Shown here: positions 1 to 64,000 of the stretch, piece by piece
Position numbering within the stretch: the stretch's first letter is position 1
Layout: each line of letters begins with the position of its first letter
From: Amphiscolops sp. MND2022
Taxonomy: Eukaryota
DNA length: 64,000 nucleotides
Direction of reading: 5' to 3'
Assembly: GCA_964187785.1 (NCBI GenBank)
Contig: OZ076409.1
Coordinates: 39,000,001-39,064,000 of the forward strand
Made by a program: the position numbers and the translations under genes
The notes under the pieces: model-generated
What the model saw: the letters and a program-made list of their open reading frames with translations, nothing else
What the model was told of the DNA's origin: nothing
Database searches by the model: none

Positions 1-1441
1 CCGCAAGTTGGCCAAACCACATGGTACATCTACATATGCTAATTATGACTAATCATCACTTTACAATGTCGCAATTGCCTGCACACAGTGTCATGGTTTC
101 TATAGCAACTCAAATCATTCAATAATGTACTAATTTCAAGTCAAAACAGAGTAAGCTGCATCACAGGATGAGAAAACGATGTTTTTCCAACTAATTCTAG
201 CATTAAAATCAATACTTCAAAAGCAAAGATGGAAACGCGATGAATTCGTCAGAATATTTGCTGATTTTCAAGTCTAGTTTAGCTCTGGATGAAAATGCGA
301 TGAATGGTGGTCTTTTAGCTCGAAAATCAACACGATATGAACTGACGATGATAAAAGGATGAACTCGTCTTCAAAATGAATGATTTCCAGCACAATTTAA
401 ATCAACGATGGTAAAAGGATGAACTCTCCTCGAAAATAACTAATTTCCAGCACTAGTGAAATTGACGATGAATTCAGGATGAATTCAGCCAATAAAACAG
501 GTGAAACAGCTAATTCTGCAGTGAAGACAAATATACGATGACTTTAGGATGAATACATTCAAAAAAACAGCAAAATCTAATGAATGAAATTCCAACGATG
601 GGTTTAGGATGAACTCAACTGAAAATTCGGCTAGTTCTAACGTAAGTCGAACTAGCGATGAATTTACGATGAACTAGTGATGAGTTAATCTAATAAAACA
701 GATATCCAGCACTTCACTCTTTTTTAGGATGAATTAAGGATGTACTTTCTCATTTCTTGTAGTTTCTGTTCAGGACGATGAAATATAGATGTGTTATGCT
801 CTTTTTAAGAAATGAGAAGCACATTGAAGGTTAATAATCACAAAACGACGATGAGTATAGGATGGCTTTCATGCATTTTAAAGTCCCGTGAGATCCGCTG
901 ATGGATCACTAAATAAAATCAAATATATGTCCCAAATTTTGTTCACCCGCAATCTTGGCGATGTGATTGCGATGAACCTTGATAATATAGCACCGTAATT
1001 TCACTAATAGATCAAGTTGTAGGATCACTAAGTCCGCTGATGGATTAGTGATGAACTTTCCTGAAATTCGTCACGACTACAAGTCCTGAGGCGAGGGAGC
1101 TAGTAGAAGTTACAGATTCCATTATTTCTACATCTCTCGGTCCAGTCTGACCGGAAGACTTCTCTCCCTTATCGTGACAAACCAATATTGAATAAGATAG
1201 CACATTAAAAGCTATTGGCAAGATCATTTGTGCGGACACCGGAATTAGAGCGCTCAGTATTAAGTAAATATATATAGCTCAAACTCAGGGGGGATAGGGA
1301 TTAAAGTACAAGTAACGTAGGGTTGCTCACAACCATGGCTCTTATTATATGACATCATATTGCCCATATCTAAGTACATAAGACATAATATTTACATTAC
1401 AAATATTTAGTAGATTATATTTCCATCATGCTGGCATGACA
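1..1441 (-). repeat. 3' LTR of element A (far boundary uncertain: before base 1, or TGTCATG at 89)
   Basis: Matches 17051-18491 at offset 17050, with two mismatches seen by eye (563, 632). Identity stops exactly after ...GGCATGACA. Confidence 0.92.
167..974 (+). promoter_or_regulatory. Array of 13 GATG-N7-GATG motifs in the LTR (repeated at 17217-18024)
   Basis: Motif starts at 167, 228, 288, 347, 407, 467, 537, 597, 657, 728, 777, 850, 960. Spacing is mostly 60 or 70 bp. The regulatory function is inferred. Confidence 0.8.
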
Positions 1442-1455
1442 CTCCCCGGGGCGGG
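1442..1455 (-). promoter_or_regulatory. Polypurine-tract region of element A
   Basis: Minus strand reads CCCGCCCCGGGGAG directly followed by TGTCATG (start of the 3' LTR). The CCCGGGGAG core also occurs in the PPTs of elements C and D. Confidence 0.75.
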
Positions 1456-2566
1456 ATTTGGACTGAGAGTGCAGGGACCAAATGCGCAGAGGATGGTTGT
1501 CTCGGCGTTGGCTTCGACTGATCCTTCGTTTGGTTGGGGAGAAAATGGCCTTCGTTAGTTCTGAATTGGCATGTCCTTCGTTTGTTCTGTCCTGTGAGAG
1601 CTTCTCTGAGAAGAGGACCTTCGGTAATCGTCTTTTCTGGCATCATCCTGGGTGATTTCGGTTAAAATTTTCGACGCGGCAACTCTAATTCTTGGTCCAT
1701 CGAATGTCCGCTGACCTGCATTTTATTGGTTGTCATGCTTTTGACGGGAGTTTCGGCTGGTTATTTTCGGTAGAAGCTGATTTCTCGGAGAAAAGTTTCC
1801 CTCCAAAACGCCTACGCTGAGTAAACAATTCGATTAGCTTCACTGACAAATTGGCAGCGAGTCAGGGATGAATGAACGATGAATTGTTTGCTCAGCGAGA
1901 CACTGATGCTGTTTAGCGGAATGGCTGGCGCCGTTACTTGTTTACTCGCGATGAAAGGAGATGAATCGTTGCCATAGCAACTGTCAAAAGTTACTTCCGC
2001 TGCTCGACTTTTGAGTGAAAGAGAAAAGAGATGAATTCGTCGCCATAGCAACTGTTGCTCGATCTGATTGGCTGAGACTGAACTTATAACTGAAGGAAAA
2101 TACAACCGGTTGTCAGCAGCATTCTCATCCATAAATCATCCTCCATTCAAGTCGGTTTGAAAATCGCCACGATTTCCTTTGCGCGTTTCCGCTCAACTTC
2201 GTCGGTATAGATCTGAGACTGGCAGCTGTCAACAAATCAAATACTTGAAGTTTTTTGTCAAGTCCTGGGAGGGGACGATCCATTTTCAGAGAAGGCTTGA
2301 GTTGGTTGTACTGGGAAGAAAAGTGATGTCAGTATTTGAAATCGGAGAATTTTCATCGATTTTTCATCTTCTGAATTCAAGTATTTGATTAACATGGCAT
2401 TCAAGCTGCGCCGCTTTTTGAAATCTTCTATTGAATTTGTTCTTCTGTAATCATGGTTGATCAGGCCATTTAATTACTGATCAAATTCTCTGCTCCTGGA
2501 TTCTTCGATTTCTTTCCTTCTTTCACCGTCTTCCATTCTTTTCAGATTGTTTTGCAATTTTTCGCG

Positions 2567-5500
2567 ATGTCGGATATCAACTCCATCTATTCGTTACCGG
2601 AGACCGAGGCCACAGAAAGTAAGTGCACTATTTTTTCTCTTCTTCACAAACGGGCCGGGGAATAATTAGGAATTGAAGGCGTGTCTTGGTTTTAGCGGAC
2701 TCCGTTCACTCTGTCGGCATAATTTCCGAACTGACTACTTTGCAGACAGTTCCGCCTCAAGATGCTCCGATCCCTGCAGCATCTCACGCACCTCAGTATC
2801 AACCTGAGCAGCAAACTGAACAGGCCCCTAACGTCCCGTATCTTCCGCAGTGTAAGTACTATCCTTCCATTCTTCAGTTCAGTCTTCGAATCCCTCATAT
2901 CTCATCCTTACTCTGTCCAGTAGCTGACTCCTTTTCGTATGGTGTTTCAGACCACTACCCCTGGTATGCCTCCCTAGGCAGCATCACCTTCGGGTGGTAT
3001 GACCGCCACATGCGGGACATGCTGCGGGATAGCATCCAGCAGTACAGTGAGTTTGTCAATTTCCTTTTCACTTCTCTAGGCTATCGTCCGAACACTCCGA
3101 TGTGATTCCGATGTAAACATCTCATCTGCATGTAGTGTCCTTTGCGGTCGATTACCCATGTAATTCACCTTCGAGATGAATTTAGGATGTGTCATGAACA
3201 TTCACAGCTCTTCATGACTGACTCGCTGTAAATCCCATTTTTGAAGATGAGTTTTGGATGTATTCTTCTCCGGTTTTCTTTCTTCGCGCGGCGTACGCGC
3301 TCTTTCTTCTCTTATCGTCGTCGTCCAGTAACTGTTTCTTCTTTCAGGCCCCACACCGATCCACGCACCAAGGCCTCGTCCCATCAGCTATTCCGTAGGA
3401 GTAGGGACGAGTGATTTCGCCGCAACTAGTGCTGATGCTAGCACTCAAGGAGGGCCTCCTCAACTTGACTTGTCCTCGTTCCTTCAGGACTTGTCATTCG
3501 GGAGTGTAAGTTCTCCTGTCAGGCAGGCGCCAGTGTCGGTACTGTCGCCAGTGCTGAGGGGTTCTTTCGCCGCTAGTAGTCCTCCTCCTGCTCGTATCAC
3601 TCTCGACGCTGCTGTGAATGCTGTTGTCGATTGCGTGGATGCAGTCATCGATGCCGTTGTCGATACCTCTGATCGAGCAGTCCAGGCCGTTGTGGAAGTC
3701 AGTGAGTCCTCCACCTTCCATGATCCTCTTGTTGAGGAACCTGTCATCGTTGCCTCTTCTTCTGTTCCTGCCTTTTCAGTCAGCGGCACTGATACACTTG
3801 GTGATGCTTCCGTGAGTACTGCCGGCGGTGCTGAGACCCTACTTGTTGAAGTCCCTGGTGACTTCTCGTCCGACAGCCTTCTGCCTGCTGAACCTGACCG
3901 AGAATCTGCTTCTCCCAGTGCTGATCTCATGTCGACCGTGGCTTCTCCCATGGGACCCAGTCTACTGGATAGTGATGACGAACCAATCGCGTCCCGTCTG
4001 CCAGGTTAACTAAACAGCTTTAAACTGGTGAAGTATCTGATCAGTAGATTTTTCATTCATTTCCTTCTTCGCTTTTGCTTTCACTAGCATTTTTCACATT
4101 TTTCTTCTTTTCTATCCATTTTTCATCGTTCTTCTGTTTTCACTATATGGTTTTCTGCAGTTTTCCATTTTCCATCACATTCTCATCGTCAAAAGTCGTT
4201 GAACAATAGTTTTCGCTCTCTAGTCCTTTTTAGAAATTTCATCTCTTTTACATCTTTAAAATTTTCTCTTTTCGGTTTTCGCTATTTGTCGGTGTTTTCT
4301 TTTCAGTTTTCATCTCTTTTTCATCGTTAAGTTGTTTTCGCTCTAAAATATCTCAATTTTTGGTTCAAAGTCGTTCTATTTATCTCTTTTCCATCGTTCA
4401 AGTTTTTCATTCTTTAAGGTTTCCATTTTTCATTCTGGTGGTGTGCAAAATGCATCTCTTTTTCATCTTTTCGTTTTCTTCGTTTTTCGCTTATATTTCC
4501 TGATGAAAATATTATTTTACATCATTTTTTCATCACTCCGGGTGACTTTTGGAAGTTTGCGGTGGTTTTTTCATTTTTCAGTTTTTAAAGATTATTTTAA
4601 GATGATCTTGGAATTTTGTGGGAACGTGGTCGTTTTTAGTGGATGTGCTATGTGTTGGCATGTGATTATTTCTGTTTGTAGGGCGAAAAGTGATCAAGTC
4701 ATGGTGGTTTTCTCATGAATACTGTGGGCTTGCACTGGGCTATGCACGAAGTCATCAATCGCGGCTATCATTCGTTCGATGTTTACTGTGCAAGCGTGAT
4801 ATCAATGTTGGCAGCCGTGGTATCACTACTTTCATGGAGCATTGTCGTGGGCTCCGTCACCATCGTTTGGACTGTCTGATTCGTTTGTTTCGGGATTTAC
4901 CGTTGCGGCGACGCGACGGGTCATTCATGAGTAATGAAGAGAGTGTGGAGTGTAGGAGCAGCCTGGGCGGTGCAATGGTGCCGTTCATTGAGACGTGCCC
5001 CTCCTTTAGTGTACTGGAGGTGTTTGAGTTGGAAGCAGCTGGACGACCTGTGTGGGGGGACGAGGAGGAAGAGGATCTATTGTGTGAAAAGACGGTGCAT
5101 CTGTTCGTGTGCCTGGTTATTGACTCAATCTATCGTGGGTGTCAGTTCGCCAGCGTAACGAGTTTGTGGGAGGTGATGGTTGCGTCAGAGCCGCAACATG
5201 CCTCTCTTTTCGGTGTTACTTGCGAAGTGAATGACGTGATGGTAATTCGTATTTCTTTTTGTTTTTTGTTTCATGAAGGTTCGTGTAGATGGAAAAAAAA
5301 TACATTTAGTGGGTGGTTTTCCATAGGTAGTTTTGAAGCTTGGGTAGGGGGGATTTTCAACTATTAATTGTGTCGGGTTATTTTTAAGCGGATAGTGAAT
5401 TAATGTATAGTAAAGTTGATGTTTGTTTTTAGAGTGTGGTTCTACTGAGTTTGTGGCCGTACGCGATGAAGAGGCTAATCACTCTGTGGTCTAACTGTGG

Positions 5501-7347
5501 GTTCACTAGCTTTCATGTGGCTGTTGGGCAGGGGCGCGTGACTGGCACGGTCACAATGTGTTCTCTAGAAGGGATCAGTCAGTACTGTGTCTTCAGTTTT
5601 TGTCTGTCTCAGGATTGGGAAAAACGAGTTGTCACGTGGATGATTAACATGTGGTGTTGTTTGCTTGGAGAACCTGTTCCACTTGGACTGTGTTGCGATG
5701 CGTTGCCACAGCTGGGTGGACTGTTCCAAGCCGCCACTGGCGTTGGGTCACTGGAGTTGAAGACGCTGTCATTGTGTGAGATCAGTCGGACAATTGTGGA
5801 CGTGGGAGGGCGGGCGCTCGGCGGGACTGATATTCATGTGGTGCTGAATCATCTGCAGAAAAGACTGAAAGGATATGTCAGGGATCCTCTGTTGTTGAGC
5901 TGCCCTCATCTGTTGCAGGTCGGTGTAGTCTTCCGCTTTTATTTGAGTGTTACTATGAGTTGTACTCTTTGTCTGTTTCTGTTGTTTGTATATTGGTAGT
6001 AGTTTGTATTGTAATATTTTGTTTTATCTATGTGGAGCTTGTTATGTTTTGTTTAGGCGATTTTATCCGGGGAAGTCTACGTGTGGACTCTTGCTGATGT
6101 GTGCGATGAATTACGTGCCAATTGGGCAGAAGTGCTGTGTCTAGTTCGATTCGCTTCGGGAGACGGGCCAGTAGATGCGTTGGATCTTACTTTGAGGGTG
6201 GAGTTCGGGATCCCAATCAGGCTCCGGGCACTTAGTATGGTCTATCGTGCTTGTTAGTATGTTGTATACTTACCGGGTGGGAAGTTTCTGTAGTTGGCCG
6301 TTTTTACGTATTCGAGTGTTTAATCAATTCGCATTTTTCGGGAAGGGAACGGGGGGGGGGTTAGTCCGATTATTTACTGTGTATAGAATTGTTGTGTTTT
6401 TCATTTCAGTAGTGACGTCGTACGAAAAGAGTTTCGGGTCTTCATCATTGCGGAGTTGCTACTGGGCGATCGAGAGTGCATTCTTTGTGAAACGCCTGCT
6501 GACTCTACTGGTTGACGAAGAGAGCCTGCCCACTGATCTGGATATCCGTGGGTGGTTGTTTGTGGATGTAGACAGTTATGTTGTGTCAGCGACTAAGTTA
6601 CAAGCCCTTATCGCGAGTTTCAGCTCGGATGAGAATTTGACGGAAGATGTGGCTGTGTATGAAGAGGATGTGTCCCGAGTGCCTAATTTCTTATTGTCTA
6701 TCGTCAGGAACGTATTATTGCTACCAGGGATTCGTGACGATCTTGCTTTCGTGCGAAGTGTCTTTAGTTCACCCAGACTGGTTTGTGTGGCGGAAACTGA
6801 TCTTGTGGCGGAAATTCGCAATTTTACTGGTTTACTTGTGGAAATGGGGCGGATCAGTTTAGTCGAACAGGATCGAATGGAGCTCGGATTTCTGGAATTT
6901 ATAAGGGCTTTTCGGTGCGAGCCTAGGCCAGCTGGGGCGACTGCCGAGTATTCAGCCGTTGATCTGTTGCGTTGCTGTTCCAGTCGCGGGTCACAGAGTC
7001 TGTTACAACTTGTCTTTTGCCTGGGAGGGGTGGTGCAGAGCACTTGCAATACCATATGCGAAGGGATCGGGCACCTGCCGAGCGATGTCATGAGCTGTGT
7101 GTGTGCAGTAATCTCTGGTTATTTGTCTGCTAATCATGTGCGAAGTTACGGTAGTGTCAGTGGGCCACTGATGGAAGAAGTGATGGAGTCGCACAGAAGG
7201 CTCGTCGATCTATCAGAGATTACAGAGGGCATGTTGTGGGACGACGTCGGTATCGTGGCTGGGGAAGATTATCGTCTCCAGTTATATGCTAGTCTTGGTT
7301 ACGATGTGACCGGGGAGCGGGCTGCCAGTCCCGAGATTGGAAACTGA
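2567..7347 (+). CDS. Spliced antisense accessory gene of element A, about 1046 aa: low-complexity N-terminus, C2H2 (BED/TTF-like) zinc finger, degenerate hAT-transposase-like region
   Basis: Exons 2567-2618, 2696-2851, 2951-3046, 3348-4004, 4682-5241, 5433-5918, 6057-6252, 6410-7347. All 7 introns are GT..AG with matching phases (1,1,1,1,0,0,1). Total 3141 nt with no internal stop. C-x2-C-x16-H-x5-H at 4780-4860 (CLLCKRDINVGSRGITTFMEHCRGLRH). The exon 4 donor (CAG|GTTAAC) is the weakest link; if it is unused there are two genes. Confidence 0.8.
4173..4534 (-). promoter_or_regulatory. CATC-N7-CATC motif array inside intron 4 of the antisense gene
   Basis: Motifs at 4173, 4240, 4311, 4381 (TATC variant), 4453, 4520, about 70 bp apart. 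Confidence 0.75.
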
Positions 7348-7447
7348 CTTATTAACTGTTTATGTTGTTCATTGTTTTGCTATATAATTTGTTGTATTTA
7401 CATATTAGTGTAGTTATTCATATGTTGGGAGACCCATGAAAAAGGTC

Positions 7448-7453
7448 AATAAA
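7448..7453 (+). terminator. Candidate polyadenylation signal of the antisense gene
   Basis: AATAAA 100 nt downstream of the TGA at 7345-7347. Confidence 0.55.
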
Positions 7454-7677
7454 TGGAAAGCACAGTAATGACCATAGTGCGAATGATACAAATCCAGATG
7501 CTACGGCGGAAAGATCGGTAGTAGTGTGTTTACAACATTAGTTATTTTGGTGCCCAACAGCTGTTTTTCTTTTGAGTTGTTAGTGATAGTTACAGAGGAT
7601 ATTAAGTACGTGTAAATCAACAAGTTCGTCCAACAGTTCACTTGAAGCATTGTCTTCGGTATTTTTGTATCATAGAT

Positions 7678-9943
7678 CATCGGTCGCGCATCGCTTTTAT
7701 GGTGTTCATCGTTATTACATCTCGTGGTAGTGTAAGTAACTCGTCAGCGTTTGATCTTTGATTTTTCATCTCATTTTCATCACGTTTTCCTCGGTCGACC
7801 AAGCGACGTCGTGAAAACTGTTTTTGTCATCGTTTTTACATCTTTCGGTGCGTCAGAAACATTGCATGTTGTTACATGTGGTTTTTCTACGTATTTCATC
7901 ATTTTTTCATCTTGCGTTTGATTTGAGCACTTTCGTGCGTTATTTGCTATAGTTCATCGTTTTTGCATCGCAAGTTTGTCTTGTTCAGTTTCTGCTCATT
8001 TTGCTGTATAGTTCATCTTCTTTTCATCGTGCGTTTGAAATGTACGGATTTTTGCGTGTTTTCGATGTTATTTGGCTATAACGTAAGCGGGGGTTGCATT
8101 TTTCGTGTCCGGAGGAAATTTTTATTAATATTGTGGTGTTTCGGATTGTTTTCTTCATGTATTTTAGCGTTATACGGTTATAACCATTTGTCGTGTTTTT
8201 GAATTTGCATGAATTTTATGGTACATGTGTTTTAATCATCGTCGTCATGTTTCTAATTTGTCAACTTCGGAACGTCATTGCATGTATTTTTAGTTCGAAT
8301 TCTGGTGACCGCCGCTTGCGTGGCAGTCGAAAATAAGTTCACTCAGCAGTGGTACTGATAGCCTGTAGGCGTGCAAGGTACTAGTGGCTTCAGTCCAGAG
8401 CTGGGTGAGTGGAGCTGCTCCGCTCCTTTCAGATAAATGGAATCTCGTAGTTTCGGGCTATATATAGTCTATATGTCATTTTTTCGGTCGGTTGTTTGCC
8501 ATTATTCGTCGAAATGGGTTTGTCCATTTGACGGTCAGTCCGATCAATCAATGTGATTGACATCTACGGTTATGCATGTGTCCAGTTTTAGACTATCTGT
8601 TTCTTGTATTTGCATGTATGGATGGTTACATGATGTGCTCTTTTAAATGGGTTTCCCCATTATTGACATGTCGTTATATGTTCGGTGGTAGTTTCATGTT
8701 TTCTAATTTTATTTTCGTTCATTTGGACAGGGCTTTGTCGTCACAAAGCCCCTACAAAACTAACTGAGAATCCACTAGCCGCTGGATAACCAACGCAGCA
8801 AGCTTCATCCGAATATGGTTGTGAGCTCCCCGCCTCAACTAACCAGCACTCTTTTCAGAGAAATGCCAGCCAGCACGAAGGAATGATTTTAGTTTTTCGG
8901 TAGGGGTGTTTTGTATTTTATGAGCTGATGTTTACTGGGGGGTGCTCACTCCTTTATTAGTTTTGTAGGTGTTTCGTCAGTTCTTATATTTTGCATGTAA
9001 GTTAGTAGACTTCATGTATTTTCGATTGTTTGTTTCATTTTTATTCGTCTAGGTTCGGATGGTTTTGGTGTGAATTGCATATATTATCTCATTCATTTTT
9101 GAACGGTACATGTATATTTCCGTGCGTTGCTCATTTGTATTGCATGTAGTTTGGAATTGTTAATTGCTTTCGTGACGTCATTGATTTGGCAGGTCTTTGA
9201 ACTTTACATGTATTGATCATTTCATTTTTGTGTCGCATAATTTCGTTGCATGATTCGAAATAAGGTCGGTTGTTTTTTATCGTTTCGTGGAGTTACATGT
9301 TGTTTGCGAATTAGCTGATTTATTGTGATGTTATGTTGATGGTGTTTCCCATCACAAAGAGGTGTTGGTAAGTCATTTAATATTTTCGAATTTCCATTTA
9401 GACTAAATTCATCGTTTTGACATCCTCCAGCGAAGCTAGAGTATTGTGTCAGGTTAACGATAAATTCGGTCGCGATTTGATGGTAGTGTCCATCACAAAT
9501 TCATCTCGTTAATTGATTTCATGTAATTTATGAATAATTGGATCGAGTTCATCGCTATTTCATCCTCTGGCCGAGCTAGAGTCTTATGATAGCATGAACG
9601 TGAGTGCGTTCGCATTCTGATGGTATTTCCCATCTCAAATGCATCGTTAGTAAATATTGCATGTTGATTGGTCTATTTTTTGACTGAGTTCATCACTTTT
9701 TCATCTCTCGTGTGTCTGAGTTAAATTTTCGTGTGGTTTCATCCTTTTTTCATCTCAAATTTTGTGTGTTGTTTTTTCTGGTTTTTTGATCGTTTTTCAT
9801 CCGTTTTACATCTCGTTTTGTTTGTATGCGGTTTTCATGTGATTTTTAGTAACTTTTCATCCATTTTACATCTTCATGTACTTTTTAAGTTAAAATTGCA
9901 TGTAATTCGTTCGTTTTTGTGATTTGTTCATCCGTAACACATC
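7678..9943 (-). promoter_or_regulatory. Non-coding spacer with two CATC-N7-CATC arrays (7678-8028 and 9410-9943)
   Basis: Motifs at 7678, 7707, 7767, 7828, 7897, 7955, 8014 and 9410, 9491, 9550, 9631, 9691, 9740, 9798, 9858, 9929. Confidence 0.75.
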
Positions 9944-9970
9944 TCAGATTTAAAGTGAAACTTTTCTTGG

Positions 9971-12900
9971 CTAAATCGTTACGTCTATTTTGTTGGTCTT
10001 TCTCAGTGCGTTTCTAGCTGAAGTAATCTCATGAATGAGGAAGTCTGGATACGTTTTCGGTGTAGGGTTCTCACGTAACCTGTACCTACTTTGATTTGAT
10101 CTAGACGGTCTAGAACTCATCCTTTCTTCATTTTCGTTTTGCGTGTTTGTCTGTTGTGACTGGTTTTCGTGTTGTTCGTCTCTCAGAGGTACTCTTATCC
10201 TACTTTCATCGCGGGGAGGCGGTAGAATAATTTCTTCTCGCGTTCCAAATCTAACTGTAGGTGGTCTAAAGTTGTTGTGATCAGTTTCTACTTGCTGATA
10301 GTCTATCCTCGTGGTTATTTCTGGTGGAATTACTTGTGGAGTGTGTTGTTCTTGTACCCGAGGAATTGTTTCTTCTGAAGGCTCTTTTTCGACCAAGTCT
10401 TGATCTAGATTGTCATTCTCATCCTGATCTACTTCGTCGGTCATCGGAATATTCGAGTCGAAAATGTCCGTGTCTTCAACCCTTTCGGTATCTGGGTAGA
10501 GATGTTTGGACATGTTGATGTCGTCAATCGGAAATTCCGGTTTGAACAATCTCAGTCGCATGCGATGTACGCACTGAGTTTGGTGTGTGCCTACTTTGCG
10601 GATGATGTAGTTGCTATCGGATAGCACTTTAATCACCTTGTACGGTCCTTTCCAATGGAAAGTTTTAAACTCTTCTTTGCTTCTCTGAGAGTCGTACTTA
10701 GGGTCTAGTAGGAACACAAAGTCATTCACCTTCAGTGGCTGTGCTCGTGCTTTTCTATCATAGTACGTTTTGTACTTGTGATAGGCGGAAATGATGTTGT
10801 CTAGATTGTCTCTGAAGATAAAATTCATTTTGTCTAGAATTTCGTTCACGTCTTTGCACTTTGTTTCAGCCGGTTTGTTTGCGTTTCGGAATTGCAGATC
10901 TAGTGAGTTGTATGGTGTTCTTCCGTGGAAAATTTCGGTTGGTGAGCATTTCAGTGAATCATGATACGTTGTGTTATGGGCCATGATTGCTATGTCGACA
11001 TAGCGGTCCCATTGTGGTCTGTCTGCGTTTACACTAATCTTAAGGATCTTTTTCAGTTTCGCGTGCGTTCTCTCCACCATGCCTATTGTCTGCGCGTGCT
11101 TTATCGTGGCATGGGAGATGTGAATATCAGCCGCTTTCGCGATTTCAGACAGAAGTTCAGCCGTGAACGCCGTGCCTTTGTCGGTCAGAATGTGTTTGGG
11201 CACATACGCGTGTTTTGTGAAGATCGACAGTAGTCCTCTGACTACGGAATGTGTGTCAGGTCTCTTCAGCGGAACGGCGAACAGGTAGCGCGAAAAAACG
11301 TCAACAGCCGTCAGAATGTGTGTAAAACCGTTCGATGCCGGGAGTGGACCAACGATGTCTATTTCCAGCAGGTCTTCTGGTCCGTCGCACGGGTCGTAGA
11401 TTTTTTGTAACGGTGGACGTAGTTGCGTTTCTTTTACACTTTTAGACTTCATGCAGTTTTCACATCCGTCAAGGACTTTTTGAACTTTATAGGCTAAGTT
11501 AGGAGAGTAATATCTTTTACGAAGTTCATACAACATTTTCTTTAAACCAGGGTGTCCTTGTACCGGGCTGTTATGTAGAGTCCTAATTATTTTCAAAATA
11601 CAGTCTTCAGGAACGACTAACTGCTTATGAGACTCTAGTCCCGTGTGGTCAAAAAACTGTCTGTACAAGACACCGTTTACAACTTGTAGGCGTTTTCGAT
11701 TTTTGTACAACTTTTGAAAAAACTGGTCTTGCATGTTAACTGGGTGTTGCAAAATTTCAGTACCTTCTAAAAATCTAATCATTTTTTGGATAACCCAGTT
11801 ATTTTTCTGGACCTGAATTAGATCGATCCCCTCGGCGGGGCTAACCTGACTCATTACCGGGTGTGATAATGATACTTTACGGATGAATTGCGAGAGTTGA
11901 ATCGGCTCGTCCACGTCTGTGAGGCGGTACGTCAGATGGTTGTCAGTCGCGAAGTCATCTGAGGCCGCAGTTCTCTCACAGTTGGTGAACTTCATCCCTT
12001 TCCCATCGTCATGAGCCACGTCAGTGCCAGTTGCCAATTTCATCTCTTTGACATCCTTCTGGCGTTTGCATCTGAGTGGTTCGCTCGCGGGGAAGTAATC
12101 AGGCTCGTCTTCCTCCTGTTTTGGTGTACGGGAGGCGATGTCGATCTCGATCCTGTGAATTGGAATAGTATCAGTCAATTTTAAATGTACACGGTCTTCA
12201 GGTCTAATCTCAAGCCGAGATAAGTAATCCGCTGCGGGATTTTCAACTCCTGGAACATGTGCTAATAGAAAATTGAACTGAAGGGTTTGATCGCAAAAGT
12301 TCCAAAGTGAAGGCGGGATATGCTTCGCCTGGAAAAATCTAGTCAAGGCCTTATTGTCAGTCATAACAATGATGGGTTTTTTCGCACCCCACAAAATGTG
12401 GCCAAATTCATCGAATGCAAAGTGCATAGCTAAAAACTCTTTGGCATACATTGTTAGAGACATCTGGCCGCCCTGAAATTTCTTAGAGCCAAATGCAACA
12501 GGGGCGTATGTATGTTTGACTGACGGGTCTGCATAATCCTCGATTAACAACACATAGCCTGCAGCGTGTTCGCTGGCGTCACACATGATTACCAGTTGTT
12601 TATCTGGTAATGGCAATTTCAGAGACACTTTTGTTGCTTTTAACAAACTTTCATTAATTTCAAAAATAGCATCTTTATGTTGTTGGTTCAGCTTGAAAGG
12701 GACGTCTTTCTTGATGAGTTCCTGTAAACAACAAGTTTTATCAGCTAGACGGGGAATGTAAGACCTGTAAAAGTTCACAAAACCAAGATAACGTTGCAAC
12801 GCTTTCACTGAATTGGGGGGTTTCAACTTCGTTAAATAGTCTGTTACGCGTTTTTCAATGGGAGCAATACCAGTGCTAGAAATGGTTTTTCCCAAGTACT

Positions 12901-15064
12901 CAATTTGTTTTTGTCCAAATTCACATTTACTCATGCTAAGTTTAAGACCAGCTTTTTGCAATTGTTGAAAAACAAGTTCAAGGTTGGTAATCAATTATTC
13001 GGGTGAGTGTGCTGCAATTCCAATATCGTCAACGTATTGGGCACAGCGGTCCGCTTTGACCAGGGGGTCCAAATACTCACGGATTACTCCTGTAAATGCT
13101 GACAAAGAACGATTAAGACCTTGTGCTAGACGTAAAAATGCAAAAGTTCTAGATCCAAAATTAAACGATAACAGTTGGACAGATTGCTCATCGGCCATTG
13201 GAATGCAATGGTAGGCCTGGGAACAATCAAGTTTGCAGAAGTACTTTTTCCCGGCCATGTGTTGGGCAGCGTCAGCAATTGTTGTTACGGGATGATTGTG
13301 CTCACCGTAATCGTTTTTGATCAGGTGGTTTATTCTTCTCAAGTCAACTAAAATCCTCAATTTACCATTAGGTTTACGCTGAGCAAATATCGGGGAAGAG
13401 TATTTGCTGTGAGGCAAAGTAGTTATAATCCCGTACTCTTGCATTAGGGCTAACTCCACGAGCAAATCGTCCTTCAAATTTGTCGGAGTCGGGAGACTTT
13501 GTGAATAAACAGGTTCTTCATGTTGAGGTGTTAACTTAACTTTAAAATCAGTGTTCATGCCAATATCAAAACGGTGTCTAGCAAAAATGGAGTTGTACTT
13601 TACCAGCAACTCCTCTACCTGTAACCGTTGAGACGGAGTAAGAAGCGAGTCGTCCCAGTTGAAGTTCTTCAGGAAGTTCATCCGTTGTTCATCGGATTGG
13701 GACGGGTCAAGCTTCTCGAGCTCTCGCAGTGCCAGAATCTCATCATAAATCCGTCGCTCAATTGCGTTGAGTTTGTCTGGCTCACTGCACGTCTCGGGAG
13801 TTGGGTACCACTTGGTTGACTTCATTTCAGGGTTCACAAACAGTTGGTTGATCACTGCTTCGGCTTCATCTGGATACTTGGTGATCAAGTTCAAGTGTTC
13901 CACTGGCATGGGCGTGATGTTTGCCGCCTGGTGTGGTGTCGGGATGCGAAAGTGTGCCAGAGTGGTGTTGGCTTCAAGTGTGTACGTGTGGTTGTTTGGG
14001 TTGGTGACCTGGATTGTCGTCTTGCCCTCGTCTAGGTCAACCAAAGCTGGAGAAACAAGCAAACACGTCTTTCGCATGAATCCAGGTGAGCCCTCAACTG
14101 TACCAGTTGTAAGTGAGATGTCCGCGTCACTGTGGACCTGTATCATCACTTGATGGAGAGGAGGGATCACTGTTCTAGTACTGGAACACAAATCAATTAA
14201 ACCAGTTTTGAATCTGTTGTTCTTTTGCTGTCTAACTTGCATGGACATCATGTGATTAGGGAAGTGGACAAGGTGGTTTTTGATGTCTAAGTTGACTGAG
14301 TACTTTTCAAAAAAGGACATTCCAATTAAAATTGTTCCCATTGTTGGAAGGATTAGGAACGTTTCTTCGAATACTTTTCCAGCAACGTAAAATCTAAGTA
14401 AGACTTGCTTACGCACTGGGACTAAGTTCCCGTTTGCTATTTGAATTTTGAAATTCGGAGGGGGGAATTCTTGAAGGATGGCTTCTGGATGAGCCGTTGT
14501 TATTTTTCGCAGTTCGGCTTCAGACATTGCACTTTGTATTGCGCCTGTGTCTAAAAGTGCGCTGTTTTCGTATTTGTAAACTTGAAGAGGGACGTACAGC
14601 ATTTTATCTTTCTTGTTTAAATGTAAAGTGGGACTGAGAACGTGAATTTCTGTTTTAATTGCATGTTTTTTAGTTTTTGAAACGTTAATACTACTCTGTT
14701 TTGCATGTTTTTTAATACTAAGCCGTTTGTCGATTGTTGAGTGTGAAGTCGAGTCGTCGTCTAGATGGTGGGTTTCCATCTCTTTGGCATCTTCCACCTG
14801 CCTCATGGTGTTTGGTTGCCAGTTCATCGTTTGTTCATCGTTGATTTCAGCGAGTGGAGAAAAACGGCTGCCGTTGAGTTGACTTGCATTTCTCATCGCT
14901 TTTTCATCGTTGGAAAGTCTTCGCTGATAGACGTCGTCAGCTTTTGGTCGTTTGTCCAGTGAAGGCTGCCATTTCTTCATTGGACGGTCGTGTGTAGTCG
15001 GTTGAGTCGAAAGTCGTTGGTCGCGCGTTGTGTTTCTAGCGGGCGGAAATCGTGGCGGAATCAA
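9971..15064 (-). pseudogene. pol: Pol of element A (protease, RT, RNase H, integrase with GPY/F) with one in-frame TAA at 12995-12997
   Basis: Motifs: LLDTGA (PR); YVDD (RT); CDAS..E..TDN..ADYLSR (RH); H-x6-H..CENC, IDIVG, TDKG, GMVER (IN); WKGPYKV. ORFs 12995-15064 and 9971-12994 are in the same frame, separated only by the stop. Confidence 0.93.
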
Positions 15065-16566
15065 AAACCCTGATTTATGTCTTCATCAGAGTAGGTTTCT
15101 TGGTCTTCTTCTTCGGTGACTGCTTGCATAGGGTTCATCGGCTTTTGTTGTCGTTTTAAGTCTTGTCTTCTAGTTCTGTTGTCATCTTGTGAATTCGTTG
15201 CGTATGGAATCTTTCCATATGCAGAACTGCTTTCTTTAGGGACACGTCGTCTGCAATCCCTTGCTGAGTGGCCTGTGTAACCGCAAATCTGGCAGACCAA
15301 TTTTGGATTGTATTTCGGCTTATCTGGATCGGCTGCTTTCTTCATTGGGATTGCATCCTCCTTCTTTATGCCGTTCGCTTCGTCTCGTTGTCGGGCGCGA
15401 CATTCCGTTTTGCGGTGTCCTGTCTTTCCGCAGTAGAAACATTGTCCTTCAAATCGTTTTCGTTCTGTCGGTTGTGCGGTCGTCGTTGTTGTTGTAGGCT
15501 TCGTCGTTGTAATCGTAGGTGGTGCTGAGGAGGTGACCGCGTTGAATGGTTGGATTGCCGTAGGTGGCGCGACGTACTGCTGGTACTGGTATTTTCGCAT
15601 TAGGTAGGTTTTGATTTCCTCTGGGGAGCTCTCTTCTTTGTTTGCCATGGTGAGCTCTTGTTGAATCTCGACTGGCAGTTTTCCAAACAGGAACATTTTG
15701 ATTATTCTGTCGGCCTCATTGCCGAAGGCTTGTTTGGCAGTCTTCTTGAGATTTTTGAGGAAATCGCCGAATGTTTCTGTTGTGGGATCATAGCGTGCTT
15801 GATCCCATTTGTAACGGGCCACTTCCTTTAGATCCTCTTTTGCAAATTCTTTTCTGAAGAGGTCGAGTACGTCCTTTAGTGTTGTCATCGGCGTTATCTG
15901 GATGGATTGTCAGTATTCTATTGCGTCATCTCTCAAAAGGCTTTGAAAGAAGTGTAGTTTGTTCTCCTCGGTGATTTTGTTGGCAAGCGGGCTAAGGTGG
16001 TTGAGGAGAAGGTGTTCAAATTCGACGAATTTGTCTTTTTGGCCTCTGAAATTTGGCACGTGTGTCTGCAGAAGCTTCGTGTTGGTGGTTGTGTTTTTGA
16101 TCCGTTGGGGGATCGTCTCGATTGCATTGAGCAGTCGTTCCTCATTGCTTCTGGGGGTTGATTCTCCTTCGTCTGAATCGTCTTCTTGGTAACTTCTGAA
16201 GTTGGTGAAGCTGGTGGTCGGGCGGTTGGAGCGGGTTTCTGTAGCTCCTGTCACCATGTCGAACCCAACCGTGTGGGTCGGCTTTGAAGGACCTTTCGAG
16301 GTTGACTGTCGGTTTTCGGTGTCTGTCTTACTTATGACAGCCATCATTAAGTCCTTCAGTTGACTGAACTCATTCTGTAGTTCGTTTATCTTTCTCTCAT
16401 AACTCTCTTTTATTTCAGATAACTGAGACGAGATATCAGAAACCTCGTTGCTATCAGAGTCATTGGCAGAAGACTGAGCCATGTCTGGGTCCGTTTGAAT
16501 GGGTGTTTCTGATGAGGAACTAATAACTCTTCCGCTTCTGAGTTCGGTGCCTAGATCTGGGTTCAT
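15061..16566 (-). pseudogene. gag: Gag of element A with two CCHC zinc knuckles and one in-frame TGA at 15910-15912
   Basis: CFYCGKTGHRKTEC and CQICGYTGHSARDC. ORFs 15910-16566 and 15061-15888 are in frame (AIEY*QSIQITPMTT). Confidence 0.9.
15064..15070 (-). other. Putative -1 ribosomal frameshift slippery site G GGT TTT at the gag/pol junction
   Basis: Gag ends CAG GGT TTT TGA. The -1 frame GGG TTT TTG ATT CCG is the open pol frame. Fits X XXY YYZ. Confidence 0.75.
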
Positions 16567-17050
16567 AGAGGTGAGAGAAAAGGAATTATGAGTGAAGACT
16601 GGATTCTGGATGATTTTCGATGTATTTTACTATTTTGTGCCGTTATTCGAACTCAAATTCACTATTTCTGAACTTGAGATGTAAATGCGATGAGTTTTAC
16701 AGTAAGACAAGGATACTAGTAAAGAATGAGAATAGTTAACGAGGATTAAGTAGAGTTCATCCAAATTTCATCGAATAGATATCAATCAAGAAATTACTCA
16801 GAGTTGTGAAGGTAGCGTTATTTACGATGAATAAGAGATATGTTTTCTAGTTCAAATCTGTCGTAATTCGTCCAACTGGACAGTAGCTAATCGCAATTTC
16901 GGTCTGTGTAAACTCTAATGGCGGTCCAAAATACAGCAGTTCACGTGTCTTTTCGGGCTGGTAAGACGCTAAATCTCTTACCAGCCGACTCTTATTGGCT
17001 ATTGCCAGTTGGTGCTAATTGGTAAGTCACGTGACCGGTGTTGTGAACTG

Positions 17051-18491
17051 CCGCAAGTTGGCCAAACCACATGGTACATCTACATATGCTAATTATGACT
17101 AATCATCACTTTACAATGTCGCAATTGCCTGCACACAGTGTCATGGTTTCTATAGCAACTCAAATCATTCAATAATGTACTAATTTCAAGTCAAAACAGA
17201 GTAAGCTGCATCACAGGATGAGAAAACGATGTTTTTCCAACTAATTCTAGCATTAAAATCAATACTTCAAAAGCAAAGATGGAAACGCGATGAATTCGTC
17301 AGAATATTTGCTGATTTTCAAGTCTAGTTTAGCTCTGGATGAAAATGCGATGAATGGTGGTCTTTTAGCTCGAAAATCAACACGATATGAACTGACGATG
17401 ATAAAAGGATGAACTCGTCTTCAAAATGAATGATTTCCAGCACAATTTAAATCAACGATGGTAAAAGGATGAACTCTCCTCGAAAATAACTAATTTCCAG
17501 CACTAGTGAAATTGACGATGAATTCAGGATGAATTCAGCCAATAAAACAGGTGAAACAGCTAATTCTGCAGTGAAGACAAATATACGATGACTTTAGGAT
17601 GAATACATTCAATAAAACAGCAAAATCTAATGAATGAAATTCCAACGATGGGTTTAGGATGAACTCAACTGAAAATTCGGCAAGTTCTAACGTAAGTCGA
17701 ACTAGCGATGAATTTACGATGAACTAGTGATGAGTTAATCTAATAAAACAGATATCCAGCACTTCACTCTTTTTTAGGATGAATTAAGGATGTACTTTCT
17801 CATTTCTTGTAGTTTCTGTTCAGGACGATGAAATATAGATGTGTTATGCTCTTTTTAAGAAATGAGAAGCACATTGAAGGTTAATAATCACAAAACGACG
17901 ATGAGTATAGGATGGCTTTCATGCATTTTAAAGTCCCGTGAGATCCGCTGATGGATCACTAAATAAAATCAAATATATGTCCCAAATTTTGTTCACCCGC
18001 AATCTTGGCGATGTGATTGCGATGAACCTTGATAATATAGCACCGTAATTTCACTAATAGATCAAGTTGTAGGATCACTAAGTCCGCTGATGGATTAGTG
18101 ATGAACTTTCCTGAAATTCGTCACGACTACAAGTCCTGAGGCGAGGGAGCTAGTAGAAGTTACAGATTCCATTATTTCTACATCTCTCGGTCCAGTCTGA
18201 CCGGAAGACTTCTCTCCCTTATCGTGACAAACCAATATTGAATAAGATAGCACATTAAAAGCTATTGGCAAGATCATTTGTGCGGACACCGGAATTAGAG
18301 CGCTCAGTATTAAGTAAATATATATAGCTCAAACTCAGGGGGGATAGGGATTAAAGTACAAGTAACGTAGGGTTGCTCACAACCATGGCTCTTATTATAT
18401 GACATCATATTGCCCATATCTAAGTACATAAGACATAATATTTACATTACAAATATTTAGTAGATTATATTTCCATCATGCTGGCATGACA
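17051..18491 (-). repeat. 5' LTR of element A (inner boundary uncertain, at or before 17051, or 17139)
   Basis: Matches 1-1441 and ends ...CATGACA followed by the unrelated flank GGGAC. No canonical tRNA PBS was recognised next to it. Confidence 0.92.
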
Positions 18492-18919
18492 GGGACAATC
18501 TAATTCGAACGATTAACAGGTAACGACCAAACTCCAGTGTTAGAGGTTGGAGTCTAACTCTAACTTTGAGAATAAAGAACATGATCAGCGAACGACTCTA
18601 TTTAATGGAGACCATGCGGTAAAATGAAACTCAGCTTAGCTGAAGCTTAATGTGGTTTGTTTGACAACAACTATTTCTTTTTACTGCTGCTAAACTGAAC
18701 TTTTTGTTTTACGAGCTTTGCGCTCTGCCTCATCCGGTTTGTTATTTTCCGCCCATATTCCATATGGGAAAGGAAAATATTCAAATCAAACGTTTTTTTT
18801 TTACAAAATTTGCCAAGCACCAAATTTATATTTAACTTTAAGGGTGTTACCCATAGAATTCAAATCATATAAATTTAGCTTCGTACGATTTGTATTTGTG
18901 GAGATTTCTGGACTTTTTT

Positions 18920-21100
18920 AGTTGACCCCAATGACCCCCGAATGACCCAATAAAGACTCCAAAATAGGAAAATTTCCAATTTTTTTAAGTTTAAAGGCAG
19001 TTTTTGTCATTTTTTTTTTATAGATATCGTATATTAGAATGTTGAAAACGTTTAACAAGGCACAAACTCGTTGCCCAATAGTCTTTTATGAAGAGATAAT
19101 TGCTGTTTTCCAGAAGGAAAAGATCTCAAATTGACACTGGAAATGACAAAAATCCAAACATTTCCCAATTTTCAAAGTTTTTTTTTGCAGTTTTTGTCAA
19201 ATTTTAGATAGCCTTCGTGGATTAGAATGTAAAACACGCTCACATGGCACTACTTCGTTGTCCAGTAGGCCTTTCCGGAGAGATAATTGCTGTTTTCCAA
19301 ACGAAAAAGTCTCAAATTGACACCGAAAAAGACAAAACTCACAAAAGTTTTCAGAGTTTTTGTTTTTTTATTAAAGTTTTGCGGATTGGAATATTTGGAT
19401 GTTTTCACGATTTTGCGGATTGGAATATTTTAAGGGGTCAACAAGGAGAGAGTGGGTTGTCGAGTAGGCTTTCTCGAAGAGTTTATTGCAGTTTTCTACG
19501 TGAAATTGTCTCAAATTGAACGCGAAAACGACAAAAAACCCAAAACTTTCCATTATTCCAAGCTTTTATGCATTTTTTGTTAAAGCTTTGACGGTTTTCG
19601 TGGATTGGAAACTTTAAAAGTGTCAACAAGGAGAGAGTCGGTTGTCGGGTAGTCTTTATTGAAGAAATAATTGCAATGTTCTGAATGAAATGTCTGAAAT
19701 TGGCATCGGAAATGACAAAAAGCCCAACTTTTTCCAATTTTCAAGGGTTTCATGCCTTTTTTCCGAATTTTCGACCGACTTTGTGGATTGGAACGTTGAA
19801 AAGGGTCAACAAGGAGAGAATGTGTTGTCTAGTATGTTTTTCCGAAAAGTTTAGGGCAGTTTGCTATATGAAAAACTCTCAAATTGACACCGAAAACAAC
19901 AAAAAACCCAAAAGTTCCAATTTTCAATTTTTTTATTGCATTTTTTGTAATGGTCTCGACGGGTTTTTGGATAGGAATGACCTAAAGGGTCAACAAGGAA
20001 AAAATTGGTTGTCCAGTAGGCTTTCCCGAAGAGTTTGTTGCAGTTTTCTCCGTGAGAATTTCCCAAAATGACACCGAAAACGACAAAAAACCCTAACTTT
20101 TTCCATTTTTCAAAGATTTTATTCAATTTTTTTTAAAGTTTCTTCGGTTTTCGTGACTAGAAATTTTCAAAGGACCAACAAAGAGAGCGTGGGTTGTCGA
20201 AGAGTCTTTAATGAAGAGATAATTGCAATGTTCTGAATGAAATGTCTGAAATTGGCACCGGAAATGACAAAAAACCCAAAATTTTCCAACTTCCAAGGAT
20301 TTTATGCATTTTTTCCAAATATACGACAGACTTCGTCAATTGAAACGTTGAAAAGGGTCAACAAGCAAAAAATGTGTTGTCGAGTATGATTTACTGAGGA
20401 GCTTACTGCAGTTTTTAAGTGAAAATTTTTCAACTTTACACCGATAATAAAAAACCTCAAAGTTTTCCACTTTTCTATGTTTTAATGCATTTTTGTTAAC
20501 ATTTCGACAGACATCGTGGAATTGGAACATTTTGAAGGGTCAACAAGGAGAAGATGGGTTGTCGAGTTGTCTTTAATGAAGAGATATTTGCAATGTTCTG
20601 ATAGAAAATGTCTCAAACTGACACCGTAAGTAACAAAAGTCACAAAATTTTTCAATTTTACCGCTTTTATGAATTTTTCCTAAACTTTCGACAAACTTCG
20701 TCAATTGAAACGTTAAAACGAATAAACAAGGAAAAAATTTGTTGTCCAATTCGCTTAGAAAAAGTAAAAATGCAGTTTTTGAAATGAAAACTGTCCGGAA
20801 ATGACATCGAAATACAAAAATTCGAATGTTTTACGATTTTCATTTGTTCTATTATTGTCAAAATATCGATAGACTTCGCGGACTAAAATGTTAAAACGCT
20901 AAAACATGGGGAAATATGTTGTTTTGAGGAGCATCGTTACGAGATAAGTTCAATTTGTTAAAGATAATTGCATCAAATTGACCATGAAAAGTCGGAAAAA
21001 TTGAAGTTTTTATCGTTTTTGATGCAATTTCTGTACAATTTCCGATAGATTTCGTTCTAAACTCCAATACAATATCTCAAAAACATTAAAACGAGGTATG
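18920..21100. repeat. Diverged tandem array, unit about 184 bp, about 11 copies
   Basis: The AAATTGACACCGAAAA-like anchor recurs near 19128, 19314, 19513, 19697, 19881, 20066, 20249, 20432, 20615, 20798, 20975. GGTCAACAAGGA and GAAGAGATAATTGC blocks also recur. Confidence 0.85.
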
Positions 21101-24100
21101 CATTACAATTTTGAAAGAAAGTTGCAGCGTTTCGCTTCAAAAATACTTCGGAATGACTCTAAAGCTGTCGAAAAATTTCAACATCTTCGTTTTTGTGCAA
21201 CTTGTGTACTTTTTGAAGGTTTTGGAGCCCGAATGTTGGCAAACCTTCAACAAAGACTGCACTCATAATCCAATAAGCTTTCAAAGAAATATTTACAGAC
21301 GTCAGTTGGAAAATGCCTCGAAATTTACTGCAAAATGTCGAAAATGCGGACTTTTTGTCGACTTCTGACACTTTCAGTGAATTTTTATTATGATTGGAGA
21401 GTTCCGGTGAACTAAAAGCATCGAAAAGCTCCAGATGATAAAACTTTGTCTGAAGCACGTTTCTCAAAAAAATGCCTTATTTATGGTCGAAGGTTTCCTC
21501 AGCTTGACCCAAATATTGATTTATTGTAAACATTTTAAAAAATCTCTAGGCCGTTTTTCGTACAATTTTTGAGAAACTTCCTTGCATAAACTAGTTTGGA
21601 AAACTCTACATTGACTAGTTCGGGTATCTCCAGTAGGCAATTTTGAAGAGATAACAGCCTTTTTCGTTGGAATTGGTCTCAAAAACGCCCAAAAATCCAT
21701 GAAGCAACAGAATGCACGTTTGATAAACTAATCCCAATTTTTGTTCAAACCACAGAGGTTTCAGCAGAATAAAACTTCCAAAGACGTGATTGTTGAAACA
21801 AGAAAATATTGAAAACGCAATTGGGGAAAAAGTGGCATCAAGGTCATGGAGTTTAAAACAAAGGTGTCAAAGTTTCCGAACTTTCTTCAATTTCGACATC
21901 ATAGTCCCAATTTTGAACACTTTCCGAAAATTTACTTCAACCCGAAATGCAATACGCTCAAGATTGAAACGTGTAGCTACAAGTAGTGTTTCGAGGAGAT
22001 ATCAGACAAGTTTATTTGCTCTACGTTCAAAAGTTTCACTTGAAAACGTAAAGTTCGACCTTATTTGCCCAAATTTTAATATTCAAAACCTCCAAGCAAA
22101 ATCACTAGATTTGGAGTACACCTTCCAAAGGAAAAAGTTCCCAGCTACTTCGTTAGTTAAAATGGTGTGAACATTCAACAACAACTAAACCCGGTGTCCA
22201 GTAGGCTTATTTTTGAAGAGACATCTGTAGATTCATGTTAGAAATGTTCCTGAAATTGACCCCAAAATTGTCAAAACGATTTACAATTTTTGACACTTCT
22301 GGTGAAACTATGTAGAATAATGTACTAAACCGGCATGGCTCAACTTCTTCAAAAGTGCAAAGGACCTAGGTTCGAGCTTTCACAATTTTATCAGTGCCAA
22401 AAATCACCTCAAGAAATACGCCTGGGACTAGGAAACCACTTTTGCCCCACAGGAATCACAAAAAATCCTAATTTTGATTTTTGACCGGTAAAGTTCTATG
22501 ATGGCGAAACACGTTTCAGCTCGCAAAAATACTTTTCTCAAGTCGAGTTTAGCCATAAAAGTAAGGGGTACTCTTTGACCAAATGAAAGTTTCGGAAAGA
22601 CACACATAGCCGAAAAAATGGAAATGAGGTGATTTCCACAATCAAAAAGAAACCTCGTCAGTTGCATATGATCAAAAGTAACAAAGAATTTACCCTCATG
22701 ACTCGGGATACCTATTTTTTTAAAACAAAAAATCCCAAGAACCAAAAATTGCGAAATTTTTTTTCCTAAATTATTGTCAAAAAATTTATTGAAACTTTTC
22801 TCTTTTCTCGGTAAGTTGCATAGTGCCGAAAAAAAACGAAACGTCGCCAGCTATCGCAGAAATAAAAAATTAGGTGTTTCCTTTAAAATGGGCTAAGATG
22901 AATCAAAACTTTCTTTTTTTCGAACCTCTTTGCGTTTTTTAGTGCATTGGCTATTCTTGAGCCTCAAATTTATGTAGTTGTAGAACAGTTTGGGGCGGAA
23001 AACATTTCGCTGCTCAGCGGGCGTCTTGCTTCCGGACAAATTCAAATCCTCATAGTTTTGACGATTGGGCGATTTGACGATGATTTTAGTTATAATAATT
23101 CTAATGAAAATTTTTCCAAATGATATAATGTTTTCCAGAATCATTTTTCGATACCCAGTTGAAAATTCATAATCGCACATGTGTTTTAAAGTGGCTCCTG
23201 TCGATAACGTTTAAAGTTATATTCATGGTGTGTAGATTTTTTGGCATGTGAACTTGAAAGTTCTGAATATACGGGTAGCTGAGATCAGGGGAATTGACAG
23301 CAGACAAAAATACTGCTAGAAGAGTAAAGTATTACAAATTTGGTTGAAAATTGATTGGAATCGGTTGCAGCCGTTAAAAGTGTATATCGATTTCTCCGAA
23401 TTTGTCTCAATTTTAACTTTGTATGATCTCCTAAGATTGCTTCGCAATTACTTTCTAACGCTCGCCAAAAAACGCTATAGTATGGAGCATTATAAGAAAT
23501 GATGAAATTCGAAAATTTTTCGAAAACTGATCTAAGGAAAAAACTAGAAAAGGTCTTTCAAGCACCTCAAGGTTCAAAACAACATCTTTTTAATGTAATG
23601 AACGGTCAAGTAATGAAAACGAGGCTTAAGTAATGAAAACGAGTCAATTGACAATTTCCGTGGGTAACAAATTCCGTGGGTTTCAAATTCAAATTTGAAA
23701 GTTTCTACAGAACAACAATTATTTGACACCTACGTATTGAAAAACATAATCGGGAGGTGAAACATTTCCAAAGCATAAGGTTTCATTCAACAAACAATCC
23801 TGGTAAACATCTTCTATTTTGGTTGAGGAAAGACTAAACAATGAATCAGCTGATAATTTATTGGTCGAAGACGCTTTCTTCCAAATATACTCCAAAAAAG
23901 AAACATGGGTGTTTGTTAACTCATTTGGTCGTCAAATTATCGAGAAAACAGGATCTGTATATTTGTTTTCAAATGTTCAAGTCGGGAACTATCTTCTCAA
24001 TCAGACTGTTTTTTTTTAAACTAAGTCCTAAAATTTCAATGATTAGTAAACTGTGTATTTTTCTAAAAGGTAAAAACAAATTTACTTTCCTAACTATTGA

Positions 24101-25144
24101 GTAATTAGTCATTGTAATGAGTGAAAATTTTCATTTTTTGAAGTTGCTAGTGAAAAAACATTGCGGCAGATGGTATAGTTAAACGTATGAATCTTCAAGC
24201 GTCTTGTGGTTCTTCAAGACAATGGGATTGTATCAATCTATGTTCAATCAGAGCTTCAGAAAGATTCTAATACAAAAGGGCCCATTCAATTTTTAAACAG
24301 AGCCCTTTCAGATCCGGATTCGAAATAAAAATTTCATTGGTAGTAGCCACAGCGCATGAACAATACTAATACTATAAATAGCTATATATAAATTGATGAA
24401 AATATACATTAGTATTGGTGTAATGGTTCCAGGTATGGAATTGCATGGAATTCTCATGAATTTGCATCCGGGTACACAATCCTAAGTTCATGGATTTACC
24501 GTAACCTCCATAGAGCGAAGGGGTGGGTCTCTTCTTGATCAGCGCCGGAGACAATTCAAAAATAACTACGAAACGTTCCGAAAATTACTACTCTAATTTC
24601 ATCGAAATTACATGCTGTTTAAAAAGTACATTATTTTCTAAAAGTACATTACTAATATTTTCAAATATAAATACAATTCAAAAAATCAACTCTGGCATTG
24701 ACAGAAACCTTGCCATAACGTTGGGATTTTTGTCTACTAGCATCTTCGTGTATGAACCCTTTCTGAATAATATAAGTTCTGGATCGCTCTTTTGATAGTC
24801 AGCGACAATAGGAATTAGCGGGGACTATTATTAGGCAGAGTACAATGAAAGGTGTTTTCAACACCTCGAATTCTCAATCGGAGCTGGCTAGATTCGTGAA
24901 CGTTTGACACTTTCTTTGCAAGAACCGTGCAATTTCAATTCTTTTCTTGCAAGAATCTTGGAAAACTGTTTGCAAGAATAATGTATTGTCTTGCAAGAAT
25001 AAGATATTTTCAAGAAGAATATTTTTCTCATCCTAGGGTAATACTGCATGTTAGTGCAATATAGGAACAAAACGAGGGGTTCCTTACGTTATTATAGTTC
25101 TGAACCTTTAATGGGATCTTCTACCATGACGTCATTTGTCTTAC

Positions 25145-28100
25145 CTGCTTCAAGGATGATGGCGTTTCGTCTCTCTCTGAACATGATGGCCTGAGAGGTC
25201 ACGTGGTAGCTTCGTGATGTCACGTCTTTCTCTCCCACATCTCTTCTCGCTCGTTTTTTCTCCGAACAGGTAGTCGCTGACAAAATTCAGGGTCAATTGA
25301 AAGATTAACAAATCAAGATCCTTTATTATCTAATTTTGATCTGAAAATTAATCGGCAATCAAAATAATTATAACCTTCAATGAAGACATGACTACGAATT
25401 TTGTTCTCTAGTACTCAAAACGTTGGGATGACTGTTAAAAATAGGACAACGGCCTTGTTTACAACTCGGTCTGAACAAAAACGTTTTAAATCATGGCTCC
25501 CCACTATTTCCAAGTATTTTAGTTTGGTCACCTTGGTATCAGATTAAAATCTCCTACGTGAAAATCTCCTAGGTTAAAATCTCCTAAGTTAGAGAAGTGA
25601 TTAGCTCGTGTTCTCGATTTTCAGGAAAATGAGATTTTTGCAATTTTGCCAGCGTACCTGTTGAGTTAAGAAATCATGCAACAGAACGTATGGTTCATTT
25701 TGATAGAAAATTTATTTTCCTTGAATATTTGCTACTAAAATGGAAAGTCCTTACGAGGGTCGCAAGTGGCGCTGTTTTCCTGAAGACAAGCCTTGACCTC
25801 GCAATGGATATAAATGAGGTCAGCAGCCGCGTCTGACCAGGCGAACGCCAGCACAGACATAGGGTCAAGCTTGCCGTTCAGAGAGGCCCTAACATCTGCG
25901 TCTCTCTGGAAAGTCCCTTCATCTGTATTTGGGCATCTAAAGTTTAATTGCAACATGACTTTGATCGAGAAATTTCAACATTGTCACCATAGAAACTTAC
26001 CGAGGTATTTTTAGTTGTCGACTTTTTTGGAATTTGTTCATTCCATCAGAGAACTCCTGCTGTTTTTGATATTTTCAGTTAAAAAAATCGACTATTATGC
26101 AGTCCCGGGTTTCCCGACCAGGCCGATCACAATCTGATCATATTATGGCACCATACAAATTTCCTTACTATGATCTTGCCATGATCGGCCTGGAATCATA
26201 TGTAACGATAAGCGCTGGCGCTTGAACCGCAACGTAGAGTGGAGGAACTAGAACAGCGAATATAATCTGGGACCTAGATCTCCGCGGCTCTAGCTCATTT
26301 TCCCTCCGAAGGAGCCAGTCCCAGGGTGGGGGAACCGTCTTGTAGGATACTCTCTGGCCTGGTCCTAGTCTGTAACTGCTGAAAGTAACAGGCATCTTGC
26401 AAGTCTCAAGACCACTGCTCAACTAGCCTTTAAAAATTGGGCTGAAAACGATGAAGGTTGAACCGTGATATTGGAGAATCTGATAAAATCGCCAAATGGG
26501 ATAAACAGATGTTAAACAACAGCTCTCGAGCATATTAATTTACCACATCGAAAAATACAACAAGAAATTAAGAGTCCAGAGTCATTTGATGGAAATTGAC
26601 TTCAGCTTCCCAGCGCTAGCTCTAGTTGCCACACAGGATACCGCAGGGATACTCAGGCGAACATCTGGAACACTGGTTTCCTTTACTGTAGTAATGGATA
26701 TCTCCTAGAGATTGACACAATACCGTGTTCTGTATGCGTTGGGGACGTCTTTTTTGTCGTCTCCGGTGCTTGTTCGTCGCGAGCGGCGATTTCTGCTTTT
26801 CTGGGGTGCTTTTTCTAGCAGGTACTTCGTCTTGAGCATGTTTGAGTGCCACGTCAGATTTGAACGAATTTTTGACAAAATTTCTAAACATGTCGGTTGA
26901 TATTGCTGTACCAGAGCTTGCCGTTACATCACTCCCCAGGCTCCTGGCTTGTCGTCCCTGGCATGCGGCGTCTGGCTCATCTGGGAACTGCATCACAGAG
27001 ACTGCTGGGAACCATCATCCACACATCGGGGAACAAGGACGAGTCCTTGTTTTTCGGCAACAAAAAATTTTTTTTTGAGAAAGAACTTACTGCCTAGCTA
27101 TTTGTACAAAACACTAACGAGGTTTTAGCACCAGCTCGAGAGCTACAGTTTTCAGCCGGTTAAAACTTGTTTGGGCAGTTAACTTACGTAAAAACTTTTT
27201 TGCGACCAAAGTCGGCTAAAATTTCTTTTCTTTACCATTTGAGACTTATAGTCTTCATATCATTCCAGGCGATTACAAACTTTTTTTAGAGCTTGCGGGC
27301 TCACACGGTGAACAACCAGATTGATGAAGAACACCAGACTAGAAAGAAACGCAATCAAGAGGGATATGACTTCTTTTGATTGTGACAACTCAAAAACACC
27401 GCGAACGGTGCGCAACAAAAATAATAGTTTTTCTGAATAATGGTTTTTCTTTTCTTTCTGCTTGGTAATTCAAGCCACTGGGGCAGGCGTACTCTGCTGG
27501 CCGTACACCCAGTGCAACACTAATGGTACACTAATTTTATAACCATAACTATGAACAAAAATTGCACTTTGTACTGTAGCACCGTTCTGGATGAGAAGTT
27601 TTAAGGCACTGTTTGTTGGCAGTTTGTGAGGATATGGGGAGCACGAACGCTCCCATTAGCGGCTGGGTTTATTGAACCGAACTGCGTCGAGCCCGCTCTT
27701 TAGTGGCATCATCTAGGTTCTGTTCTGGATTATCAGTCGACACTGACGCTCGACGTCGGGGAGAGACTTCTGTGGCAACGGTTTCAGAGTCCGACGGACT
27801 TTCGGGAAGCGACAACTCGGCAATGGGCTGCACTAGTGCTGCATTGGGAGTCAACTCGGCGGCGTGCTCTCCGGAATGCTGCTGCGAGGTCTGAGGGCTC
27901 GTTCGCGATGAAGACGAGCCAACTGGTTCTGGCTTCAAGTTGTGGGTTGGAAGGTTAATGGTGATCGGTTGAGAGATGGGCCGATCCAGAGACATCGCCA
28001 TCGTTGGTGCGAGCATGGTAGGCGCGAACGCCTGTTGTCTCGCTATCTCTGCTCTACCTTCTACTGCTAGTGCGACTCGGCGTGAGATCCACCCAGGTTG

Positions 28101-31100
28101 GCTCCAGAGCCCGCAAGCTCTTCCATTTAGGAAAGCTAGCAATCTCCAACTCCAGACAGTATTCTTCCCATCTTGCTAGTTCTGTTGAGCCCAACACGGA
28201 ATTGATCTCATCATGCTGGACGATGGACATATCTCCGGACATGGTCATCTTTCCCGTAGGTTTCCATGCCGACTTCCCGGGGAATGGGGTAACGCGGGAT
28301 TGGAGATTCCTTTGCCTGATCTGAGCAGCGCCTTCAATCCATCCTGGGATCTGGGCCGACTCTAAGTGATGGATTTGACGGTTGAAAACCTCTGGGGCGC
28401 GTCCAACGGGTTTCGCCCTAGGCCATCCTAACGGCTCCTTCCAGTAGCGATTCGGGAAGGCGATGCATTTAAAGCTGTATAAAGGGTCCACAGGTGGACC
28501 AGCACTAGTGCTGGCGCGAATCGCCTTTCTTATGAACTCTTGACTCCAGGGGAACCTAAAGGGGACTCCTTCCAAACTGAGAGGTGCGGAGTACCAGTTC
28601 ACAGGCCCATGCTCTCGGGGCAGAGGACATGCTTTCCTGGTGCGCGCGCGCAACAAACCCATCAGGTTCTCCTCCAACTCTCTTTCGGATTTTATGTTCG
28701 TGTACCCATGCGGCACTTCACCACTCAGCACGGCATGTATTACCCTTGGATATGCCAGTGAGGGATGGCCTCGCAGATAGGTGCTAAAGGAGACCATGTG
28801 CACTTGGACTGCTGTTGCTAATGGTTTCGTAGGGTATCGGCACACGCCCACTGCGCCAAAGATAGGGGCCAAGACGGGAGCCATGGCTGCCACGAAATCT
28901 TCTACCTCAGCCAGGGTGAGATCAGCAATCTGCTGCGGCAAGGGGAATCCTGCCGTTTTCCGTGGGATCTGCTGGTCTGAGTTATGTAGTGGTTGGGATT
29001 GGTCCACGCCCACGAATAGACCGGAGGCGAACACCAGGATGGAATATAGCCAGTGCTGGATCGACGCACGCACGCGCTCCAGTTGGGCGGACTAGTCTTG
29101 TTGGTCTTTGGAGGTCATCAAGAGTCCCCAGCGGGTCAGGCTGCGTAGTTGTCCCTGTGCCAGGACCAAATAGCTGTTGAACACGGTGAGGTCGCAGGCA
29201 ATCACGATGTCGACCAACAAGGCCAGTGGTCCGGCTACGAACTTTGTTGGGCCAATCGCTAGCGCGAGCGCTAGTATTTCTCCGACAGTTGCCTCCCCAA
29301 TTGTTTCTAGCAGCTTGTCCGTTTGCGTAGGGGTCAGTGAAAACTCGGAAGTTAGCACTTCAAGGTTCCATCCCAGACCAAGGCTGGTACAGAAGGCTTC
29401 CAATGGACAATTGAGCTCTCGAGCTACTTCTGCCAGAGTTCTGGTGGCAAACCTAGTCTGATACCAATAGGCGTAAGTGGTGGCTGCGGCGTCAACCTCT
29501 GCCTTCAGATTTGTCGCTTCCATTGCCACGATGCACCGCAGTCCTACAGGCAGCTTCACGGGCTCGATTCCTGAGGCGAAGTGGATCTGAGGGATTGTTC
29601 TCTCAACGGTGCGCGCTGCAGGCCATGCACCAATTTGTTTTGTCAGTTCGGCTAACTCTGCGCGCACTGGGATTTCTTTGTCTTTTCGCACTAGCCAGTT
29701 GTACCGACGGACAGCCTCTCGTTCGGTTACATTAGACTCTCGGGCGATGCGATTGCCGTCAAGGTCAAAGGCCAATCTGCCCATCCGCATTCCATGATCA
29801 TAGAGGATAGCGTCATCAATGGTTAGTTGAGCATTTCCCGAGCGTTCTATAGCCACGAGTGCTCTAGATACGGCGGCAAAGAAGGCTGGATACGATAAGG
29901 TATCTAGGCGCAGGTCCTCTCGGTCCACACGCAAGTTTGGTGCACAGATGGCGAATTCGACTCTGCGCGCCTTGCATACCTCCAGCAGAATGTAGACAAA
30001 CTGCTGCAGACTTCGTGGCCAATACATGAATCCTGGTGGGGATACAAAGAGCGCGAGCGCTCCCAGACGACCCCGAAGGATCCCTGCGGCACGTTCCATT
30101 GCACCGACCACCTCATTTACCAGGGCTGCAACGTCTCCAAGTCGTCGGACATCGGACATTATGGCGTCCAGGTCACGCAGCAACCCTTCGCAAGCCATGT
30201 GATCCAGAAAATTGGCAAAGATCACGCGCTGTGGGGGTGGTTCCTTCTGTGATCCTCTTAAGTTGGGATCGTATATGGCTCCAACCATCTCAGCGACCTC
30301 AGCGAAGCGAGACAGGGGCATAGTCAGCACCAGCACGTCAGGCATCAAATTGTCAATAGGGAGGTCACTCCGGCAAGTAGAATCAACCGCCATGCAGTAG
30401 CGCGCGCGCTGCAGAGCTGCTTTCAATAGTGGTTTCAGAGATCTCAAATTGCGAGCGTTCGCTTCCCATGTCTCACCTTCTCGCAACACATACCGTGCAG
30501 GGAATTGCTCGGTGATATTATGTTGCAGGGGTGCCATGTAATCGTTAGTTGTCGTAGGCAGCTGCTCTCGAGCACGCTGTTCCCAGGCCTGCTCTGACAT
30601 ATCTGCGTCCCGGGGGCGCAGCGAACGTGTGACCTGCGCCGGTATCGTGGTTTGGTTAATCTCCTTTTGCTCCGTTTCAGTTGGAGGGGTCCTTTTCTTT
30701 ATAGCGCATTGACTGGGATAGAGATGCTCAGCCGCCATCCAAATGCGTTTGCTATCATTGGTGACTACTGAACCGGATACGTCATCAGATGGAGGGAGGA
30801 AGGCTGGAGGACGGGCTTCCTCCACCGTCTCAGGTATCTCTAGGGACATATCTATTGGATTCGTGCCCGAGGGCACAGAGCTCACTTCCGAGCCTGCATC
30901 CGGATCTCCATACTGCTCGGTCGCGTCCGCTAGAGACATTTGAGGTGCGCTTCTGCCTAGGTGACCCACCCGGTACGGAGGCCTAGGGATGACTACACTC
31001 TTCAGCTGGGGTCGAGGTACATCAGCGCGCTTGTCGGGAGGGGGACGACTAGTCGGGCTCTCGGTTACTGAGCTAGCTGGGGTAACTGAGACAGTTTCTT

Positions 31101-34100
31101 CAGTCAGTCGCTTTCTCCCCGTTTCTTCTCGTGCGCCAGTAGCAGCGCTTGCGCTGTTGCTTGGTCCAGCGGCAATTTCCACATCCATAGATGCCGTCTC
31201 GACTAAGGGAGCAGGAGGGTCACAGCCCGCGGGCTGGACAGCAGCTTGCAGATAAGTGGTTAGTCCAGGGATTCTCTGCTCTACGGCACGATCAAAATCG
31301 GAGGAGTTGGGATAGTTCGCCACTGCTTGCAAGGCCACAATTACGGCCTGTTCGCTGGTACTCCTTCCCGTCAGCTCTAGGTTGGGTATGGGTGGCAACC
31401 GGGACCTCGAGGGCTCCCGATCCGAGACTGGTGCATTAGTAGTGGTTTGCAGTACCATGTGTGGTGCTCGATATGAGGTTCCAAAGGCGGGTGAACCGGA
31501 ATAGGTTGGCGTCATTGGTACTGGTTTTGGTGCTGGTGGGGGCAATGCGACCATCTGAGGAGGTGGCATTGTTGCTATGCTGGCAGGCACCATACACAGT
31601 GAGGCTTCTTGCTCGAATCGCGTGCCCTGGCTGGGCCCGAGCATTGTGGTAGAAGGTTCATCCAAGAACTGGTGCGTCAAATCATGGCCATCCCACGCAT
31701 TGTTTTGGCAGGTTAGCGTGCGACGATAACCGGCTACTTCCGTCACCAGAGACACAGATACTCCCGGCAGCGTCTGCATTGTGTCTAATTGAGTGAGCAG
31801 GGCGGCCACGCCCGCTACCGCTAACGGTGAGAGGCCGTTCCTCAGTCGTTCCTCTACATATTGGACTTGATTAGTCCTCTGCGCTCGCGCAGGCAATTCC
31901 TGAGACCTATTGGCGTGAGGTCCCGTCGTGGAAATAGGCACCGTGTTGTTGGGGTAATAAGCCATTATATCATAGGTCTAAAAAGAATTACCGTTAGGCA
32001 TACTAGGTGCATTGTGGGGAGAGCTTAAGGCTCATCATCCAGCTGCTATAGTACAAAGATGGTTCCATAGGAGAACTGCAACAAATTTAAATTGTAGTTC
32101 AACTAACTAACTGGAACATAAAGATAAGAGTTATTTAACGCTACGTTACAAGGTAATCATTTCATGGGATGGTTTAAGACTTCCTCCCAGACATAACGAT
32201 TATCGGGGTGGGCAAATCAAATAGGGGGGCAACAAAAAAGAGTTTTGAGCGGGCTACTCCGGCCCTATGTTTAGAATGGACACATACACGCGGTTATGCA
32301 GCACCACGTGAATGCCAGTGCCCTCCAGCAAATTCGTTAGGGTATGGTACAGGTTTACCAATGAAAGGGTGGGTCGCTCTGGATCCAGTATAGGTAGGTG
32401 GACCCTTGTGGATCCTTTCTCTATCAAACGCTGTATCAAGTGCGTCATACAACGTAGGTAGTCGTCGGTGAGCAGCGGCGCACGCTGGTTTGCTCTGATT
32501 ATTAGTAAGTGAATACTCTGATTGGGGTTTGGGTTGATATCGGGAGGAATGGTGAGAATCTCCCCCACCTTAGGACGTAAGGAGAATACATTCTCCTTGC
32601 CGCATTCTCGTAGCACGTACCGTAGGGCGGCTGAGTTAGTCTCTAGGTCAGCGGGACACGCTAACACCATATCACCTTCTACTTGAAGAAAATCAGCCAC
32701 ATCATATGAGAGATGCTCTGTTGGGGCTGGATACAGAATTCCCGGGTAGATAATCTCTCTGCCCGGCCCATTGTCTGCAGGCAAGCATACAAGGGGCGTA
32801 CGCCCCTGGATTGCAGCCAGGTCTTGCCACACCGAGCGTGGTATCGCTCGATTATCACTGCTCGCCCTGACCCATGTATCTAGGGTGCTCAAAGCGGCTT
32901 TTGGGGGAAGCGGAATCTCAAAAGTATGAGTCCACTCGTCCAGCAACCTAATGCGAGGATAATTGGTGAAACAAGTGATGATTAGTTCCAACCACCACGC
33001 GAATTTCACTTTGCCACGATACCAGTCTATGATGTGGAAGCAAAGTATCAAGTCCGCGGTAGTGAGGGTCCTCAGACCTTCCAAGCAGGACAGCAGGTGC
33101 AGTGGTTCCACTATTGCCTCCACTCGTGGAGCAGTGACCAGCAACCACCAGTGCGGCGCTGGGCTGTATACTCCGCCCGGATCCACGTGAATTCCGTATT
33201 TGTCACAAAGAAGATCAGCGGTGATGCATCGGACCATTTGCACAGGCTCCCGCTCGAAGTTGAAGGGTCCAAACGCAATATTGCTGGGTACTGGGGGCAT
33301 CACCGTTGCGAGGGTAAACTCTAACCCTTTTCCGTCGCTAGTCCACTCCTTGAATTGAGGACATGGAGCTTTCGCTACTCCAGGTAGTGATAATTTCTCC
33401 AGAATAGTATCCACGGGATGGTCTCCGTGTCGTTCCAGGGAGGAATAAGTCTTTTCAGCTCTCACCGTAAGGCGATGTACTAGATTTTCTCCCCGCTCCG
33501 GAGGAACTCCCCGGGCTCCAGTGGGAACCCTCCGGTTCTCATTGACGGCTAGCAAGCAAACACAGTCTCGCAGCCCACAGGTCCCACACTTGTAGCGTGG
33601 CTGCCGCCTGCCTCTCAGCTGATATCGGGGGACCTCAGAAGCCTCGGTCGGTATTGCTGTTTCCGACGGCTTTGTTGTTGTTGTTTCTTTCTTCCTCGTT
33701 CTTGCCTTCGCTCTGACCAGCCTTTTTTGCGTTTTGGGTGGTCTCCCCCTCCCCCTTTTGAAAGAAGGAGCGGTCCCTGCTCCGGGCAATGTCGTGGGAA
33801 GAGTAGGGACATTGGATTGAGCGTTGTCATCCTCGGTGGAGGATTTCAGAGGAAGGGAAGGAGCGGCCGGCCAAATGGGATAGTTACTGAGGAAACTCGT
33901 CAGCGATGGATTTGTCAGTAGTGGGGCCGATGTTCCCAATAATGAGGGCTGTTTTTCGGGAGAGGATATTTGTGGTGACGGAGAGCGCGCGCGCTCATGG
34001 TCTGAGAATAGTTGAGGTAGATGATGGGTAGGTGATATTGATTGGTCTGAAGGGGGTTGGGGTTCGGGTTCCGTACGATCAGCATCAACGGGATCAGGAG

Positions 34101-37100
34101 GTACCGGTAACATGATTTTGGACAACTCGTCGTCAGTGCCCGAGGTCGAGTAGTCGAACTGCTGGTAGTGCATGCGGGAACCTCCAGCACGTAGTTTGGT
34201 GCGCAGACGGGTATCCATCCAATGGTGCTTGCGCGAAGGCAAGGATATGTCAGATGCTTCTGAAAGTAGTTGTTCAGTTTTATATGAAGGCTGGGACTTA
34301 TCGTCGTCGACTTCTTCAATAGAACGTTCAGGGTCAGGGTCCATGAGTACCACTATTTCCCCGCTGTCCGCTTGCGCGGTGGCGAGCTCAAGGGGCCCAC
34401 TATGATGAGGTTTCAGGCGCTCAAAATGAACCTTTTGGCTGGTGTCCAATACATAGACGCGTCCTTCTTGAAAGACTTGTACTATTTTGTGCGGGCCACG
34501 CCAGGCGCGCATCAGTTTGGGAGAGCCCTTTTGCGGCACGTAGCGGCAAAAAACCCAGACAAGCTCTCCTGGCTGGTAAGCTCGTGCTCGGATGGCACGA
34601 TCATATTTCAATATTTGGCGTAATTGGGCTTGGTGAGTATTGCGCCGGACCAAGTCGTGAATTTCTTGTTGGCGAGCCAACACATGATCCACGTATGCTT
34701 CATGCGTATCAAAGGACTTGGCCGCAAATTCAGGGTACAAAAAGGTGAGGGGGATTGCTTTCTCAACACCCCTTGTTAACATGTAGGGCGAGAAGCCGTT
34801 AGTGGCGTGCCTGGTGGAATTATAGGCACCGATCACTTCATCTAAGCATTGGTCCCAGTCGCGCATGCGACGTGAGCAAAAGACTCGCAACAAGGTTAAG
34901 AGGGTGCGGTTTTGCCGTTCCACTAAACCTTGAGTTCGTGGATGTCCGGCAGTGGAGGTCACCTTAGTGACGTGAGCTGCCTTTAGGAACTCATTGGAGA
35001 CTTCAGCGGTGAGGTTTGGAGCATTGTCTGATTGCATGCGAGTGGGGGTGCCGTGGCGGGCAAACCACTTCTGCAGCAGCAATCGTGAGGTGGTTACTGC
35101 GTCATAGTCGTGGTGACTACAAGGGACTGCCTCTGCAAATTTAGAGAAATGGTCGATGATGACCAAAATACCGGTGTTGTTATTATCAGAGGGGCAGATT
35201 TTTAAGTGGTCGTACTGGACCAACTCGTTGAAGTAGCCACTCTGGATGTTTTTCAGTTGAAATCGTACGTCACCAGGCTTGTCACGTACTTGTTGGCAGG
35301 TGAGGCACTGGCCGACGTATCGACCGATGCTGCGTCGTATGCCGGGCCAAGTGTGGCGCTCTTGAATTCGAGCTACCACTTTTGAGATACCTTGGTGTCC
35401 CATTGCGTCGTGCGCACGGAACAGAATTTCGTGCTGGTACAGTTGAGGCATTATGATAATGCACGGACGTTCGTGCAATGGGCGTTGGGTGGGGGAGTAT
35501 TGCACGCAAAGGACATCATTTTTGTTTATGAACAAGAGGTCCTTTTTCTGGCGGAAGTAATTACGTGCGAACTGACGCACGTTCTCGGGAAACACATCGT
35601 TATCTATGGATTCACACTGCACCAGCTTTTTCAGCGCTAGCACATGGACATCGCGGTTTTGGGCTAGGACCAAATCCTTGATCCCATGCACGGTATGAGT
35701 GTGTTCATGGAGCTCGGTGTCGATGTCCTTGAGGGCCATGATCGACTCGCGCACGCCACCAGGAGAATTCTGTAGCATGGCGTCACTCGTTCCCGTCACA
35801 GAGTAGATGGTGCTCGAGGGGACATTTACTTCATGTGTTGGCAGCAGGTAATCCTCGCTCGCCTCAGTGGTGACGTCTATCCAGTCTTCAGGATAGTCTG
35901 GGTAGAAGTCCTCGTGCTTCTGCAGTACGGGTGGAGGCTTGGGCGGTAGAGGCGCGGCTAGCGCCTTCGCCTGTCGTTCTCGCTTGTTCGCTCGTTGCAC
36001 ACGGCGAAGCACACGGAGTGCTTGGTCAGGAGCCTTAGGCTCCAAGTTCTGCAGATGCGGTGGTAGGTCAGGATGATTTGGAATGATTCGACCTTGCAGG
36101 TCGAACCAGGGGGCTATGGGGAGGTTGTCGAATTCCTCGGCCGAGAGGAAATTCCAACGCTCTCCAGTAGCTGGCAGCTGCGCAAGCTGCCGTTCTCGGC
36201 ATCGATAATCGTTGGTTCGTTTGCTCAAGCCATCAGCATTGCGGTGTTGAGTTCGCGGCCTGTGTTCCACGCGAAAGTGATACCTGTCCAGCGTCATAAT
36301 CCAACGTCCAATCAATGCTTGGTCCGTGGAGTAGGTTTTCAACCAGGATAGGGCTTGGTTGTCGACTCTCAGGGTGAACTTTAAGGTAGCTGTGGTACTT
36401 CAGGATGAAGTAGTAGGCTGCAAACATCTTCAGCTTGGGTGCCCCATATTTGGCTTGAGTGGTGGTCAGTTTCTTGCTGCCGTATATGATCGGTCGTAGG
36501 CGTCGCTCTCCTGGAGCTCCTTGCCACTGGTGTAGGATACCGGAAATGGCAACGGCGCTGGCATCGGTGTCCAGCACAAACTCTCCTTCGGACTCAGGCT
36601 GCGCGAGCGCAGTCGCCTCGATCAATGCTGTCTTGATTTCGTTGAAGGCTCTTTGTTGGTCAGGGCCCCATGCAAACGTGGCATTCAGTCCCTTAACGGC
36701 GTGGAGGGGCGCAACCAGCTTGGCATGCCATGGGATAATTTCACGATAATAATTAGCGAATCCCAGGAAACTTTGCATTTCGGTTTTGTTGCGGGGGATG
36801 TCCCAATCGCGCAGTTTGGCAACAGCCTTCGGGTCCGGCTTGACACCTTCTGCGGAGACTACGCGTCCCAGATATTTGATTTCTGGTTTCATGGAATCGC
36901 ATTTGGCTACGCGCATCTTGAAGCCAGCCTCGCGGAGGCATTCAGAAACCTCGCGCAGACGCGTCATGTGATCTTCCACAGTCTCTGTTGCTATTACTAT
37001 GTCGTCGATGTATGCCATGACCATGCTGCCTTTGCGATTGACCATTTTTTGTAGCGCTCGCGCTATTGCTCGCTGGAAGGTGGCTGATGCATTGCACAAG

Positions 37101-40100
37101 CCAAATGGCATTCTTCGCCATTCGAAGAGTCCCATTTTACAGGCAAAAGCTGTCTTGTGGCGGTCCGCCTTTCGCAAGGGAATTTGCCAGAAAGCCCAGG
37201 CAAGATCTATGCTAGTGTAGATCCTTGCATTGCCCAGTCGCGCCAGGCTTTCATCGATGCGGGGCAGGGGGTAGGCATCCTTAATGGTTACCTCATTCAG
37301 CGGTCGGAAGTCACAGCAAAAACGTAACTCCCCGCTTTTCTTTTTTACCATTACGATACCACTTGCCCAAGGGGACAGTGAAGGTTGTATCATCCCTAAG
37401 GCCAATAAGCTCCGGACCTCTTGGTTGGCTCGTTCAGCCTTTTCGGGGGACATTCTGCGAGCACCTTCACGGTGCGGTACAGCCCCAGGCTCTACCTCTA
37501 TGGTGTGTTTAGCAATGGTACAGCGGGCAATGTCCGCCTTACGTTTCATGAATAGGTCATCAAACTCGTTAAGAATGTTGTCCAAGGACTCGCAGGCGCT
37601 AGCGCCCCAGAGTTTTTTAACTTCTTGCAGTTGAGAATCGGGCCCAGGGATCGGGGCCAATATGTCTGGATCGGTGCGCTTGCGAATCTCGCGCTCCGAA
37701 AGCCCCGCTTCACTTGGATCCGTCGAAGACAAAAACTCAAATTCAGATGAAGAAGTTAACTCAGAAGCAGTGGATAGATTCATTTCACTGTACCTTTTAT
37801 GAACAAAATTTGCTCGACTGTTGTCGGCTTCAGTTTTGTGGTCAGTTTCCGCAGTAGCATCCAGCTTTTGGGGCACAGCCTGGTATACTAAAGACACAGG
37901 CACTACCGTGCCCAGGTGGGCACCACATCGTACACGCTGCTGGTTGCTGGTGAGGTTTACCAGACTCACATACAGTGTTCCTGTCTCACTGACAGTGGCC
38001 ACGCTGTCCTCTAAAAAGATGGTATTTTGCAGTGAGGGATCAGACAACGAGGCGTTAAGCGCCACGGTCTGGAAGATTAATGGTTCAAGCGCGTTGGTGA
38101 CAAGTTTAGCCTTTGCCACTGTACGCTCGAAAGGCTGTAGGACCAGGTCACTGTCCAGAGCAATGGGGGTAGTTAGCGAAGCATCACCTACCTGGGTGTG
38201 TGCATGATGCCAGACGTGCTTCACTGGTGCTCGCACCACTATCTTCATGGAGGTTAAATCTACCAGGACTTGGTAGGAACGGAGGAAGTTTCGACCCAAC
38301 AGAAAGTCCTCCACGCCCATTGCGTCATCTACCACGACTAAATTGGTTTTGAGTTCATACCCTCCCAGCTGGAAGCGTATCTGCTCAGCCAACCCGAAAG
38401 TCTTTATTGTCTTTCCATTGGCAGCGTACAAGTCAATTTGATAGGGTTTCAGGACCGCACCGGTCCGTGCAGCTACCCGGTTGAAGGCGGAGAAGGTTAG
38501 TATAGACACCCCGGAACCAGTATCCACCAGGCCTCGCAGTGGGATAGGTGCCGCATGGGGCACCACAAAGGAGACAACAAGCGACGCACGCTCATCTATC
38601 CGCGCTTCCCCGGTGGGTTCTTGGTGGTTGATATTACAGCATTTCAGCTCTTGAGGTCCCAAGCATAAGCCGGGTGGGAATACATCTACCACCACACAGG
38701 CCTCGAATTTCGCGTCCACGCCGTCCATCGTTGCACAGACTGGTACTGGCGAGTATGTAGTCAGGGTCTCTGACTCTCCAGGGACGTACCACTGTTTTGG
38801 GCGGGGCAACTCCATCCGGTTATAGAGGACAGATAGCTCAACCCAGAGTTTCGCCAAGGTTAGCGTTGGTCTACGCACTTGCTCGGCTGCCAGCATCAGA
38901 TGAATCGAGAACAACGTCCTCCCTTGTGGATCGAACGTGGTGGGCTCCAAGCACGTCTGAATCTGCTTTGTTTCGCATGTGACTATCAGTGGGGGATGAA
39001 ACGCTGGGGGCTCCGCTGGGTGTAGCATTAACACGCGATCATCTTCCAGGGGTACCGTGTGGGCGGCCACACCGGCGGATTCCACCTCGGCCGATCGATT
39101 GTAGGCGGATTCATCATTAGGCCTTGGAGCTTGAGAATGCTCACCACAGGGGACATCCACATGGTCATAGACTCCACAGTGCGCACACTGATGAATGCAT
39201 GGATAATTCTCCAACACGCCATCAGTCACATCTTCAGCAGTAACTTTCACGCCTTCTGGCTCGGGAGCCGCCACTGGCTTGCGAGCCTGGTCGCGGGTGG
39301 GACAGTCCCGGGCAAAGTGCCCAGCTTGACCGCAATTAAAGCACGCGCCAATGGGTAGGCGTGCCGCAGGCTGCGCTGCTGCCTGATTTGGCGGGGCATT
39401 GCTTGCAGGTGGGGGAGGCATTACTCCTTGTGGTAACACCATCTTGTTGGGAGGTAGCGGCGCGAAGGGATGAGGTCTAGACCTCATCGCTAGTCTGGGG
39501 TCATAGGGTTGAGGGAATTGGTTGGGTTTGGGGCGATTGCGCTGCAATTGGCGGGTGGTGAAGCGAAGGGATTCCACCGTAGGTGGGTCAGTCAGGAAGG
39601 CCTCCGAGGCATACACTATAGCTAGTTCCCGCCTCAGCGCTGGGTCTCGCACACCTTCCATAAAGCGCTGGAGGATTTCATAGCGCTTGGTAGTGATTGT
39701 CTCTTGTGGGAATCCTTGACTCCTAAGACCCTCTAGAGCGTCTAAATACTGCATCCAGTCTTCTTTCTCAAGTTGGATGCGGCTCTGGAAAGCTTGTCGT
39801 ACTTGCATCCGATTTCCTCCAGCGCCAAAGCGGCTGGATAGCAATTCGAACACCTTCTCGGGGGTGTCACGTTCAGATTCCGCTTTGTTAATGATGTAGT
39901 TGCGGGCCTCACCTTCAAGGTGACCGATGATGCTCCAAGCCTGGTCCTCGGCTGAGACTTTGGTTTGCGTTCTCTTCAGGTATCTTTGCATAATAAGGAT
40001 CCACCCATCAATGGATCCGTCTTTCGAACCGCGATATACATTGGGTCTCGCCTGAGCGAAGTCTCTACCGGCTAGTAAGGGCGCTAACTCTTTTGACATC

Positions 40101-43100
40101 GCCTTTGATATGGCGGCCGTGAATCTCAGCTGCTCAGGGGATATGGTTTCTCCTTCTTCGACCTTAGCCTCCCCCGCGCGCGTCCTGTCATGACTACCAA
40201 GAGTGGCTTGTATGGATAGGTCAGCGATTTCGTCCTTTTTACGGGTGCTGCTAGCACAGGGAGTGCCCGAGGGCAGTCCATGATCGGCTGACACGTCTGC
40301 GGTCAAGTATAAGGAATCTGGTTCTGATATCAAAATAGGGGCAGTTGCAAACGTCGCTCCTTCGGTTTGAGAGCCTAGGGTTGCTTTGGTGTTGGATAAG
40401 TCGACTTCAACCGAAGAATCAAGATAGATAGTCGACATCGGGTCCACGCCTTGATCTCGAGTGGTGCTCTGGATTGCAGAAGGCATCGATGACGCTGCTG
40501 AGTCGTGATGTCCCCTCATCTGCACTCGTGCAGGCTTGCGCTCTGCCTCAGGCGTGGCTATCACCAAATTTCCGGCTGCTCCTTTATCTTTCCGGGGCGC
40601 AGGCACTGCCGGCCTGGAAGTGTTAGGCTTCAGCGCGCTCGGCAGTTCCGATTTCACTACCTGGCTCGGGCACGTCGGCTCCGAGATGCGGACTGGACCT
40701 CCATTCCGCACGCCTCCACTTGCACTGGGCTGCCGCGGGAGTGACCTCTCGCGCCTCATGACATCAATGGCATTGAGTACCGTGTGCATCTGATTGCTTA
40801 AGTTGTTGATCTGCGTTTCCACGCGCAACTCGCGAGCCATCAACATGTCATTCATCTCTCCCATCCGGTGACCCAATGTGTCCACTCGAGCATTTTGCAC
40901 GTTCTGCGCGGTACGCAATTGATCGCTGACCTGCAGGCCCTCGCGCATCGTCGTCTGCATCACTTTAATGTTCTCCACGATGGCAAGATGTTGCTCATTG
41001 CATTCAGCACGAGTGCTGGCCAGACCTGCTAGGGCCCGTTGGGTTTCGGCTTGGGCATCCAATAACGCTGCCTTGTATACTGAAGACCGTTGCGATGAGG
41101 CCAATGAGCCTGTCATACTCCTGACACGGGATGCTTCTTGACGTGGTTCGCCTATCTGTAATATGGGTGGTCGCACCCTCTTGTGCTTCCCATAGGCACA
41201 GACCCGGGTAGGTCCTCGAGTGGTCCCGAGTCCTCGCTGTCTCGCGTAACTCATGCCTCCCACATAAGTGAGGTCCTGCTCCATGTCAGTCTGTGAGCCA
41301 AGTTGTGTCTCTCCAGCCGGAGGTGCGCGCGAGCACCCTTCCTCAGCCGCCAATTCATCGGTTACATTCGAATTGGGCCAGCCCTCCTCCACTTCATTGG
41401 CTCTATCGCGGCAGGTTTCGTCGACCCACTGCTCGGTTCGACGCGAATTTTCAGAAACACTGGAGTTCTCTGAGGGAGGAACCATAGCGGCCAATTTCTC
41501 TTTTCGCTGTTGTTCGATAGTGACTTCGTCAGACATGTCGTCTTAAAAACGCGAACTATCTATCGTGACCCATGATTGTGAACCGGTATGGGGCACCGCC
41601 ATCGGTTCGGTGGCCAACGCGTTTATCAATAACGATCGAGTTACCGCTCATGATTACTCGGAAGACTCAAATTGGGTCGCCGAACGCACCAGGGTCTTCA
41701 ATTCGGGGCTGATCCCTTGGTCGTCCCGGTGAGAACTTAAGAAATTTGATGGTACTCAACGTCCTAGATTTTTCGAAACACGTTCTAAGGCTCGTAGGCT
41801 ATCCAAATTTGCACAGCGCTTTCCCACAAGCACGCTGGGCCCGAAAATCAACCTGGTTTCGGGCAAGAAAGTTCCAGTCACTCACAGGAAGAATTTCAAA
41901 GGATTTTGGTGTTTTTCAAAATTCGCACGACAACACTCAAAAGGCTCGTGTGTGCGCTGGAAGCGCTGTATCAAGCCCAAATTTGACCAGCAGATCTCAG
42001 GTACACGTAGGTTTACGAAACTGAACACAGTTTTGAGCTGCGCCCCTTATACACAGTTTCACCTGGGTACAGACGTGCGGTACCACTATGTACCAAGATA
42101 CACTGTTTTTCACGTCTTTTTCAAGATTGCGGTCCACTGGAAAGAGCTAGCAAGCTCACCTTTTCTGCAGTAACGTAGGAACTAGCACAAATTACGATGG
42201 TGGGCTGCAATATAGCCCCACCCGTCAGCTAGGGTGCTCGGGTTACTTGGAAAAATTAAGAAAAAACTGCCTTTTTGCACGCTTTTTTGGGGGCCACGTT
42301 TTTGCTATTTTCTCAACAAGTATCACACAGATCGGCACCAAACTTAGTAGCCTATGCCAGTGGGAACCTACAATGCCACTGAAATGGTCGAATTGAAGCG
42401 CGAGCGCTTATTTGAGGTTTCGACCCACTATGTGCGTTGTGCACGAAAAAACACTGTTTTTGACGACTTTTTTCACAAATTGACCAAGAGGATCACCTCA
42501 GAAAGTGATACTGCGGGCAAAATGGGATCAACGTGTTGCCCCACTATCCGTAGCACTGGGATAAACCCTCAATTGGTCGTGCCCGTTAGGTATAAGGCAC
42601 TGACAGTCCTGTAGTTTTGGATTTTCTCGGCCTTTTTGTGCTTTTCTGAAGTCGAAACAACAGAGAGCTTTTCTCGACTTTGGTGAGCAATACGCTCGCC
42701 AAATTTTCGGCACTAACGTTAATTTTTGTGGTGGTTACGAAAATGCAACCACTTTTGGCTAGGGTTCAGGAATCGATGACCCGACCCTAGCTCAGGGACA
42801 GTCCGGTTTTGTGGAAAATTGACCAAATTCAGTGCGTTTTTCCACTTTTCTCAGCACTGAAAAGGAATTTTTGCACGCGGTTTTCACCACAATGCGTTGT
42901 TTTTATTATAAAAACAGAAGATGAGAGCGCGCGGGCTCCCAGGTCTCGAAAACACTGAGTGCCCCAGAGGTTTTAATGATGCACTCTGGCACTCCTGAAA
43001 CTGGCCAAAAATCAAGGCTTTTCGACTTTTCTCAACGCTGAAAAGGAATTTTTGCAAGCGGTTTTCACCACAATGCGTCGTTTTTGCTGCTACAGTCGAA

Positions 43101-46100
43101 AATGAGAGCGCTCGAGCCCGCTCTCTTCGAAGAAGCTTCGCTCTGGGTGTTTTTGGTTAATGCACTTTCTCTACTCGAAAATGCCAAAAATCACAAGTTT
43201 TTCGCACTGTATTAGCCCCAGGCTGCCTGAGTCCGCTACAAAAGTTGCAATTAGTTTCCTGAGGGTCAACTACATCTGGGGTAGTGCCGTACACTGTCGT
43301 TTTGCACTTCCATACTCGTGTACGTTCACGTTTTGGGTGCCTTTTTGGCCAAATTCCCACTTTTTCCACATTTTTTGGCATCAAATTGGCACTTTTATCA
43401 CAATCAAAGGCTTCAACTTCGCCTTTCGTGCCTCGTGCCGGCTTTCTCGAGCCTTGCAGCTGCTTTTTCAAAACTTTCTACCAAAACTTCCTGGCTTCTG
43501 TGAGCACTAGTGCTCGAAACCAAGAAAAACACTAAAAAAACGCAAAAATGAGGTTTTTTTCTCCAAGTGCTATCCTTTTCGCAGAAAAGCACTTCGTAGG
43601 GTGTCGTTACATTTATAGTAGAACGTCACTGACCTGCACCAACGATTCTCCATCGAAAGAGGTGTATTTTCAAAATTTTCGCCAACCATACTCCATCCGA
43701 GCGACTCATCTGGTCACAGGGGGTGCATCTTCACCACGTTATTTCTCCACATCTAGACCAGACAGAAACACGCGGGTGGGACCATTAGCACCGTCTGTCG
43801 TTGCACTTGCTGTCCACCAAAAACCATGCCTCTAGGACGTCTCCACGAGAAATGGGAATAGGAAGTAGGCAACACAAGATTCGTCCCTTCCTTCGCCTCG
43901 CTGGAGCATGGTCAACCATCCATCCGGTACCCTCTTGCATGGCATAAAATGGCTGAAAATAGCTCAAAAAACCTGTTAGACACCCGTAGCCACGTGCTAT
44001 GGTCCCCTACACCTGCAAAAAGGTACCCGCTGATGGGTACACAACACATAACACATAAAGAGCGATTTTCTTCTAAAATGCCCAAAAATACCATTTTCGC
44101 ACCTGAAAACACGTTTTCTTCGGCATTTTCTCTGGTTCAACGCCTCTCCCAGTTCCAGTAAGACGTAATACGACTAAAAAGAGGTGAAACTCTGCTTCTC
44201 TCTCCTGTCCAGAGTCGAAAACGGGCTTGGCGCTGATCACCAGGGGGCCAGATCTTTTAAAAACCGCTAGGGAAAGCTTCCCAAGACGATCCCTCTGTGG
44301 TCGCCAAAAAATGAGATTCTATGTAACGATAAGCGCTGGCGCTTGAACTGCAACGTAGAGTGGAGGAACTAGAACAGCGAATATAATCTGGGACCTAGAT
44401 CTCCGCGGCTCTAGCTCATTTTCCCTCCGAAGGAGCCAGTCCCAGGGTGGGGGAACCGTCTTGTAGGATACTCTCTGGCCTGGTCCTAGTCTGTAACTTC
44501 TAAAAGTAACAGGCATCTTGCAAGTCTCAAGACCACTGCTCAACTAGCCTTTAAAAATTGGACTGAAAACGATGAAGGTTGAACCGTGATATTGGAGAAT
44601 CTGATAAAATCGCCAAATGGGATAAACAGATGCTAAACAACAGCTCTCGAGCATATTAATTTACCACATCGAAAAATACAACAAGAAATTAAGAGTCCAG
44701 AGTCATTTGATGGAAATTGACTTCAGCTTCCCAGCGCTAGCGCTAGTTGCCACACAGGATACCGCAGGGATACTCAGGCGAACATCTGGAACACTGGTTT
44801 CCTTTACTGTAGTAATGGATATCTCCTAGAGATTGACACAATACCGTGTTCTGTATGCGTTGGGGACGTCTTTTTTGTCGTCTCCGGTGGTTGTTCGTCG
44901 CGAGCGGCGATTTCTGCTTTTCTGGGGTGCTTTTTCTGGCAGGTACTTCGTCTTGAGCATGTTTGAGTGCCACGTCAGATTTGAACGAATTTTTGACAAA
45001 ATTTCTAAACATGTTGATATTGCTGTACCAGAGCTTGCCGTTACAATATATGGTTCAGAGTATGATCAGCCTGAAATCATGAACTTTTGTTCCAAACGCG
45101 GATTGACGTGATATGCAACCCAAACAAAAAAATCAGATATTGAGAACAGCCAGCTTTATAGAGGTAACAGAGCCTCATTCGATCTTTAGTATCTGCGAAC
45201 GATACATTGCAGGTCAGAAGAAAGCTATAAAGTTAAAGACAAGCTATAGTAACTCAATTTGTTCTCAGCCACTCCTTAGTTAATAACTAACACTTTTATT
45301 ATAGCAGTACCCACTTTGCAGTGTGAGTTTCGATTATTTCGAAAAAAATTACCAGTATTTCAGCAAAAGCTGCCAAAAATTGATGATTGCTACCTCGTTT
45401 TCAATTTGTTGATTGTATTGGACCTTTGGTTGAGGAATATCTAGTAATTTCATAAAGTGTATGCGGTAATTGACTATATTATCCTAATTTTCTTTTTATG
45501 GCTCCAGGCTGACCATACTCTGGGCCATAAAGATTTATGGTTCCAGGCTGATTATACACTGAACCATATATGGCCCAGAATATGGTCAAGCTGGGACCAT
45601 AAACTTTGCTTCTTTATGGAACATGGCGTATCATAGACTGGACCATATATGTCCAGAGTATGGTCAGCCTGGAACCATAAACCTTTATGGTCCAGAGTAT
45701 GATCAGCATGGATTCATAATGTGAGTATGATGGCAGAGTATGATTAACCTGTTTTTGTATGGGAGGGAAACCCGGGGTCGACTATTATGATGACTATATG
45801 TAGTCGTTTTTTAGTCGGCGCATTTTCCTTTAAGGAAAAAAGCCCGACTATTACAGTGGCTAGTTTTTTTTTTTTTTCGTCAGACCACAGAGCTCATCGC
45901 GTATGTACCACTTTTTACAGAAACTGATAAGTTCACTCAGGCCAAGTTCCACCAATGCAAACTTACTGCAAAGGGTCCCCCCTTTCGTTTTTTACCTTTT
46001 TTACGTAACCTACAAAACCGGAAGACTCCAAAGGGTCCCCCCTTTCAATTTTTTTTCGGCACTGTGCGAATTTTTTTTTCGAAAATTTTCAATTTTTCAA

Positions 46101-49100
46101 AAGAGTCCCCCCTTCGGATTTTTTGATATTTTGCAACAGAAAATATGTTAATGAATCCCAAAGGGTCCCCCCTTTTCATTTTTCGGCACTATGCGACGTT
46201 TTCGAAGTTTTTTTCAAAAATTTTTTTCAAAAAAAATTTTCAAAAAAATTTTCAAAAATTTTTTTGTTTCCAGTCGAGAAAAGTGATTTTCCAGTCATAT
46301 CGAGCATGAAAGGCACACTTTGGGTGTCTCGAAAGTGTTTTCAAAGCTTTTCATGAATACATCCTGGGCATATTTAGAAAACTGAGCTTTTTGAGCCTTA
46401 GATATAGCGCCGACTTTAGACGTTCCCGTCTTGTTTAACCATTAGATGACTTCTCAAGTACAAATGTGGAAGGTCACTCACCCGTCCTGCTCCAGGTAGA
46501 TGTACTGAGCATTTTGGTCACTTATGTCAGGGTCGTTTGTTTTCTTCGCGTAGCACGTGGGTGCATAAACGTTCATGGGGTCATGGATATCATCTTTGAC
46601 GGAGGCTCCGAAGTAGATTCTTGAGTTCAAGTTGAATGTTAGAGCATTATCGGTACTAGAATAAAATTTCAATATGAGTTGTTTTTTAAAACAGCAAAAC
46701 TATTTTATATTGTCGTAAAATATGGAAACAGTATTAGCTAAAAAAATTTGATTTTTGTTTCCAAATTGTCATGGTCAATATATTAATCATAAGATTTCCA
46801 AAACTTCAATGAATTTGATAACAAGTATCAATTAATTTTCATTTGGCCAGCACGACAAAAATGCTTGCATATTTTTTTCTGTTTTTCTTTCGCCATCGAT
46901 CATGATGCTGCTGTCAAAAACGATGCAACTGCACGATACTAAAACTCTGCTACACATAATTCACGACTCCTGTATACCTTTTAAGCGTCTCAAAACACCT
47001 TAAAACTATTCAAACTTTCAAAGTATGCAACAGGCTTTAAATATTGTCAAAAACAGACAGTAAACAATATTACTTGTAAGAGGACGCGTAAGTCTGGTCC
47101 TTGTAAAAGAGCAGTTGGAAAGGAACAACGTCCAGCCCCACTGCCTTTTGTGCAGCTTCTCCCTGTGTATTGAAAAGACTCTGTACCTTAGCAGTTCCGT
47201 TGTAGGCACAAGTCAGTCCGTACGTGCTCGTTTGCGAAGTTTTCGTCACTTTGACATTCACACCATCCAAGATGACACTTGGAGAAGATGAGTCATCAAT
47301 AACACCAACTTCAGCAATTCTGTTTGTATACAAAACTTGGTGGGAGACTTCGTCAACTGAAATGACCATACCCGGTTAATTCCACGGAAAAATCGAACAC
47401 CACCTATCCTACTGCTTTGTTGGGTAGCTTTTGTGGGGAACATTTAAGTTTTTAAGTGTTTGTCAGATTTCTTGATCTCGGTTTTTTTTATGAATCTCGA
47501 ATGTTCAACATTGGAGATTTATAAAAAAACTAAGATCAAGAAATCTGTCAAAAGTTTTGACACAATTGTGATCAGTCATCATTAAAATTTACAAAAGTCC
47601 ACGAAGCAAAAGTTTTTAAAATTTCAATCAGAATCAACAGTAATTTCTATTTTCGTTCGATTTCAAAATAGAAATTCCTGTTGATTCTGATTGAAATTTA
47701 AAAAACCTTGGTTTTGAGGACTTTTGTAAAATTCATGCATTTCAATTACCGCATTAAAGTTTCATTAAGAACTTTAGAAAATCTTTACAAAAGTTGCTGG
47801 CAACTTTGATGAGCATGTAAAAAGATGCTTACAATCAAATTTATCTGGAAAAAACTCAGATCAGTTGGCTTTTATACTCACGAGAACATTCAAACCTTAA
47901 ATTCGTAAAAAAAATTTAAAATGATGTTTCATATTGCATTTTTGTTATGAATTTGAACTTTGCTGTAGAAACATCCGAATTTCATAGAAAATGGCCAATT
48001 ATTGTTCCAAGACGCTACCCAGTGTAAAATACCCAGTGCATATTCTCACATATTCTCGCAGCTTAGTTGTATTGTATTGGGATTGCAGGGACGTGGTGTG
48101 AGCGCCTCCACTAGCTGTGACGACGGAGTGACGTCCTTCACGGCAACACCCTCTTGACCCACTGATGGATCACTACGAATCGGCTGGGTTACAATCTCCC
48201 CTTTTGTTTTTGTGGCTTTTAACGCCTATTCCCAGGGGTACCCTCATTAGTAAGAAATGAGAAACATACCCACTGGGTATTCCGATTGTTTTTTGAAAAA
48301 ATATAGCGAGCTTGCTATAACACCTGATATAGCTCGAGTTTCAACTTGGTTACATTCAAAAGCCAAAATGTTGTTTCAGAAGAGAATACGGCCAGTGGGA
48401 ATACGATAAAAACGTTCCATTAGACTTGTTCAGTCCGGAACAGAAAAATTTGTTTGGCTAAAATGCTGAAACATTGAAAAATTTAGCGATTTTTGTTGAA
48501 AGACCAAAACTGGTGATGGCGAAGCCTTGAGCATTTCTTTCCAAGTTTTTAGATCAACCCAAAAACATTGTTCCCGAGCTTGGTAGTATGAAGCACTACT
48601 GCCAAGACACTTTTAGCATCCCAAATATAAATTGAAACTTTAACGCTTGATTTTCTTTGATATACATAGACCTGAGTGGAGGACCCCATAGACCTGAGAG
48701 TTATAACATCAAAACTAATAATTGAAACAACACCAGCCCCTGGAAAAAAATATTACACTTTACTATGTTACGTTTAGAACGATCCCGAACATCTGGGAAC
48801 CGAGAAATAAAAAGTTCCTAGGGAAAATACGTATTTTTCACATTGTTCCCAGAGTGCAAAAGGTATAACTTGAAAATTGTTTGAGAGACCTTATTTGGAA
48901 CTTGCCAGGTTTCGCTTGCCTATTTTTTGTTAGTATAAAGTATAACGTTGCTAACGCAGAAAACCGCGAGTGATTCCGAGCAGTGGTTGCTGAGAAATAG
49001 ACAAAAACGTGCTAATTTCGCGACAATTTGGGAATTCGGCAACCACGTATTTTCGACAAGTCGAAATCTCCCCTAGCAACAAAAGCCAAAAACAGATTGC

Positions 49101-52100
49101 ACCATCGTGTAGAGCACAAAAAGTTACCCTAGTAGCGTGACTTTGGTAGCGCTACTGTCAAAAGTCCTGGAAAATCTTAGCCGCAGTTTTGCTCGAAAAG
49201 TGCATAAAATTGCCGAAAAAACGGAATTTTAGTTGAGCCCAGTGCAATATCCCCAAGGTTTCCCAGCACCTAATTTCACGTGGTATCAAATCACGACAAT
49301 TTGTGCAATTTGAGCAGCCAGTGGGTAGCCAAAGCCGAGAAATTGACATTTTTGTGAATTTTGACCCGAAAAAGTGGTACCTCAGGTACATCAAGGTTTT
49401 GTCACACCGAATCGCCAGGTTATGATCCAGGCACCTCGCCGCCTTGTTTTTCTGTTATGTAGGCATAGGTTACGCTCGCATACAAACTTTCAGGTATCTA
49501 GGACGCCTAGAAGGCGAGTTTGACTAACTTTTGTGAATTTCACGACATAGTCAATTTTTCAGTGAATATTGTTAAGTAACCGTAACACCCACATAGTCAG
49601 TTTTGGCGCAATCGGAGGTTGATTCCCCATGATTTAGCTAGTGTAGTAAACAATGTGATTTTTTCAGGTCGCTAGCAGCGCTAGAATTGAATTTCACCTT
49701 CAGCGGAGGTGCCTGTTGGCAAAAAACTTGTTGATTTTGCAATTTGGTGAGACAAACCGCACACTTTTTGTCAGTGTACGTGCCAGTGATGGCCAAAACG
49801 ACCTCACTAGCACACCAGGCGCGCTTTGCACGTCCTGTTGAATTATTTTGATTAGTGCTAAACCGACTCTAAGATCTCGGGTCTCAGAGAAAATTGTCTA
49901 CCAGACATAGATGTGAAAAACCAAAAATCGAAATTCGCCTCCTGACTGCTATCAAAGTCACCTAAGTGCAAATGATTCGTTGTGAACATGCATGCTCGGT
50001 CTCCTGCGTACCCTGTGGGTGCTGGAGCTCGTTTATAGGCACGTTTAGAGGTTCAGACGTTGAACGCAGTGCGTCTCAAAACAGAACAACAAGTACAGTA
50101 GTAACTACCTAGTTGAAAAAGAACGCTTTTTCTGATCGTACTACGATCGTAATGGAAGAAAGCACTTCAAACTCAGTGTCCTTCCTATTACTCACCCCAA
50201 GGCCCATTCTCAGTCCCTGATCACTTTTACGTCCTTACTTGTGCCCTCCAGAGACAAGGCAGCATGAGTGACAAACGGACTTTTCAGACAATCTAACATC
50301 TGTAGCCAAGCAGGCTTCTCAAGAAATCAGCGTTCGTTGCTCGATTCATGCGTGAGGTTTACCTCGGTTCCCGGTACCACAGTTGTGTAAACCATGTCGA
50401 TGTGAAAACTCCGGACAAGAGATTGGCCCGGGGAGTACCCTACTCTCCAGGAAGAAATCAACATCATGCATGATGAAACACCTAGAGCTTCGAAGCTCTG
50501 AGAACTGCTTGGCCAGCGGCCGTGCTTTTAGAACTCAATTGATTGCTCTGAAACTTGTTTTTAATGTCAAAGATTGTTTTCATGATCTATCATGCCTGAT
50601 TTTTGACTTTAATTGGATCTGCTCTAACATCGCTATTGACATTGTCATCCTCTTGAGAAGCAGTTTATTTCCATCTCTTGCAAATACACTCGTGCTTGTA
50701 CTATCTAGACGATACCTTTATCAGAACGTACACTGCTGACACAATAGACTAATTGGTTCTCACTTTTTGTGATATTTTAAATTTTTGAGCTCTGTTTTCC
50801 CATTGGTGCTATTTATTGTGCAGTTTCTGTTGGCCATGAACTACGACACTTTTGCAAGACCACAGCTGTTACTTTTATTTTTCTCTTTTTAAGTGCTATC
50901 GTGCATTTTGTAAAACCTACCCTACCAAGTGGCCCCCGGCTAATGCCAAATCTGTTCTGATGAGTTCTTTTTATACTTATACAGATGCGGTAACACAAAG
51001 TGCTAGTAACCTTGGGCGCGAAATTAAATGTTTGAAAACGGTTTGAATACAATGCTAAGTGTCTGAAGGTGCTAATAGTATTCCAGTGCTAGGACCCAGT
51101 GAGTGTGGAATCCACGGAAGACTGCTAGGCTGGTAAAAACTCATGTTTTTGGGCAGAAACATGTTTTTGGACAACGACTTCCATTTAGATTCCTGACGTA
51201 CCATGTTGCAATAGTATCACTGGATGGTGGCAACCAAGATGTGAACGTCCTCTCTCGTTTGACGAGAACGACAAACTACGGCCCGGGGAGGATGTAACGT
51301 CAGGCAAGGGACGTTGCAGAAGTTTTTGAAAATTTCGATCAGAAATTCGAAATGTGCTGTGTTAAACAAGAACATTCAAGATGCCCTACCTGACAGCTAC
51401 TGAAATTTTAGAAAAGAGGACAAAAGAGAGTGCAAAAAACACCCTCCCCCACCCAGGAACATGAATCACCAAGATGTCATCACCCGGAAGGCGAGAGAAT
51501 CAGGAATTGTGCCATCTGACAGCAAAAAGACAGGGTTTCGGCAGAAAAATGCTAAATGAGACCATTGTGCCCCGAAGATGAGGAATGATGCCAGAGGTCG
51601 CACTGATGACCAACCTTGAAATGTAATGTTATTGGGGCTTATCCCCAAGTTTTGTCACCGTTTACAGAGTATTTGGATGATGTTTGACCTACTAGGTCTC
51701 CATTTTGGTACCCGACTTCCGAATATAATGTACTTCAGTTAAAAACCGTTTCTGGACCTCGGAAGTATGTAGGAGTTGCGGGAACACGTTAGAAACCTTA
51801 GAATTCGTTTTTACAGGCTTGTGGGGCGTGTCCAGACTTTGGGAGTGCCGGCGCCTTGCCTCGGAGCTCTAACTAGAGGAGCCTCCCTAGATGCAAGAAA
51901 AGTCCCCCTTGGAGACCATTTTGGGAACTAAAACTAGTGCCTAAGGATGTAGTAAGACAACGGTCTCCTGTTTAAGCACCCTAGGCATTGTCCCTCTTCC
52001 TAGATGGGCGCCGCTAGCCGGACGTTACAACAATTTCCTAAAAAAACATTTGAGACGCTTTTTGAAATTTTCGTTCGATTTCAAAATAGAAATTCCTGTT

Positions 52101-55100
52101 GATTCTGATTGAAATTTAGAAAACATTTGCTTTGTGGACTTTTGTAAAAGTCATGCATTTCAATTACCGCATTAAAGTTTCATTAAGAACTTCAGAAAAT
52201 CATTACAAAAGTTGCTGGCAACTTTAATGAGCATGTAAAAAGGTGCTTACAATGAATTTTATCTGGAAAAAAACTCAGATCAGTTGGCTTTTATACTCAC
52301 GAGAACATTCAAACCTTACATTCGTAAAAATAATTTAAAATGATGTTTCATATTGCATTTTTGTTATGAATTTGAACTTTGCTGTAGAAACATCCGATTT
52401 TCATAGAAAATGGCCAATTAATGTTCCAAGGAGCTACCCAGTGTAAAATACCCAGTGCATATTCTCACATATTCTCGCATATTCACTATCTTGAAAACCT
52501 TGATACGATCTTGTTTATTCTTGCTTGACACAAAACTTTTGAAACTTTTGTTGTTGAAAGGAACTAAACAACTTAATAAACAAAAAACAATTTTGTTCAC
52601 AAGTACTTTACTATTGTTCGCACTACCAGCTACGCTATCATTCTTTGAAGTGCTGATTATAACTCAACACTAAGAATTGAATTTCAGAACCTGATAGCTT
52701 GGTTGGTAACTTTTAATATGATCTCTAAAACTCTCACGGCAACTTTCATGGGAAAAGATTCCCTGCTGTATTCAACATTCATCAAGCTGTTTGAATGATT
52801 CATCACAATTTTAGCGGCAATTTTAAGCCTTGATGTTTTGCAGGTTTCATTAATCAGCAGCTATTTTTTAAAAGCAAATAAATTGTTATCAGCTTTACCG
52901 CTAGTTTAATGCAAAATAACTTCAGTCGCGTGATGAGTTGCAAATTATATTCATGTTTAGCGTACTATTTGAGAAGCGCTTATCACATCAGATGAGTAGT
53001 TGAGAAAACAAAGTGTAAATACAAAGTTATCATGTCGGTATTGATGTGGAATTCATTTTCAATTTAGTTGCAGTAGTGGAAAATGCTGTGTAAATGTACA
53101 TGATTTAGCACCCGAAGTTCACTGAATTTTCCAGGTTTTATAAACAAATTTCCCTGCATGCAGGCCTGCAGTATGTAAAAAGTTCCTGCAGTTTCAACTA
53201 AGGTACGCTGGTCAAGTCGAAGTTGGCGTGGGTTTTTTGTTTGTTTTCATTCATTTCCGAGAATTTGCTCTTGAATTAGTGGGAAGATCTTTCAAGATCG
53301 TACATATTTTTGGCACTCTTGATAAGGATCTTGCCAACGTTTTTACCAAGGGTTTCACGAAAATATCAAAAAATTTGAAGAGTTCTCTCACTGGGTAGTT
53401 TTTAAGCCTTTCAGATCTATGGATACTAATGCCCGGCGAAATCTACAGAAGTTGCGTTGAAAGATCAAAAATTCCGCTATTTGCTATATTTTGAGAGCAT
53501 TTAACCATTGCGGCCCTTTTATAGCTGACATTGTTTTCGAAAAAAAAGAATATCCCCGCAAATATTTATATGCTTTTAACTAAATTTCATAGTAGCGGTA
53601 GAAGAACCTCTATTTTCTGGTTTTGCATTTGGAACTTTGCAAAAAGTATTTTGAAAACGCAACTGAGTAATGTTTTTTTTCATAATGAAATATATGCGGA
53701 AAAAATAAGAAAAGCATTGCTATGATTTTTTCACTGAAAGGAGTCATTACGGCTGATTTTGAATTATGAAAGTTCAATTGACACAGTATATTAATGATAG
53801 TTTTCTTTAACTTGATATGAATTCTTCCTAATGTAATGAATCGTAATGTAATTGCAGAATTGATTTTTAAAAAACTCTTACCACTTTGCCCGGTTGCACA
53901 ATCGGCCAAGGACGCAACAGTGTAGCTGAACTTGTAGTTTTCAATCGAGTTCCAGTTGGGAACTGCGTTGAAAGGGCAAGAGGATGAACCAATGGCGAAA
54001 CTACGCCAAGCTGAAACAAACGGATGATCAGATTCAACAAAGATGAAAAACTTCATCGATTTGTTCTGCAGATCATATTGAGGTAAATGGTGGATTTCAA
54101 CATGACGTCGAACAAAAGAAGCACAGCATGGTGGCGGTAAGCTCATAGAACAGTTATACCCATTCTAGATCATTATCTAACGTTTTTCAGCTAGTAAGGA
54201 TTCCGATGTTCGAAGCATGTAGGAATACTCAAGAACGCTATAGAAGTTTAGGATGTTTTATAGTTTAAAGTCGGCGTCCCGCTTAGGGCTCAAAAACAAC
54301 ATCTTTTAAAGAAAATAAATGGTTATTATGAAAACATTTCAAAAACCCCCACAGTGCCAGAAATATTCAAAGACGGGACCATTTGTACCAAAACCGAAGC
54401 AGAGATCTGCTTGCAAAATTGAAAAATTGGAAAAAAAAGTTGTTGCAAAACGCCGAAAAACCCAAAGTTGAGTATCAAGAAACTACTTTTTCATTTGCAG
54501 CTTTAAAAATTCGAGTAAAGTGTAAAATAATCAAATGGGGGACCACCTGGCGTTTTGGGTATCTTGTCTGATTTCAGGTAGTTGCCCAACTGCAAAGACA
54601 CACTGATACGTCTGTCGATACGTGACAAGTTTTAATTAAAATTTTAAGAATCAAAACTCAGTTGTGTTGAAAATGCATGCTTTGGCACCCAAACCTAATT
54701 GTGTGGCATAAGCATGGAAAGTCATCATGTCGCCACCCTGTTTAAAGCTCAAAAAGCGCGAAATCTTTCAAGTATTCACATCTAAGAGACACTTGAAGTT
54801 TCTCACAGTGCCAACAAAAATTAAAACGGAGCCTCTGGTCTCGAGAAACTTTCCTCTCTGGAAATATCAAATTTAGAACAGGGCGACCCTTTGTTGAAAT
54901 TTAAAACTGCAGTGCCACAAATCTCAAAAAATCTTTGGTATCATTTTGTTTTGTTACTTATGTAGAGTGATAAAATAAACAAAGTGGCGAGGTTTTGGCT
55001 CTTGGATGCACTTCAGATCTTAGACTGACAATCTGCTCCTAAAGTGGACCATTCAGCATGAAATCTGTGGCGTGACAAAACATCCAAAGATTTTTCTATA

Positions 55101-58100
55101 TATGGACTGCGTTCGCTGCCTCGCTCAAGACCGAAATATTTCAAAATGTTCAAAAAAGGAGAGCTTCTAGACTAAATATCTCTTCGATAAAACAAACTAA
55201 AATCAACTTGATTTTTTCCTGTTACATCAAGAAAATGATTGGACAGAATTACAGTCGAAAAAGGTCTAAACCAAGTAGTTTGAAGGTTAACTTTTGTTGC
55301 AGCACATAATCATTACTTACTGAAAGTCACCCAAGACAAAGTCAAGGCTACAAAGTTGTCATCAGAATCAGTTTCCCCAGAAAACGCCACCAAGAATTGG
55401 TTTGCATTCTCTTGCTCGAAACTGAACCCTGAGCAATTCCCAGACCCAAAACATGATGTGTCCGTTGCAGTCCCTTGTGTATCCTTATAGGTGAATCCAA
55501 TCGCTGCCAGTTTCCCGTCATCGTTGAAACTTCCAGTTACTTTGGATATTCGCAAGTTTGTCAGAGGGACCGATGTGGCCGTACCTGAATTATATGTGGA
55601 TGGGTTGCCATTAGTCACAGGTGAGGCTACGAAAGAGTATGAGAAGAAAAGATGGGTGATTAAATCGCTGGATGCCTGGACGTTCAGTGCTGAAGGGTAC
55701 CCTCTGAATATGGGACTGACATTTTTGTCTGGCACAAATGTATCGTCCTCCCACTTGTTTTGGATGACGTCTTGTTCATCAAAGGGTGTCTGGCCAACGG
55801 AAGATTGGACTTCAGTAGACGTGAACTGAGGAACACCTGAAATGTTTGTAGATGGATTTTTCTTAGTATCAAAAAGAGGTGTATTTCATAATGCTCTAAT
55901 TCTTAATTACCAATGTCATCGCTTTCAACTCAAAAGCTTCTACTCAACGATTTCCTAGGTTGAACTTTCCAGGCGTTAAATTGCTGATAGAGTCATTCTA
56001 TTGGTATGTGAATGTGGTTGACAACATTTTGAGGAAATTTTTCCTCGGCATTTTTGACGTAAGTGATTTTTACCTGACACCATAAAAAACGTCATCCGTA
56101 TATCGACATGCAAAGGAACAGGACAGGGAAATTGTGAAAAATCTTAAAATGCCGAAAAATATCAAACGGAACTAAAATATCTTTTTGAGCTCAAAAAAAA
56201 GTTTTCTGGAAGCATTTAGAAACCGAAAACATCATCAAAAGTCGAATTTAAACGTTTTTTTGCGAAGTCGCACAGTGCCGAAATAGTCCAAATATCTTAT
56301 ACAGCTTCTGAAGATAGAGTAAAATGTTAAAATGTTTGGGTGCTTGCTACAGATTCAAAGGTACGTAGGAAGTGGTCCATTTAGTGTGAACTCTGTTGTC
56401 CGGGCGGAAAAGGTCTTTGTTTGAGTCGGACACTACTTTAAAATGCTCCAACTAAAAAACTGTGATGAATCAATAGAATATTTTCACAGTTCTTCAAGAT
56501 GGAAAGCAGTTCAGTGTGAACCTGGGAAGTAATGAGAAGTAAGCGTAATTGTAGTGGTTTCAAGTTTGAATCTAAACGAACGCAACAGATAAGCTCTTCT
56601 TACTACTTTTTTTTTACAAATCTCACAGCATAATTCATACGCGCGCTCTCTGTACTACCTTCAGATCAAACGCTTAATAGATTTTTGCAGAATTTCTTGC
56701 ATTAGATCATATGGTTCATGAAATGGCATGGAACCATGGTAGTCCACACAAGGAATTGTAAAAAAACAATGGGTGGCATGGTTTCATGCATGCAGTCGCA
56801 TGTAATTGCGTTGATTACATGTTTTCATGTATGGAATCCTTGTGAATTCTGATGCGATTTTTTTGATTTTTTTTAGTTTTGTGGAAACCTCTGAATCCAA
56901 ATATAACCCCGCTAGCGTTGATATGACTCATACTAAGTTTGTGAAGAATCCAGAAAGCTTTGAAGAATATACGAAACACGAAGAATCGTCACAGCATTTG
57001 TTAAACATGGGTATCATATATTATTTTTATTGTGAAGAATCCACAAAACCATTTCCTCATTTCTTGAAAACTTCATTTCTGCACTGCCAATATTATTGTG
57101 TGAATTCTTTGGCCAAATTGGCAGAAATTTGAAGTGCAGTTTTCCTCATTTCTTGAAAACACATTTTTGTAGTCACAAAAGCCAATTTTCCTCAATTCTT
57201 GAAAAAAACAAAGATCCCCGATTGGCGTCGTAATGGACAGCTACCTCCTGGAACATCCCCCCAGCCGTATTCCACAGTGTAGCTGTTGTCTGCACAGTCC
57301 AGTGTCAGTCCAGTGTCTGAAATACGCAACTAATGTATAACTCAGACTCTAATATGATTTCGGGCAGAAATTTAAAAAAAATAGAATTTTGAAACCTTCA
57401 AAAGATTTAGTTACAGGTAACATTCTAATTTGACCTCAGTGAAAACCATGCAAAAATACAATCATTTCTTGGGTTGACTTTCACACAAAAATTATATAGA
57501 TGATGAGAAGTGATAGGAACCAGTTGAGCCATATAATGAGAACAGGAAAAAACCAAGCGAATCATACAATGACATAGTATGATCATTCTATCGTCAACCT
57601 GTTTTTCCTCATACTATGGTCCTTTTATGCATTAAATGTTGTCCACAATTAGCATAACCTTGTAATTTAATGCTGACGTTGGTAAATTTATTGACTCTTC
57701 TTCAACCATGTAGCATTTTTTTCGAAAACGTGACATCACCACAATCATCAATTTTGGGCAGATACTGATGTATCAATGATTGATTTCAAATGAAAAACAG
57801 ATTTACAAGTGGATATGATTGTAACAAAAGAATTGATGCAGGTACAAAGTAGTCAAACAGTTTTTTTGTAAAATCTATATCCTTCGTTGATACCGGATAT
57901 TAAAAAGCCGTAATTGTCGGTTCCACCACGAGGAGGCCTTCAGCATTCGCAAATTGTTTTGAGAAATTAACTTGATTTTCCTATCATCATTTATGGACAA
58001 CATGAAGGTCATACATTGATCATTAATGAAATACATGAAATCATAGCAAGACCATTAAAGCTTGTTAAATCAATAATATATCAAAAATATACACCTTGGT

Positions 58101-58391
58101 AAATCTTAAGGTAATGTGACCACTGAGTCTCAGTATCAGCCCCATCGTCTTTGACTCCCTTCAGAAGAACAAAGTATTCTTTTCCCGCCTCTAAGCCGTG
58201 TATGTCACAAGTATGAAACGCCCCGGCTGCGAAAGTGGTTTCTGGTGTGCAACTATACCCAGAGCGCACTATTGTTTCATAGTCCTCTCCACTGCGTATT
58301 TCGAGCTCCACTGACTTCAGATCTCCGAGAATTGAAGTGACGTCAAAAGTTATTCGTCCGCTGTTGCCACTCAGTGTTTCAAATTTGTAGG
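25145..58391 (-). CDS. Host gene, partial: extracellular protein with FN3-like, jacalin-like and ZP (zona pellucida) domains and a furin-type site
   Basis: Minus-strand exons 58391-58095, 57316-57245, 55836-55321, 54010-53882, 47356-47074, 46655-46482, 25936-25755, 25276-25145 join GT..AG in compatible phases. ZP hallmarks: C..YTNRI..LTCAY, CYAK..DP..QDG|CPNTD, AFAW..IYIHCEVKAC..CDPPTTC, then KKRARR. First and last exons were not found. The link from the jacalin-like exon to ZP-N is less certain. Confidence 0.75.
26201..26928 (-). repeat. 3' LTR of element B (728 bp)
   Basis: Differs from 44322-45045 by about 8 substitutions and a 4-bp indel (counted by eye). Confidence 0.96.
26929..26944 (-). 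promoter_or_regulatory. PPT of element B
   Basis: Minus strand GGAGCCTGGGGAGTGA immediately before TGTAAC of the 3' LTR. Confidence 0.75.
27669..31965 (-). pseudogene. Accessory ORF2 of element B (reconstructed about 1430 aa) with Pro/Ser-rich termini and a central SGNH-hydrolase-like fold
   Basis: ORFs 29092-31965 and 28054-29073 are in frame across one TAG (DQQD*SAQLERV). ORF 27669-28142 continues after an apparent 1-bp frameshift near 28130. No signal peptide or convincing TM anchor, so it is not a classical env. Confidence 0.7.
31978..31997 (-). promoter_or_regulatory. Splice acceptor (branch point, pyrimidine tract, AG) 12 nt upstream of the ORF2 ATG
   Basis: Minus strand CTAAC GGTAATTCTTTTTAG|ACCTATGATATA ATG GCT. 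Confidence 0.6.
32254..41536 (-). pseudogene. gag-pol: Single-frame Gag-Pol of element B (Gag CCHC, PR, RT, RH, IN, long C-terminal extension) with a frameshift in RNase H near 36380
   Basis: Motifs: CFNCGQAGHFARDC; LVDTGS; YIDD; DTDAS; HDAMGH..CLTC, QYDHL, QSDNA, GLVER; WRGPHKI. The frame switches between YHSYL and KFTLRVDNQALSWL, consistent with a small deletion. Confidence 0.93.
42838..43110. repeat. Imperfect ~95-bp direct repeat in the 5' leader of element B
   Basis: CTGAAAAGGAATTTTTGCA.GCGGTTTTCACCACAATGCGT..ATGAGAGCGC occurs at about 42857 and 43038. Confidence 0.75.
44289..44306 (-). promoter_or_regulatory. Primer-binding site of element B, tRNA-Arg(TCG)-like
   Basis: Minus strand TGGCGACCACAGAGGGAT. 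The plus strand ...TCCCTCTGTGGTCGCCA resembles the 3' end of eukaryotic tRNA-Arg(TCG) as recalled (..TCCCTTCGTGGTCG-CCA). It lies 15 nt from the LTR. Confidence 0.8.
44322..45045 (-). repeat. 5' LTR of element B (724 bp)
   Basis: TGTAAC...GTTACA, matches 26201-26928. Confidence 0.96.
45960..46436. repeat. Short interspersed repeat-like segment with four AAAGGGTCCCCCC subrepeats
   Basis: AAAG(G/A)GTCCCCC at about 45969, 46030, 46101, 46160 in T-rich context. Family not identified. Confidence 0.5.
47461..47550. repeat. Near-perfect ~90-bp palindrome
   Basis: TGTCAGATTTCTTGATCT..TTTTTTATGAATCTC.AATGT paired with ACATTGGAGATTTATAAAAAA..AGATCAAGAAATCTGTCA. Confidence 0.8.
47586..47733. repeat. 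Fold-back inverted repeat with ~65-bp arms
   Basis: TTTACAAAAGTCC..ATTTCAATCAGAATCAACAG.AATTTCTATTTT versus AAAATAGAAATT.CTGTTGATTCTGATTGAAAT..GGACTTTTGTAAA. Confidence 0.8.
47649..48060 (+). repeat. ~412-bp direct repeat, copy 1 (copy 2 at 52067-52479), flanking element C
   Basis: Colinear high-identity match from ATTTTCGTTCGATTTC to ATATTCTCGCA. Confidence 0.9.
48061..52029 (+). mobile_element. Element C: 5'-truncated non-autonomous LTR element, diverged relative of element D
   Basis: Single LTR 51293-52029 (TGTAACGTC...GACGTTACA) preceded by the PPT GGCCCGGGGAGGA. The internal region is colinear with the reverse complement of 60216-63510. No 5' LTR, PBS or gag/pol. Confidence 0.88.
52067..52479 (+). 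repeat. ~412-bp direct repeat, copy 2
   Basis: Matches 47649-48060. Confidence 0.9.
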
Positions 58392-59039
58392 CTGAATAGA
58401 AAAACAAAAGCTGAGTGCAAAGAAACTTTATATATCCATATCCAATGAAACGTCCTATGTGAAAGTTTTTTCAAAACCAATTGCTATTTTAAAAAATAGT
58501 CCCAATATGAAACGCTCTGCGGAAAAACTTACAAACTAACCAACACATACACCCCACCCCAAACGCGAAACAGAAAAAAAGCTTTTTCTTTTTGGAAAAG
58601 TTCAAAATTAAAAGTGAAATTCCTCATTTAGATTTTTAAAAAGTTGGATGAACTTTAGGTTTCTTAAAACTTTCAAACCAAGCAAAGATCGAATACTCTA
58701 CCAGAACGTGACTTTTCAGTGGTTTTTTAAGTCTCGAATTATGACAAAGGGGGATATTGAAAACAAGTCATGCCTTTTATTTATTTATTTTTATGTCATT
58801 TATTTGAAACACACTTTAACAGAAGCATAGTACTTTATAATGATGATTTTATGTCACTAATTCTTTTCCTTGAAAACCACCAAAAGTTCCAAGGTTGACG
58901 ACGGTGCTGTACCTTTATTTTCCGTCCATATTTCAAATGTGAAAAGAAAACAGTTTAATAGGCCGCGTTTCTTATTTCAAAAATGAAATTAATTTTTTTC
59001 GATATGTGTTTGTAAAGTTTCGCACTTTTTTGGTATGAT

Positions 59040-59460
59040 CGAAATGACCCCAGAATGACATAAAAATGACCCCAAAGTGACAAAAATTGCAGAATTTGGG
59101 ACCTTTAACGTTTTTAGGCACCTTTTGTCAAAATTTTGACAGACTTTGTTGATTAGAATGTTTGACACTTTCGACCATGAAACAAATCTGTACAGTACGT
59201 TTTTTTGAAGAGATGAATGCAATTATTTGAGAGAAAAATGCCTCAAATTGACACCGAAAACAACAAAATTTCCAAAAAATTCCAATTTCCAAGATTTCTA
59301 TGCAACTTTTGTCAAATTTTCGAGACGAAAATTTTTGAATAATAATTTTTGGCGAGATAAAAAATTTCGTGAAAGAAATATGCCACAAAAGACTTCAAGG
59401 ATTAGAACTTCAAAACCGTTTAAGAGCTGGTGACTTCGTTGTTCAGTAGGCTTTAAGAAG
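59040..59460. repeat. Second copy of the ~184-bp-unit repeat family, interrupted by element D
   Basis: Shares the TGACCCC leader repeats, GATTAGAATG, GAAGAGAT and CTCAAATTGACACCGAAAACAACAAAA with 18920-21100. Confidence 0.7.
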
Positions 59461-62400
59461 TGTAACGTCCGGCTAGCGGCGCACATCTAGGAAGAGGGAC
59501 AATGCCTAGGGTGCTTAAACAGGAGACCGTTGTCTTACTACACTCCTAAACACTAGTTTTTGATCCCAAAATGGTCTCCATGGGGGACTTTTCTAACGTC
59601 TAAGGAGGCTCCTCTAATTAGAGCTCCGAGGCGACGTGCCGGCACTCTCAAAGTCCGGACACGCCCCACAAGCCTGTAAAAACAAGTCCTAAGGTTTTTA
59701 GCGCGTTCCCGCCATCTCCTACATACTTCCGAGGTCCAAAAAGATGTCTAGCTGAAATACATTATATTGGTGAATAAGGACTAAAATGGGGCCCTAGTAG
59801 GTCAAACATTATCCAAATACGCTATAAACAGTCAAAGTAGGTGGGGATAGGCCCCAATAAAGTATACAGTTACAGTTCGGTGGCGATCATCGGCTTCCTG
59901 CCTCTGGCATCATTCCTCATCTTCGGGGCACAATGGTCTCATTTGGCACTTTTCTGCCAAAACCCTGTCTTTTTGCTGTCAGATGGCCGAATTCCTGATT
60001 CTCACGCCTTCTGGGTGATGACATCTCGGACATTCTCGTTCCTGGGTGGTGGGTTGGGTCTTTTCTGGTCGTGTTTTGCCTTTTTTTTTGCTTCCTCTAC
60101 GGTTTTCGTACCTGCCGGGTCGGCCATCTTGAATGTGCTTGTTTGATGTCGCACATTTCGAATTTTTGATCGAAATTTTCAAAAACTTCTGCAACGCCGA
60201 CTGCCGGACGTTACATCCTCCCCGGGCCGTAGTTTGTCGTCCTCGACAAACGAGAGAGGACGTTCACATCTTGGTTGCCACCATCCAATGATCCAGTGAT
60301 ACTGTTGCAACATGGTACTTCAGGAATCTAAATTGGAAGTCGTTGCCCAAAAACACGTTATTGCCCAAAAACATGAGTTTTTGCCAGCTTAGCAGGCTTC
60401 CTTGGATTCAACACCAACAACGGGTTCTTGCATTGGAAAAATATTAGCAACTTTAGACACTTAGCCTTATATTCAAAACACATTCAAACTTTTAATTTCG
60501 CACCAAAATTTCAAAAATTCTAGCACCTTATTGCATCTGTCTAAAAAGCACTCATCACAACAGGTTTGGCACTGGCCAGGGGCCCACCTGATAGGTTATG
60601 TTTTACAAAATGCACGATAGCACTCGAAAAGCGAAAAATAAAAGTAACAGCTGTGGTCTTGCAAAGTTCATGGCCAACAGAAACTGCACAATAACTAGCA
60701 CCAATGGTGAAACAGGCCTCAAAAAATCAAAAATATCACCAAAAATGAGGAACTATTCAATCTATTGTGTCAGTTGTGTACGCTCAGTTAAAGTTATTGT
60801 CTAGGTAGTACAAGCACCAGTGTATATGCAAGAGATGGAAACAAACTACTTCTCAAGAGGGGACAATGTCACTAACGATGATAGAGCAGAACCAATAAAA
60901 GTCAAAAATCAGGCATGATAGATCATGAAAACAGTCTTCGGCATTAAAAACAAGTTCCAGAGCAATCATTCGGGTTCTAAAAGCACGGCCGCTGGCCAAG
61001 CAGTTCTCAGAGCTTCGAAGCTCTAGGTGTTTCATCATGCTTGGTGTTAATTTCTCTCGGGAGAGTACGGGTACTCCCCGGGCCAATCTCTGGTCCGGTG
61101 TTTTCACATCGACATGGTTCACGCAACTGTGGTACCGAGCACCAAGGTACGCCATGGGCATGAATCGAGCAACGAACACTGATTTTTTGAGAAGTCTGCT
61201 TGGCTACAGATGTTAGATTGTCTGAAATGTCCGTTTGTCACTCATGCTGCCCTGCTTCTGGAGGGCACAAGTAATAACAAAATGTGATTAGAGACTACCG
61301 GTAGACCTTGGGGTGAGTAGGACAATGGACACTGAGTTTGAAGTGCTTTCTTGCCTTACGATCGTAGCACGATCAGAAAAAGCGTTCTTTTTCGACTATG
61401 GTAGTCGCTACTGCACTTGTGTTCTGTTTTGAGACGCACTGCGTACAAAGTCTAAACTTCTAAAAGTGCCTATAAACGCGCTCCAGCACCCGTAGGGCCC
61501 GTGGGGCACTGAGTATGCGTAATCTCAATGAACAGATCGCACTCAAGTGACTTTGATAGCAGCCGGGAGGCGAATTTCCATTTTCGGTTTTTCACCTCCA
61601 TGTCTCATAGATCGGTTTTCTCAGAGACCCGAGATCTTAGGGTCAGCTTAGCACTAATCAAAGTGATTCAACGAGGCGTCCTGAGGAGGCCTGGTATGCT
61701 AATGGGGTCGCCTTGGCCCTTACTGGCACGTACACTGACAAAAACTATGTGATTTTTTGCAAAAATGCCCAAAATCAACAATTTTTTCGTCAACATGCAC
61801 CTCCGGGGAAGGTGAAAATCACTTCTAGCGCTGCTAGCGACCTGAAAATTTCACACCGTCTAGTACACTGGCTGAATCGTGGGGAACAAGCCTCCGATTG
61901 CGCTAAAATTGATCCGGTGGGTGTCACGGCCACTTAACAATGTTCACTGAAAAATTGACTATGTCGCGAAATTCACAAAAAGTGGTCAAACTCGCCTTCT
62001 AGGCTTCCCAGCCACCTGAAATTTTGCCTGCGAGCGTAACTTTTGCCTACGTAACAGAAAAATAGAGCGGCGAGGTGCCTTGATCAACATCTGGCGATAT
62101 GAAGTGACAAAACCTTGATGTACCAGAGGTACCGCTTTTTCGGGTCAAAAATCACAAAAATGTCAATTTCTCAGCTTTGGCTAGTAGCCGGCTGCTCAAA
62201 TTGCACAAATCGTCGTGATCCAGTGCCGTGTGCACGAAAATGCAAGAATTTTAGTGTTGGGGTACCTGCGAGGTATTGCACTATGCTCAACTAAAATTCA
62301 ATTTTTTCGACATTTTCGGATCATTTTTGAGCAAAACTGCGGCTAAGACTTCTCGATCACTACTAATGGTAGCGCTACGAAAATTACACCACTAACGTAA

Positions 62401-64000
62401 CTTTTTGCGGTTTACACGATGGTGCTATCCGTTTGAGACTGCTTCCACTGGGAGAGAATTCGACCTGTACTGGAAGCACTACTCCAGTATTCCGAAAATG
62501 TCACAAAAATAACACGTTTTTGGCTATTTCTCGGCAACTACTAGTTGGAATCACTTGCGGTTTTTTGCGTTTGCAACGTTGTATCCTATACTAACGGAAA
62601 ATAGGCAAGCGAAACCTGGTAGGTTCCAAATAAGGTCTCTCAAAATAAACTTTACGTTGCACCTTTGACACTCTCGGAACAGTACGGAAAATGCGTATTT
62701 TCACCAAGAAATTTTTATTTCTTTGTTTTCAGACGTTCCGAATAGTTCTAACAGTAGTGTTAGAAGGTGTAACAACTTTATTTAGGGGAATGGGGTTGTT
62801 TCAATAATTAGTTTTGATGGTTTTGATGTAATAACTCTCAGGTCTATGGAGTCCTTTACTCAGGTCTATTTTAATGGAAGAAAAGTGATGTTAAAACTTC
62901 AATTTATATTGGGGGCAGTCAAAAACCGTCTTGGTAGTAGTGTTGCATACTACCAAGCTCAACTACAAAATTTTTGGGCTTTTCAAGAGGCTTGGGAACA
63001 AACGCCCAAGGCTTCGCCCTTGCCAAAATTGGTCAAAATGGCCAATTTTGCTGATTTTTGATCAAAAATTGCTGAAATTTTCATATTTTTTTGAAAAACA
63101 GCCCAACAAAAGTTTTTGTTCTCGACCTGGTAGGTTCTACAGAACGTTTTTCAGGTATTCCCACAGGCCGTACACAGTTCTATAAAATTCTGGCTTTAAA
63201 ACGGAAAAATTCGATATTTGAGCTGTTATTAGTGTTATTTTTGGCGTTTTCGAGCTCAAGTCCCTAAAATAACTGATGCAAATACCCTGTGGGTATTTTT
63301 CACAGTTAATTTGTGCAAAAACAGGCCTGGGAATACTAATTTTGGGCTAGAAAACGTGAAGGGAACGAAATAACCCAGCTGTCTTCGGCGAATCGGCACC
63401 AGGTGGGGAGGAAGAGGCTATGAGGTGAAGCATCTGCAGTCCTGCACTCAGCTAGCTCGGGTCTTCACAAACCGTCCTCGCAGTCCCTGTACATTGCCAA
63501 TTAGCTGAAAAGAAGCTGGAAAACCCGTTAAAACACGTTCCGGATAAGCCGGAATAGCTTTTTTAACAAGTACAGATAAGGTACAAGGGGGTACACCGTT
63601 TCAAACTGTCTTTTTCAGGCTTGGGACCTCGGAAACATGCAGGAAACGCAGGAAAAACACTAATACAAGGCCCAAAGGGCTAGAATAAAGCAGTAAAAAC
63701 AATCTAGGACTCTCCCAAAAGCTTCTCCTAGATCCGGACCTTTCAGGGCCGGAAAGCAGGAGTTGCTCCTCGCAGGACGCGGTAAGGAAAAATATCCCTC
63801 TGTGGTCGCCATAAAAACTATTCCAGATGTAACGTCCGGCTAGCGGCGCACATCTAGGAAGAGGGACAATGCCTAGGGTGCTTAAACAGGAGACCGTTGT
63901 CTTACTACACTCCTAAACACTAGTTTTTGATCCCAAAATGGTCTCCATGGGGGACTTTTCTAACGTCTAAGGAGGCTCCTCTAATTAGAGCTCCGAGGCG
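59461..64000 (-). mobile_element. Element D: non-autonomous (LARD-like) LTR element with a 3.6-kb non-coding interior, running off the window
   Basis: LTR 59461-60215 (TGTAAC...GTTACA). A second LTR starts at 63828 and matches 59461-59633 over the visible 173 bp. PPT at 60216-60228, PBS at 63794-63811. No gag/pol motifs. Confidence 0.92.
63794..63811 (-). promoter_or_regulatory. Primer-binding site of element D, identical to that of element B
   Basis: ATCCCTCTGTGGTCGCCA, 16 nt from the LTR. Confidence 0.85.

Follow-up and report, generated by a model that had tools for sequence, protein, structure and literature searches.

A Gypsy retrotransposon family combining phased arrays of a paired GATG motif with an antisense zinc-finger gene of likely hAT origin

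VANDAL elements are plant Mutator DNA transposons of Arabidopsis that encode VANC, a protein with DUF1985 and DUF287 domains which removes DNA methylation in these elements (PMC5735166). TnpA of Spm is one of the transposase-derived regulators that lack catalysis and act on cognate copies through motif clusters; such regulators either remain within their own DNA transposon or are taken over by the host, and the accessible main text of that report contains neither "retrotransposon" nor "LTR" (bioRxiv 10.64898/2026.08.24.746577). VANC and TnpA, both from plant DNA transposons, are the published sequence-specific counter-silencing systems that we found in the accessible sources. In the Retand Gypsy elements of plants, a long region between pol and the 3' LTR holds an antisense gene predicted to encode a DNA-binding protein, together with family-specific repeat arrays; the available text proposes a regulatory role for this gene and explicitly leaves its function unresolved (PMC11963269). 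Other accessory proteins of plant elements have been described, with no case like the present one in the accessible part of that source (PMC13547354). In a search of the accessible literature, we met no earlier report of an LTR element whose antisense gene is of the BED or hAT-derived type. In this study, we analysed a probable element of this kind in a 64-kb stretch of DNA, hereafter the window. A first-pass annotation of the window had noticed arrays of two GATG tetramers separated by seven bases, and had proposed that these arrays and the antisense protein form a self-recognition system comparable to VANC.

The element is a Ty3/Gypsy retrotransposon of 18.7 kb, with 2235-bp LTRs that have TG...CA ends and a 5-bp target-site duplication (18492-18496, plus strand, with the matching copy at the left junction). 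Its gag, protease, RT, RNase H and integrase follow the Gypsy order on the minus strand. The gag frame (15061-16626) encodes two CCHC knuckles and contains a stop codon, pol (9971-15082, protease to integrase) has another stop inside RT, and a primer-binding-site-like stretch starting with TGG (16239-16256, minus strand) directly follows the LTR end. The left LTR (1-1441), which is the 3' LTR of this minus-strand unit, starts 794 bp before the window, and the right (5') LTR spans 16257-18491. The element is young, since the two LTRs differ at just three positions. The gag frame starts inside the LTR (16257-16626); hence, about 120 gag-like codons are duplicated in both LTRs.

Scanning both strands of the window for GATG-Nk-GATG, we found 69 sites at k=7 (38 plus, 31 minus) and only 0-6 sites at each other k from 0 to 15. 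All but one (27013) of the 69 lie within the Gypsy element. Region 1-17050, which includes one copy of the LTR array, has 53 sites against a mean of 0.79 and a maximum of 5 in 300 local dinucleotide shuffles, and GATG-N7-GATG ranks first among all scanned tetramer and spacing combinations. Outside its eight fixed letters, the site is merely A/T-rich after each GATG. These counts agree with the more than 50 copies in the element and the absence of such arrays elsewhere in the window that had been put forward from inspection. We conclude that the arrays are real.

The LTR array (167-1053, plus strand) comprises 15 head-to-tail sites, mostly 59-61 bp apart. The 13 sites and the spacings first annotated there (61, 60, 59, 60, 60, 70, 60, 60, 71, 49, 73 and 110 bp) are exact, and two extra sites are present at 668 (chained) and 1039. 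Between the LTR and the antisense start codon (1867-2368), the three sites reported before were recovered, at 1867 on the plus strand and at 2126 and 2354 on the minus strand. Intron 3 of the antisense gene (3099-3260) has three sites, all on the plus strand, at 3099, 3246 and the previously noted 3175, and intron 4 (4173-4534) has five inverted sites instead of the six first counted. The spacer contains 18: seven inverted sites in one array (7678-8028, minus strand) and nine in another (9410-9943, minus strand), which make up the sixteen recognized earlier, and two further sites on the plus strand. Seven sites in pol (11993, 12041, 13679, 14477, 14777, 14825 and 14894) had been missed; these are coding, and all the remaining sites are in non-coding DNA or LTR. 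The right LTR holds 17 sites (16678, 16758 and 17217-18103), of which the first two had been assigned to the 5' leader and fall inside the LTR. The antisense exons, 3141 nt in total, are free of sites, and so are introns 1, 2, 5, 6 and 7. Spacings cluster near 49, 60, 70, 80, 90 and 110 bp. As first remarked, they approach multiples of 10: the 36 spacings are phased near a 10-bp period (R=0.73, reached by none of 5000 jitter controls), and the phasing remains significant when the 58-62 class is left out (n=20, p=0.0026). The 11-bp repeat and the grid of ~10.0-10.3 bp are different periods.

Comparison among copies indicates that the motif letters are selectively kept. In 11 other LTRs, conservation is 96% at the eight motif letters, 76% at the seven positions that separate the tetramers and 73% in the flanks, in line with the earlier claim that the motif is kept while the intervening DNA diverges. 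The contrast reaches ~97% versus ~66% in the most diverged LTRs. When seven LTRs were compared, the paired GATG was unchanged 90% of the time and the average tetramer 35%; alignment anchoring may make these contrasts somewhat too large. The sites inside pol also persist in relatives. Linkers of different arrays are barely more alike (identity 0.43-0.53) than shuffled ones (0.41-0.49), so that the kept part is the motif and the grid. Recent tandem duplication as the sole cause of the arrays is rejected by this comparison of linkers and tetramers.

The antisense gene sits on the plus strand between pol and the 3' LTR. It is intact, with eight predicted coding exons in phase, GT-AG borders throughout and 1046 codons, and the splice sites of introns 1-4 are kept in five relatives. 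Exons 1 (2567-2618) and 2 (2696-2851) are followed by exon 3 (2951-3046), which is 68-97% identical in clade A relatives, and by exon 4 (3348-4004), which has a conserved start and then a variable, acidic Ser/Pro-rich stretch. Exon 5 (4682-5241) encodes a BED-like C2H2 finger (about 4705-4863, with a putative reading helix at 4816-4842) and a helical domain. Exon 6 (5433-5918) is the probable start of a degenerate RNase H-like fold; exon 7 occupies 6057-6252, and exon 8 (6410-7347) is all-helical and ends at the stop codon. Selection on the gene is purifying, with dN of 0.01-0.6 and dS several-fold higher or saturated. An intact spliced gene and selected motif arrays coexist in the family.

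The finger is 61-81% identical where the remainder of exon 5 is 37-61% identical, and it keeps the spacing C-x2-C-x16-H-x5-H and the upstream aromatic residues. Pfam zf-BED scores 18.8 bits on it, against a cut-off of 20.6 (E 0.0016; 10 of 26 rows match), and was the only family found in the exon frames scanned in Pfam. Five alignments were run against PDB sequences and none reached significance, the best match being ZBED2 (E 0.19). In a low-confidence model (pLDDT 48), exon 6 forms a helix, three strands and a helix, with a weak structural match to the corresponding region of Hermes (152-239; Z 4.3, rmsd 4.0, 76 residues, rank 7). A clade B frame through the finger and exon 6 obtained an Atlas score of 0.89, with 10 of 10 family matches hAT-like; its neighbours include the Buster-like ZBED5/GTF2IRD2 group, which is a lead only. 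For exon 8 of the window element, Atlas gave 0.85 with low recognition, the fold search returned generic helical bundles only, and none of 12 rows matched Dimer_Tnp_hAT in Pfam; the model is unconfident after residue 203. The hhalign profile comparison with two local hATs was negative, exon profiles against 30 local hAT loci reached at best an E value of 0.095, Foldseek gave nothing under E 0.001, and word-indexed protein searches found no matches. The predicted order of an N-terminal BED-like finger, a helical domain and the probable start of an RNase H-like fold would be that of hAT transposases, with which the locus also shares site arrays of the multimer type (PMC10368747, accessible text). 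Unlike in hAT elements, no Asp is invariant in the 14-row exon-6 alignment, and hence there is no conserved DDE triad, Dimer_Tnp_hAT is unmatched, terminal inverted repeats are missing and the sites extend over an 18.7-kb LTR element. Based on sequence and models, the antisense protein is likely a dead derivative of a hAT transposase. An active hAT transposase or a hAT element is ruled out by the lack of an invariant Asp, the LTR ends and the 5-bp duplication.

A profile search for distant exon-5 relatives returned 96 proteins, through which we identified two sister clades that share the layout of the element. Some of the proteins, such as P0075 (100% identity), come from the same genome. P0046 and P0047 have best genome matches of at most 48% and 41%; therefore, they are probably from other genomes, and the gene family probably extends to other species. 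Further distant relatives are P0048, P0052, P0053, P0057 and P0093. Clade C (two elements) is ~75% identical to clade A in pol and 44-45% in exon 5. It carries a composite, GATG-N7-GATG-N9-CATC-N7-CATC, which forms a 39-bp palindrome and occurs 9 times per element (L161 2511-9566; L163 2643-9650), versus 0-2 times in A. Clade B (eight elements) shows 46-82% identity in pol, depending on the segment, and 23-30% in exon 5. Its motif consists of inverted 8-bp half-sites around seven bases, GATGTRGT-N7-inverted in B1 and GATGACTG-N7-inverted in B2, and its arrays are weaker and unphased.

When one LTR plus the internal region was counted per element, the direct doublet occurred 35-46 times in five A elements, 32-33 times in two C elements and 0-1 times in eight B elements. 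The B1 palindrome, with up to 4 mismatches allowed, was found 9-18 times in five B1 elements and 1-3 times in A, C and B2, and the B2 palindrome 8-10 times in three B2 elements and 0-3 times elsewhere. Since five of the eight B elements had served to build these templates, only L159, L164 and L165 are out of sample. At other spacers, B1 scores were 2-11 (spacer 4) and 3-7 (spacer 10). The exact B2 motif occurs 460 times genome-wide, against 2 in the reversed control. The finger changes along with the motif. At helix positions -5/-4 from the first zinc His, we found TT in 8 of 8 A fingers, ST in two C, SS in five B1 and HN in three B2. By the same count from the zinc His, these positions correspond to S66/N67 of Hermes, which contact bases according to the accessible text (PMC10368747). 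The residue at the Hermes R70 position is acidic in all 18 fingers from the genome. Finger and pol trees both split B from A and C, with B2 a single clade in both (96%, 99%). L159 is B1 by finger and motif, yet groups with B2 by integrase at 81%. The RT tree omits L160, which has a short match, and the second Gypsy element of the window; the integrase tree includes both. Motif and finger thus differ together between sister lineages, as a correlation, in agreement with the co-variation that the first-pass annotation had suggested looking for. Shared ancestry alone also predicts this covariation of three changes on the tree, because gene and arrays are physically linked. The four finger types and four motif grammars within one genome are predicted to be cognate pairs, and the two-residue difference between B1 and B2 would predict a four-base change.

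Within clade A, exons 5-8 behave as a swappable cassette (approximately 4450-7700, plus strand), whose nucleotide identity is 55-69% to copies that match the element at 93-100% in the LTR and 5' region. L068 and L069 match the window element at 98.8% in LTRs and 99% in pol, and at 56, 49, 42 and 39% in exons 5 to 8. Synonymous sites of the cassette are saturated or nearly so, against a pol dS of 0.035, with borders near 4450 and 7700. Cassette alleles were also found in L062 and L066, and several allele classes are multi-copy with open frames. As judged from these alignments, exons 5-8 are ancient alleles exchanged between backbones that are nearly identical, perhaps via template switching between co-packaged RNAs. 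While the cassette varies down to 39% identity, all aligned alleles keep the RGITTF-x-EH helix and all carriers keep the same motif. Our guess is that old alleles persist because they evade small-RNA silencing based on homology.

The family is very abundant in the 1.07-Gb genome, presumably that of an invertebrate animal given its animal-like histone H2B, with 2451 candidates for the finger exon; 52 of the 150 scored are at least 96% identical, and the rest 66-85%. Paired doublets number 15,622 genome-wide, against 6 for the reversed pattern, which at 22 per element gives ~700 element equivalents, within the size of the family. Of 20 clade A elements fetched via protein matches, 17 have both LTRs and 57-74 sites, and three are truncated, with 10-22. 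All 30 paired-doublet match loci that were fetched align to the element; among the other listed match clusters, three proved to belong to the family, in contrast to one single match. An 8-kb element (L134/L135, G000:C1:6312000-6331999) retains LTRs, gag and arrays and is without pol and exons 5-8; it is possibly a non-autonomous derivative. This element and the other deletion derivatives, L051 and L137, retain arrays and are uninformative. L140/L170 is an old, more distant element with LTRs 86% identical, seven doublets and an inserted clade A solo LTR. Its finger exon is undetectable, but exons 6 and 8 are still present in broken form (E 0.005 and 0.001), which rules it out as a gene-free relative with arrays. 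No close gene-free relative was found among the elements examined.

The likeness to VANC and VANDAL, in the accessible text, comprises an accessory protein encoded by the element and evolving faster than the transposition enzyme, short motifs of tandem-repeat origin massed in introns, intergenic and terminal non-coding DNA, and a motif that differs between families with different proteins, here over three changes confounded by linkage (PMC5735166). The differences are that the host is an LTR retrotransposon, that the finger is BED-like, that the motif is a spaced pair whose geometry varies by lineage, and that no DNMT1/3 was found in the searches made here. Neither DUF1985 nor DUF287 appeared in the exon frames scanned in Pfam, and the host is Gypsy, not Mutator-like. 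TnpA resembles the predicted protein in its derivation, its lack of catalysis and its clustered motifs, whereas here the regulator would have gone from a class II to a class I element (bioRxiv 10.64898/2026.08.24.746577, accessible text). The Hermes BED domain binds a tetramer only if an AT-rich stretch comes next, and the clade A motif has this same form (PMC10368747, accessible text). The features of Retand mentioned above recur in our element; in contrast, Retand belongs to a plant lineage and has a TRP28 domain and plain tandem repeats, and motif-protein covariation is not reported in the available text (PMC11963269). The frames scanned here gave no Pfam match to TRP28. BEAF-32 and DREF of Drosophila are BED-finger proteins that bind clusters of short motifs at promoters and boundaries, and are encoded by the host, not by an element containing the sites. 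By analogy, the present system works like VANC or TnpA in layout and evolution, and belongs to neither.

The best explanation as a whole, to which we give a probability of roughly 45% from sequence comparison, is that a captured hAT-type gene acts as a self-recognising regulator that keeps copies of the family active. A Gypsy lineage would have captured a hAT-type transposase gene in antisense and lost its catalytic residues, while the BED finger and the oligomerising body were kept as the element's own sequence-specific regulator. Each finger may read one GATG and its AT-rich flank, a dimer or larger ring may read the pair, and several oligomers could align on the 10-bp grid over LTR, introns and spacer. 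In the least certain step, occupancy would hold the two promoters open in the face of silencing by chromatin or small RNA, acting in trans on every copy that carries the cognate motif and without DNA demethylation. Binding of the protein to the motifs of its own element is probable: lineage covariation, the kept motif letters and the Hermes-like form of the site argue for the self-recognition first proposed, and the linkage of gene and arrays, with three changes only, argues against it, as do the unchanged motif among clade A cassettes that vary down to 39% identity and the acidic residue at the Hermes R70 position. Given self-binding, activation or anti-silencing is somewhat favoured, a direction that we infer because tested plant proteins of similar layout activate their cognate copies in the accessible reports (PMC5735166; bioRxiv 10.64898/2026.08.24.746577).

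The VANC-like step that had been envisaged holds only as an analogy. CpG is not depleted in the elements (observed/expected 0.86-0.99), five cytosine methylase matches were found in the genome, of which the two chromosomal loci are DNMT2-like, and an exon-by-exon search for DNMT1-RFD, run without a positive control, gave no match. For these reasons DNA demethylation is an unlikely route, and the effect probably does not act through it. The methylase loci inspected (L166, L167 and L168) comprise the two DNMT2-like ones and a different cytosine methylase on a small contig, possibly foreign. A fuller picture is doubtful, if still a real possibility: the captured transposase would be a private transcription factor that counters methylation-independent silencing, its alleles shuffled to escape small RNA, and the DNA of each lineage a matching address code. 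With the same doubt, these codes would be a tandem doublet, a palindromic pair of doublets, or either of two 8-bp palindromes. A self-recognising regulator would bear on the question of what lets LTR elements build up hundreds of young copies under host silencing, and on the role of antisense accessory genes in Gypsy elements. If true, a transposase was domesticated by another class of mobile element and not by the host, a probable animal host harbours sequence-specific counter-silencing that a class I element acquired from a class II element, and the lineages provide a natural set of orthogonal protein-DNA pairs.

Enhancer repeats are common in LTRs. The arrays may be host-factor enhancers, each lineage being tuned to a different host dimer, while the antisense protein does something else. 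Every motif shares a GATG core that a host family could read, and the LTRs do carry an apparent host site, the perfect palindrome GTCACGTGAC (17026-17035 in the right LTR), which adjoins the array and is presumably an E-box-like host-factor site. However, this palindrome is unchanged in the LTRs of clades A and C and of three B1 elements while the GATG geometry changes, and three geometries would need three or four host factors. Moreover, among the 100 paired matches listed, part of which were assigned to the family by eye, one cluster lies outside the family, and 30 hAT loci of the genome (97 kb) have no site and the other Gypsy element of the window has one. We therefore regard host enhancers as unlikely. 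The palindrome GTCACGTGAC is missing from the one B2 LTR checked. A separate short repeat of ATCGATGG units (L136 4700-4850), outside the family, also yields GATG-N7-GATG.

All the evidence for self-binding would fit equally well a repressor that damps its own family, through copy-number control or exclusion of related copies, with cassette alleles as specificity or compatibility types. The abundance of finger candidates agrees with such control, and the persistence of ancient alleles on a shared backbone suggests balancing selection. Against repression, the tested plant cases of similar layout activate, in the accessible text (PMC5735166; bioRxiv 10.64898/2026.08.24.746577), and the arrays reach far from either promoter, which makes a repressor improbable in our judgement. 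Less probable still is that the protein coats reverse-transcribed DNA and aids nuclear entry, end pairing or target choice. The arrays are present in both LTRs and on a helical grid, and Hermes uses several BED domains on subterminal repeats (PMC10368747, accessible text), but within the LTR the sites are densest 390-960 bp away from the tips, 36 of the 53 non-redundant sites are outside the LTR, and a single 5-bp target duplication was seen.

A motif acting in RNA, as a packaging, export or splicing signal with hairpins in clade B, is very unlikely. In clade B the motif is an inverted repeat enclosing a 7-nt loop, and G-U pairs exceed A-C pairs on the plus strand (74 versus 12 in B1), but this strand is G/T-rich anyway and the arms do not covary. 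In eight of eight elements, real arm pairing equals that of shuffled arms (P 0.08-0.95), with one element reaching 0.04 once wobble pairs are counted; RNA hairpins in clade B are rejected on this ground. A single clade A transcript contains sites of both orientations, which cannot fold. Neutral decay of an ancestral 60-bp tandem repeat is suggested by three short 58-60-bp arrays of 2-2.5 copies each that TRF detects in the non-redundant part of the element. It can be nearly dismissed, as the comparison of tetramers and linkers largely refutes it already, the eight letters and the grid alone are kept, pol sites persist in relatives and other lineages have their own equally exact motifs.

The window and its relatives offered several additional observations. 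The LTRs of clade B appear likewise to contain the start of the gag frame. A second, unrelated Gypsy element (26199-44619) has two extra sense ORFs (28054-31977) with no Pfam match. It also shows an excess of GCGC-N2-GCGC (14 positions in the window), which is mostly in coding frames and not arrayed, and was set aside as an equivalent of the GATG arrays. A 184-bp satellite of ~7 copies lies at 19055-20779, with a related copy near 59235. Finally, a non-coding repeat of ~3.5 kb is present in two inverted copies, at 48500-52030 and 59460-63035, which are 75-92% alike.

Follow-up and report, generated by a model that had tools for sequence, protein, structure and literature searches.

Organization of the Element and Its Antisense Gene

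The 64,000-nt stretch of Amphiscolops sp. DNA analyzed here (the window) contains, on its minus strand, a young Ty3/Gypsy LTR retrotransposon with a multi-exon gene lying antisense to it, between pol and the 3′ LTR (Table 1). Pfam searches identified gag followed by pol on the minus strand, with the pol domains in the order PR-RT-RH-IN, and the element has the other hallmarks of the Gypsy class: LTRs with TG..CA ends, a target site duplication (TSD), a primer-binding site (PBS) that starts with TGG, and a short purine tract. The first-pass annotation had delimited the LTR differently; its ends and the 5-bp TSD set the length at 2235 bp, with the right copy complete and the left copy beginning 794 bp outside the window. 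A reading of the long terminal repeat as a tandem dimer was dropped once the TSD had been discovered. With only 3 mismatches between the LTRs over 2235 bp, the family is recently mobile, and it is abundant. The gag open frame starts within the 5′ LTR and crosses the PBS. As previously noted, gag and pol of this copy are each interrupted; we located a single in-frame stop in each frame.

Table 1. Features of the Gypsy element and its antisense gene (positions in the window).
Feature	Position	Strand	Basis or remark
3′ LTR, visible part	1-1441	−	15 CATC-N7-CATC pairs ≈60 bp apart, minus-strand reading
Purine tract GGGGAG abutting 3′ LTR, probable PPT	1442-1447	−	sequence; putative role
Upstream non-coding stretch, probable antisense promoter and 5′ UTR	1442-2566	+	by position; 3 motif pairs
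Exon 1, ATG at 2567	2567-2618	+	spliced frame, copy comparison
Exon 2	2696-2851	+	spliced frame, copy comparison
Exon 3	2951-3046	+	87-100% aa identity in L021-L023 and L030
Exon 4	3348-4004	+	last exon of acidic-arm part (exons 1-4)
Intron 4	4005-4681	+	5 CATC-N7-CATC pairs ≈70 bp apart
Exon 5, BED-type zinc finger and subsequent helical region	4682-5241	+	Pfam, hhalign, conservation
Exon 6, predicted helix/three-strand sheet/helix	5433-5918	+	structure model, low confidence
Exon 7	6057-6252	+	spliced frame, copy comparison
Exon 8, helical region, stop TGA	6410-7347	+	aligns with C-terminal half of hAT-subgroup transposases
3′ non-coding region	7348-9970	+	18 motif pairs, mainly in clusters at ≈7670-8025 and ≈9400-9940
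AATAAA, candidate poly(A) signal	7448-7453	+	sequence
pol, PR-RT-RH-IN	9971-15082	−	Pfam; in-frame stop TAA 12995-12997
gag, two zinc knuckles	15061-16626	−	in-frame stop TGA 15910-15912
Primer-binding site TGGTGACAGGAGC, abutting 5′ LTR	16244-16256	−	sequence
5′ LTR, 2235 bp, TG..CA	16257-18491	−	17 motif pairs
TSD GGGAC	18492-18496		identical 5 bp left of 3′ LTR

The proposed joining of eight exons into one coding sequence was reconstructed, and all junctions hold. The seven introns all have GT..AG borders, and the spliced frame of 3141 nt encodes 1046 aa plus a stop, with no internal stops. The exons have a GC content of 48-59%, compared to 32-43% for the T-rich introns, and retention of an intron introduces an in-frame stop in six of the seven cases. 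The exception is intron 2 (99 nt), making this the least forced junction. The AATAAA reported downstream of the gene is indeed present and is the only one between its stop and pol. The conservation of the splice sites suggests plus-strand transcription from a promoter belonging to the gene itself, followed by splicing.

Conservation and Selection

Twenty related loci were fetched from the genome; after exclusion of the window copy itself and four partial loci, 15 near-full copies remained. All seven GT/AG pairs are kept in every one of these, and 11 of the 15 have an open spliced frame. Protein matches to more diverged copies end at the identical GT/AG borders, and the borders of exons 5-8 are retained in lineages that are only 23-67% identical. 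Such conservation of splice sites, and the ending of protein matches at shared borders, is beyond chance. In all six diverged copies whose reading reached pol, the gene adjoins pol in antisense orientation, including L043 and L044, in which the gene is at 23-45% aa identity per exon beside a pol that is 66-67% identical. Among the matches listed, 16 of 20 cover the entire 8.5-kb region, and a first look genome-wide gave 1101 and 1620 candidates for two exon-8 alleles.

For exons 5-8, comparison of the window with seven diverged copies (21 pairs in the calculation, with alignment rows containing stop codons excluded) gave a pS of 0.72-0.77 and a pN of 0.21-0.22, corresponding to a dN/dS of ≈0.1 or to saturated dS. 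Close copies gave a dN/dS of 0.21-0.33, a value possibly flattered, since introns differ less (≈0.03) than synonymous sites (≈0.09). Thus, the idea that this is a stably inherited accessory gene stands up to a check of the genomic copies: position and splice sites are shared across many copies and lineages, and dN/dS is well below 1. Selection has maintained the gene as a fixed component of the Gypsy lineage, and its position, splice sites and dN/dS place it with the antisense accessory ORFs of the aORF-3R class.

The second half of the gene varies independently of the element. Alleles of exons 5-8 that are only 42-67% identical occur within backbones that are 93-100% identical (L022, L042), and these alleles swap freely among backbones. 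The mosaic breakpoints fall around exon 4 and intron 4 and immediately 3′ of the gene.

The Antisense Protein

Exons 1-4 encode a 320-aa Ser/Pro/Ala-rich acidic arm that contains no Lys, has a net charge of −30 and holds a conserved word, D-x-[SA]-T-Q-[GT]. This composition suggests a disordered arm resembling activation domains. It is followed by a BED-type zinc finger (≈4684-4863) of the form C-x2-C ... H-x5-H-H, in which the Cys and His residues are conserved. The Pfam zf-BED match (E = 0.0016) was found in four of five members, at 18.8 bits compared to a cut-off of 20.6, and hhalign gave P = 1.3e-4; the assignment is moderately supported. The finger is the most conserved part of the protein, with 69-86% aa identity, while the body falls to 23-38%.

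We considered the possibility that the body, too, came from a transposase. An Ac/Hermes-type ancestry was not supported, as the seven hATs picked from this genome by PF05699 matched in the BED finger alone, and another hAT subgroup was therefore sought. A first motif pattern for this subgroup returned nothing; a second yielded one broken genomic copy and 37 metagenome loci, as well as a viral locus that was a chance match. The subgroup, typified by L076/P0096 and presumably equivalent to PANTHER PTHR37162, has near-invariant D, D, CxxH, W and E residues and 58 matches in this genome. The exon-8 profile matched that of 92 subgroup transposases with P = 1.1e-5, a probability of 82% and a score of 50.8, compared to 12.7-19.4 for eight shuffles, 18.7 for the reversed profile and 14.8 for Ac-type hATs. 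A colinear alignment over 601 columns gave P = 9.8e-6. Because the subgroup was picked for an expected resemblance, these P values are pairwise rather than database-wide. Exons 6 and 7 taken separately had no significant profile match to the subgroup, the global-mode alignment scored like the controls, and there was a second, off-diagonal match with P = 0.002-0.003. Single-sequence HMM scores to the subgroup loci were weak outside the BED finger, and PF05699 itself was not matched in the gene exons scanned. Taken together, homology to the hAT insertion and C-terminal domains is moderately supported, and the gene probably derives from a hAT transposase with a BED finger.

Catalytic residues are lacking. 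The exon-8 alignment extends to the motif that carries the catalytic Glu in the subgroup, and this Glu is absent here. No acidic residue is conserved across lineages at any of the three DDE sites, the second of which is placed by a weak alignment, and the CxxH and RW motifs are not kept. Given the alignment, the DDE triad has been lost.

The predicted exon-6 model (pLDDT 55) has an RNase H-like strand order with no conserved catalytic Asp; for this low-confidence model the best comparison had Z = 5.4, and Hermes ranked 12th (Z = 4.6, rmsd 4.0, 83 aligned). The exon-8 model gave only generic helical bundles in VIA (Z up to 5.9), Foldseek found no match at E = 0.001 for either model, a PDB sequence search found none under E = 1.2, and the best ESM Atlas values (0.85 for exon 8, 0.75 for exon 6) are leads only. 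A search of 1.84 billion proteins with the exon-6 profile gave 38 matches, all short exon-like ORFs, and the 10 examined were unnamed ENA entries; all 24 matches to the exon-8 profile were likewise from ENA. Two of the exon-6 matches were compared with this genome and occur in it at 99-100%, and thus show no relative in another species. None of 4528 candidates among longer proteins was an exon-8 homolog, and none of 76 pattern matches in a metagenome scan with exon 5 was confirmed.

Arrays of CATC-N7-CATC

The non-coding DNA of the element is studded with pairs of CATC words whose starts are one helical turn apart. In five non-coding segments there are 43 pairs at exactly 11 bp, versus 7 at other spacings up to 30 bp. 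Such pairs are rare elsewhere: one in 19.2 kb of a neighboring element (element B), which is merely 26-27% related in pol, and none in 26.3 kb of flank. Genome-wide, triple arrays number 15,324, compared to 69 for the reversed pattern, an excess inflated by copy number. The arrays are densest in the LTRs (10 pairs per kb in the visible part), and those in intron 4 and the 3′ region are nearly as dense. Within a region, all pairs point in the same direction, and the orientation reverses between LTR and internal region.

The motif is preserved as its surroundings change. In L021 and L023, the CATC bases are 96-100% kept, compared to 75-88% for the other bases, and L043 and L044 have 10 and 16 pairs, respectively, in 3′ regions that give no blastn alignment with the window. 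The first 500 bp of intron 4 are 88-91% identical, even where the flanking exons are swapped. The base following CATC is most commonly G (29/82 in the window, 41/52 in L043 and L044), which reads as CGATG on the opposite strand, and inverted quartets whose gap is fixed at 9 bp occur three times in L043 and six times in L044. The unchanged motif is matched by a BED finger that is the most conserved part of the protein, and the finger probably binds these arrays. Since 14 hAT loci (mostly coding DNA, with the ends not covered) hold only 0-1 pairs each, the arrays could not be traced to hAT subterminal repeats.

Discussion

The picture that emerges adds three things to the first-pass annotation: a BED-finger hAT transposase as the probable ancestor, the arrays of CATC-N7-CATC, and the exchange of alleles. 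We propose that a Gypsy ancestor acquired an antisense-oriented hAT DNA transposon in the interval from pol to the 3′ LTR, and that the transposase gene was kept as an accessory. Introns in antisense orientation escape the splicing of a retroelement's genomic RNA; those of this gene would have survived for that reason, the genomic RNA being the complementary strand. A promoter of its own on the plus strand would drive the gene, and splicing would yield a protein consisting of an acidic disordered arm, a BED finger and a hAT body devoid of the DDE triad. A dimer or oligomer might then bind the CATC half-sites, which are set a helical turn apart and arrayed every 60 bp in the LTRs, intron 4 and the 3′ region, and, by analogy with VANC and TnpA, activate the LTR or shield it from silencing by the host, both in cis and in trans. 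Copies with broken gag or pol could therefore still supply the protein. We give even chances to a self-encoded DNA-binding activator or anti-silencer of this kind. The full scenario, in which a retrotransposon domesticated a transposase for this purpose, with a phased lattice of sites and deeply diverged, exchangeable alleles kept in an arms race with host silencing, is put forward more tentatively. The activator model neither requires nor explains the free swapping of exon 5-8 alleles.

Several known systems bear on this proposal. The ORFs of maize Grande (gene23), rice RIRE2 and Retand (TRP28) occupy the same antisense position between pol and the 3′ LTR in most copies, and these plant Ty3/Gypsy elements likewise have an extended pol-3′ LTR segment with repeats and a product proposed to be a nuclear DNA-binding regulator (PMC7264820, PMC11963269). 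However, neither the TRP28 domain PF04195 nor any other plant domain had a Pfam match in exons 4-6 and 8, and the gene described here has seven introns, whereas the text of the Retand paper does not contain the word "intron". A review concluded that the dissimilarity of the plant ORFs to other transposable elements gives a nested origin no support (PMC7264820); the present gene, in contrast, matches a hAT subgroup. Outside plants, brtn lies antisense behind pol in the Boty-like Gypsy elements of Botrytis (cited in PMC7264820, PMC8365987), but its protein is different, and ours, with its BED finger and hAT body, is much larger.

In VANDAL elements of Arabidopsis, the introns and non-coding regions carry motifs in dense arrays to which VANC binds (PMC5735166), and transposases activate cognate copies, TnpA of Spm being itself derived from a transposase (10.64898/2026.08.24.746577). 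The likeness is one of working principle only: in each case the element encodes a factor that has no transposase activity, and its own non-coding DNA is densely set with a short motif that is rare elsewhere. No VANC/PMD or TnpA domain was matched by Pfam in the exons scanned. VANC and TnpA belong to DNA transposons and work through DNA methylation. CpG is undepleted in the present element (o/e 0.77-1.26), making a VANC-style demethylation route doubtful. Moreover, VANC motifs vary between families, while here the motif is constant and the protein body varies.

A BED finger is common to the hAT subgroup and to BEAF-32, DREF/ZBED1 and DAYSLEEPER, and that of Hermes binds a 4-nt motif in an AT-rich context, with phasing being crucial (PMC10368747). 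The subgroup has a colinear body and a similar length from finger to end. Compared to these, the antisense gene lacks the DDE, CxxH and RW motifs and TIRs with a TSD, and has an additional 320-aa arm and seven introns; the domesticated proteins were recruited by the host, whereas here the domesticator would be a retrotransposon. Accessory modules are known to cross element classes: the plant mobile domain is common to Gypsy elements, MULEs and the host genes MAIN/MAIL1, and bdelloid LTR elements capture ORF3s (PMC5418596, PMC5408684), while VANC is structurally MAIN-like (PMC13547354). These modules are not transposases, however; the ORF3s are env-like, GDSL or DEDDy, and their expression is described as env-like, by way of spliced messages.

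The same origin and sites would also suit a repressor, or a BEAF-like boundary factor, that limits copy number or insulates the element. The motif and BED evidence is neutral on the direction of the effect, the arrays lie at both ends of the element as well as internally, and CGATG is one base from the CGATA clusters of the BED protein BEAF-32B (PMC5021357). We nevertheless regard a negative role as unlikely, given the abundance and recent mobility of the family and the apparent resemblance of the lysine-free acidic arm to activation domains. Less likely again is a conflict gene under balancing selection, acting in incompatibility, addiction, or defense, be it against related elements or against a restriction factor of the host, with the arrays bound by a host factor or serving as a mere anchor. 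This would suit the presence of 42-67% identical alleles in near-identical backbones, and a body that has diverged to 23-38% where the finger is still at 69%. However, the divergence took place under strong purifying selection, recombination between co-packaged RNAs could presumably yield the mosaics with no selection for alleles, and the element itself provides a BED finger suited to the arrays.

A role at the cDNA or integration step, in which the protein would bind the arrays in the LTR cDNA for nuclear entry or for tethering to target chromatin, appears improbable. The LTRs do hold the densest arrays, hAT proteins oligomerize on transposon ends (PMC10368747), and comparable roles have been proposed for the plant antisense ORFs (PMC7264820), but the arrays of intron 4 and of the internal 3′ region, which lie a long way from the cDNA tips, are nearly as dense. 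We are slightly more skeptical of an RNA motif acting in export or packaging, with the protein a Rev-like RNA binder: the shared direction of pairs within each region would be expected, but the flip between LTR and internal region means that, in the genomic RNA, one of the two bears the motif and the other the complementary sequence, and the 11-bp pitch and the inverted quartets at a fixed 9-bp gap fit double-stranded DNA. There is hardly any room for a neutral passenger, or for a hAT transposon that is nested in the element and mobile in its own right. Related hATs do occur in this genome and the ancestry is hAT-like, but no TIR with an 8-bp TSD flanks the gene (the best 8-mer matches are 4/8 around the gene and 5/8 around exons 5-8), the DDE triad is missing, the gene is under strong purifying selection, and its position is identical in 6/6 diverged copies with pol read, although few of the >1000 candidates were read in context. 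Of the nested DNA transposon raised earlier, the one-off insertion thus falls away, while an ancient origin of the gene from such a transposon is probable from the subgroup match.

A 2020 review described antisense accessory genes in LTR retrotransposons as being of unknown origin and function (PMC7264820), and a literature search of titles and abstract openings returned no case of an antisense gene of hAT origin in an LTR element. The present family offers both a traceable origin, in a hAT transposase, and a candidate target, CATC-N7-CATC, and with these in hand the function becomes testable. Genes of this kind are readily overlooked, or mistaken for host genes in annotation. If our proposal is true, it was another parasite, and not the host, that domesticated a transposase into a transcription factor. 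If the protein activates or protects the element, sequence-specific anti-silencing encoded by the element itself would extend from plant DNA transposons to a retrotransposon, and this action might account for the >1000 candidate copies in the 1.07-Gb genome.

Gene Model and Host Element

The antisense gene lies on the plus strand of the Gypsy element, opposite gag and pol, which are encoded on the minus strand with pol in the order PR-RT-RH-IN. The eight exons proposed in the first-pass annotation, once seven GT..AG introns are removed, make up 3141 nt encoding 1046 aa, with no internal stop, while gag and pol of the same copy each carry one in-frame stop, as had been described. The exons are richer in GC than the introns, and retention of any intron other than intron 2 (six of seven) introduces an in-frame stop. 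In the 1.07-Gb assembly, the window corresponds to C1:39000001-39064000. The element, which extends outside the window, has 2235-bp LTRs with TG..CA ends, a 5-bp TSD (GGGAC) and a PBS with a TGG start. Only three mismatches separate the two LTRs, showing that the insertion is very young.

Positions of the antisense gene, sequence features and other repeats
Feature	Position	Description
Antisense gene	2567-7347	Eight exons, between pol and 3' LTR
Word in exon 4	~3440-3460; also L043:213, L044:141	D-x-[SA]-T-Q-[GT], kept in 10 of 15 loci scanned; arm otherwise fast-changing
End of exon 4	3970-4004	Last 20 aa, ending DSDDEPIASRLP, nearly invariant in L021-L023 and L042; exon middle diverged
Intron 4	4005-4681	
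Exon 8	6410-7347	
3' region	7348-9970	AT-rich
GC-richer island	8740-8990	21-bp inverted pair (8743-8763/8957-8977); possible RNA or DNA element
gag reading frame	16257-16626	Starts within 5' LTR, continues over LTR end and PBS; ATG straddles LTR/PBS junction
Tandem array	19055-20779	Diverged, ~184-bp units; one distant copy at 59235-59323
Second large Gypsy element	26199-~45020	~700-bp LTRs from 26199 and 44320; 8 mismatches in first 690 bp
Extra sense ORFs of second Gypsy element	29092-31977 (961 aa); 28054-29091 (345 aa)	After integrase; one frame, stop between; no Pfam match
~4.4-kb repeat	47585-52479; 59461-64000	Unannotated; two diverged inverted copies, terminal direct repeats
BED-like match in ~4.4-kb repeat	50356-50736	Weak, E 0.26
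Arrays elsewhere in the genome	G000:C1:7628234-7639734	Two LTR-type arrays ~11 kb apart, intron-4-type arrays between, 3'-region arrays absent among those listed; possibly an internally deleted copy retaining part of the antisense gene
Gene-family pieces in tandem	G000:C6:65036424-65049794; C7:2717142-2720312	~6.4-kb and ~1.1-kb spacing
Exon 8 copy	L024:165-1097	85% identity; exons 4-7 unmatched in 3 kb upstream; fragment or rearranged copy

Conservation and Selection

The first-pass annotation had regarded the gene as a stably inherited accessory gene of the family, and copies elsewhere in the same genome bear this out. Among the 20 DNA matches listed, 16 cover the whole pol-to-LTR region at 91-100% identity. 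All seven GT/AG pairs are present in 15 non-self full copies, 11 of which have an open spliced frame, and dN/dS is below 1, as had been predicted, at 0.21-0.33 in 13 of these close copies, the other two being too similar to measure. However, the introns of the close copies are less diverged than their synonymous sites, so the argument for selection rests on the diverged copies. A genome search with exon 8 (107 scored of 1101 candidates) gave identity classes near 97%, 82% and 52-63%. At L021-L033, loci with diverged copies, the protein matches stop on GT/AG at homologous positions, and exon lengths are unchanged (186, 162, 65 and 311 aa); introns 1-3 were seen in the close copies and L021-L023 only. 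Two acceptors, read by eye, are lost in the decayed copies L023 and L024. Between the window and seven diverged copies, pS is 0.72-0.77 and pN 0.21-0.22, which shows purifying selection.

Deeper alleles were reached through database matches that turned out to belong to the same genome. In L042, L043 and L044, the exons are 23-55% identical and the borders of exons 5-8 that could be placed, all but one L043 donor, are the same; the adjacent pol is 97%, 66% and 67% identical to that of the window, respectively. The position is fixed: in each of the six diverged loci whose sequence was read out to pol, the gene sits antisense next to it. Its presence at the same place beside a pol only 66-67% identical indicates, from these alignments, that it predates the split of pol lineages a third apart. 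The gene is thus real and under selection.

Compared with the window, L022 and L042 are 93-100% identical throughout the 3' region and over the greater part of the pol end (L022 also in the LTR) and ≈90% identical in intron 4, but only 54-73% identical in exons 5-8 and 61-71% in later exon 4. Old alleles of the protein body have therefore moved from one young backbone to another, with template switching as the probable mechanism.

Origin of the Protein

Residues 1-320 form a Ser/Pro/Ala-rich arm that contains no lysine and has a net charge of -30. The exon 4 word listed in the table looks like a putative binding motif for the dynein light chain LC8, and as such would fit a protein that dimerises. 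Exon 5 starts with a BED-type finger, under the Pfam cut-off (E 0.0016), which is the best-kept part of the protein (69-86% identity across lineages). Beyond the finger, no named match emerged from searches of Pfam, PDB and Atlas or from fold comparison. A low-confidence predicted model of exon 6 has an RNase H-like strand order; in its structural comparison several RNase H-like folds tie and Hermes transposase ranks 12th (Z 4.6), a result of little weight.

Kinship with Ac/Hermes-type hATs gained no support, as seven hATs of the same genome matched at the finger only. The exon 5/6 junction bears a resemblance to a different hAT subgroup, which is present in the same genome. Members were retrieved by a short motif in which exon 8 had no role; two of them exceed the Pfam hAT dimerisation cut-off. 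For one member, 194 homologs were gathered, the named sources being cnidarians, fish and a tick, and a 92-sequence alignment was built, with near-invariant D, D, CxxH, W and E. The exon-8 profile matched this subgroup with a score of 50.8 (P 1.1e-5, probability 82%), compared to 12.7-19.4 for eight column shuffles, 18.7 for the reversed profile and 14.8 for the Ac-type set. The BED finger also matched (P 1.3e-4), while exons 6 and 7 alone gave no significant match to the subgroup profile. In a permissive local run, 601 columns were colinear with the subgroup from end to end (P 9.8e-6); in global mode the score did not rise above those of the controls. The DDE residues are lost, with no acidic residue conserved across lineages at the three catalytic positions, and the product is not an active hAT. 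It is quite probable that the gene is a domesticated, catalytically dead hAT transposase.

Phased CATC Arrays

The most enriched hexamer in the non-coding DNA of the element is TTCATC (52 versus 7.4 expected). CATC half-sites are paired at exactly 11 bp, or one helical turn, in 43 cases, while the other spacings, up to 30 bp, together yield 7. The count covers the visible 3' LTR, the upstream region, intron 4 and the 3' region, together with a 424-bp part of the 5' LTR. The whole 5' LTR holds 17 pairs and the internal region 36, with a pair-to-pair period of mostly 58-71 bp. Pairs are rare elsewhere: one in 19.2 kb of the neighbouring element B, none in 26.3 kb of flanks, none in exons 5-8 and seven in 6.7 kb of gag-pol.

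The phased arrays are conserved. In L021 and L023, the CATC bases are 96-100% conserved, compared to 75-88% for other bases, and the spacers vary. In the 3' regions of L043 and L044, which do not align with that of the window, CATC/GATG at 11 bp ranks first in an unbiased count, and the pairs often form inverted quartets with a 9-bp gap. (These two regions also have in common a near-identical block of ≈100 bp, possibly an RNA or DNA element.) The whole genome contains 15,324 triple arrays versus 69 for the reversed pattern, a count multiplied by copy number; judged by eye, most of the first 100 listed resemble members of the same Gypsy family. The commonest five-mer in the arrays is CATCG, or CGATG on the opposite strand. 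Hermes BED domains are described as binding a strictly phased 4-nt motif within AT-rich sequence (PMC10368747), and the BED finger of BEAF-32B as binding CGATA clusters (PMC5021357).

Proposed Function and Comparison with Known Systems

Transcription from an antisense promoter, located in 1442-2566 or within the LTR, would yield the spliced mRNA, and the introns would be kept in the genomic RNA because it is the opposite strand, on which AATAAA is also scarce (7 versus 14.5 in local shuffles). The protein would oligomerise via its hAT body, bind the CATC arrays by its BED fingers and activate or shield the element via its acidic arm, a reading that we hold with about even confidence. Since CpG is not depleted in the element, any anti-silencing would more likely be aimed at chromatin or small-RNA control than at DNA methylation. 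The allele exchange is left unaccounted for by this model.

The main rival, a repressor or insulator, would act on the same arrays as the activator or shield, and we consider it unlikely. A conflict gene is rather less likely than that, a role at the cDNA or integration step is doubtful, and RNA binding is more doubtful again. A nested DNA transposon, which the first-pass annotation had named as the reading that would overturn its own, is highly improbable: no TIR with a TSD was found around the gene.

By position, the gene belongs to the class of antisense accessory genes, and fungal brtn reportedly has such an antisense layout. Plant antisense ORFs have the same layout (PMC7264820; PMC11963269); according to a review, it is not known where they come from or what they do, and they show no similarity to TEs (PMC7264820). 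The antisense RNAs of Arabidopsis Copia elements are described as multi-exon but non-coding (10.1101/2024.04.02.587720). The logic of a self-encoded activator or shield is that of VANC (PMC5735166) and of TnpA, itself derived from a transposase (10.64898/2026.08.24.746577), but both are factors of plant DNA transposons. PMD (PMC5418596) and the bdelloid ORF3s (PMC5408684) are modules common to different element classes, yet are not transposases. By analogy, the gene may work in a VANC-like manner without being a VANC. At the level of titles and abstracts, the literature searched contained no antisense gene of hAT descent in an LTR element. With its probable origin and a well-defined candidate target, the gene opens a long-standing question to testing.

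Follow-up and report, generated by a model that had tools for sequence, protein, structure and literature searches.

Host-domesticated hAT genes include those for the ZBED proteins and DAYSLEEPER. Transposases are able to activate their own copies and lose the DDE residues upon domestication (10.64898/2026.08.24.746577). BED domains are described as binding short subterminal motifs (PMC10368747), and VANC as binding motif arrays within its own element and varying faster than the transposase (PMC5735166). The antisense open reading frames of plant Gypsy elements were proposed to act as nuclear regulators and their origin is called unknown in two publications (PMC7264820, PMC11963269), of which the 2020 review finds no similarity to other transposable elements. 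Origin and role of the antisense extra genes of LTR retrotransposons are described as open (PMC7264820, PMC11963269).

A search of the openly accessible literature, without Repbase and mostly at the level of records, turned up no LTR element described as bearing an antisense gene of hAT origin. Here, we describe a candidate for such a gene in a 64,000-nucleotide stretch of the Amphiscolops sp. genome (the window), to which all positions refer.

An antisense gene in a young Gypsy element

The window contains a young Gypsy element of 19.3 kb, which carries an antisense gene between its pol and its 3′ LTR (Table 1). The hallmarks of Ty3/Gypsy elements were all present, i.e. LTRs with TG..CA ends, a primer-binding site, a polypurine tract, a short target duplication (5 bp, GGGAC), and the order protease, reverse transcriptase, RNase H, integrase. 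Only 3 mismatches separated the two LTRs. All 10 neighbourhoods examined gave LTR pairs (identity 99.3-100%), with element sizes of 14.9-19.3 kb. Families bearing the gene are abundant, comprising thousands of first-look candidates.

The antisense gene model consists of eight predicted exons with 1,056 codons (2567-7347). In a preliminary description of the locus, the gene was taken to begin at 4682. This region turned out to be its 3′ part, since a donor at 4005 (GT in 30/30 copies) links four upstream exons in frame to exon A. The peptides quoted in that description are present on the plus strand (LGLCCDAL in exon B, VWTLADV... in exon C, and LLQLVFCL...CEG in exon D). The seven splice sites of exons A-D were canonical in 19, 18, 19, 19, 20, 20, and 19 of 20 sampled copies. 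LRALSMVYRA/LVTSYEKSFGS straddles the junction predicted between exons C and D (donor 6253, acceptor 6409). The first base of exon B is 5433; in most copies, positions 5433-5612 are coding and conserved, and they include the strand expected to bear the first catalytic Asp. An ATG exon at approximately 4503-4541, upstream of exon A, was dropped, being out of phase with exon A and having a variable donor. Predicted exon 1 is the weakest part of the model.

The product of exon 4 is rich in Ser, Pro, Ala, and Val and acidic (29 D+E vs 8 K+R across 218 aa). It is probably disordered and may serve as an activation region. In one of the related Gypsy clades described below (clade Y), a comparable acidic region is encoded in the same single frame as the zinc finger.

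Table 1. Features of the antisense gene and of the Gypsy element that carries it.
Feature	Position	Strand	Remarks
3′ LTR	1..1441	-	total 2,235 bp, of which 794 bases lie beyond the left edge of the window
Polypurine tract	1442..1456	-	from sequence
Predicted exon 1, start codon	2567..2618	+	GT donor in 27/30 copies; ATG in 14/30, probe failed in the other 16
Predicted exon 2	2696..2851	+	AG 25/30, GT 27/30
Predicted exon 3	2921..3046	+	AG 17/30 (11 without match), GT 27/30
Predicted exon 4	3348..4004	+	AG 27/30, GT 30/30
Exon A: BED-like zinc finger and ensuing helical region typical of hAT transposases	4682..5241	+	
Finger C-x2-C-x16-H-x5-H (C33, C36, H53, H59 of exon A)	4780..4860	+	ligands in 22/22 rows, three clades
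Exon B: putative RNase H-like core half; without first Asp and CxxH, second Asp variable	5433..5918	+	
Exon C: helix where the RW motif belongs	6057..6252	+	alone not significant, E 0.1-0.2
Exon D: helical insertion domain of hAT type and C-terminal region, without the catalytic Glu	6410..7347	+	stop 7345-7347
Non-coding spacer	7348..9970	.	enriched for TTCATC and CATGTA
pol: protease, RT, RNase H, integrase	9971..15082	-	one in-frame stop (12995-12997) in the window copy
gag with zinc knuckles	15061..16566	-	start within 5′ LTR; one in-frame stop (15910-15912) in the window copy
5′ LTR	16257..18491	-	18x TTCATC/GATGAA; primer-binding site immediately left

Conservation in three Gypsy clades and allele exchange in that of the window

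The same gene was found antisense in three Gypsy clades, i.e. that of the window (W) and two others (X and Y), whose pol identity between clades is just 37-53%. An opposite-strand pol was present at 20/20, 18/20, and 10/10 sampled loci (48/50 over the three clades), the loci having been picked by presence of the gene and not by pol. The gene profiles of W, X, and Y align mutually (99.5%, 96.0%, and 95.6%), and the A/B, B/C, and C/D introns lie at matching places with phases 0, 0, and 1 in each clade. The gene was kept through deep pol divergence. It has the features of an additional ORF, being antisense, conserved, and located between pol and the 3′ LTR, and its carriage by a class I element, as given in the preliminary description, extends to all three clades.

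The reading frame is under purifying selection. Among 127 scored matches to exon D, 47 were full-length at 97-100% and none of these had a stop. The dN/dS values were 0.09-0.26 in five of eight compared copies; the other three were synonymously saturated (pN 0.36-0.37). Within clade W, synonymous sites of the gene were saturated between alleles, whereas pol dS was merely 0.06-0.16. The W-clade gene therefore consists of old alleles swapped between near-identical backbones. The tree of the module was 5-6 times longer than that of the integrase, with conflict in 16 of 19 supported splits. Outside the finger, alleles differed at 27-60% of amino acids. The likely recognition helix of the finger was nearly constant among W alleles while the remainder had diverged, so DNA specificity does not account for the diversity of alleles. 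No excess of replacement was found; dN/dS, estimated gene-wide, was low throughout.

Profile and structural evidence for descent from a hAT transposase

Comparison of profiles supports, at the level of sequence, the derivation of the gene from a whole hAT transposase, with homology over some 630 columns. Aligned by hhalign (E-values hold for a single pair), a profile of all clades matched 55 intact hAT transposases over 634 columns (99.7%, E 2e-24), and still over 411 columns (98.1%, E 9e-14) when the zinc-finger exon A was removed (B+C+D). Reversed controls gave E 0.095 or worse. The window clade alone reached 70% in local (E 4e-5) and 88% in global alignment, where global alignment of clade W or X alone failed when one row set the match columns. 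Exon D by itself gave 96.9% (local, E 1e-10) and 98.7% (global) with its three-clade profile, and six clade-Y exon D frames matched at E 1e-7 to 2e-4. Exons B and C alone were weak (E 0.03-0.2, exon B E 0.03). The profile of the 55 intact frames gave matches at E<1 in 44/93 natural vs 0/93 reversed exons. Its depth required metagenome loci: with a shallow, host-only profile just the pooled set and clade Y gave a clear signal, which vanished once exon A was removed.

The donor family is itself hAT, is present in the host and in metagenomes, and aligns with canonical host hATs (96.6%). Most of its frames are long, without interruption, and the family carries the motifs FDE, MDGPNVN, CxxH, RW, and ExGFS, with invariant D, D, CxxH, W, and E; 14-bp TIRs with 8-bp duplications were seen at 4 of 18 host loci checked. 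Canonical Ac-type transposases and a second host hAT group gave no match outside the finger.

The hAT origin proposed in the preliminary description is supported by profile comparison and weakly by a fold search, although the libraries suggested there did not show it. No hAT core or Dimer_Tnp_hAT family was detected by Pfam in any exon of the element, and no significant PDB sequence match was obtained with exon alignments or with the donor family as query. Pfam detected merely 1 of 24 members of the donor family. Word-seeded searching turned up no longer relative of exon A and, when a related finger was used, five multi-finger proteins and nothing else.

Structure models gave a weaker signal. 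The exon B model (pLDDT 51) comprises a helix, three strands, and a helix. Among 48,161 chains, Hermes ranked top (Z 6.0 and rmsd 3.9, with 97 aligned to Hermes 152-261), at a Z below the caution level of 8 of the tool and with pelota and glucokinase within 1. Foldseek on exon B returned no match at E<0.001, the leading rows being largely RNase H-like folds. For the exon D model (pLDDT 58) no fold was matched (Foldseek E 0.8 and Z 5.7 at best, helical hairpins). The ESM Atlas yielded unrelated matches only (<=0.85).

Zinc finger and catalytic positions

The finger pattern noted in the preliminary description was confirmed, and its zinc ligands C, C, H, H are aligned with those of the donor family. 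The finger is BED-like; for 10 of 15 copies in the alignment, Pfam zf-BED gave E 0.0016-0.0025, which falls short of its cut-off.

Catalysis appears to have been lost, as none of the D, CxxH, RW, and E columns was invariant in alignments whose posteriors per residue at the catalytic sites were mostly 0.02-0.3. The first Asp, CxxH, and ERxFS had already been called unrecognizable. Residues 1-46 of exon B in the window hold no D or E. The three-clade alignment of exon B put clade Y in the wrong place, which weakens the pooled mapping of the first Asp. LGLCCDAL had been placed at the second Asp; this column is variable in W (D/K/S/E) and its alignment is of low posterior. The Glu column holds T/R/S/P/N in W, L in Y, and E in 3/6 of X. 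In the donor family, unlike the element gene, D, D, and E are all near-invariant. Neither CxxH nor RW had a conserved column (low posteriors), and the motifs are absent from exons B and C of clades W and X. Of the RW-like helix claimed earlier, exon C supplies a helix at that place and not the RW residues. Neither an intact DDE triad nor flanking TIRs were present: around the gene, no donor-type TIR and no 8-bp target duplication were found, and none of 38 flanking inverted pairs of 9-12 nt had a duplication.

Short repeats in the non-coding parts of the element

TTCATC was enriched in the window element relative to shuffled sequence in the LTR (18 vs 2.7, a count stemming partly from a 60-bp tandem duplication), in intron 4 (7 vs 1.6), and in the spacer. 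The latter contained 20 copies of TTCATC and 17 of CATGTA vs means of 3.3 and 2.0 over 100 shuffles, which reached at most 10 and 6. Exons A-D, host DNA, and a second Gypsy element showed no enrichment of TTCATC; the count in pol (11 vs 4.4) equalled the shuffle maximum. In clade X, ATGTGG took the place of TTCATC in three of four LTRs, while the five clade-Y LTRs had mostly no clear motif above the null. CpG was not depleted in the window (o/e 0.78-0.99), and VANC-like DNA demethylation is therefore unlikely.

Proposed function and alternatives

On balance, we regard it as probable that these elements carry a conserved antisense Gypsy accessory gene, predicted to be spliced and derived from a whole hAT transposase with the finger kept and catalytic residues lost, whose product likely binds the short non-coding repeats of its own element and likely sustains its transcription. 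Judging from sequence, the product likely binds DNA and serves its own element as an activator or as an anti-silencing factor, in line with the role as DNA-binding or chromatin factor suggested previously. An ancestral element would have captured a hAT gene once. Introns would have been acquired after capture, because most frames of the transposases are long and uninterrupted, and may have been retained because antisense introns would escape splicing of the genomic RNA. Transcription may start at a promoter within or close to the 3′ LTR. The finger would bind DNA, as BED domains bind subterminal repeats, with the dead core as scaffold, and the acidic N-terminus may recruit activators or counter host silencing. 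Conflict with host silencing or among elements could maintain the diversity of alleles. More tentatively, an animal Gypsy lineage may long ago have taken over a whole hAT transposase as a sequence-specific anti-silencing or activating protein, now a swappable cassette with ancient alleles and the retrotransposon counterpart of plant VANC/TnpA, so that one class of mobile elements would have domesticated another.

A decoy or inhibitor that contacts a host silencing protein, with DNA binding just positioning it and the alleles reflecting an arms race at the protein surface, would fit the strong divergence outside a conserved finger helix and the long, conflicting module tree. Many host contacts are also predicted for accessory proteins of transposable elements (PMC13547354). 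The low gene-wide dN/dS and the missing excess of replacement speak against such a decoy, which we consider unlikely. Many old alleles coexist in self/non-self systems, and the many old alleles on one backbone resemble this; domesticated hAT proteins, moreover, include repressors. The gene might hence encode a self-repressor or exclusion factor that limits copy number or blocks other allele types, but the families are young and abundant and the N-terminus is acidic, which leaves this reading rather improbable.

An integration guide or tether, which would bind cDNA ends or chromatin and steer the integrase like accessory targeting domains, is suggested by the highest motif density being in the LTR. 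Transposase scaffolds bind element ends (PMC10368747), and a nuclear integration role was proposed for plant antisense ORFs (PMC7264820). However, the product is predicted to come from a separate antisense transcript outside the Gag-Pol polyprotein, alleles are freely swapped against near-identical integrases, and intron and spacer also carry the motifs; we regard such a guide as quite doubtful. Very improbable and largely refuted is a functionless decayed hAT insertion, or a transposase origin of the finger only. The lack of Pfam core, Dimer_Tnp_hAT, and PDB sequence matches and of a fold match for exon D would agree with it, but selection is purifying, with synonymous sites saturated, splice sites are conserved, TIRs and the 8-bp duplication are absent, and the hAT profile is matched by exon D on its own.

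Comparison with known systems

For the gene described here, the origin of an antisense extra gene of an LTR element can be named, a hAT transposase being the apparent source. Domestication of transposases, familiar from hosts, would also be within reach of another transposon, across the divide between class I and class II. If the protein opposes silencing, it would represent a counter-defence, sequence-specific and encoded by the element, in a genome that shows few signs of CpG methylation, and could help to explain how these elements of 15-19 kb remain numerous and young. The old alleles on near-identical backbones offer a natural panel for identifying the partner of the protein in conflict.

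Like hAT transposases (Hermes and the Pfam-poor donor family), the product runs from the finger through a helical region, a putative RNase H-like core, and a helical insertion to the C-terminal region, with a collinear profile match and the zinc ligands retained. Unlike them, the element gene lacks conserved DDE, CxxH, and RW as well as TIRs, has introns and a low-complexity N-terminus of 330 aa, and moves inside an LTR element. With the antisense ORFs of plant Gypsy elements (TRP28/Transposase_28 of Retand, gene23 of Grande, and RIRE2) it shares the antisense orientation, the interval that separates pol from the 3′ LTR, and the presence in most copies of a family. The sequences are unrelated (PF04195 had no match in any Pfam scan of the element exons), and here the source would be a whole hAT transposase, introns are present, and the host appears to be an animal.

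As in VANC (VANDAL) and TnpA (Spm), an intron-bearing accessory gene evolves faster than the core enzyme, and short motifs appear to cluster in the non-coding parts of the element (clearly in W, fairly in three of four X LTRs, weakly in the five Y LTRs). Those proteins sit in plant DNA transposons and act via DNA demethylation, whereas CpG depletion is absent here; no Pfam match to PMD, DUF1985, DUF287, or the TnpA HTH was found in any exon scanned. TnpA is likewise transposase-derived, but represents only the DNA-binding part of the transposase of its own element, while the present gene appears to descend from a full-length transposase of another class. Finally, as in host-domesticated genes (ZBED and DAYSLEEPER for hAT, MUG/FAR1 for MuDR), a transposase would have become a DNA-binding factor with loss of catalysis, the difference being that it now belongs to another transposable element, one with many copies that still moves, and not to the host.

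Host element and structure of the antisense gene

The two LTRs of the Gypsy element that opens the window (clade W) are 2,235 bp long and differ by 3 mismatches; they have TG..CA ends, and the element is flanked by a 5-bp target duplication. The antisense gene was placed on the opposite strand in the 8.5 kb separating pol and the 3′ LTR. In the window copy, one in-frame stop was found in gag, one in pol, and none in the antisense frame. Part of the LTR is itself coding, as the gag frame opens about 310 bases inside the 5′ LTR (window 16257-16566) and runs past the LTR boundary through the primer-binding site.

All peptides quoted in the preliminary description are present in the window, distributed over four predicted exons (A-D, the module). 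Each of the seven splice sites of A-D is canonical in 18-20 of 20 copies sampled across the family, with differing intron lengths. A GT donor is present at 4005 in 30 of 30 copies; it links four upstream exons in frame, for 1,056 predicted codons in all. The weakest point of the model is the start codon (found in 14 of 30 copies; the probe failed in 16). The N-terminus encoded by the upstream exons is acidic and Ser- and Pro-rich.

Features of the window
Feature	Position	Strand	Description
Gypsy element (clade W)	first 18.5 kb of window; 19.3 kb overall	-	gag with zinc knuckles; pol with protease, RT, RNase H, integrase
Exon A	4682-5241	+	predicted exon, holds quoted peptides
Exon B	5433-5918	+	predicted exon, holds quoted peptides
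Exon C	6057-6252	+	predicted exon, holds quoted peptides
Exon D	6410-7347	+	predicted exon, holds quoted peptides
Second Gypsy, unrelated	26199-45045 (18.8 kb)		730-bp LTRs at 98.4%
Sense frames after its pol	31977-29092; 29091-28054		961 aa; 345 aa
Tandem repeat, ~185 bp, diverged	18900-20900; 59000-59320		further copy 38 kb off
Inverted copies (80%) of ~3.7-4.4 kb repeat	47585-52479; 59461-64000		terminal direct repeats, hairpin-like ends; long frame absent

The integrase frame of the second Gypsy has a long tail; no match to the antisense gene was found in this element.

Three Gypsy clades carry the gene

Among 1.84 billion proteins, a profile search found 87 matches, almost all exon-sized fragments. 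Two distant matches served as queries: one (P0066) led to clade X in the same genome and the other brought up further alleles of clade W, while clade Y was reached via a finger search. Identity to the window's RNase H-integrase region was about 50-53% for X and 37-41% for Y. Carriage by a class I element, as originally proposed, was borne out by 48 of 50 sampled loci in these three clades, where the gene lies opposite pol; for L050 and L051, no pol was found inside the 10 kb searched. LTR pairs were 99.3-100% identical in all 10 neighbourhoods checked.

Proteins of W, X, and Y align across 450-550 columns at roughly 14-26% identity and share three introns in matching phases (0, 0, 1), for which one ancient capture of a hAT gene would be the simplest reading. 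Clade Y has an extra intron in exon C, and its N-terminus is encoded in the same frame as the finger. At one clade Y locus (L105:1-3852), the N-terminus and zinc finger are tandemly duplicated in frame, so that a single frame of 1,284 aa holds two fingers. Several tandem fingers of the same type also occur in unnamed proteins (P0080, P0091-P0094) lacking a Pfam transposase match.

hAT origin

The only signal in Pfam and PDB sequence searches was a zf-BED match below threshold. A host transposase family nearly absent from Pfam (the donor family) was reached through the finger search. This family is hAT: D, D, CxxH, W, and E are invariant, its profile matches canonical host hATs at 96.6%, and 4 of 18 host loci carry 14-bp TIRs together with 8-bp duplications. 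Host hAT families with 14-bp TIRs, 8-bp duplications, and transposases without a Pfam match are seen at L109, L110, L111, and L112 (G000); their relatives are frequent in metagenome contigs.

Donor core motifs identified 80 metagenome loci, from which 70 frames met the length cut-off; removal of near-duplicates left 55. At E <1, the resulting hAT profile matched 44 of 93 natural exons and 0 of 93 reversed ones. Window exon A matched at E 0.001; exon D reached only E 0.2, in the register of strong clade Y matches. In profile-profile comparison, the pooled clades gave 99.7% over 634 columns. Since the donor family was first found through the finger, exon A does not count as independent evidence, unlike exons B-D, which on their own gave 98.1% over 411 columns. 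Exon D gave 96.9%, exons B and C alone E 0.03 and 0.2, and clade W by itself 70% in local and 88% in global alignment; reversed controls gave E 0.095 or worse.

An AlphaFold model of exon B built from element sequences only is of low quality (pLDDT 51) but shows the RNase H strand order. The structural check named in the preliminary description, applied to exon B, ranked Hermes first among 48,161 chains (Z 6.0, Hermes 152-261), a near tie and supportive only. The first two catalytic Asp of Hermes (residues 180 and 248) lie within this range. The proposed hAT origin is supported by the profile-profile comparison, and the antisense gene is very probably real and hAT-derived.

Degeneration of the catalytic core

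Each of the 22 aligned rows keeps all zinc ligands. The first catalytic Asp is unrecognisable, as had been noted: positions 1-46 of window exon B, D1 strand included, are free of acidic residues. LGLCCDAL had been assigned to the second Asp; the Asp of CCDAL does align to D2, but alleles differ there, with D, K, S, or E. At the Glu position, W rows have T, R, S, P, or N and Y rows have L; E itself appears in 3 of 6 X rows. Single-residue pairings are tentative because posteriors are low at catalytic columns, and no invariant acidic triad was found among the aligned rows. Neither CxxH, already described as unrecognisable, nor the RW motif is conserved in these rows. Searches around the gene for flanking TIRs, which the preliminary description had named, together with an intact DDE triad, as contrary evidence, found no TIR and no 8-bp duplication. 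With the DDE, CxxH, RW, and TIR tests all failing, the predicted protein is, on sequence grounds, not an active hAT member.

Selection and exchange of alleles

The antisense gene is under selection. The genome search with exon D gave 47 full-length, stop-free matches at 97-100% among 127 scored, with additional groups at about 81-85% and 57-65%; with exon A, 49 of 150 were at >=97%, 1 of them with a stop. Comparing A-D of the window with 8 copies, dN/dS was 0.11, 0.26, 0.09, 0.13, and 0.18 in the five for which it was obtainable; synonymous sites were saturated in the remaining three. Frameshifts or stops are frequent in older copies, as expected following insertion.

Within W, copies with an integrase region 95-99% identical to the window's carry A-D alleles that are just 52-71% identical. 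At L056, upstream exons and integrase are each 99% identical to the window and the module 55-58%; L003 and L004 display the opposite pattern (module 89-91%, upstream exons 72%). In trees of 30 rows (L051 excluded), none of 19 supported splits conflicted between exons A and D, whereas each clashed with the integrase tree at 16 of 19-20 supported splits. Tree lengths were 3.9 (exon A), 5.0 (exon D), and 0.8 (integrase). The antisense alleles far predate their backbones and are exchanged among them, with template switching the probable route.

Sequence motifs and possible function

hAT BED fingers bind short motifs dispersed near element ends (PMC10368747). In W, TTCATC occurs 18 times in the LTR, 7 times in intron 4 (before exon A), and 20 times in the spacer between the antisense gene and pol, versus shuffled means of 2.7, 1.6, and 3.3; no enrichment was seen in exons A-D, in host DNA, or in the window's second Gypsy. 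ATGTGG is favoured in 3 of 4 X LTRs, and the motif picture in Y LTRs is unclear. In contrast to TTCATC, CATGTA is common to the clades, being enriched in the W spacer (window 7348-9970), X spacers (L041, L047), and Y LTRs. The TTCATC motif points in opposite directions in two regions: on the + strand, the LTR (window 1-1000) carries GATGA (19 per kb) and internal non-coding DNA (4000-10000) TCATC.

The finger may bind motifs in the element's own non-coding DNA, with the protein activating the element or countering its silencing. The acidic N-terminus, dead core, motif enrichment, and BED finger precedent point to this putative role, which we consider the best fit with slightly better than even confidence. 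Rival explanations cast the protein as a protein-level antagonist, an integration tether, or a self-repressor or exclusion factor. If it is an activator or anti-silencing factor, its target would be silencing through chromatin or small RNAs and not DNA methylation, because CpG is not depleted in the window.

Comparison with known systems

The proposed role would resemble that of VANC and TnpA, activating or anti-silencing factors of plant DNA transposons (PMC5735166; 10.64898/2026.08.24.746577); by sequence, the antisense protein is not a VANC family member. Gypsy-borne PMD domains and further captured domains have been described (PMC5418596, PMC9289625, PMC13547354). No report of an LTR element with a hAT-derived gene was found in the literature searched (Repbase, most subscription journals, and supplements were outside its scope). 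Plant Gypsy elements also hold extra antisense ORFs in the interval from pol to the 3′ LTR; their origin and function are given as unknown in PMC7264820 and PMC11963269. Position and orientation are alike; what is new here is an origin that can be named and that crosses classes (hAT).

Follow-up and report, generated by a model that had tools for sequence, protein, structure and literature searches.

Results

A Ty3/gypsy element with an additional ORF downstream of pol

The window, that is, the whole 64,000-nt stretch of DNA that was analysed, contains on its minus strand an 18.8-kb Ty3/gypsy LTR retrotransposon that carries the open reading frame of interest, ORF2. The LTRs of this element (5' LTR, 44322..45045; 3' LTR, 26201..26928; both on the minus strand) were paired by self-blastn, are 98.4% identical over 730 bp, and have TG...CA ends that were read from the sequence. 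A primer-binding-site (PBS)-like stretch beginning with TGG lies 15 nt from the LTR end (44290..44306, minus strand) and may correspond to the 3' end of an Arg tRNA, and a purine-rich tract adjoins the 3' LTR (26929..26944, minus strand). The region 36233..41542 (minus strand) encodes gag with a CCHC motif, protease, reverse transcriptase and the first part of RNase H (Pfam zf-CCHC, gag-asp_proteas, RVT_1 and RT_RNaseH). The reading frame switches within RNase H, and the remainder of this domain, the integrase (Pfam Integrase_H2C2 and rve) and a long conserved C-terminal extension are encoded at 32254..36399 (minus strand). The assignment to Ty3/gypsy was supported by the presence of gag, the order protease, reverse transcriptase, RNase H and integrase, the TG...CA LTRs, the PBS and the polypurine tract, as well as by a match of the integrase profile to Ty3 Gag-Pol (E 5.7e-7). 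The sequences flanking the element are identical at three of five bases, without a perfect target-site duplication. Between the PBS and gag there is a 2.7-kb leader (41543-44289) that holds a 99-nt duplication and three donor-like sites.

The pol frame stops at 32254 and is followed by a 288-nt spacer and then by the ORF2 ATG at 31965, consistent with the placement of this ORF 3' of pol in the first-pass annotation. The first 957 aa of ORF2 (29092..31965, minus strand) extend to an in-frame stop at 29092-29094 and comprise a small conserved N-terminal domain, a low-complexity linker, a domain with a predicted SGNH fold and the start of a helical region. Past the stop, a tblastn search with the natural copy P0003 recovered the remainder of the protein, a conserved region followed by a low-complexity tail (27669..29091, minus strand), and a frameshift was located near 28100-28120. 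P0003 matches the window ORF2 from end to end at 92-95% identity, and 17 of 360 relatives are intact natural proteins of 1426-1521 aa; the window copy is thus a broken member of a family of proteins of about 1430 aa, the length that had been proposed for it.

Relatives of ORF2 numbered 84 in a first search and 197 in a profile search, and 515 cluster representatives were retrieved at E<=0.001, of which the best 150 were examined. Nearly all are unnamed; in 10 distant clusters a single member has a name, a hypothetical protein on a contig of 816 bp. The clusters have up to 657 members, many of them truncated, a pattern expected of transposon copies. No ORF2 relative turned up when metagenome and viral contigs were scanned. 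The contig of one relative, P0252, is 816 bp long and carries the label of a Bacteroidota MAG, which is best explained by eukaryotic contamination of the bin.

The first-pass annotation had made its reading depend on the ORF being conserved among copies and on an SGNH or flavodoxin-like fold being predicted for it, and conservation and a predicted SGNH fold were both found. Distant intact copies are 41-52% identical in aa 501-800, which include the SGNH-fold domain, and 45-52% identical in aa 901-1200, while the linker (17-31%) and the tail (21-29%) are less conserved. A more distant relative, P0352, is 28% identical and covers aa 463-1127, that is, both the domain and the region downstream of it, which indicates that the two parts travel together. 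The LTR-element context was read directly from the window copy. For the relatives it is indicated indirectly, by clusters that run to hundreds of members, many truncated, and, weakly, by 6 of 34 proteins with the pol extension whose contigs have the same length as that of an ORF2 relative, two of these six coming from a different identity tier. ORF2 would accordingly belong to a high-copy Ty3/gypsy family, and it shows long-term conservation.

Two further parts of ORF2 are also conserved. The region of aa ~760-1200 (window 27669-29680, minus strand) is as conserved as the SGNH-fold domain and contains hydrophobic helical segments; a profile of this region, when compared with the PDB, gave only weak matches to designed repeat proteins. 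The small N-terminal domain (aa 25-125; window ~31600-31890, minus strand) is kept in relatives down to 29% identity and had no family match.

Predicted fold of the central domain

The five SGNH-like motifs reported by the first-pass annotation were all located in ORF2, with the codon of Y523 at 30399 and the last motif ending near 29860, in agreement with the interval 29855-30400 originally assigned to them. An AlphaFold2 model of residues 505-745, built with 75 sequences, had a pLDDT of 90.3 and a pTM of 0.89. The model is an alpha/beta/alpha sandwich with five parallel strands (model residues 19-23, 40-44, 76-80, 133-137 and a short fifth) plus helices, in which blocks I, II, III and V follow each other in the SGNH order. 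An earlier model, built with 24 sequences, was of low quality (pLDDT 55.5, Z<=7.2), and SGNH entries already made up much of its list of matches.

Comparison of the model with 48,161 chains by VIA-align returned 43 chains at Z>=8. The top match was 3p94, a GDSL-like lipase (Z 10.8, rmsd 3.8, 173 residues aligned); PAF acetylhydrolase (PAF-AH) scored Z 10.6, and the OSK domain of Oskar was found at rank 41 (Z 8.3, rmsd 4.2, 159 residues aligned). No title among the best 50 rows pointed to a clearly different fold; these rows included CgnD and two phage tail proteins, which we take to be SGNH proteins. Eleven of the same 50 rows also appear in Table 1 of PMC10792757, which lists SGNH structures. 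A second structural comparison gave Z 10.3 for TesA (rmsd 3.1, 155 residues aligned), and values for TesA and PAF-AH span Z 10.3-10.9 over 155-173 residues. Foldseek against viral models yielded four matches at E<=0.001, one of them named as a lipase/acylhydrolase; against the PDB it returned nothing at E<=0.001, and most of its top rows were SGNH entries. From the model, aa 520-708 of ORF2 (29842..30408, minus strand; model residues 16-204 aligned to TesA 1-179) very probably adopt an SGNH fold, as had been suspected from the motifs.

The domain was not recognized at the sequence level. None of 75 family members and none of nine long relatives matched the SGNH/GDSL families of Pfam, and searches of the PDB by phmmer and profiles, of PHROGs and of the ESM Atlas did not identify it as an SGNH-fold domain. 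The hhalign comparison with TesA alone gave a probability of 0.1%, and that with 18 bacterial SGNH-region rows, at least one of which is in a wrong frame, gave a probability of 3% and a score of 21.1 compared to 17.6 for the best of 30 block shuffles. The Pfam blank would reflect a domain that has diverged too far, and is compatible with kinship to the GDSL/SGNH families.

Residues at the former active site

Residues were paired with TesA by equating model residues 16-204 with TesA 1-179, taking the end segments as ungapped, a register that places S529 on TesA Ser10 and R686 on TesA His157. These pairings come from range ends and motif register rather than from inspected coordinates; both are reproduced by global hhalign, and the ranges aligned to PAF-AH agree for R686, at the C-terminal end. 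The register for blocks II and III was inferred from Table 2 of PMC10792757. Residue counts skip rows without the column in question, include many rows from decayed copies, and take in relatives down to about 30% identity; when grouped at 62% identity, these relatives formed 23 groups.

In block I, Asp528-Ser529 (30379..30384, minus strand) has its Ser in the nucleophile position, with Asp in 35 of 38 rows and Ser in 34 of 38, and the leading Gly of the block is not kept in the family. In block II, Pro550 was found in 46 of 52 rows, and the following position 551, the oxyanion Gly site, is Leu or Cys in 48 of 52. Block III reads Asn585-x-x-Asp588-His589 (30199..30213, minus strand; Asn in 51/57, Asp in 54/58 and His in 52/58 rows), with a hydrophobic residue (L, I, F or M) at position 587, where the oxyanion Asn would be expected, in 53 of 58 rows; if the register is shifted by one residue, this position becomes Asp, which is still not Asn. 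In block V, the position of the catalytic His is taken by Arg686 (29908..29910, minus strand) in 51 of 61 rows and in 15 of 19 groups, and by His in a single row of 61. The first-pass annotation was therefore right about the loss of this His, and had missed both the conserved Arg in its place and the conservation of Ser529 and of the block III His. The Pro of block V is present in 50 of 59 rows, and the acid position is variable, with 10 different residues in 20 groups.

Counted by group, Ser529 is kept in 10/11, Asp588 in 17/18, His589 in 15/18, Asn585 in 14/17 and Arg686 in 15/19. A tree of the relatives places these residues in deeply separated branches, the branches being long and the deep joins unsure. 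Table 2 of PMC10792757 covers 30 structures; not one of them keeps only the Ser, and the ORF2 pattern is absent from that table. Pro550 was considered as a Gly replacement that removes a backbone NH; this idea was dropped, as Pro commonly precedes Gly in the sequences of the same table (1YZF, DltD, ZfL2-1).

Discussion

A proposed pseudo-esterase pocket and a possible re-wired enzyme

With the catalytic His, the acid and the oxyanion Asn gone, the classical SGNH reaction should not run in the ORF2 domain. In the ZfL2-1 esterase, the H282S substitution abolishes activity, according to the text of PMC3905857. Equivalents of Asp528, Asp588 and the prolines are structural in the block scheme given in PMC10792757, whereas Ser529, His589 and Arg686 are not needed for folding and are kept nevertheless, suggesting selection on the pocket itself. 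A Ser with an Arg next to it is well suited to an anionic ligand, and a lipid role has been proposed for transposon SGNH domains in PMC3905857; together these points argue for a binding or tethering module. The reading that we favor, with somewhat better than even confidence, is that the domain is a pseudo-esterase pocket that binds an anionic ligand without turnover, within a cytoplasmic accessory protein of this gypsy family.

According to this reading, ORF2 would be a cytoplasmic accessory protein, probably produced from spliced RNA as env genes are, and its middle domain would be a captured SGNH esterase turned into a pseudo-enzyme. The fold, the pocket and the Ser would have been kept, both oxyanion residues (Gly and Asn) would have been lost together with the acid-base pair, and an Arg would have taken the place of the His. 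The Ser-Arg pocket would most likely hold an anionic group, such as a fatty-acid carboxylate, the phosphate of a lipid head group or a nucleic-acid phosphate, and the bound ligand would anchor the RNP or the particle of the element at a membrane or granule. Lipid binding, RNA binding and the absence of catalysis are in each case what we infer.

A counterpoint to a pseudo-enzyme is that Ser529 and His589 are kept better than a dead enzyme would need. The conservation of Arg686, Ser529 and the block III His leaves a re-wired enzyme as a candidate, in which Ser529 would be a nucleophile activated by His589, or Arg686 would stabilize an oxyanion or phosphate; the domain would then be a slow hydrolase or acyltransferase that acts on lipids or on a modified host protein. 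Ser529, Asn585, Asp588, His589 and Arg686 are indeed all conserved across groups, and natural SGNH enzymes listed in Table 2 of PMC10792757 tolerate the loss of the Gly, the Asn or the acid. However, every enzyme in that table has the block V His, His589 follows a structural Asp in the favored register and need not reach the Ser, and the conservation of Asp528, Asp588 and the Pro residues can be explained as structural. We therefore hold a re-wired enzyme to be possible, although doubtful. A bolder version, which we would place slightly lower still, is that an old gypsy lineage rebuilt the SGNH site into a Ser/His/Arg arrangement outside the described classes, and that this arrangement, as part of a non-envelope protein of 1430 aa, serves either to disarm a host defence or to modify or bind the lipids of membranes and thereby let particles pass from cell to cell.

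Comparison with OSK

The first-pass annotation had compared the domain with the catalytically dead OSK domain of Oskar. The likeness of fold stood (Z 8.3, no triad in either; PDB 5a4a), while the likeness of residue pattern did not: ORF2 keeps the Ser and has lost the Gly, OSK has the opposite arrangement, and ordinary esterases match the model better, at Z 10-11. Among the 30 SGNH structures in Table 2 of PMC10792757, OSK is the only one without the His, and it is also without the Ser, having Asp in its place and keeping the Gly; furthermore, it belongs to a host germline gene. An OSK-like module, the surface of which would bind element RNA or host silencing factors or serve as a protein scaffold with the pocket being incidental, would fit with the RNA binding of this dead SGNH domain in vitro (as described in PMC12247748), with the match of the model to OSK over 159 residues at an rmsd of 4.2, and with the long low-complexity linkers of ORF2. 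The charge of the ORF2 domain is near neutral, though (K+R 18-23 vs D+E 16-23 in nine sequences), conservation is centred on the former active-site blocks rather than elsewhere, and the residue pattern of OSK differs, so that we consider such a module unlikely.

The envelope question

That ORF2 replaces env, as had been proposed, we infer from its position alone. A candidate splice-acceptor region, made up of a branch point, a pyrimidine tract and an AG, ends 12 nt upstream of the ORF2 ATG (31978..31997, minus strand). The pattern used is a loose one that was chosen after the site had been seen, and it occurs six times in the element compared to 1.4 expected from base shuffles; it provides a lead, and no more than a lead, that the ORF2 message might be spliced.

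The env position and this candidate acceptor would also agree with ORF2 being an unconventional envelope or membrane protein with a receptor-binding or receptor-destroying SGNH domain, like viral haemagglutinin-esterases and phage tail proteins, the latter being among the fold matches. Hydrophobic segments occur near aa 910 and aa 1027 (Kyte-Doolittle 19-mer 1.5-2.3), and a spliced leader could supply a signal peptide. Against this, there is no signal peptide from the start Met common to the subfamilies, the hydropathy maximum in the first 40 aa being <=0.1 for P0001, P0003, P0021 and P0062; longer hydrophobic N-termini appear in some gene calls only and cannot be aligned across subfamilies. 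No env family of Pfam was matched and no internal furin site was found, with furin-type RxK/RR motifs present in two of six proteins and confined to their last 10 aa. By hydropathy only, the peaks of 1.5-2.3 are internal, with none at the C-terminus where a membrane anchor would be, and they are weak in the distant subfamily. An envelope function is thus very improbable in our view. Even so, the two internal hydrophobic segments, combined with a possible spliced leader, would allow for a membrane role of ORF2.

Relation to known retroelement SGNH domains

An SGNH ORF located 3' of pol has already been published for the Vesta LTR elements of bdelloid rotifers (Rodriguez et al. 2017, PMC5408684), and retroelement-borne GDSL ORFs are reviewed in PMC6431247. 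As described in PMC5408684, ORF3 of Vesta resembles ORF2 in that it is a separate ORF with an SGNH domain, 3' of pol, in an LTR element without env, and an auxiliary or membrane role was proposed for it. The Vesta ORF3, however, has intact catalytic residues and an amplified ORF of about 1.3 kb, whereas ORF2 has lost three of the S/G/N/H residues, is invisible to Pfam, and holds its domain as ~190 aa of a 1430-aa protein. In its workings ORF2 resembles the active GDSL ORF3 class, to which it does not belong. The GDSL derivatives of the Penelope-like Athena-L elements are, like the ORF2 domain, retroelement SGNH domains without catalytic residues; by the description in PMC5408684, through which alone they were compared, they belong to another element class and group with PC-esterases.

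The esterase of ZfL2-1 ORF1p (CR1/RTEX/Penelope; PDB 4c1b), described in PMC3905857, is another transposon-borne SGNH fold, and appeared in the Foldseek list at rank 48 (E 0.036), that structure being domain-swapped. According to the same source, it shares with ORF2 a block II with Pro in the second and often Arg in the fifth position (Arg in 34/52 ORF2 rows), but it is active, has a full triad and belongs to ORF1 of non-LTR elements, and its transposon-specific His is F, I or Y in the ORF2 family. Amphibian Ngaro elements, as presented in PMC9210276, also carry an extra 3' ORF with an SGNH domain of unproven function; these differ in being tyrosine-recombinase elements in which the SGNH ORF follows the recombinase and is recognized by standard searches. 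The text of a recent env survey (PMC13524379) does not mention SGNH. A description of the ORF2 family was not found in the literature covered, which lay outside Repbase, subscription journals, figures and supplements.

What is new in ORF2 is the site that keeps the Ser and has Arg for His, the invisibility to Pfam, and the placement of the domain within a 1430-aa protein that has other conserved regions as well. Work on ZfL2-1 and Vesta has raised the question of whether transposon SGNH domains act by catalysis or only by binding, and a high-copy gypsy family that keeps the fold and pocket over deep divergence, with His changed to Arg, provides a natural test. If a lipid is indeed bound without turnover, binding would be what such elements select for. 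The ORF2 family also illustrates that cargo in the env position can go unnoticed by Pfam, and its residue pattern is one that the 30 structures chosen to represent SGNH proteins in Table 2 of PMC10792757 do not show.

Other features of the window

The pol protein of the ORF2-bearing element continues for about 700 aa beyond the integrase (window 32254-~34400, minus strand). The last 380 aa of this extension are conserved in 34 proteins, with 35-97% identity in the best segment, and may consist of two similar alpha/beta units, for which hhalign gave 1.5%. A resemblance of the extension to TARG1-type macrodomains was considered and found no support in the PDB, Pfam, PHROGs or hhalign, the target of the latter being MacroD-type sequences, and the ESM Atlas was blank.

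A second gypsy element occupies positions 1-18491, with LTRs that are 99.9% identical over 1441 bp. It has ORFs on the plus strand, at 3332-7347, that run antisense to its pol, and one of these ORFs has a weak zf-BED match (E 0.0025); no relative of ORF2 was found in this element. Two related repeat-bounded elements of ~4 kb lie in opposite orientation at 47649-52479 and 59461-64000, and are 80% identical over 3.7 kb and without long ORFs. Positions 18900-20900 hold degenerate tandem repeats, the unit being roughly 184 nt long.

Follow-up and report, generated by a model that had tools for sequence, protein, structure and literature searches.

What does a pair of macrodomains do at the end of the Pol polyprotein of a retrotransposon, and can it still engage ADP-ribose? 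The question is raised by a 64,000-nt stretch of the genome of Amphiscolops sp. MND2022 (GCA_964187785.1, contig OZ076409.1, 39,000,001-39,064,000 of the forward strand), which we refer to as the window and whose numbering is used for all coordinates below. An earlier note, made from the sequence alone, had described tandem TARG1-like macrodomains fused to an integrase C terminus and had proposed that they are ADP-ribose readers or decoys.

The window harbors an 18,845-bp LTR retrotransposon on the minus strand (26201-45045), and all of its features lie on this strand except the strandless 3-bp target-site duplication (left copy, 26198-26200; right copy, 45046-45048). The 5' LTR (44322-45045, 724 bp) and the 3' LTR (26201-26928, 728 bp) both have TG..CA ends and align with 716 matches and 8 mismatches. 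A 15-nt spacer (44307-44321) precedes a primer-binding-site-like motif that starts with TGG (whole feature, 44289-44321), and 181-bp repeats lie in the 5' untranslated region (42838-43117). Gag with a CX2CX4HX4C knuckle, protease, RT, and RNase H are encoded at 36233-41542, and the integrase zinc finger and DDE core, as identified by Pfam, at 34810-35448. These are followed 3' of the core by an integrase C-terminal region with a GPY/F-type motif (34360-34764), which matches P0334, a protein that carries Pfam PF22938, with E 3e-15. The domain order by Pfam is zinc knuckle, protease, RT, RNase H, integrase zinc finger, and integrase core; the protease-RT-RNase H-integrase order, the TG..CA LTRs, and the GPY/F-type motif are features of Ty3/Gypsy elements (Metaviridae). 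While the window copy has a frame change within RNase H, sister elements encode Gag-Pol in a single frame of 3116-3310 aa, e.g., one frame of 3129 aa in L002/L107. An extra ORF 3' of pol (28054-31977) has no match in Pfam or the Atlas; it is split by a stop into two in-frame pieces in the window copy, forms a single 1478-aa frame in the P0016 subfamily, and is absent from the P0018 subfamily, which nevertheless has kept both the macrodomain pair and the 3-bp duplication. As to the surroundings, the retrotransposon was inserted into a palindromic 39-nt-type repeat array (45046-45720). The window also contains a 184-bp tandem satellite (19050-20780) and another large element of the Gypsy type (1-17600, minus strand), which is broken by stops, has gag-pol at 9971-16626 and further ORFs at 3332-7347, and likely has its LTRs in a repeat that occurs at positions 1 and 17051 and measures at least 562 bp.

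A single minus-strand frame (32254-36399) encodes the integrase zinc finger and core as well as the macrodomain pair, and the peptides quoted in the earlier note map to this frame. The proposed fusion to the integrase C terminus holds in the sense that all these domains are part of the same polyprotein; however, ~260 low-complexity residues and a Cys motif intervene between the integrase and the 355-aa C-terminal end (P0001). The linker evolves fast, with 34-47% identity across distant subfamilies, and contains an AT-hook-like basic GRP motif (33727-33759; Pfam E 0.46, below cut-off). Both this motif and a C-x2-C-x4-C-x-C motif (33556-33588), which may bind zinc, are kept in all five full-length sister polyproteins. 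Next come an N-terminal extension (33289-33486), which consists of strands and a helix, is modelled confidently together with domain 1, and lies outside the listed fold matches of that domain; the proximal TARG1-type macrodomain (domain 1; 32935-33288); an inter-domain segment (32725-32934) with a predicted strand and two helices that belong to the domain 1 model; and the distal, full-length TARG1-type macrodomain (domain 2; 32290-32724).

Both domains are predicted to have the TARG1/ALC1-like macrodomain fold. The AlphaFold model of domain 2 (P0001 residues 200-344) has TARG1 as its best match (Foldseek E 7.8e-10) and superposes on it with Z 17.9 and an rmsd of 2.2 over 140 aligned residues, followed by DarG (Z 15.7), Bt_1257 (14.4), and Poa1p (13.9). 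Because the linker was of low confidence in the initial two-domain model (pTM 0.44), domain 1 (P0001 residues 12-129) was modelled alone with 55 upstream residues (pLDDT 88.5, pTM 0.83). All eight Foldseek matches of this model at E≤0.001 were TARG1, with which it aligns over 115 residues (Z 11.9, rmsd 2.9), tied with Bt_1257 and DarG. The 118 residues of the domain 1 model span 142 residues of TARG1, and the deficit of ~24 residues corresponds to deletion of the first glycine-rich diphosphate loop and part of the following helices. In profile searches, P0001 as a single sequence had no macrodomain match in Pfam or the PDB, none of 43 family members matched Pfam Macro, and an initial family profile reached TARG1 with an E value of only 0.13; by contrast, the domain 2 family profile matched TARG1 with E 6.6e-5, and all five of its PDB matches under E 0.001 were TARG1. 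Matches to domain 2 in the Atlas scored 0.90-0.92, and 14 of 30 fell in clusters with 14% Macro members, which we treat as a lead only. Matches in a viral fold library were macro-domain proteins and polyproteins without a name, none closer than TARG1. Thus, the superposition on OARD1/TARG1 and the profile searches that the earlier note had proposed as checks support its view that the end of Pol follows the OARD1/TARG1 pattern and that two macrodomains lie in tandem.

The pocket residues of these macrodomains differ from those of TARG1. We mapped domain 2 onto TARG1 from the profile alignment and domain 1 by way of a domain 1-domain 2 profile alignment, with residue roles taken from passages of PMC9411070 and PMC7050489. 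In the window copy, domain 2 has Arg for Lys84, Asp for Gly121, Glu for Gly123, and Pro for Asp125. In the family alignments, which contain fragments and decayed copies, the position of Lys84 in domain 2 is Arg in 39 and Lys in 1 of the 42 rows with a residue, that of Gly121 is Asp in 39/41, and that of Gly123 is Glu in 33/41. The Asp125 position is Pro, Ser, or Gly and never Asp (0/40), Gly41 is retained in 1/35 and Gly43 in 0/35, with Ala in 31/35 at the latter position, and the adenine-site Asp is retained in 24/28. In domain 1, the positions of Lys84, Gly123, and Asp125 are Ala/Ser (49/53), Tyr/Phe (52/56), and Gly (50/56), respectively, and there are conserved Arg/Lys and aromatic residues. 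Accordingly, the Lys84/Asp125 dyad of TARG1 is absent and both glycine-rich diphosphate loops (Gly41/43 and Gly121/123) are replaced, a D-x-x-R-G/P motif common to both domains standing in place of the second loop, in line with the earlier suggestion that the catalytic Lys and the GCGLD loop are altered. Several residues at former active-site positions are still conserved (Asp225, Ser230, Arg276, Asp313, and Arg316 of P0001). As described in part of PMC5928194, TARG1 with a G123E substitution neither binds ADP-ribose nor has catalytic activity, while the protein is more stable and still binds RNA; with Glu at the Gly123 position, domain 2 naturally carries what would be this laboratory binding-dead change. 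The alignment, rather than model coordinates, suggests that the pocket is closed, and the pair has likely lost ADP-ribose binding and hydrolysis.

The likely loss of the pocket did not go along with loss of the domains. In searches of its own genome, at least 114 scored matches were obtained for each of three subfamilies (100, 52, and 41% identity) from ~4,400 candidates apiece, with overlapping candidate sets so that these are lower bounds and not copy numbers; the retrotransposon is very abundant in this genome. A profile search returned 342 representatives at E≤0.001; among the best 150 of these, which were listed, P0275, P0162, and P0172 have a best identity of only 35-36% in the Amphiscolops genome and, therefore, probably come from other organisms. 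Metagenome and viral contigs contained no related loci. Relatives at ~30% identity keep the domains, and domain 1 is present in 80 of 81 relatives in which domain 2 is preceded by 130 residues or more, while proteins found with an intact macrodomain as query have one copy in 35/35 cases. The dN/dS of the two domains is 0.04-0.09 in the four pairs, out of 10, that allowed a calculation for both, compared to 0.10-0.15 for the linker and ~0.01 for RT; the inter-domain segment has 0.07-0.18 in the four least saturated pairs, and all these values are rough, as dS is 0.6-1.9 in usable pairs and saturated for at least one domain in 6/10 pairs. Altogether, the macrodomain pair is old, stable, and under selection, and the proximal copy, described earlier as eroded, has instead diverged under purifying selection.

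The pair is not the only macrodomain among the retroelements of this genome. Single TARG1-type domains were found in at least 150 scored rows of 1,556 candidates and occupy four polyprotein positions, namely the integrase end, the interval from RNase H to integrase, the interval from protease to RT, and, in an RT-less element, the region that follows the protease, so that TARG1-type domains occur in at least five retroelement architectures of one genome if the apparently dead pair is included. In an RT tree of 16 rows, which contains only sequences gathered in the present analysis and carries a long-branch warning for L180, the six tandem elements cluster on a separate branch (100/100), at a large distance from the lineage with a single C-terminal macrodomain; RT identity between single-macrodomain elements and the tandem clade is 18-35%. 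The single-macrodomain elements are diverse. L110, L168, L177, L179, and L182 have an RT only ~21% identical to that of the window element, and some of their LTR ends are not TG..CA. L186-L189 and L170/L171 have the macrodomain between RNase H and integrase, TA..AA LTR ends, and 4-bp duplications, and a divergent element has it between protease and RT (L180:8408-8782). L172 and L190/L191 represent an RT-less LTR element, present in many copies, with ~2-kb LTRs and a 5-bp duplication, in which a single ~830-aa frame comprises Gag, protease, and a TARG1-type domain that looks intact. A second, unrelated lineage has degenerated independently; its TARG1-type domains, which are single and lie at the end of the integrase (L166:7943-8368, minus strand; L184:5458-5892, plus strand), lack the Lys and the glycine-rich loops. 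The host has PARP-domain matches in 32 of 41 candidates scored, e.g., at C4:66932847, C13:32550287, and C8:6537011; several lie in single open frames of ~1,900-2,100 aa, one of which has two PARP-like stretches.

With trimmed alignments, the domain 1 profile matches that of domain 2 with 92% probability (E 6e-7). Against a set of 16 single macrodomains (14 intact and 2 degenerate), domain 2 matches with 97% probability (E 6e-11), and domain 1 with only 3% (E 0.014). From this profile similarity, we infer that the pocket was probably lost before the duplication. An ancestor of the clade would have captured a TARG1-type eraser, as did several unrelated retroelement lineages in the genome; the second glycine-rich loop would then have turned into the D-x-x-R-G motif before the domain was duplicated.

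The tandem clade is unusual also in how it appears to integrate. A 3-bp target duplication is present in 25 of 27 readable elements across three subfamilies (L077-L153 and the window), all with TG..CA LTR ends. In the window's own subfamily, 24 elements were tried, the window included, and 19 were readable; 18 have an exact 3-bp duplication, one of which extends to 4 bp in a T run, and one has a mismatch. In the P0016 and P0018 subfamilies, the duplication was found in 4/4 and 3/4 readable elements, respectively, of 5 tried in each. Among control elements with an LTR pair from the same genome, 10/11 were readable, and seven have 5-bp and three 4-bp duplications, lengths that respect the LTR termini, with boundaries judged by eye. 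A misplaced LTR boundary that hides a 4-bp duplication was considered and rejected, since only 1 of the 25 exact cases reaches 4 bp and the next flanking base varies between copies. LTR elements other than Troyka have 4-6 bp duplications according to a passage of PMC12440569, and this length, which is typical of Ty3/Gypsy elements although not defining, is not that of the tandem clade. Moreover, the primer-binding-site-like motif follows the 5' LTR at a distance of 15-16 nt in the clade (window, L134, and L144), as opposed to 0-1 nt in the control lineages with a macrodomain at the C terminus or between RNase H and integrase; the long spacer implies that the integrase has an extended overhang to remove. 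Because the macrodomain tail and the short stagger are both confined to one clade, they do not constitute an independent correlation. As a tentative proposal, which is possible but probably not correct in full, the clade would be an undescribed giant Gypsy-like lineage that makes a 3-bp stagger despite TG..CA ends, trims an overhang of 15-16 nt, and uses a pair of dead erasers to dock its integrase.

What, then, could the pair do? Our preferred reading, to which we give slightly less than an even chance, is that it is a pseudo-enzyme module for protein docking of the integration complex at the Pol/integrase tail. In this view, the pair would act through its surface, and in concert with the AT-hook-like basic linker and the Cys motif, to anchor the integration complex on chromatin or on a protein of the host or the element, with no strict choice of site. 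The link to the integration step is drawn from a single source, the position at the integrase end next to the basic and Cys motifs. The net charge of domain 2 is negative in 9/9 cases (-4 to -9) and that of domain 1 is close to zero, while it is positive for 12 of 16 single macrodomains, although this is a crude measure given differing segment ends and leaves room for a basic patch. Protein docking is favored over RNA or PAR binding because domain 2 is acidic and the pocket is probably blocked. The proposal of the earlier note that the pair is an ADP-ribose reader or decoy appears doubtful on account of the pocket residues, and we consider it unlikely that domain 2 binds ADP-ribose or PAR via a remodelled pocket in which Arg side chains replace backbone amides. 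Such a pocket would be compatible with the full-length fold (rmsd 2.2), the retained adenine-site Asp, and two conserved Arg at the pocket, and the residues conserved at former active-site positions could mean a remodelled ligand site; the host, moreover, has the 32 PARP-domain matches, and many retroelements there carry intact erasers. Nevertheless, Asp and Glu now occupy a diphosphate loop in which G123E alone costs TARG1 its binding (PMC5928194, in part), domain 1 lacks one loop entirely, and domain 2 is net acidic. Still more improbable is that domain 2 remains an ADP-ribosylhydrolase with a different chemistry; SCO6735 is active without Lys84 or Asp125 (a passage in PMC9411070), and DarG without one of the TARG1 catalytic residues (a passage in PMC7050489), but in domain 2 the substrate-binding loops themselves have been replaced.

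Binding of nucleic acid, i.e., of genomic RNA, cDNA ends, or structured DNA, is unlikely given that domain 2 is acidic and domain 1 near neutral, and chains of the SARS-unique domain (SUD), the precedent for this activity, rank far below TARG1 as structural matches (Z 7.4-7.6). Yet the two SUD macrodomains bind G-quadruplexes and not ADP-ribose, as stated in part of PMC2674928, the RNA binding of TARG1-G123E is on record (PMC5928194, in part), and domain 1 has its conserved Arg/Lys and aromatic residues. The protease may also cut the module off the integrase, in which case the pair could be a separate accessory protein for particle assembly or anti-silencing that is unrelated to integration. 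The fast-evolving ~260-aa low-complexity linker ahead of the module would suit such a release, and the four polyprotein positions of single macrodomains suggest that position may not matter; however, no cleavage site was identified, and the GRP and Cys motifs of the linker are kept in 5/5 sisters, so that we rate this somewhat below nucleic-acid binding. The probability that both domains are functionless, decaying remnants is close to nil. The catalytic motifs are gone, and in other parts of the window copy the frame changes and a stop is found; still, we reject neutral decay on account of the low dN/dS, the pairing in 80/81 relatives, and the persistence of the domains both between subfamilies with 41-52% identity and in relatives with ~30%.

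Our literature search, for which Repbase and subscription journals were outside the scope, returned no retrotransposon with a macrodomain that is in tandem or lacks its pocket, no 3-bp LTR lineage other than Troyka, and no TG..CA lineage with 3-bp duplications. While macrodomains in retroelements are already known, the tandem pocket-blocked pair and the TG..CA lineage with 3-bp duplications are apparently new in that we found no report of either. If the tentative proposal of such a giant lineage holds, 3-bp integration would have arisen a second time, independently, and the pair would mark where an arms race over ADP-ribosylation has ended, with a captured eraser turned into an adaptor that has no pocket. 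Duplications of 3 bp next to canonical ends run counter to the 4-6 bp rule and point to an unusual integrase geometry. The architectures found in this one genome form a natural series in which two questions can be addressed, namely whether ADP-ribosylation serves hosts against retrotransposons and what role is left to a macrodomain after its pocket is lost. For annotation, LTR finders set to 4-6 bp likely miss such elements, and the macrodomain pair is invisible to Pfam.

The integrase chromodomain of chromoviruses has a targeting role. This domain, which is named in a passage of PMC12440569, is likewise an accessory domain at the C terminus of Pol, albeit with a different fold. The 35 upstream flanks of the tandem clade that were compared, which include at least two element-internal ones, one duplicated pair, and four that overlap one short repeat, share no target sequence and have an average GC content of 0.36-0.38. 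Troyka elements resemble the clade in their 3-bp duplications, their PR-RT-RH-IN order, and their single Gag-Pol frame. However, the parts of PMC12440569 that describe them give CG..CG ends, a CX2CX8-10HX4C knuckle, no GPY/F motif, LTRs of 100-400 bp, and an interior of up to 7.7 kb, whereas the tandem clade has TG..CA ends, a CX2CX4HX4C knuckle, a GPY/F-type motif, 725-bp LTRs, a 17-kb interior, and a long integrase tail; we, therefore, reject membership in Troyka on the basis of ends, knuckle, and GPY/F. SUD-N and SUD-M of the SARS-unique domain are also tandem polyprotein macrodomains that do not bind ADP-ribose (PMC2674928, in part), but the likeness is an analogy only, since theirs is not the closest fold and their G-quadruplex binding involves surface lysines according to the same part of that source; a lysine-dependent binding mode of this kind fits poorly with the acidic domain 2. 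By structure and by profile, the best match of the pair is human TARG1/OARD1 (C6orf130; PDB 2LGR, 4J5R, and 4J5S), which together with DarG, Poa1p, and SCO6735 belongs to the ALC1-like macrodomains. Unlike TARG1, to which they have 13-16% identity, the two domains are in tandem within a retrotransposon polyprotein and have lost the dyad and both glycine-rich loops. Macro domain ORFs are also carried by fish endogenous retroviruses (PMC4977317, in a passage citing Basta 2009). Within the same genome, the retroelements with a single TARG1-type domain (L110, L168, L170, L172, and L180) likewise have it in or beside pol, in some cases at the integrase C terminus, but they have one copy, in most cases retain both the Lys and the GxG loops, lie on other RT branches, and make 4-5 bp duplications.
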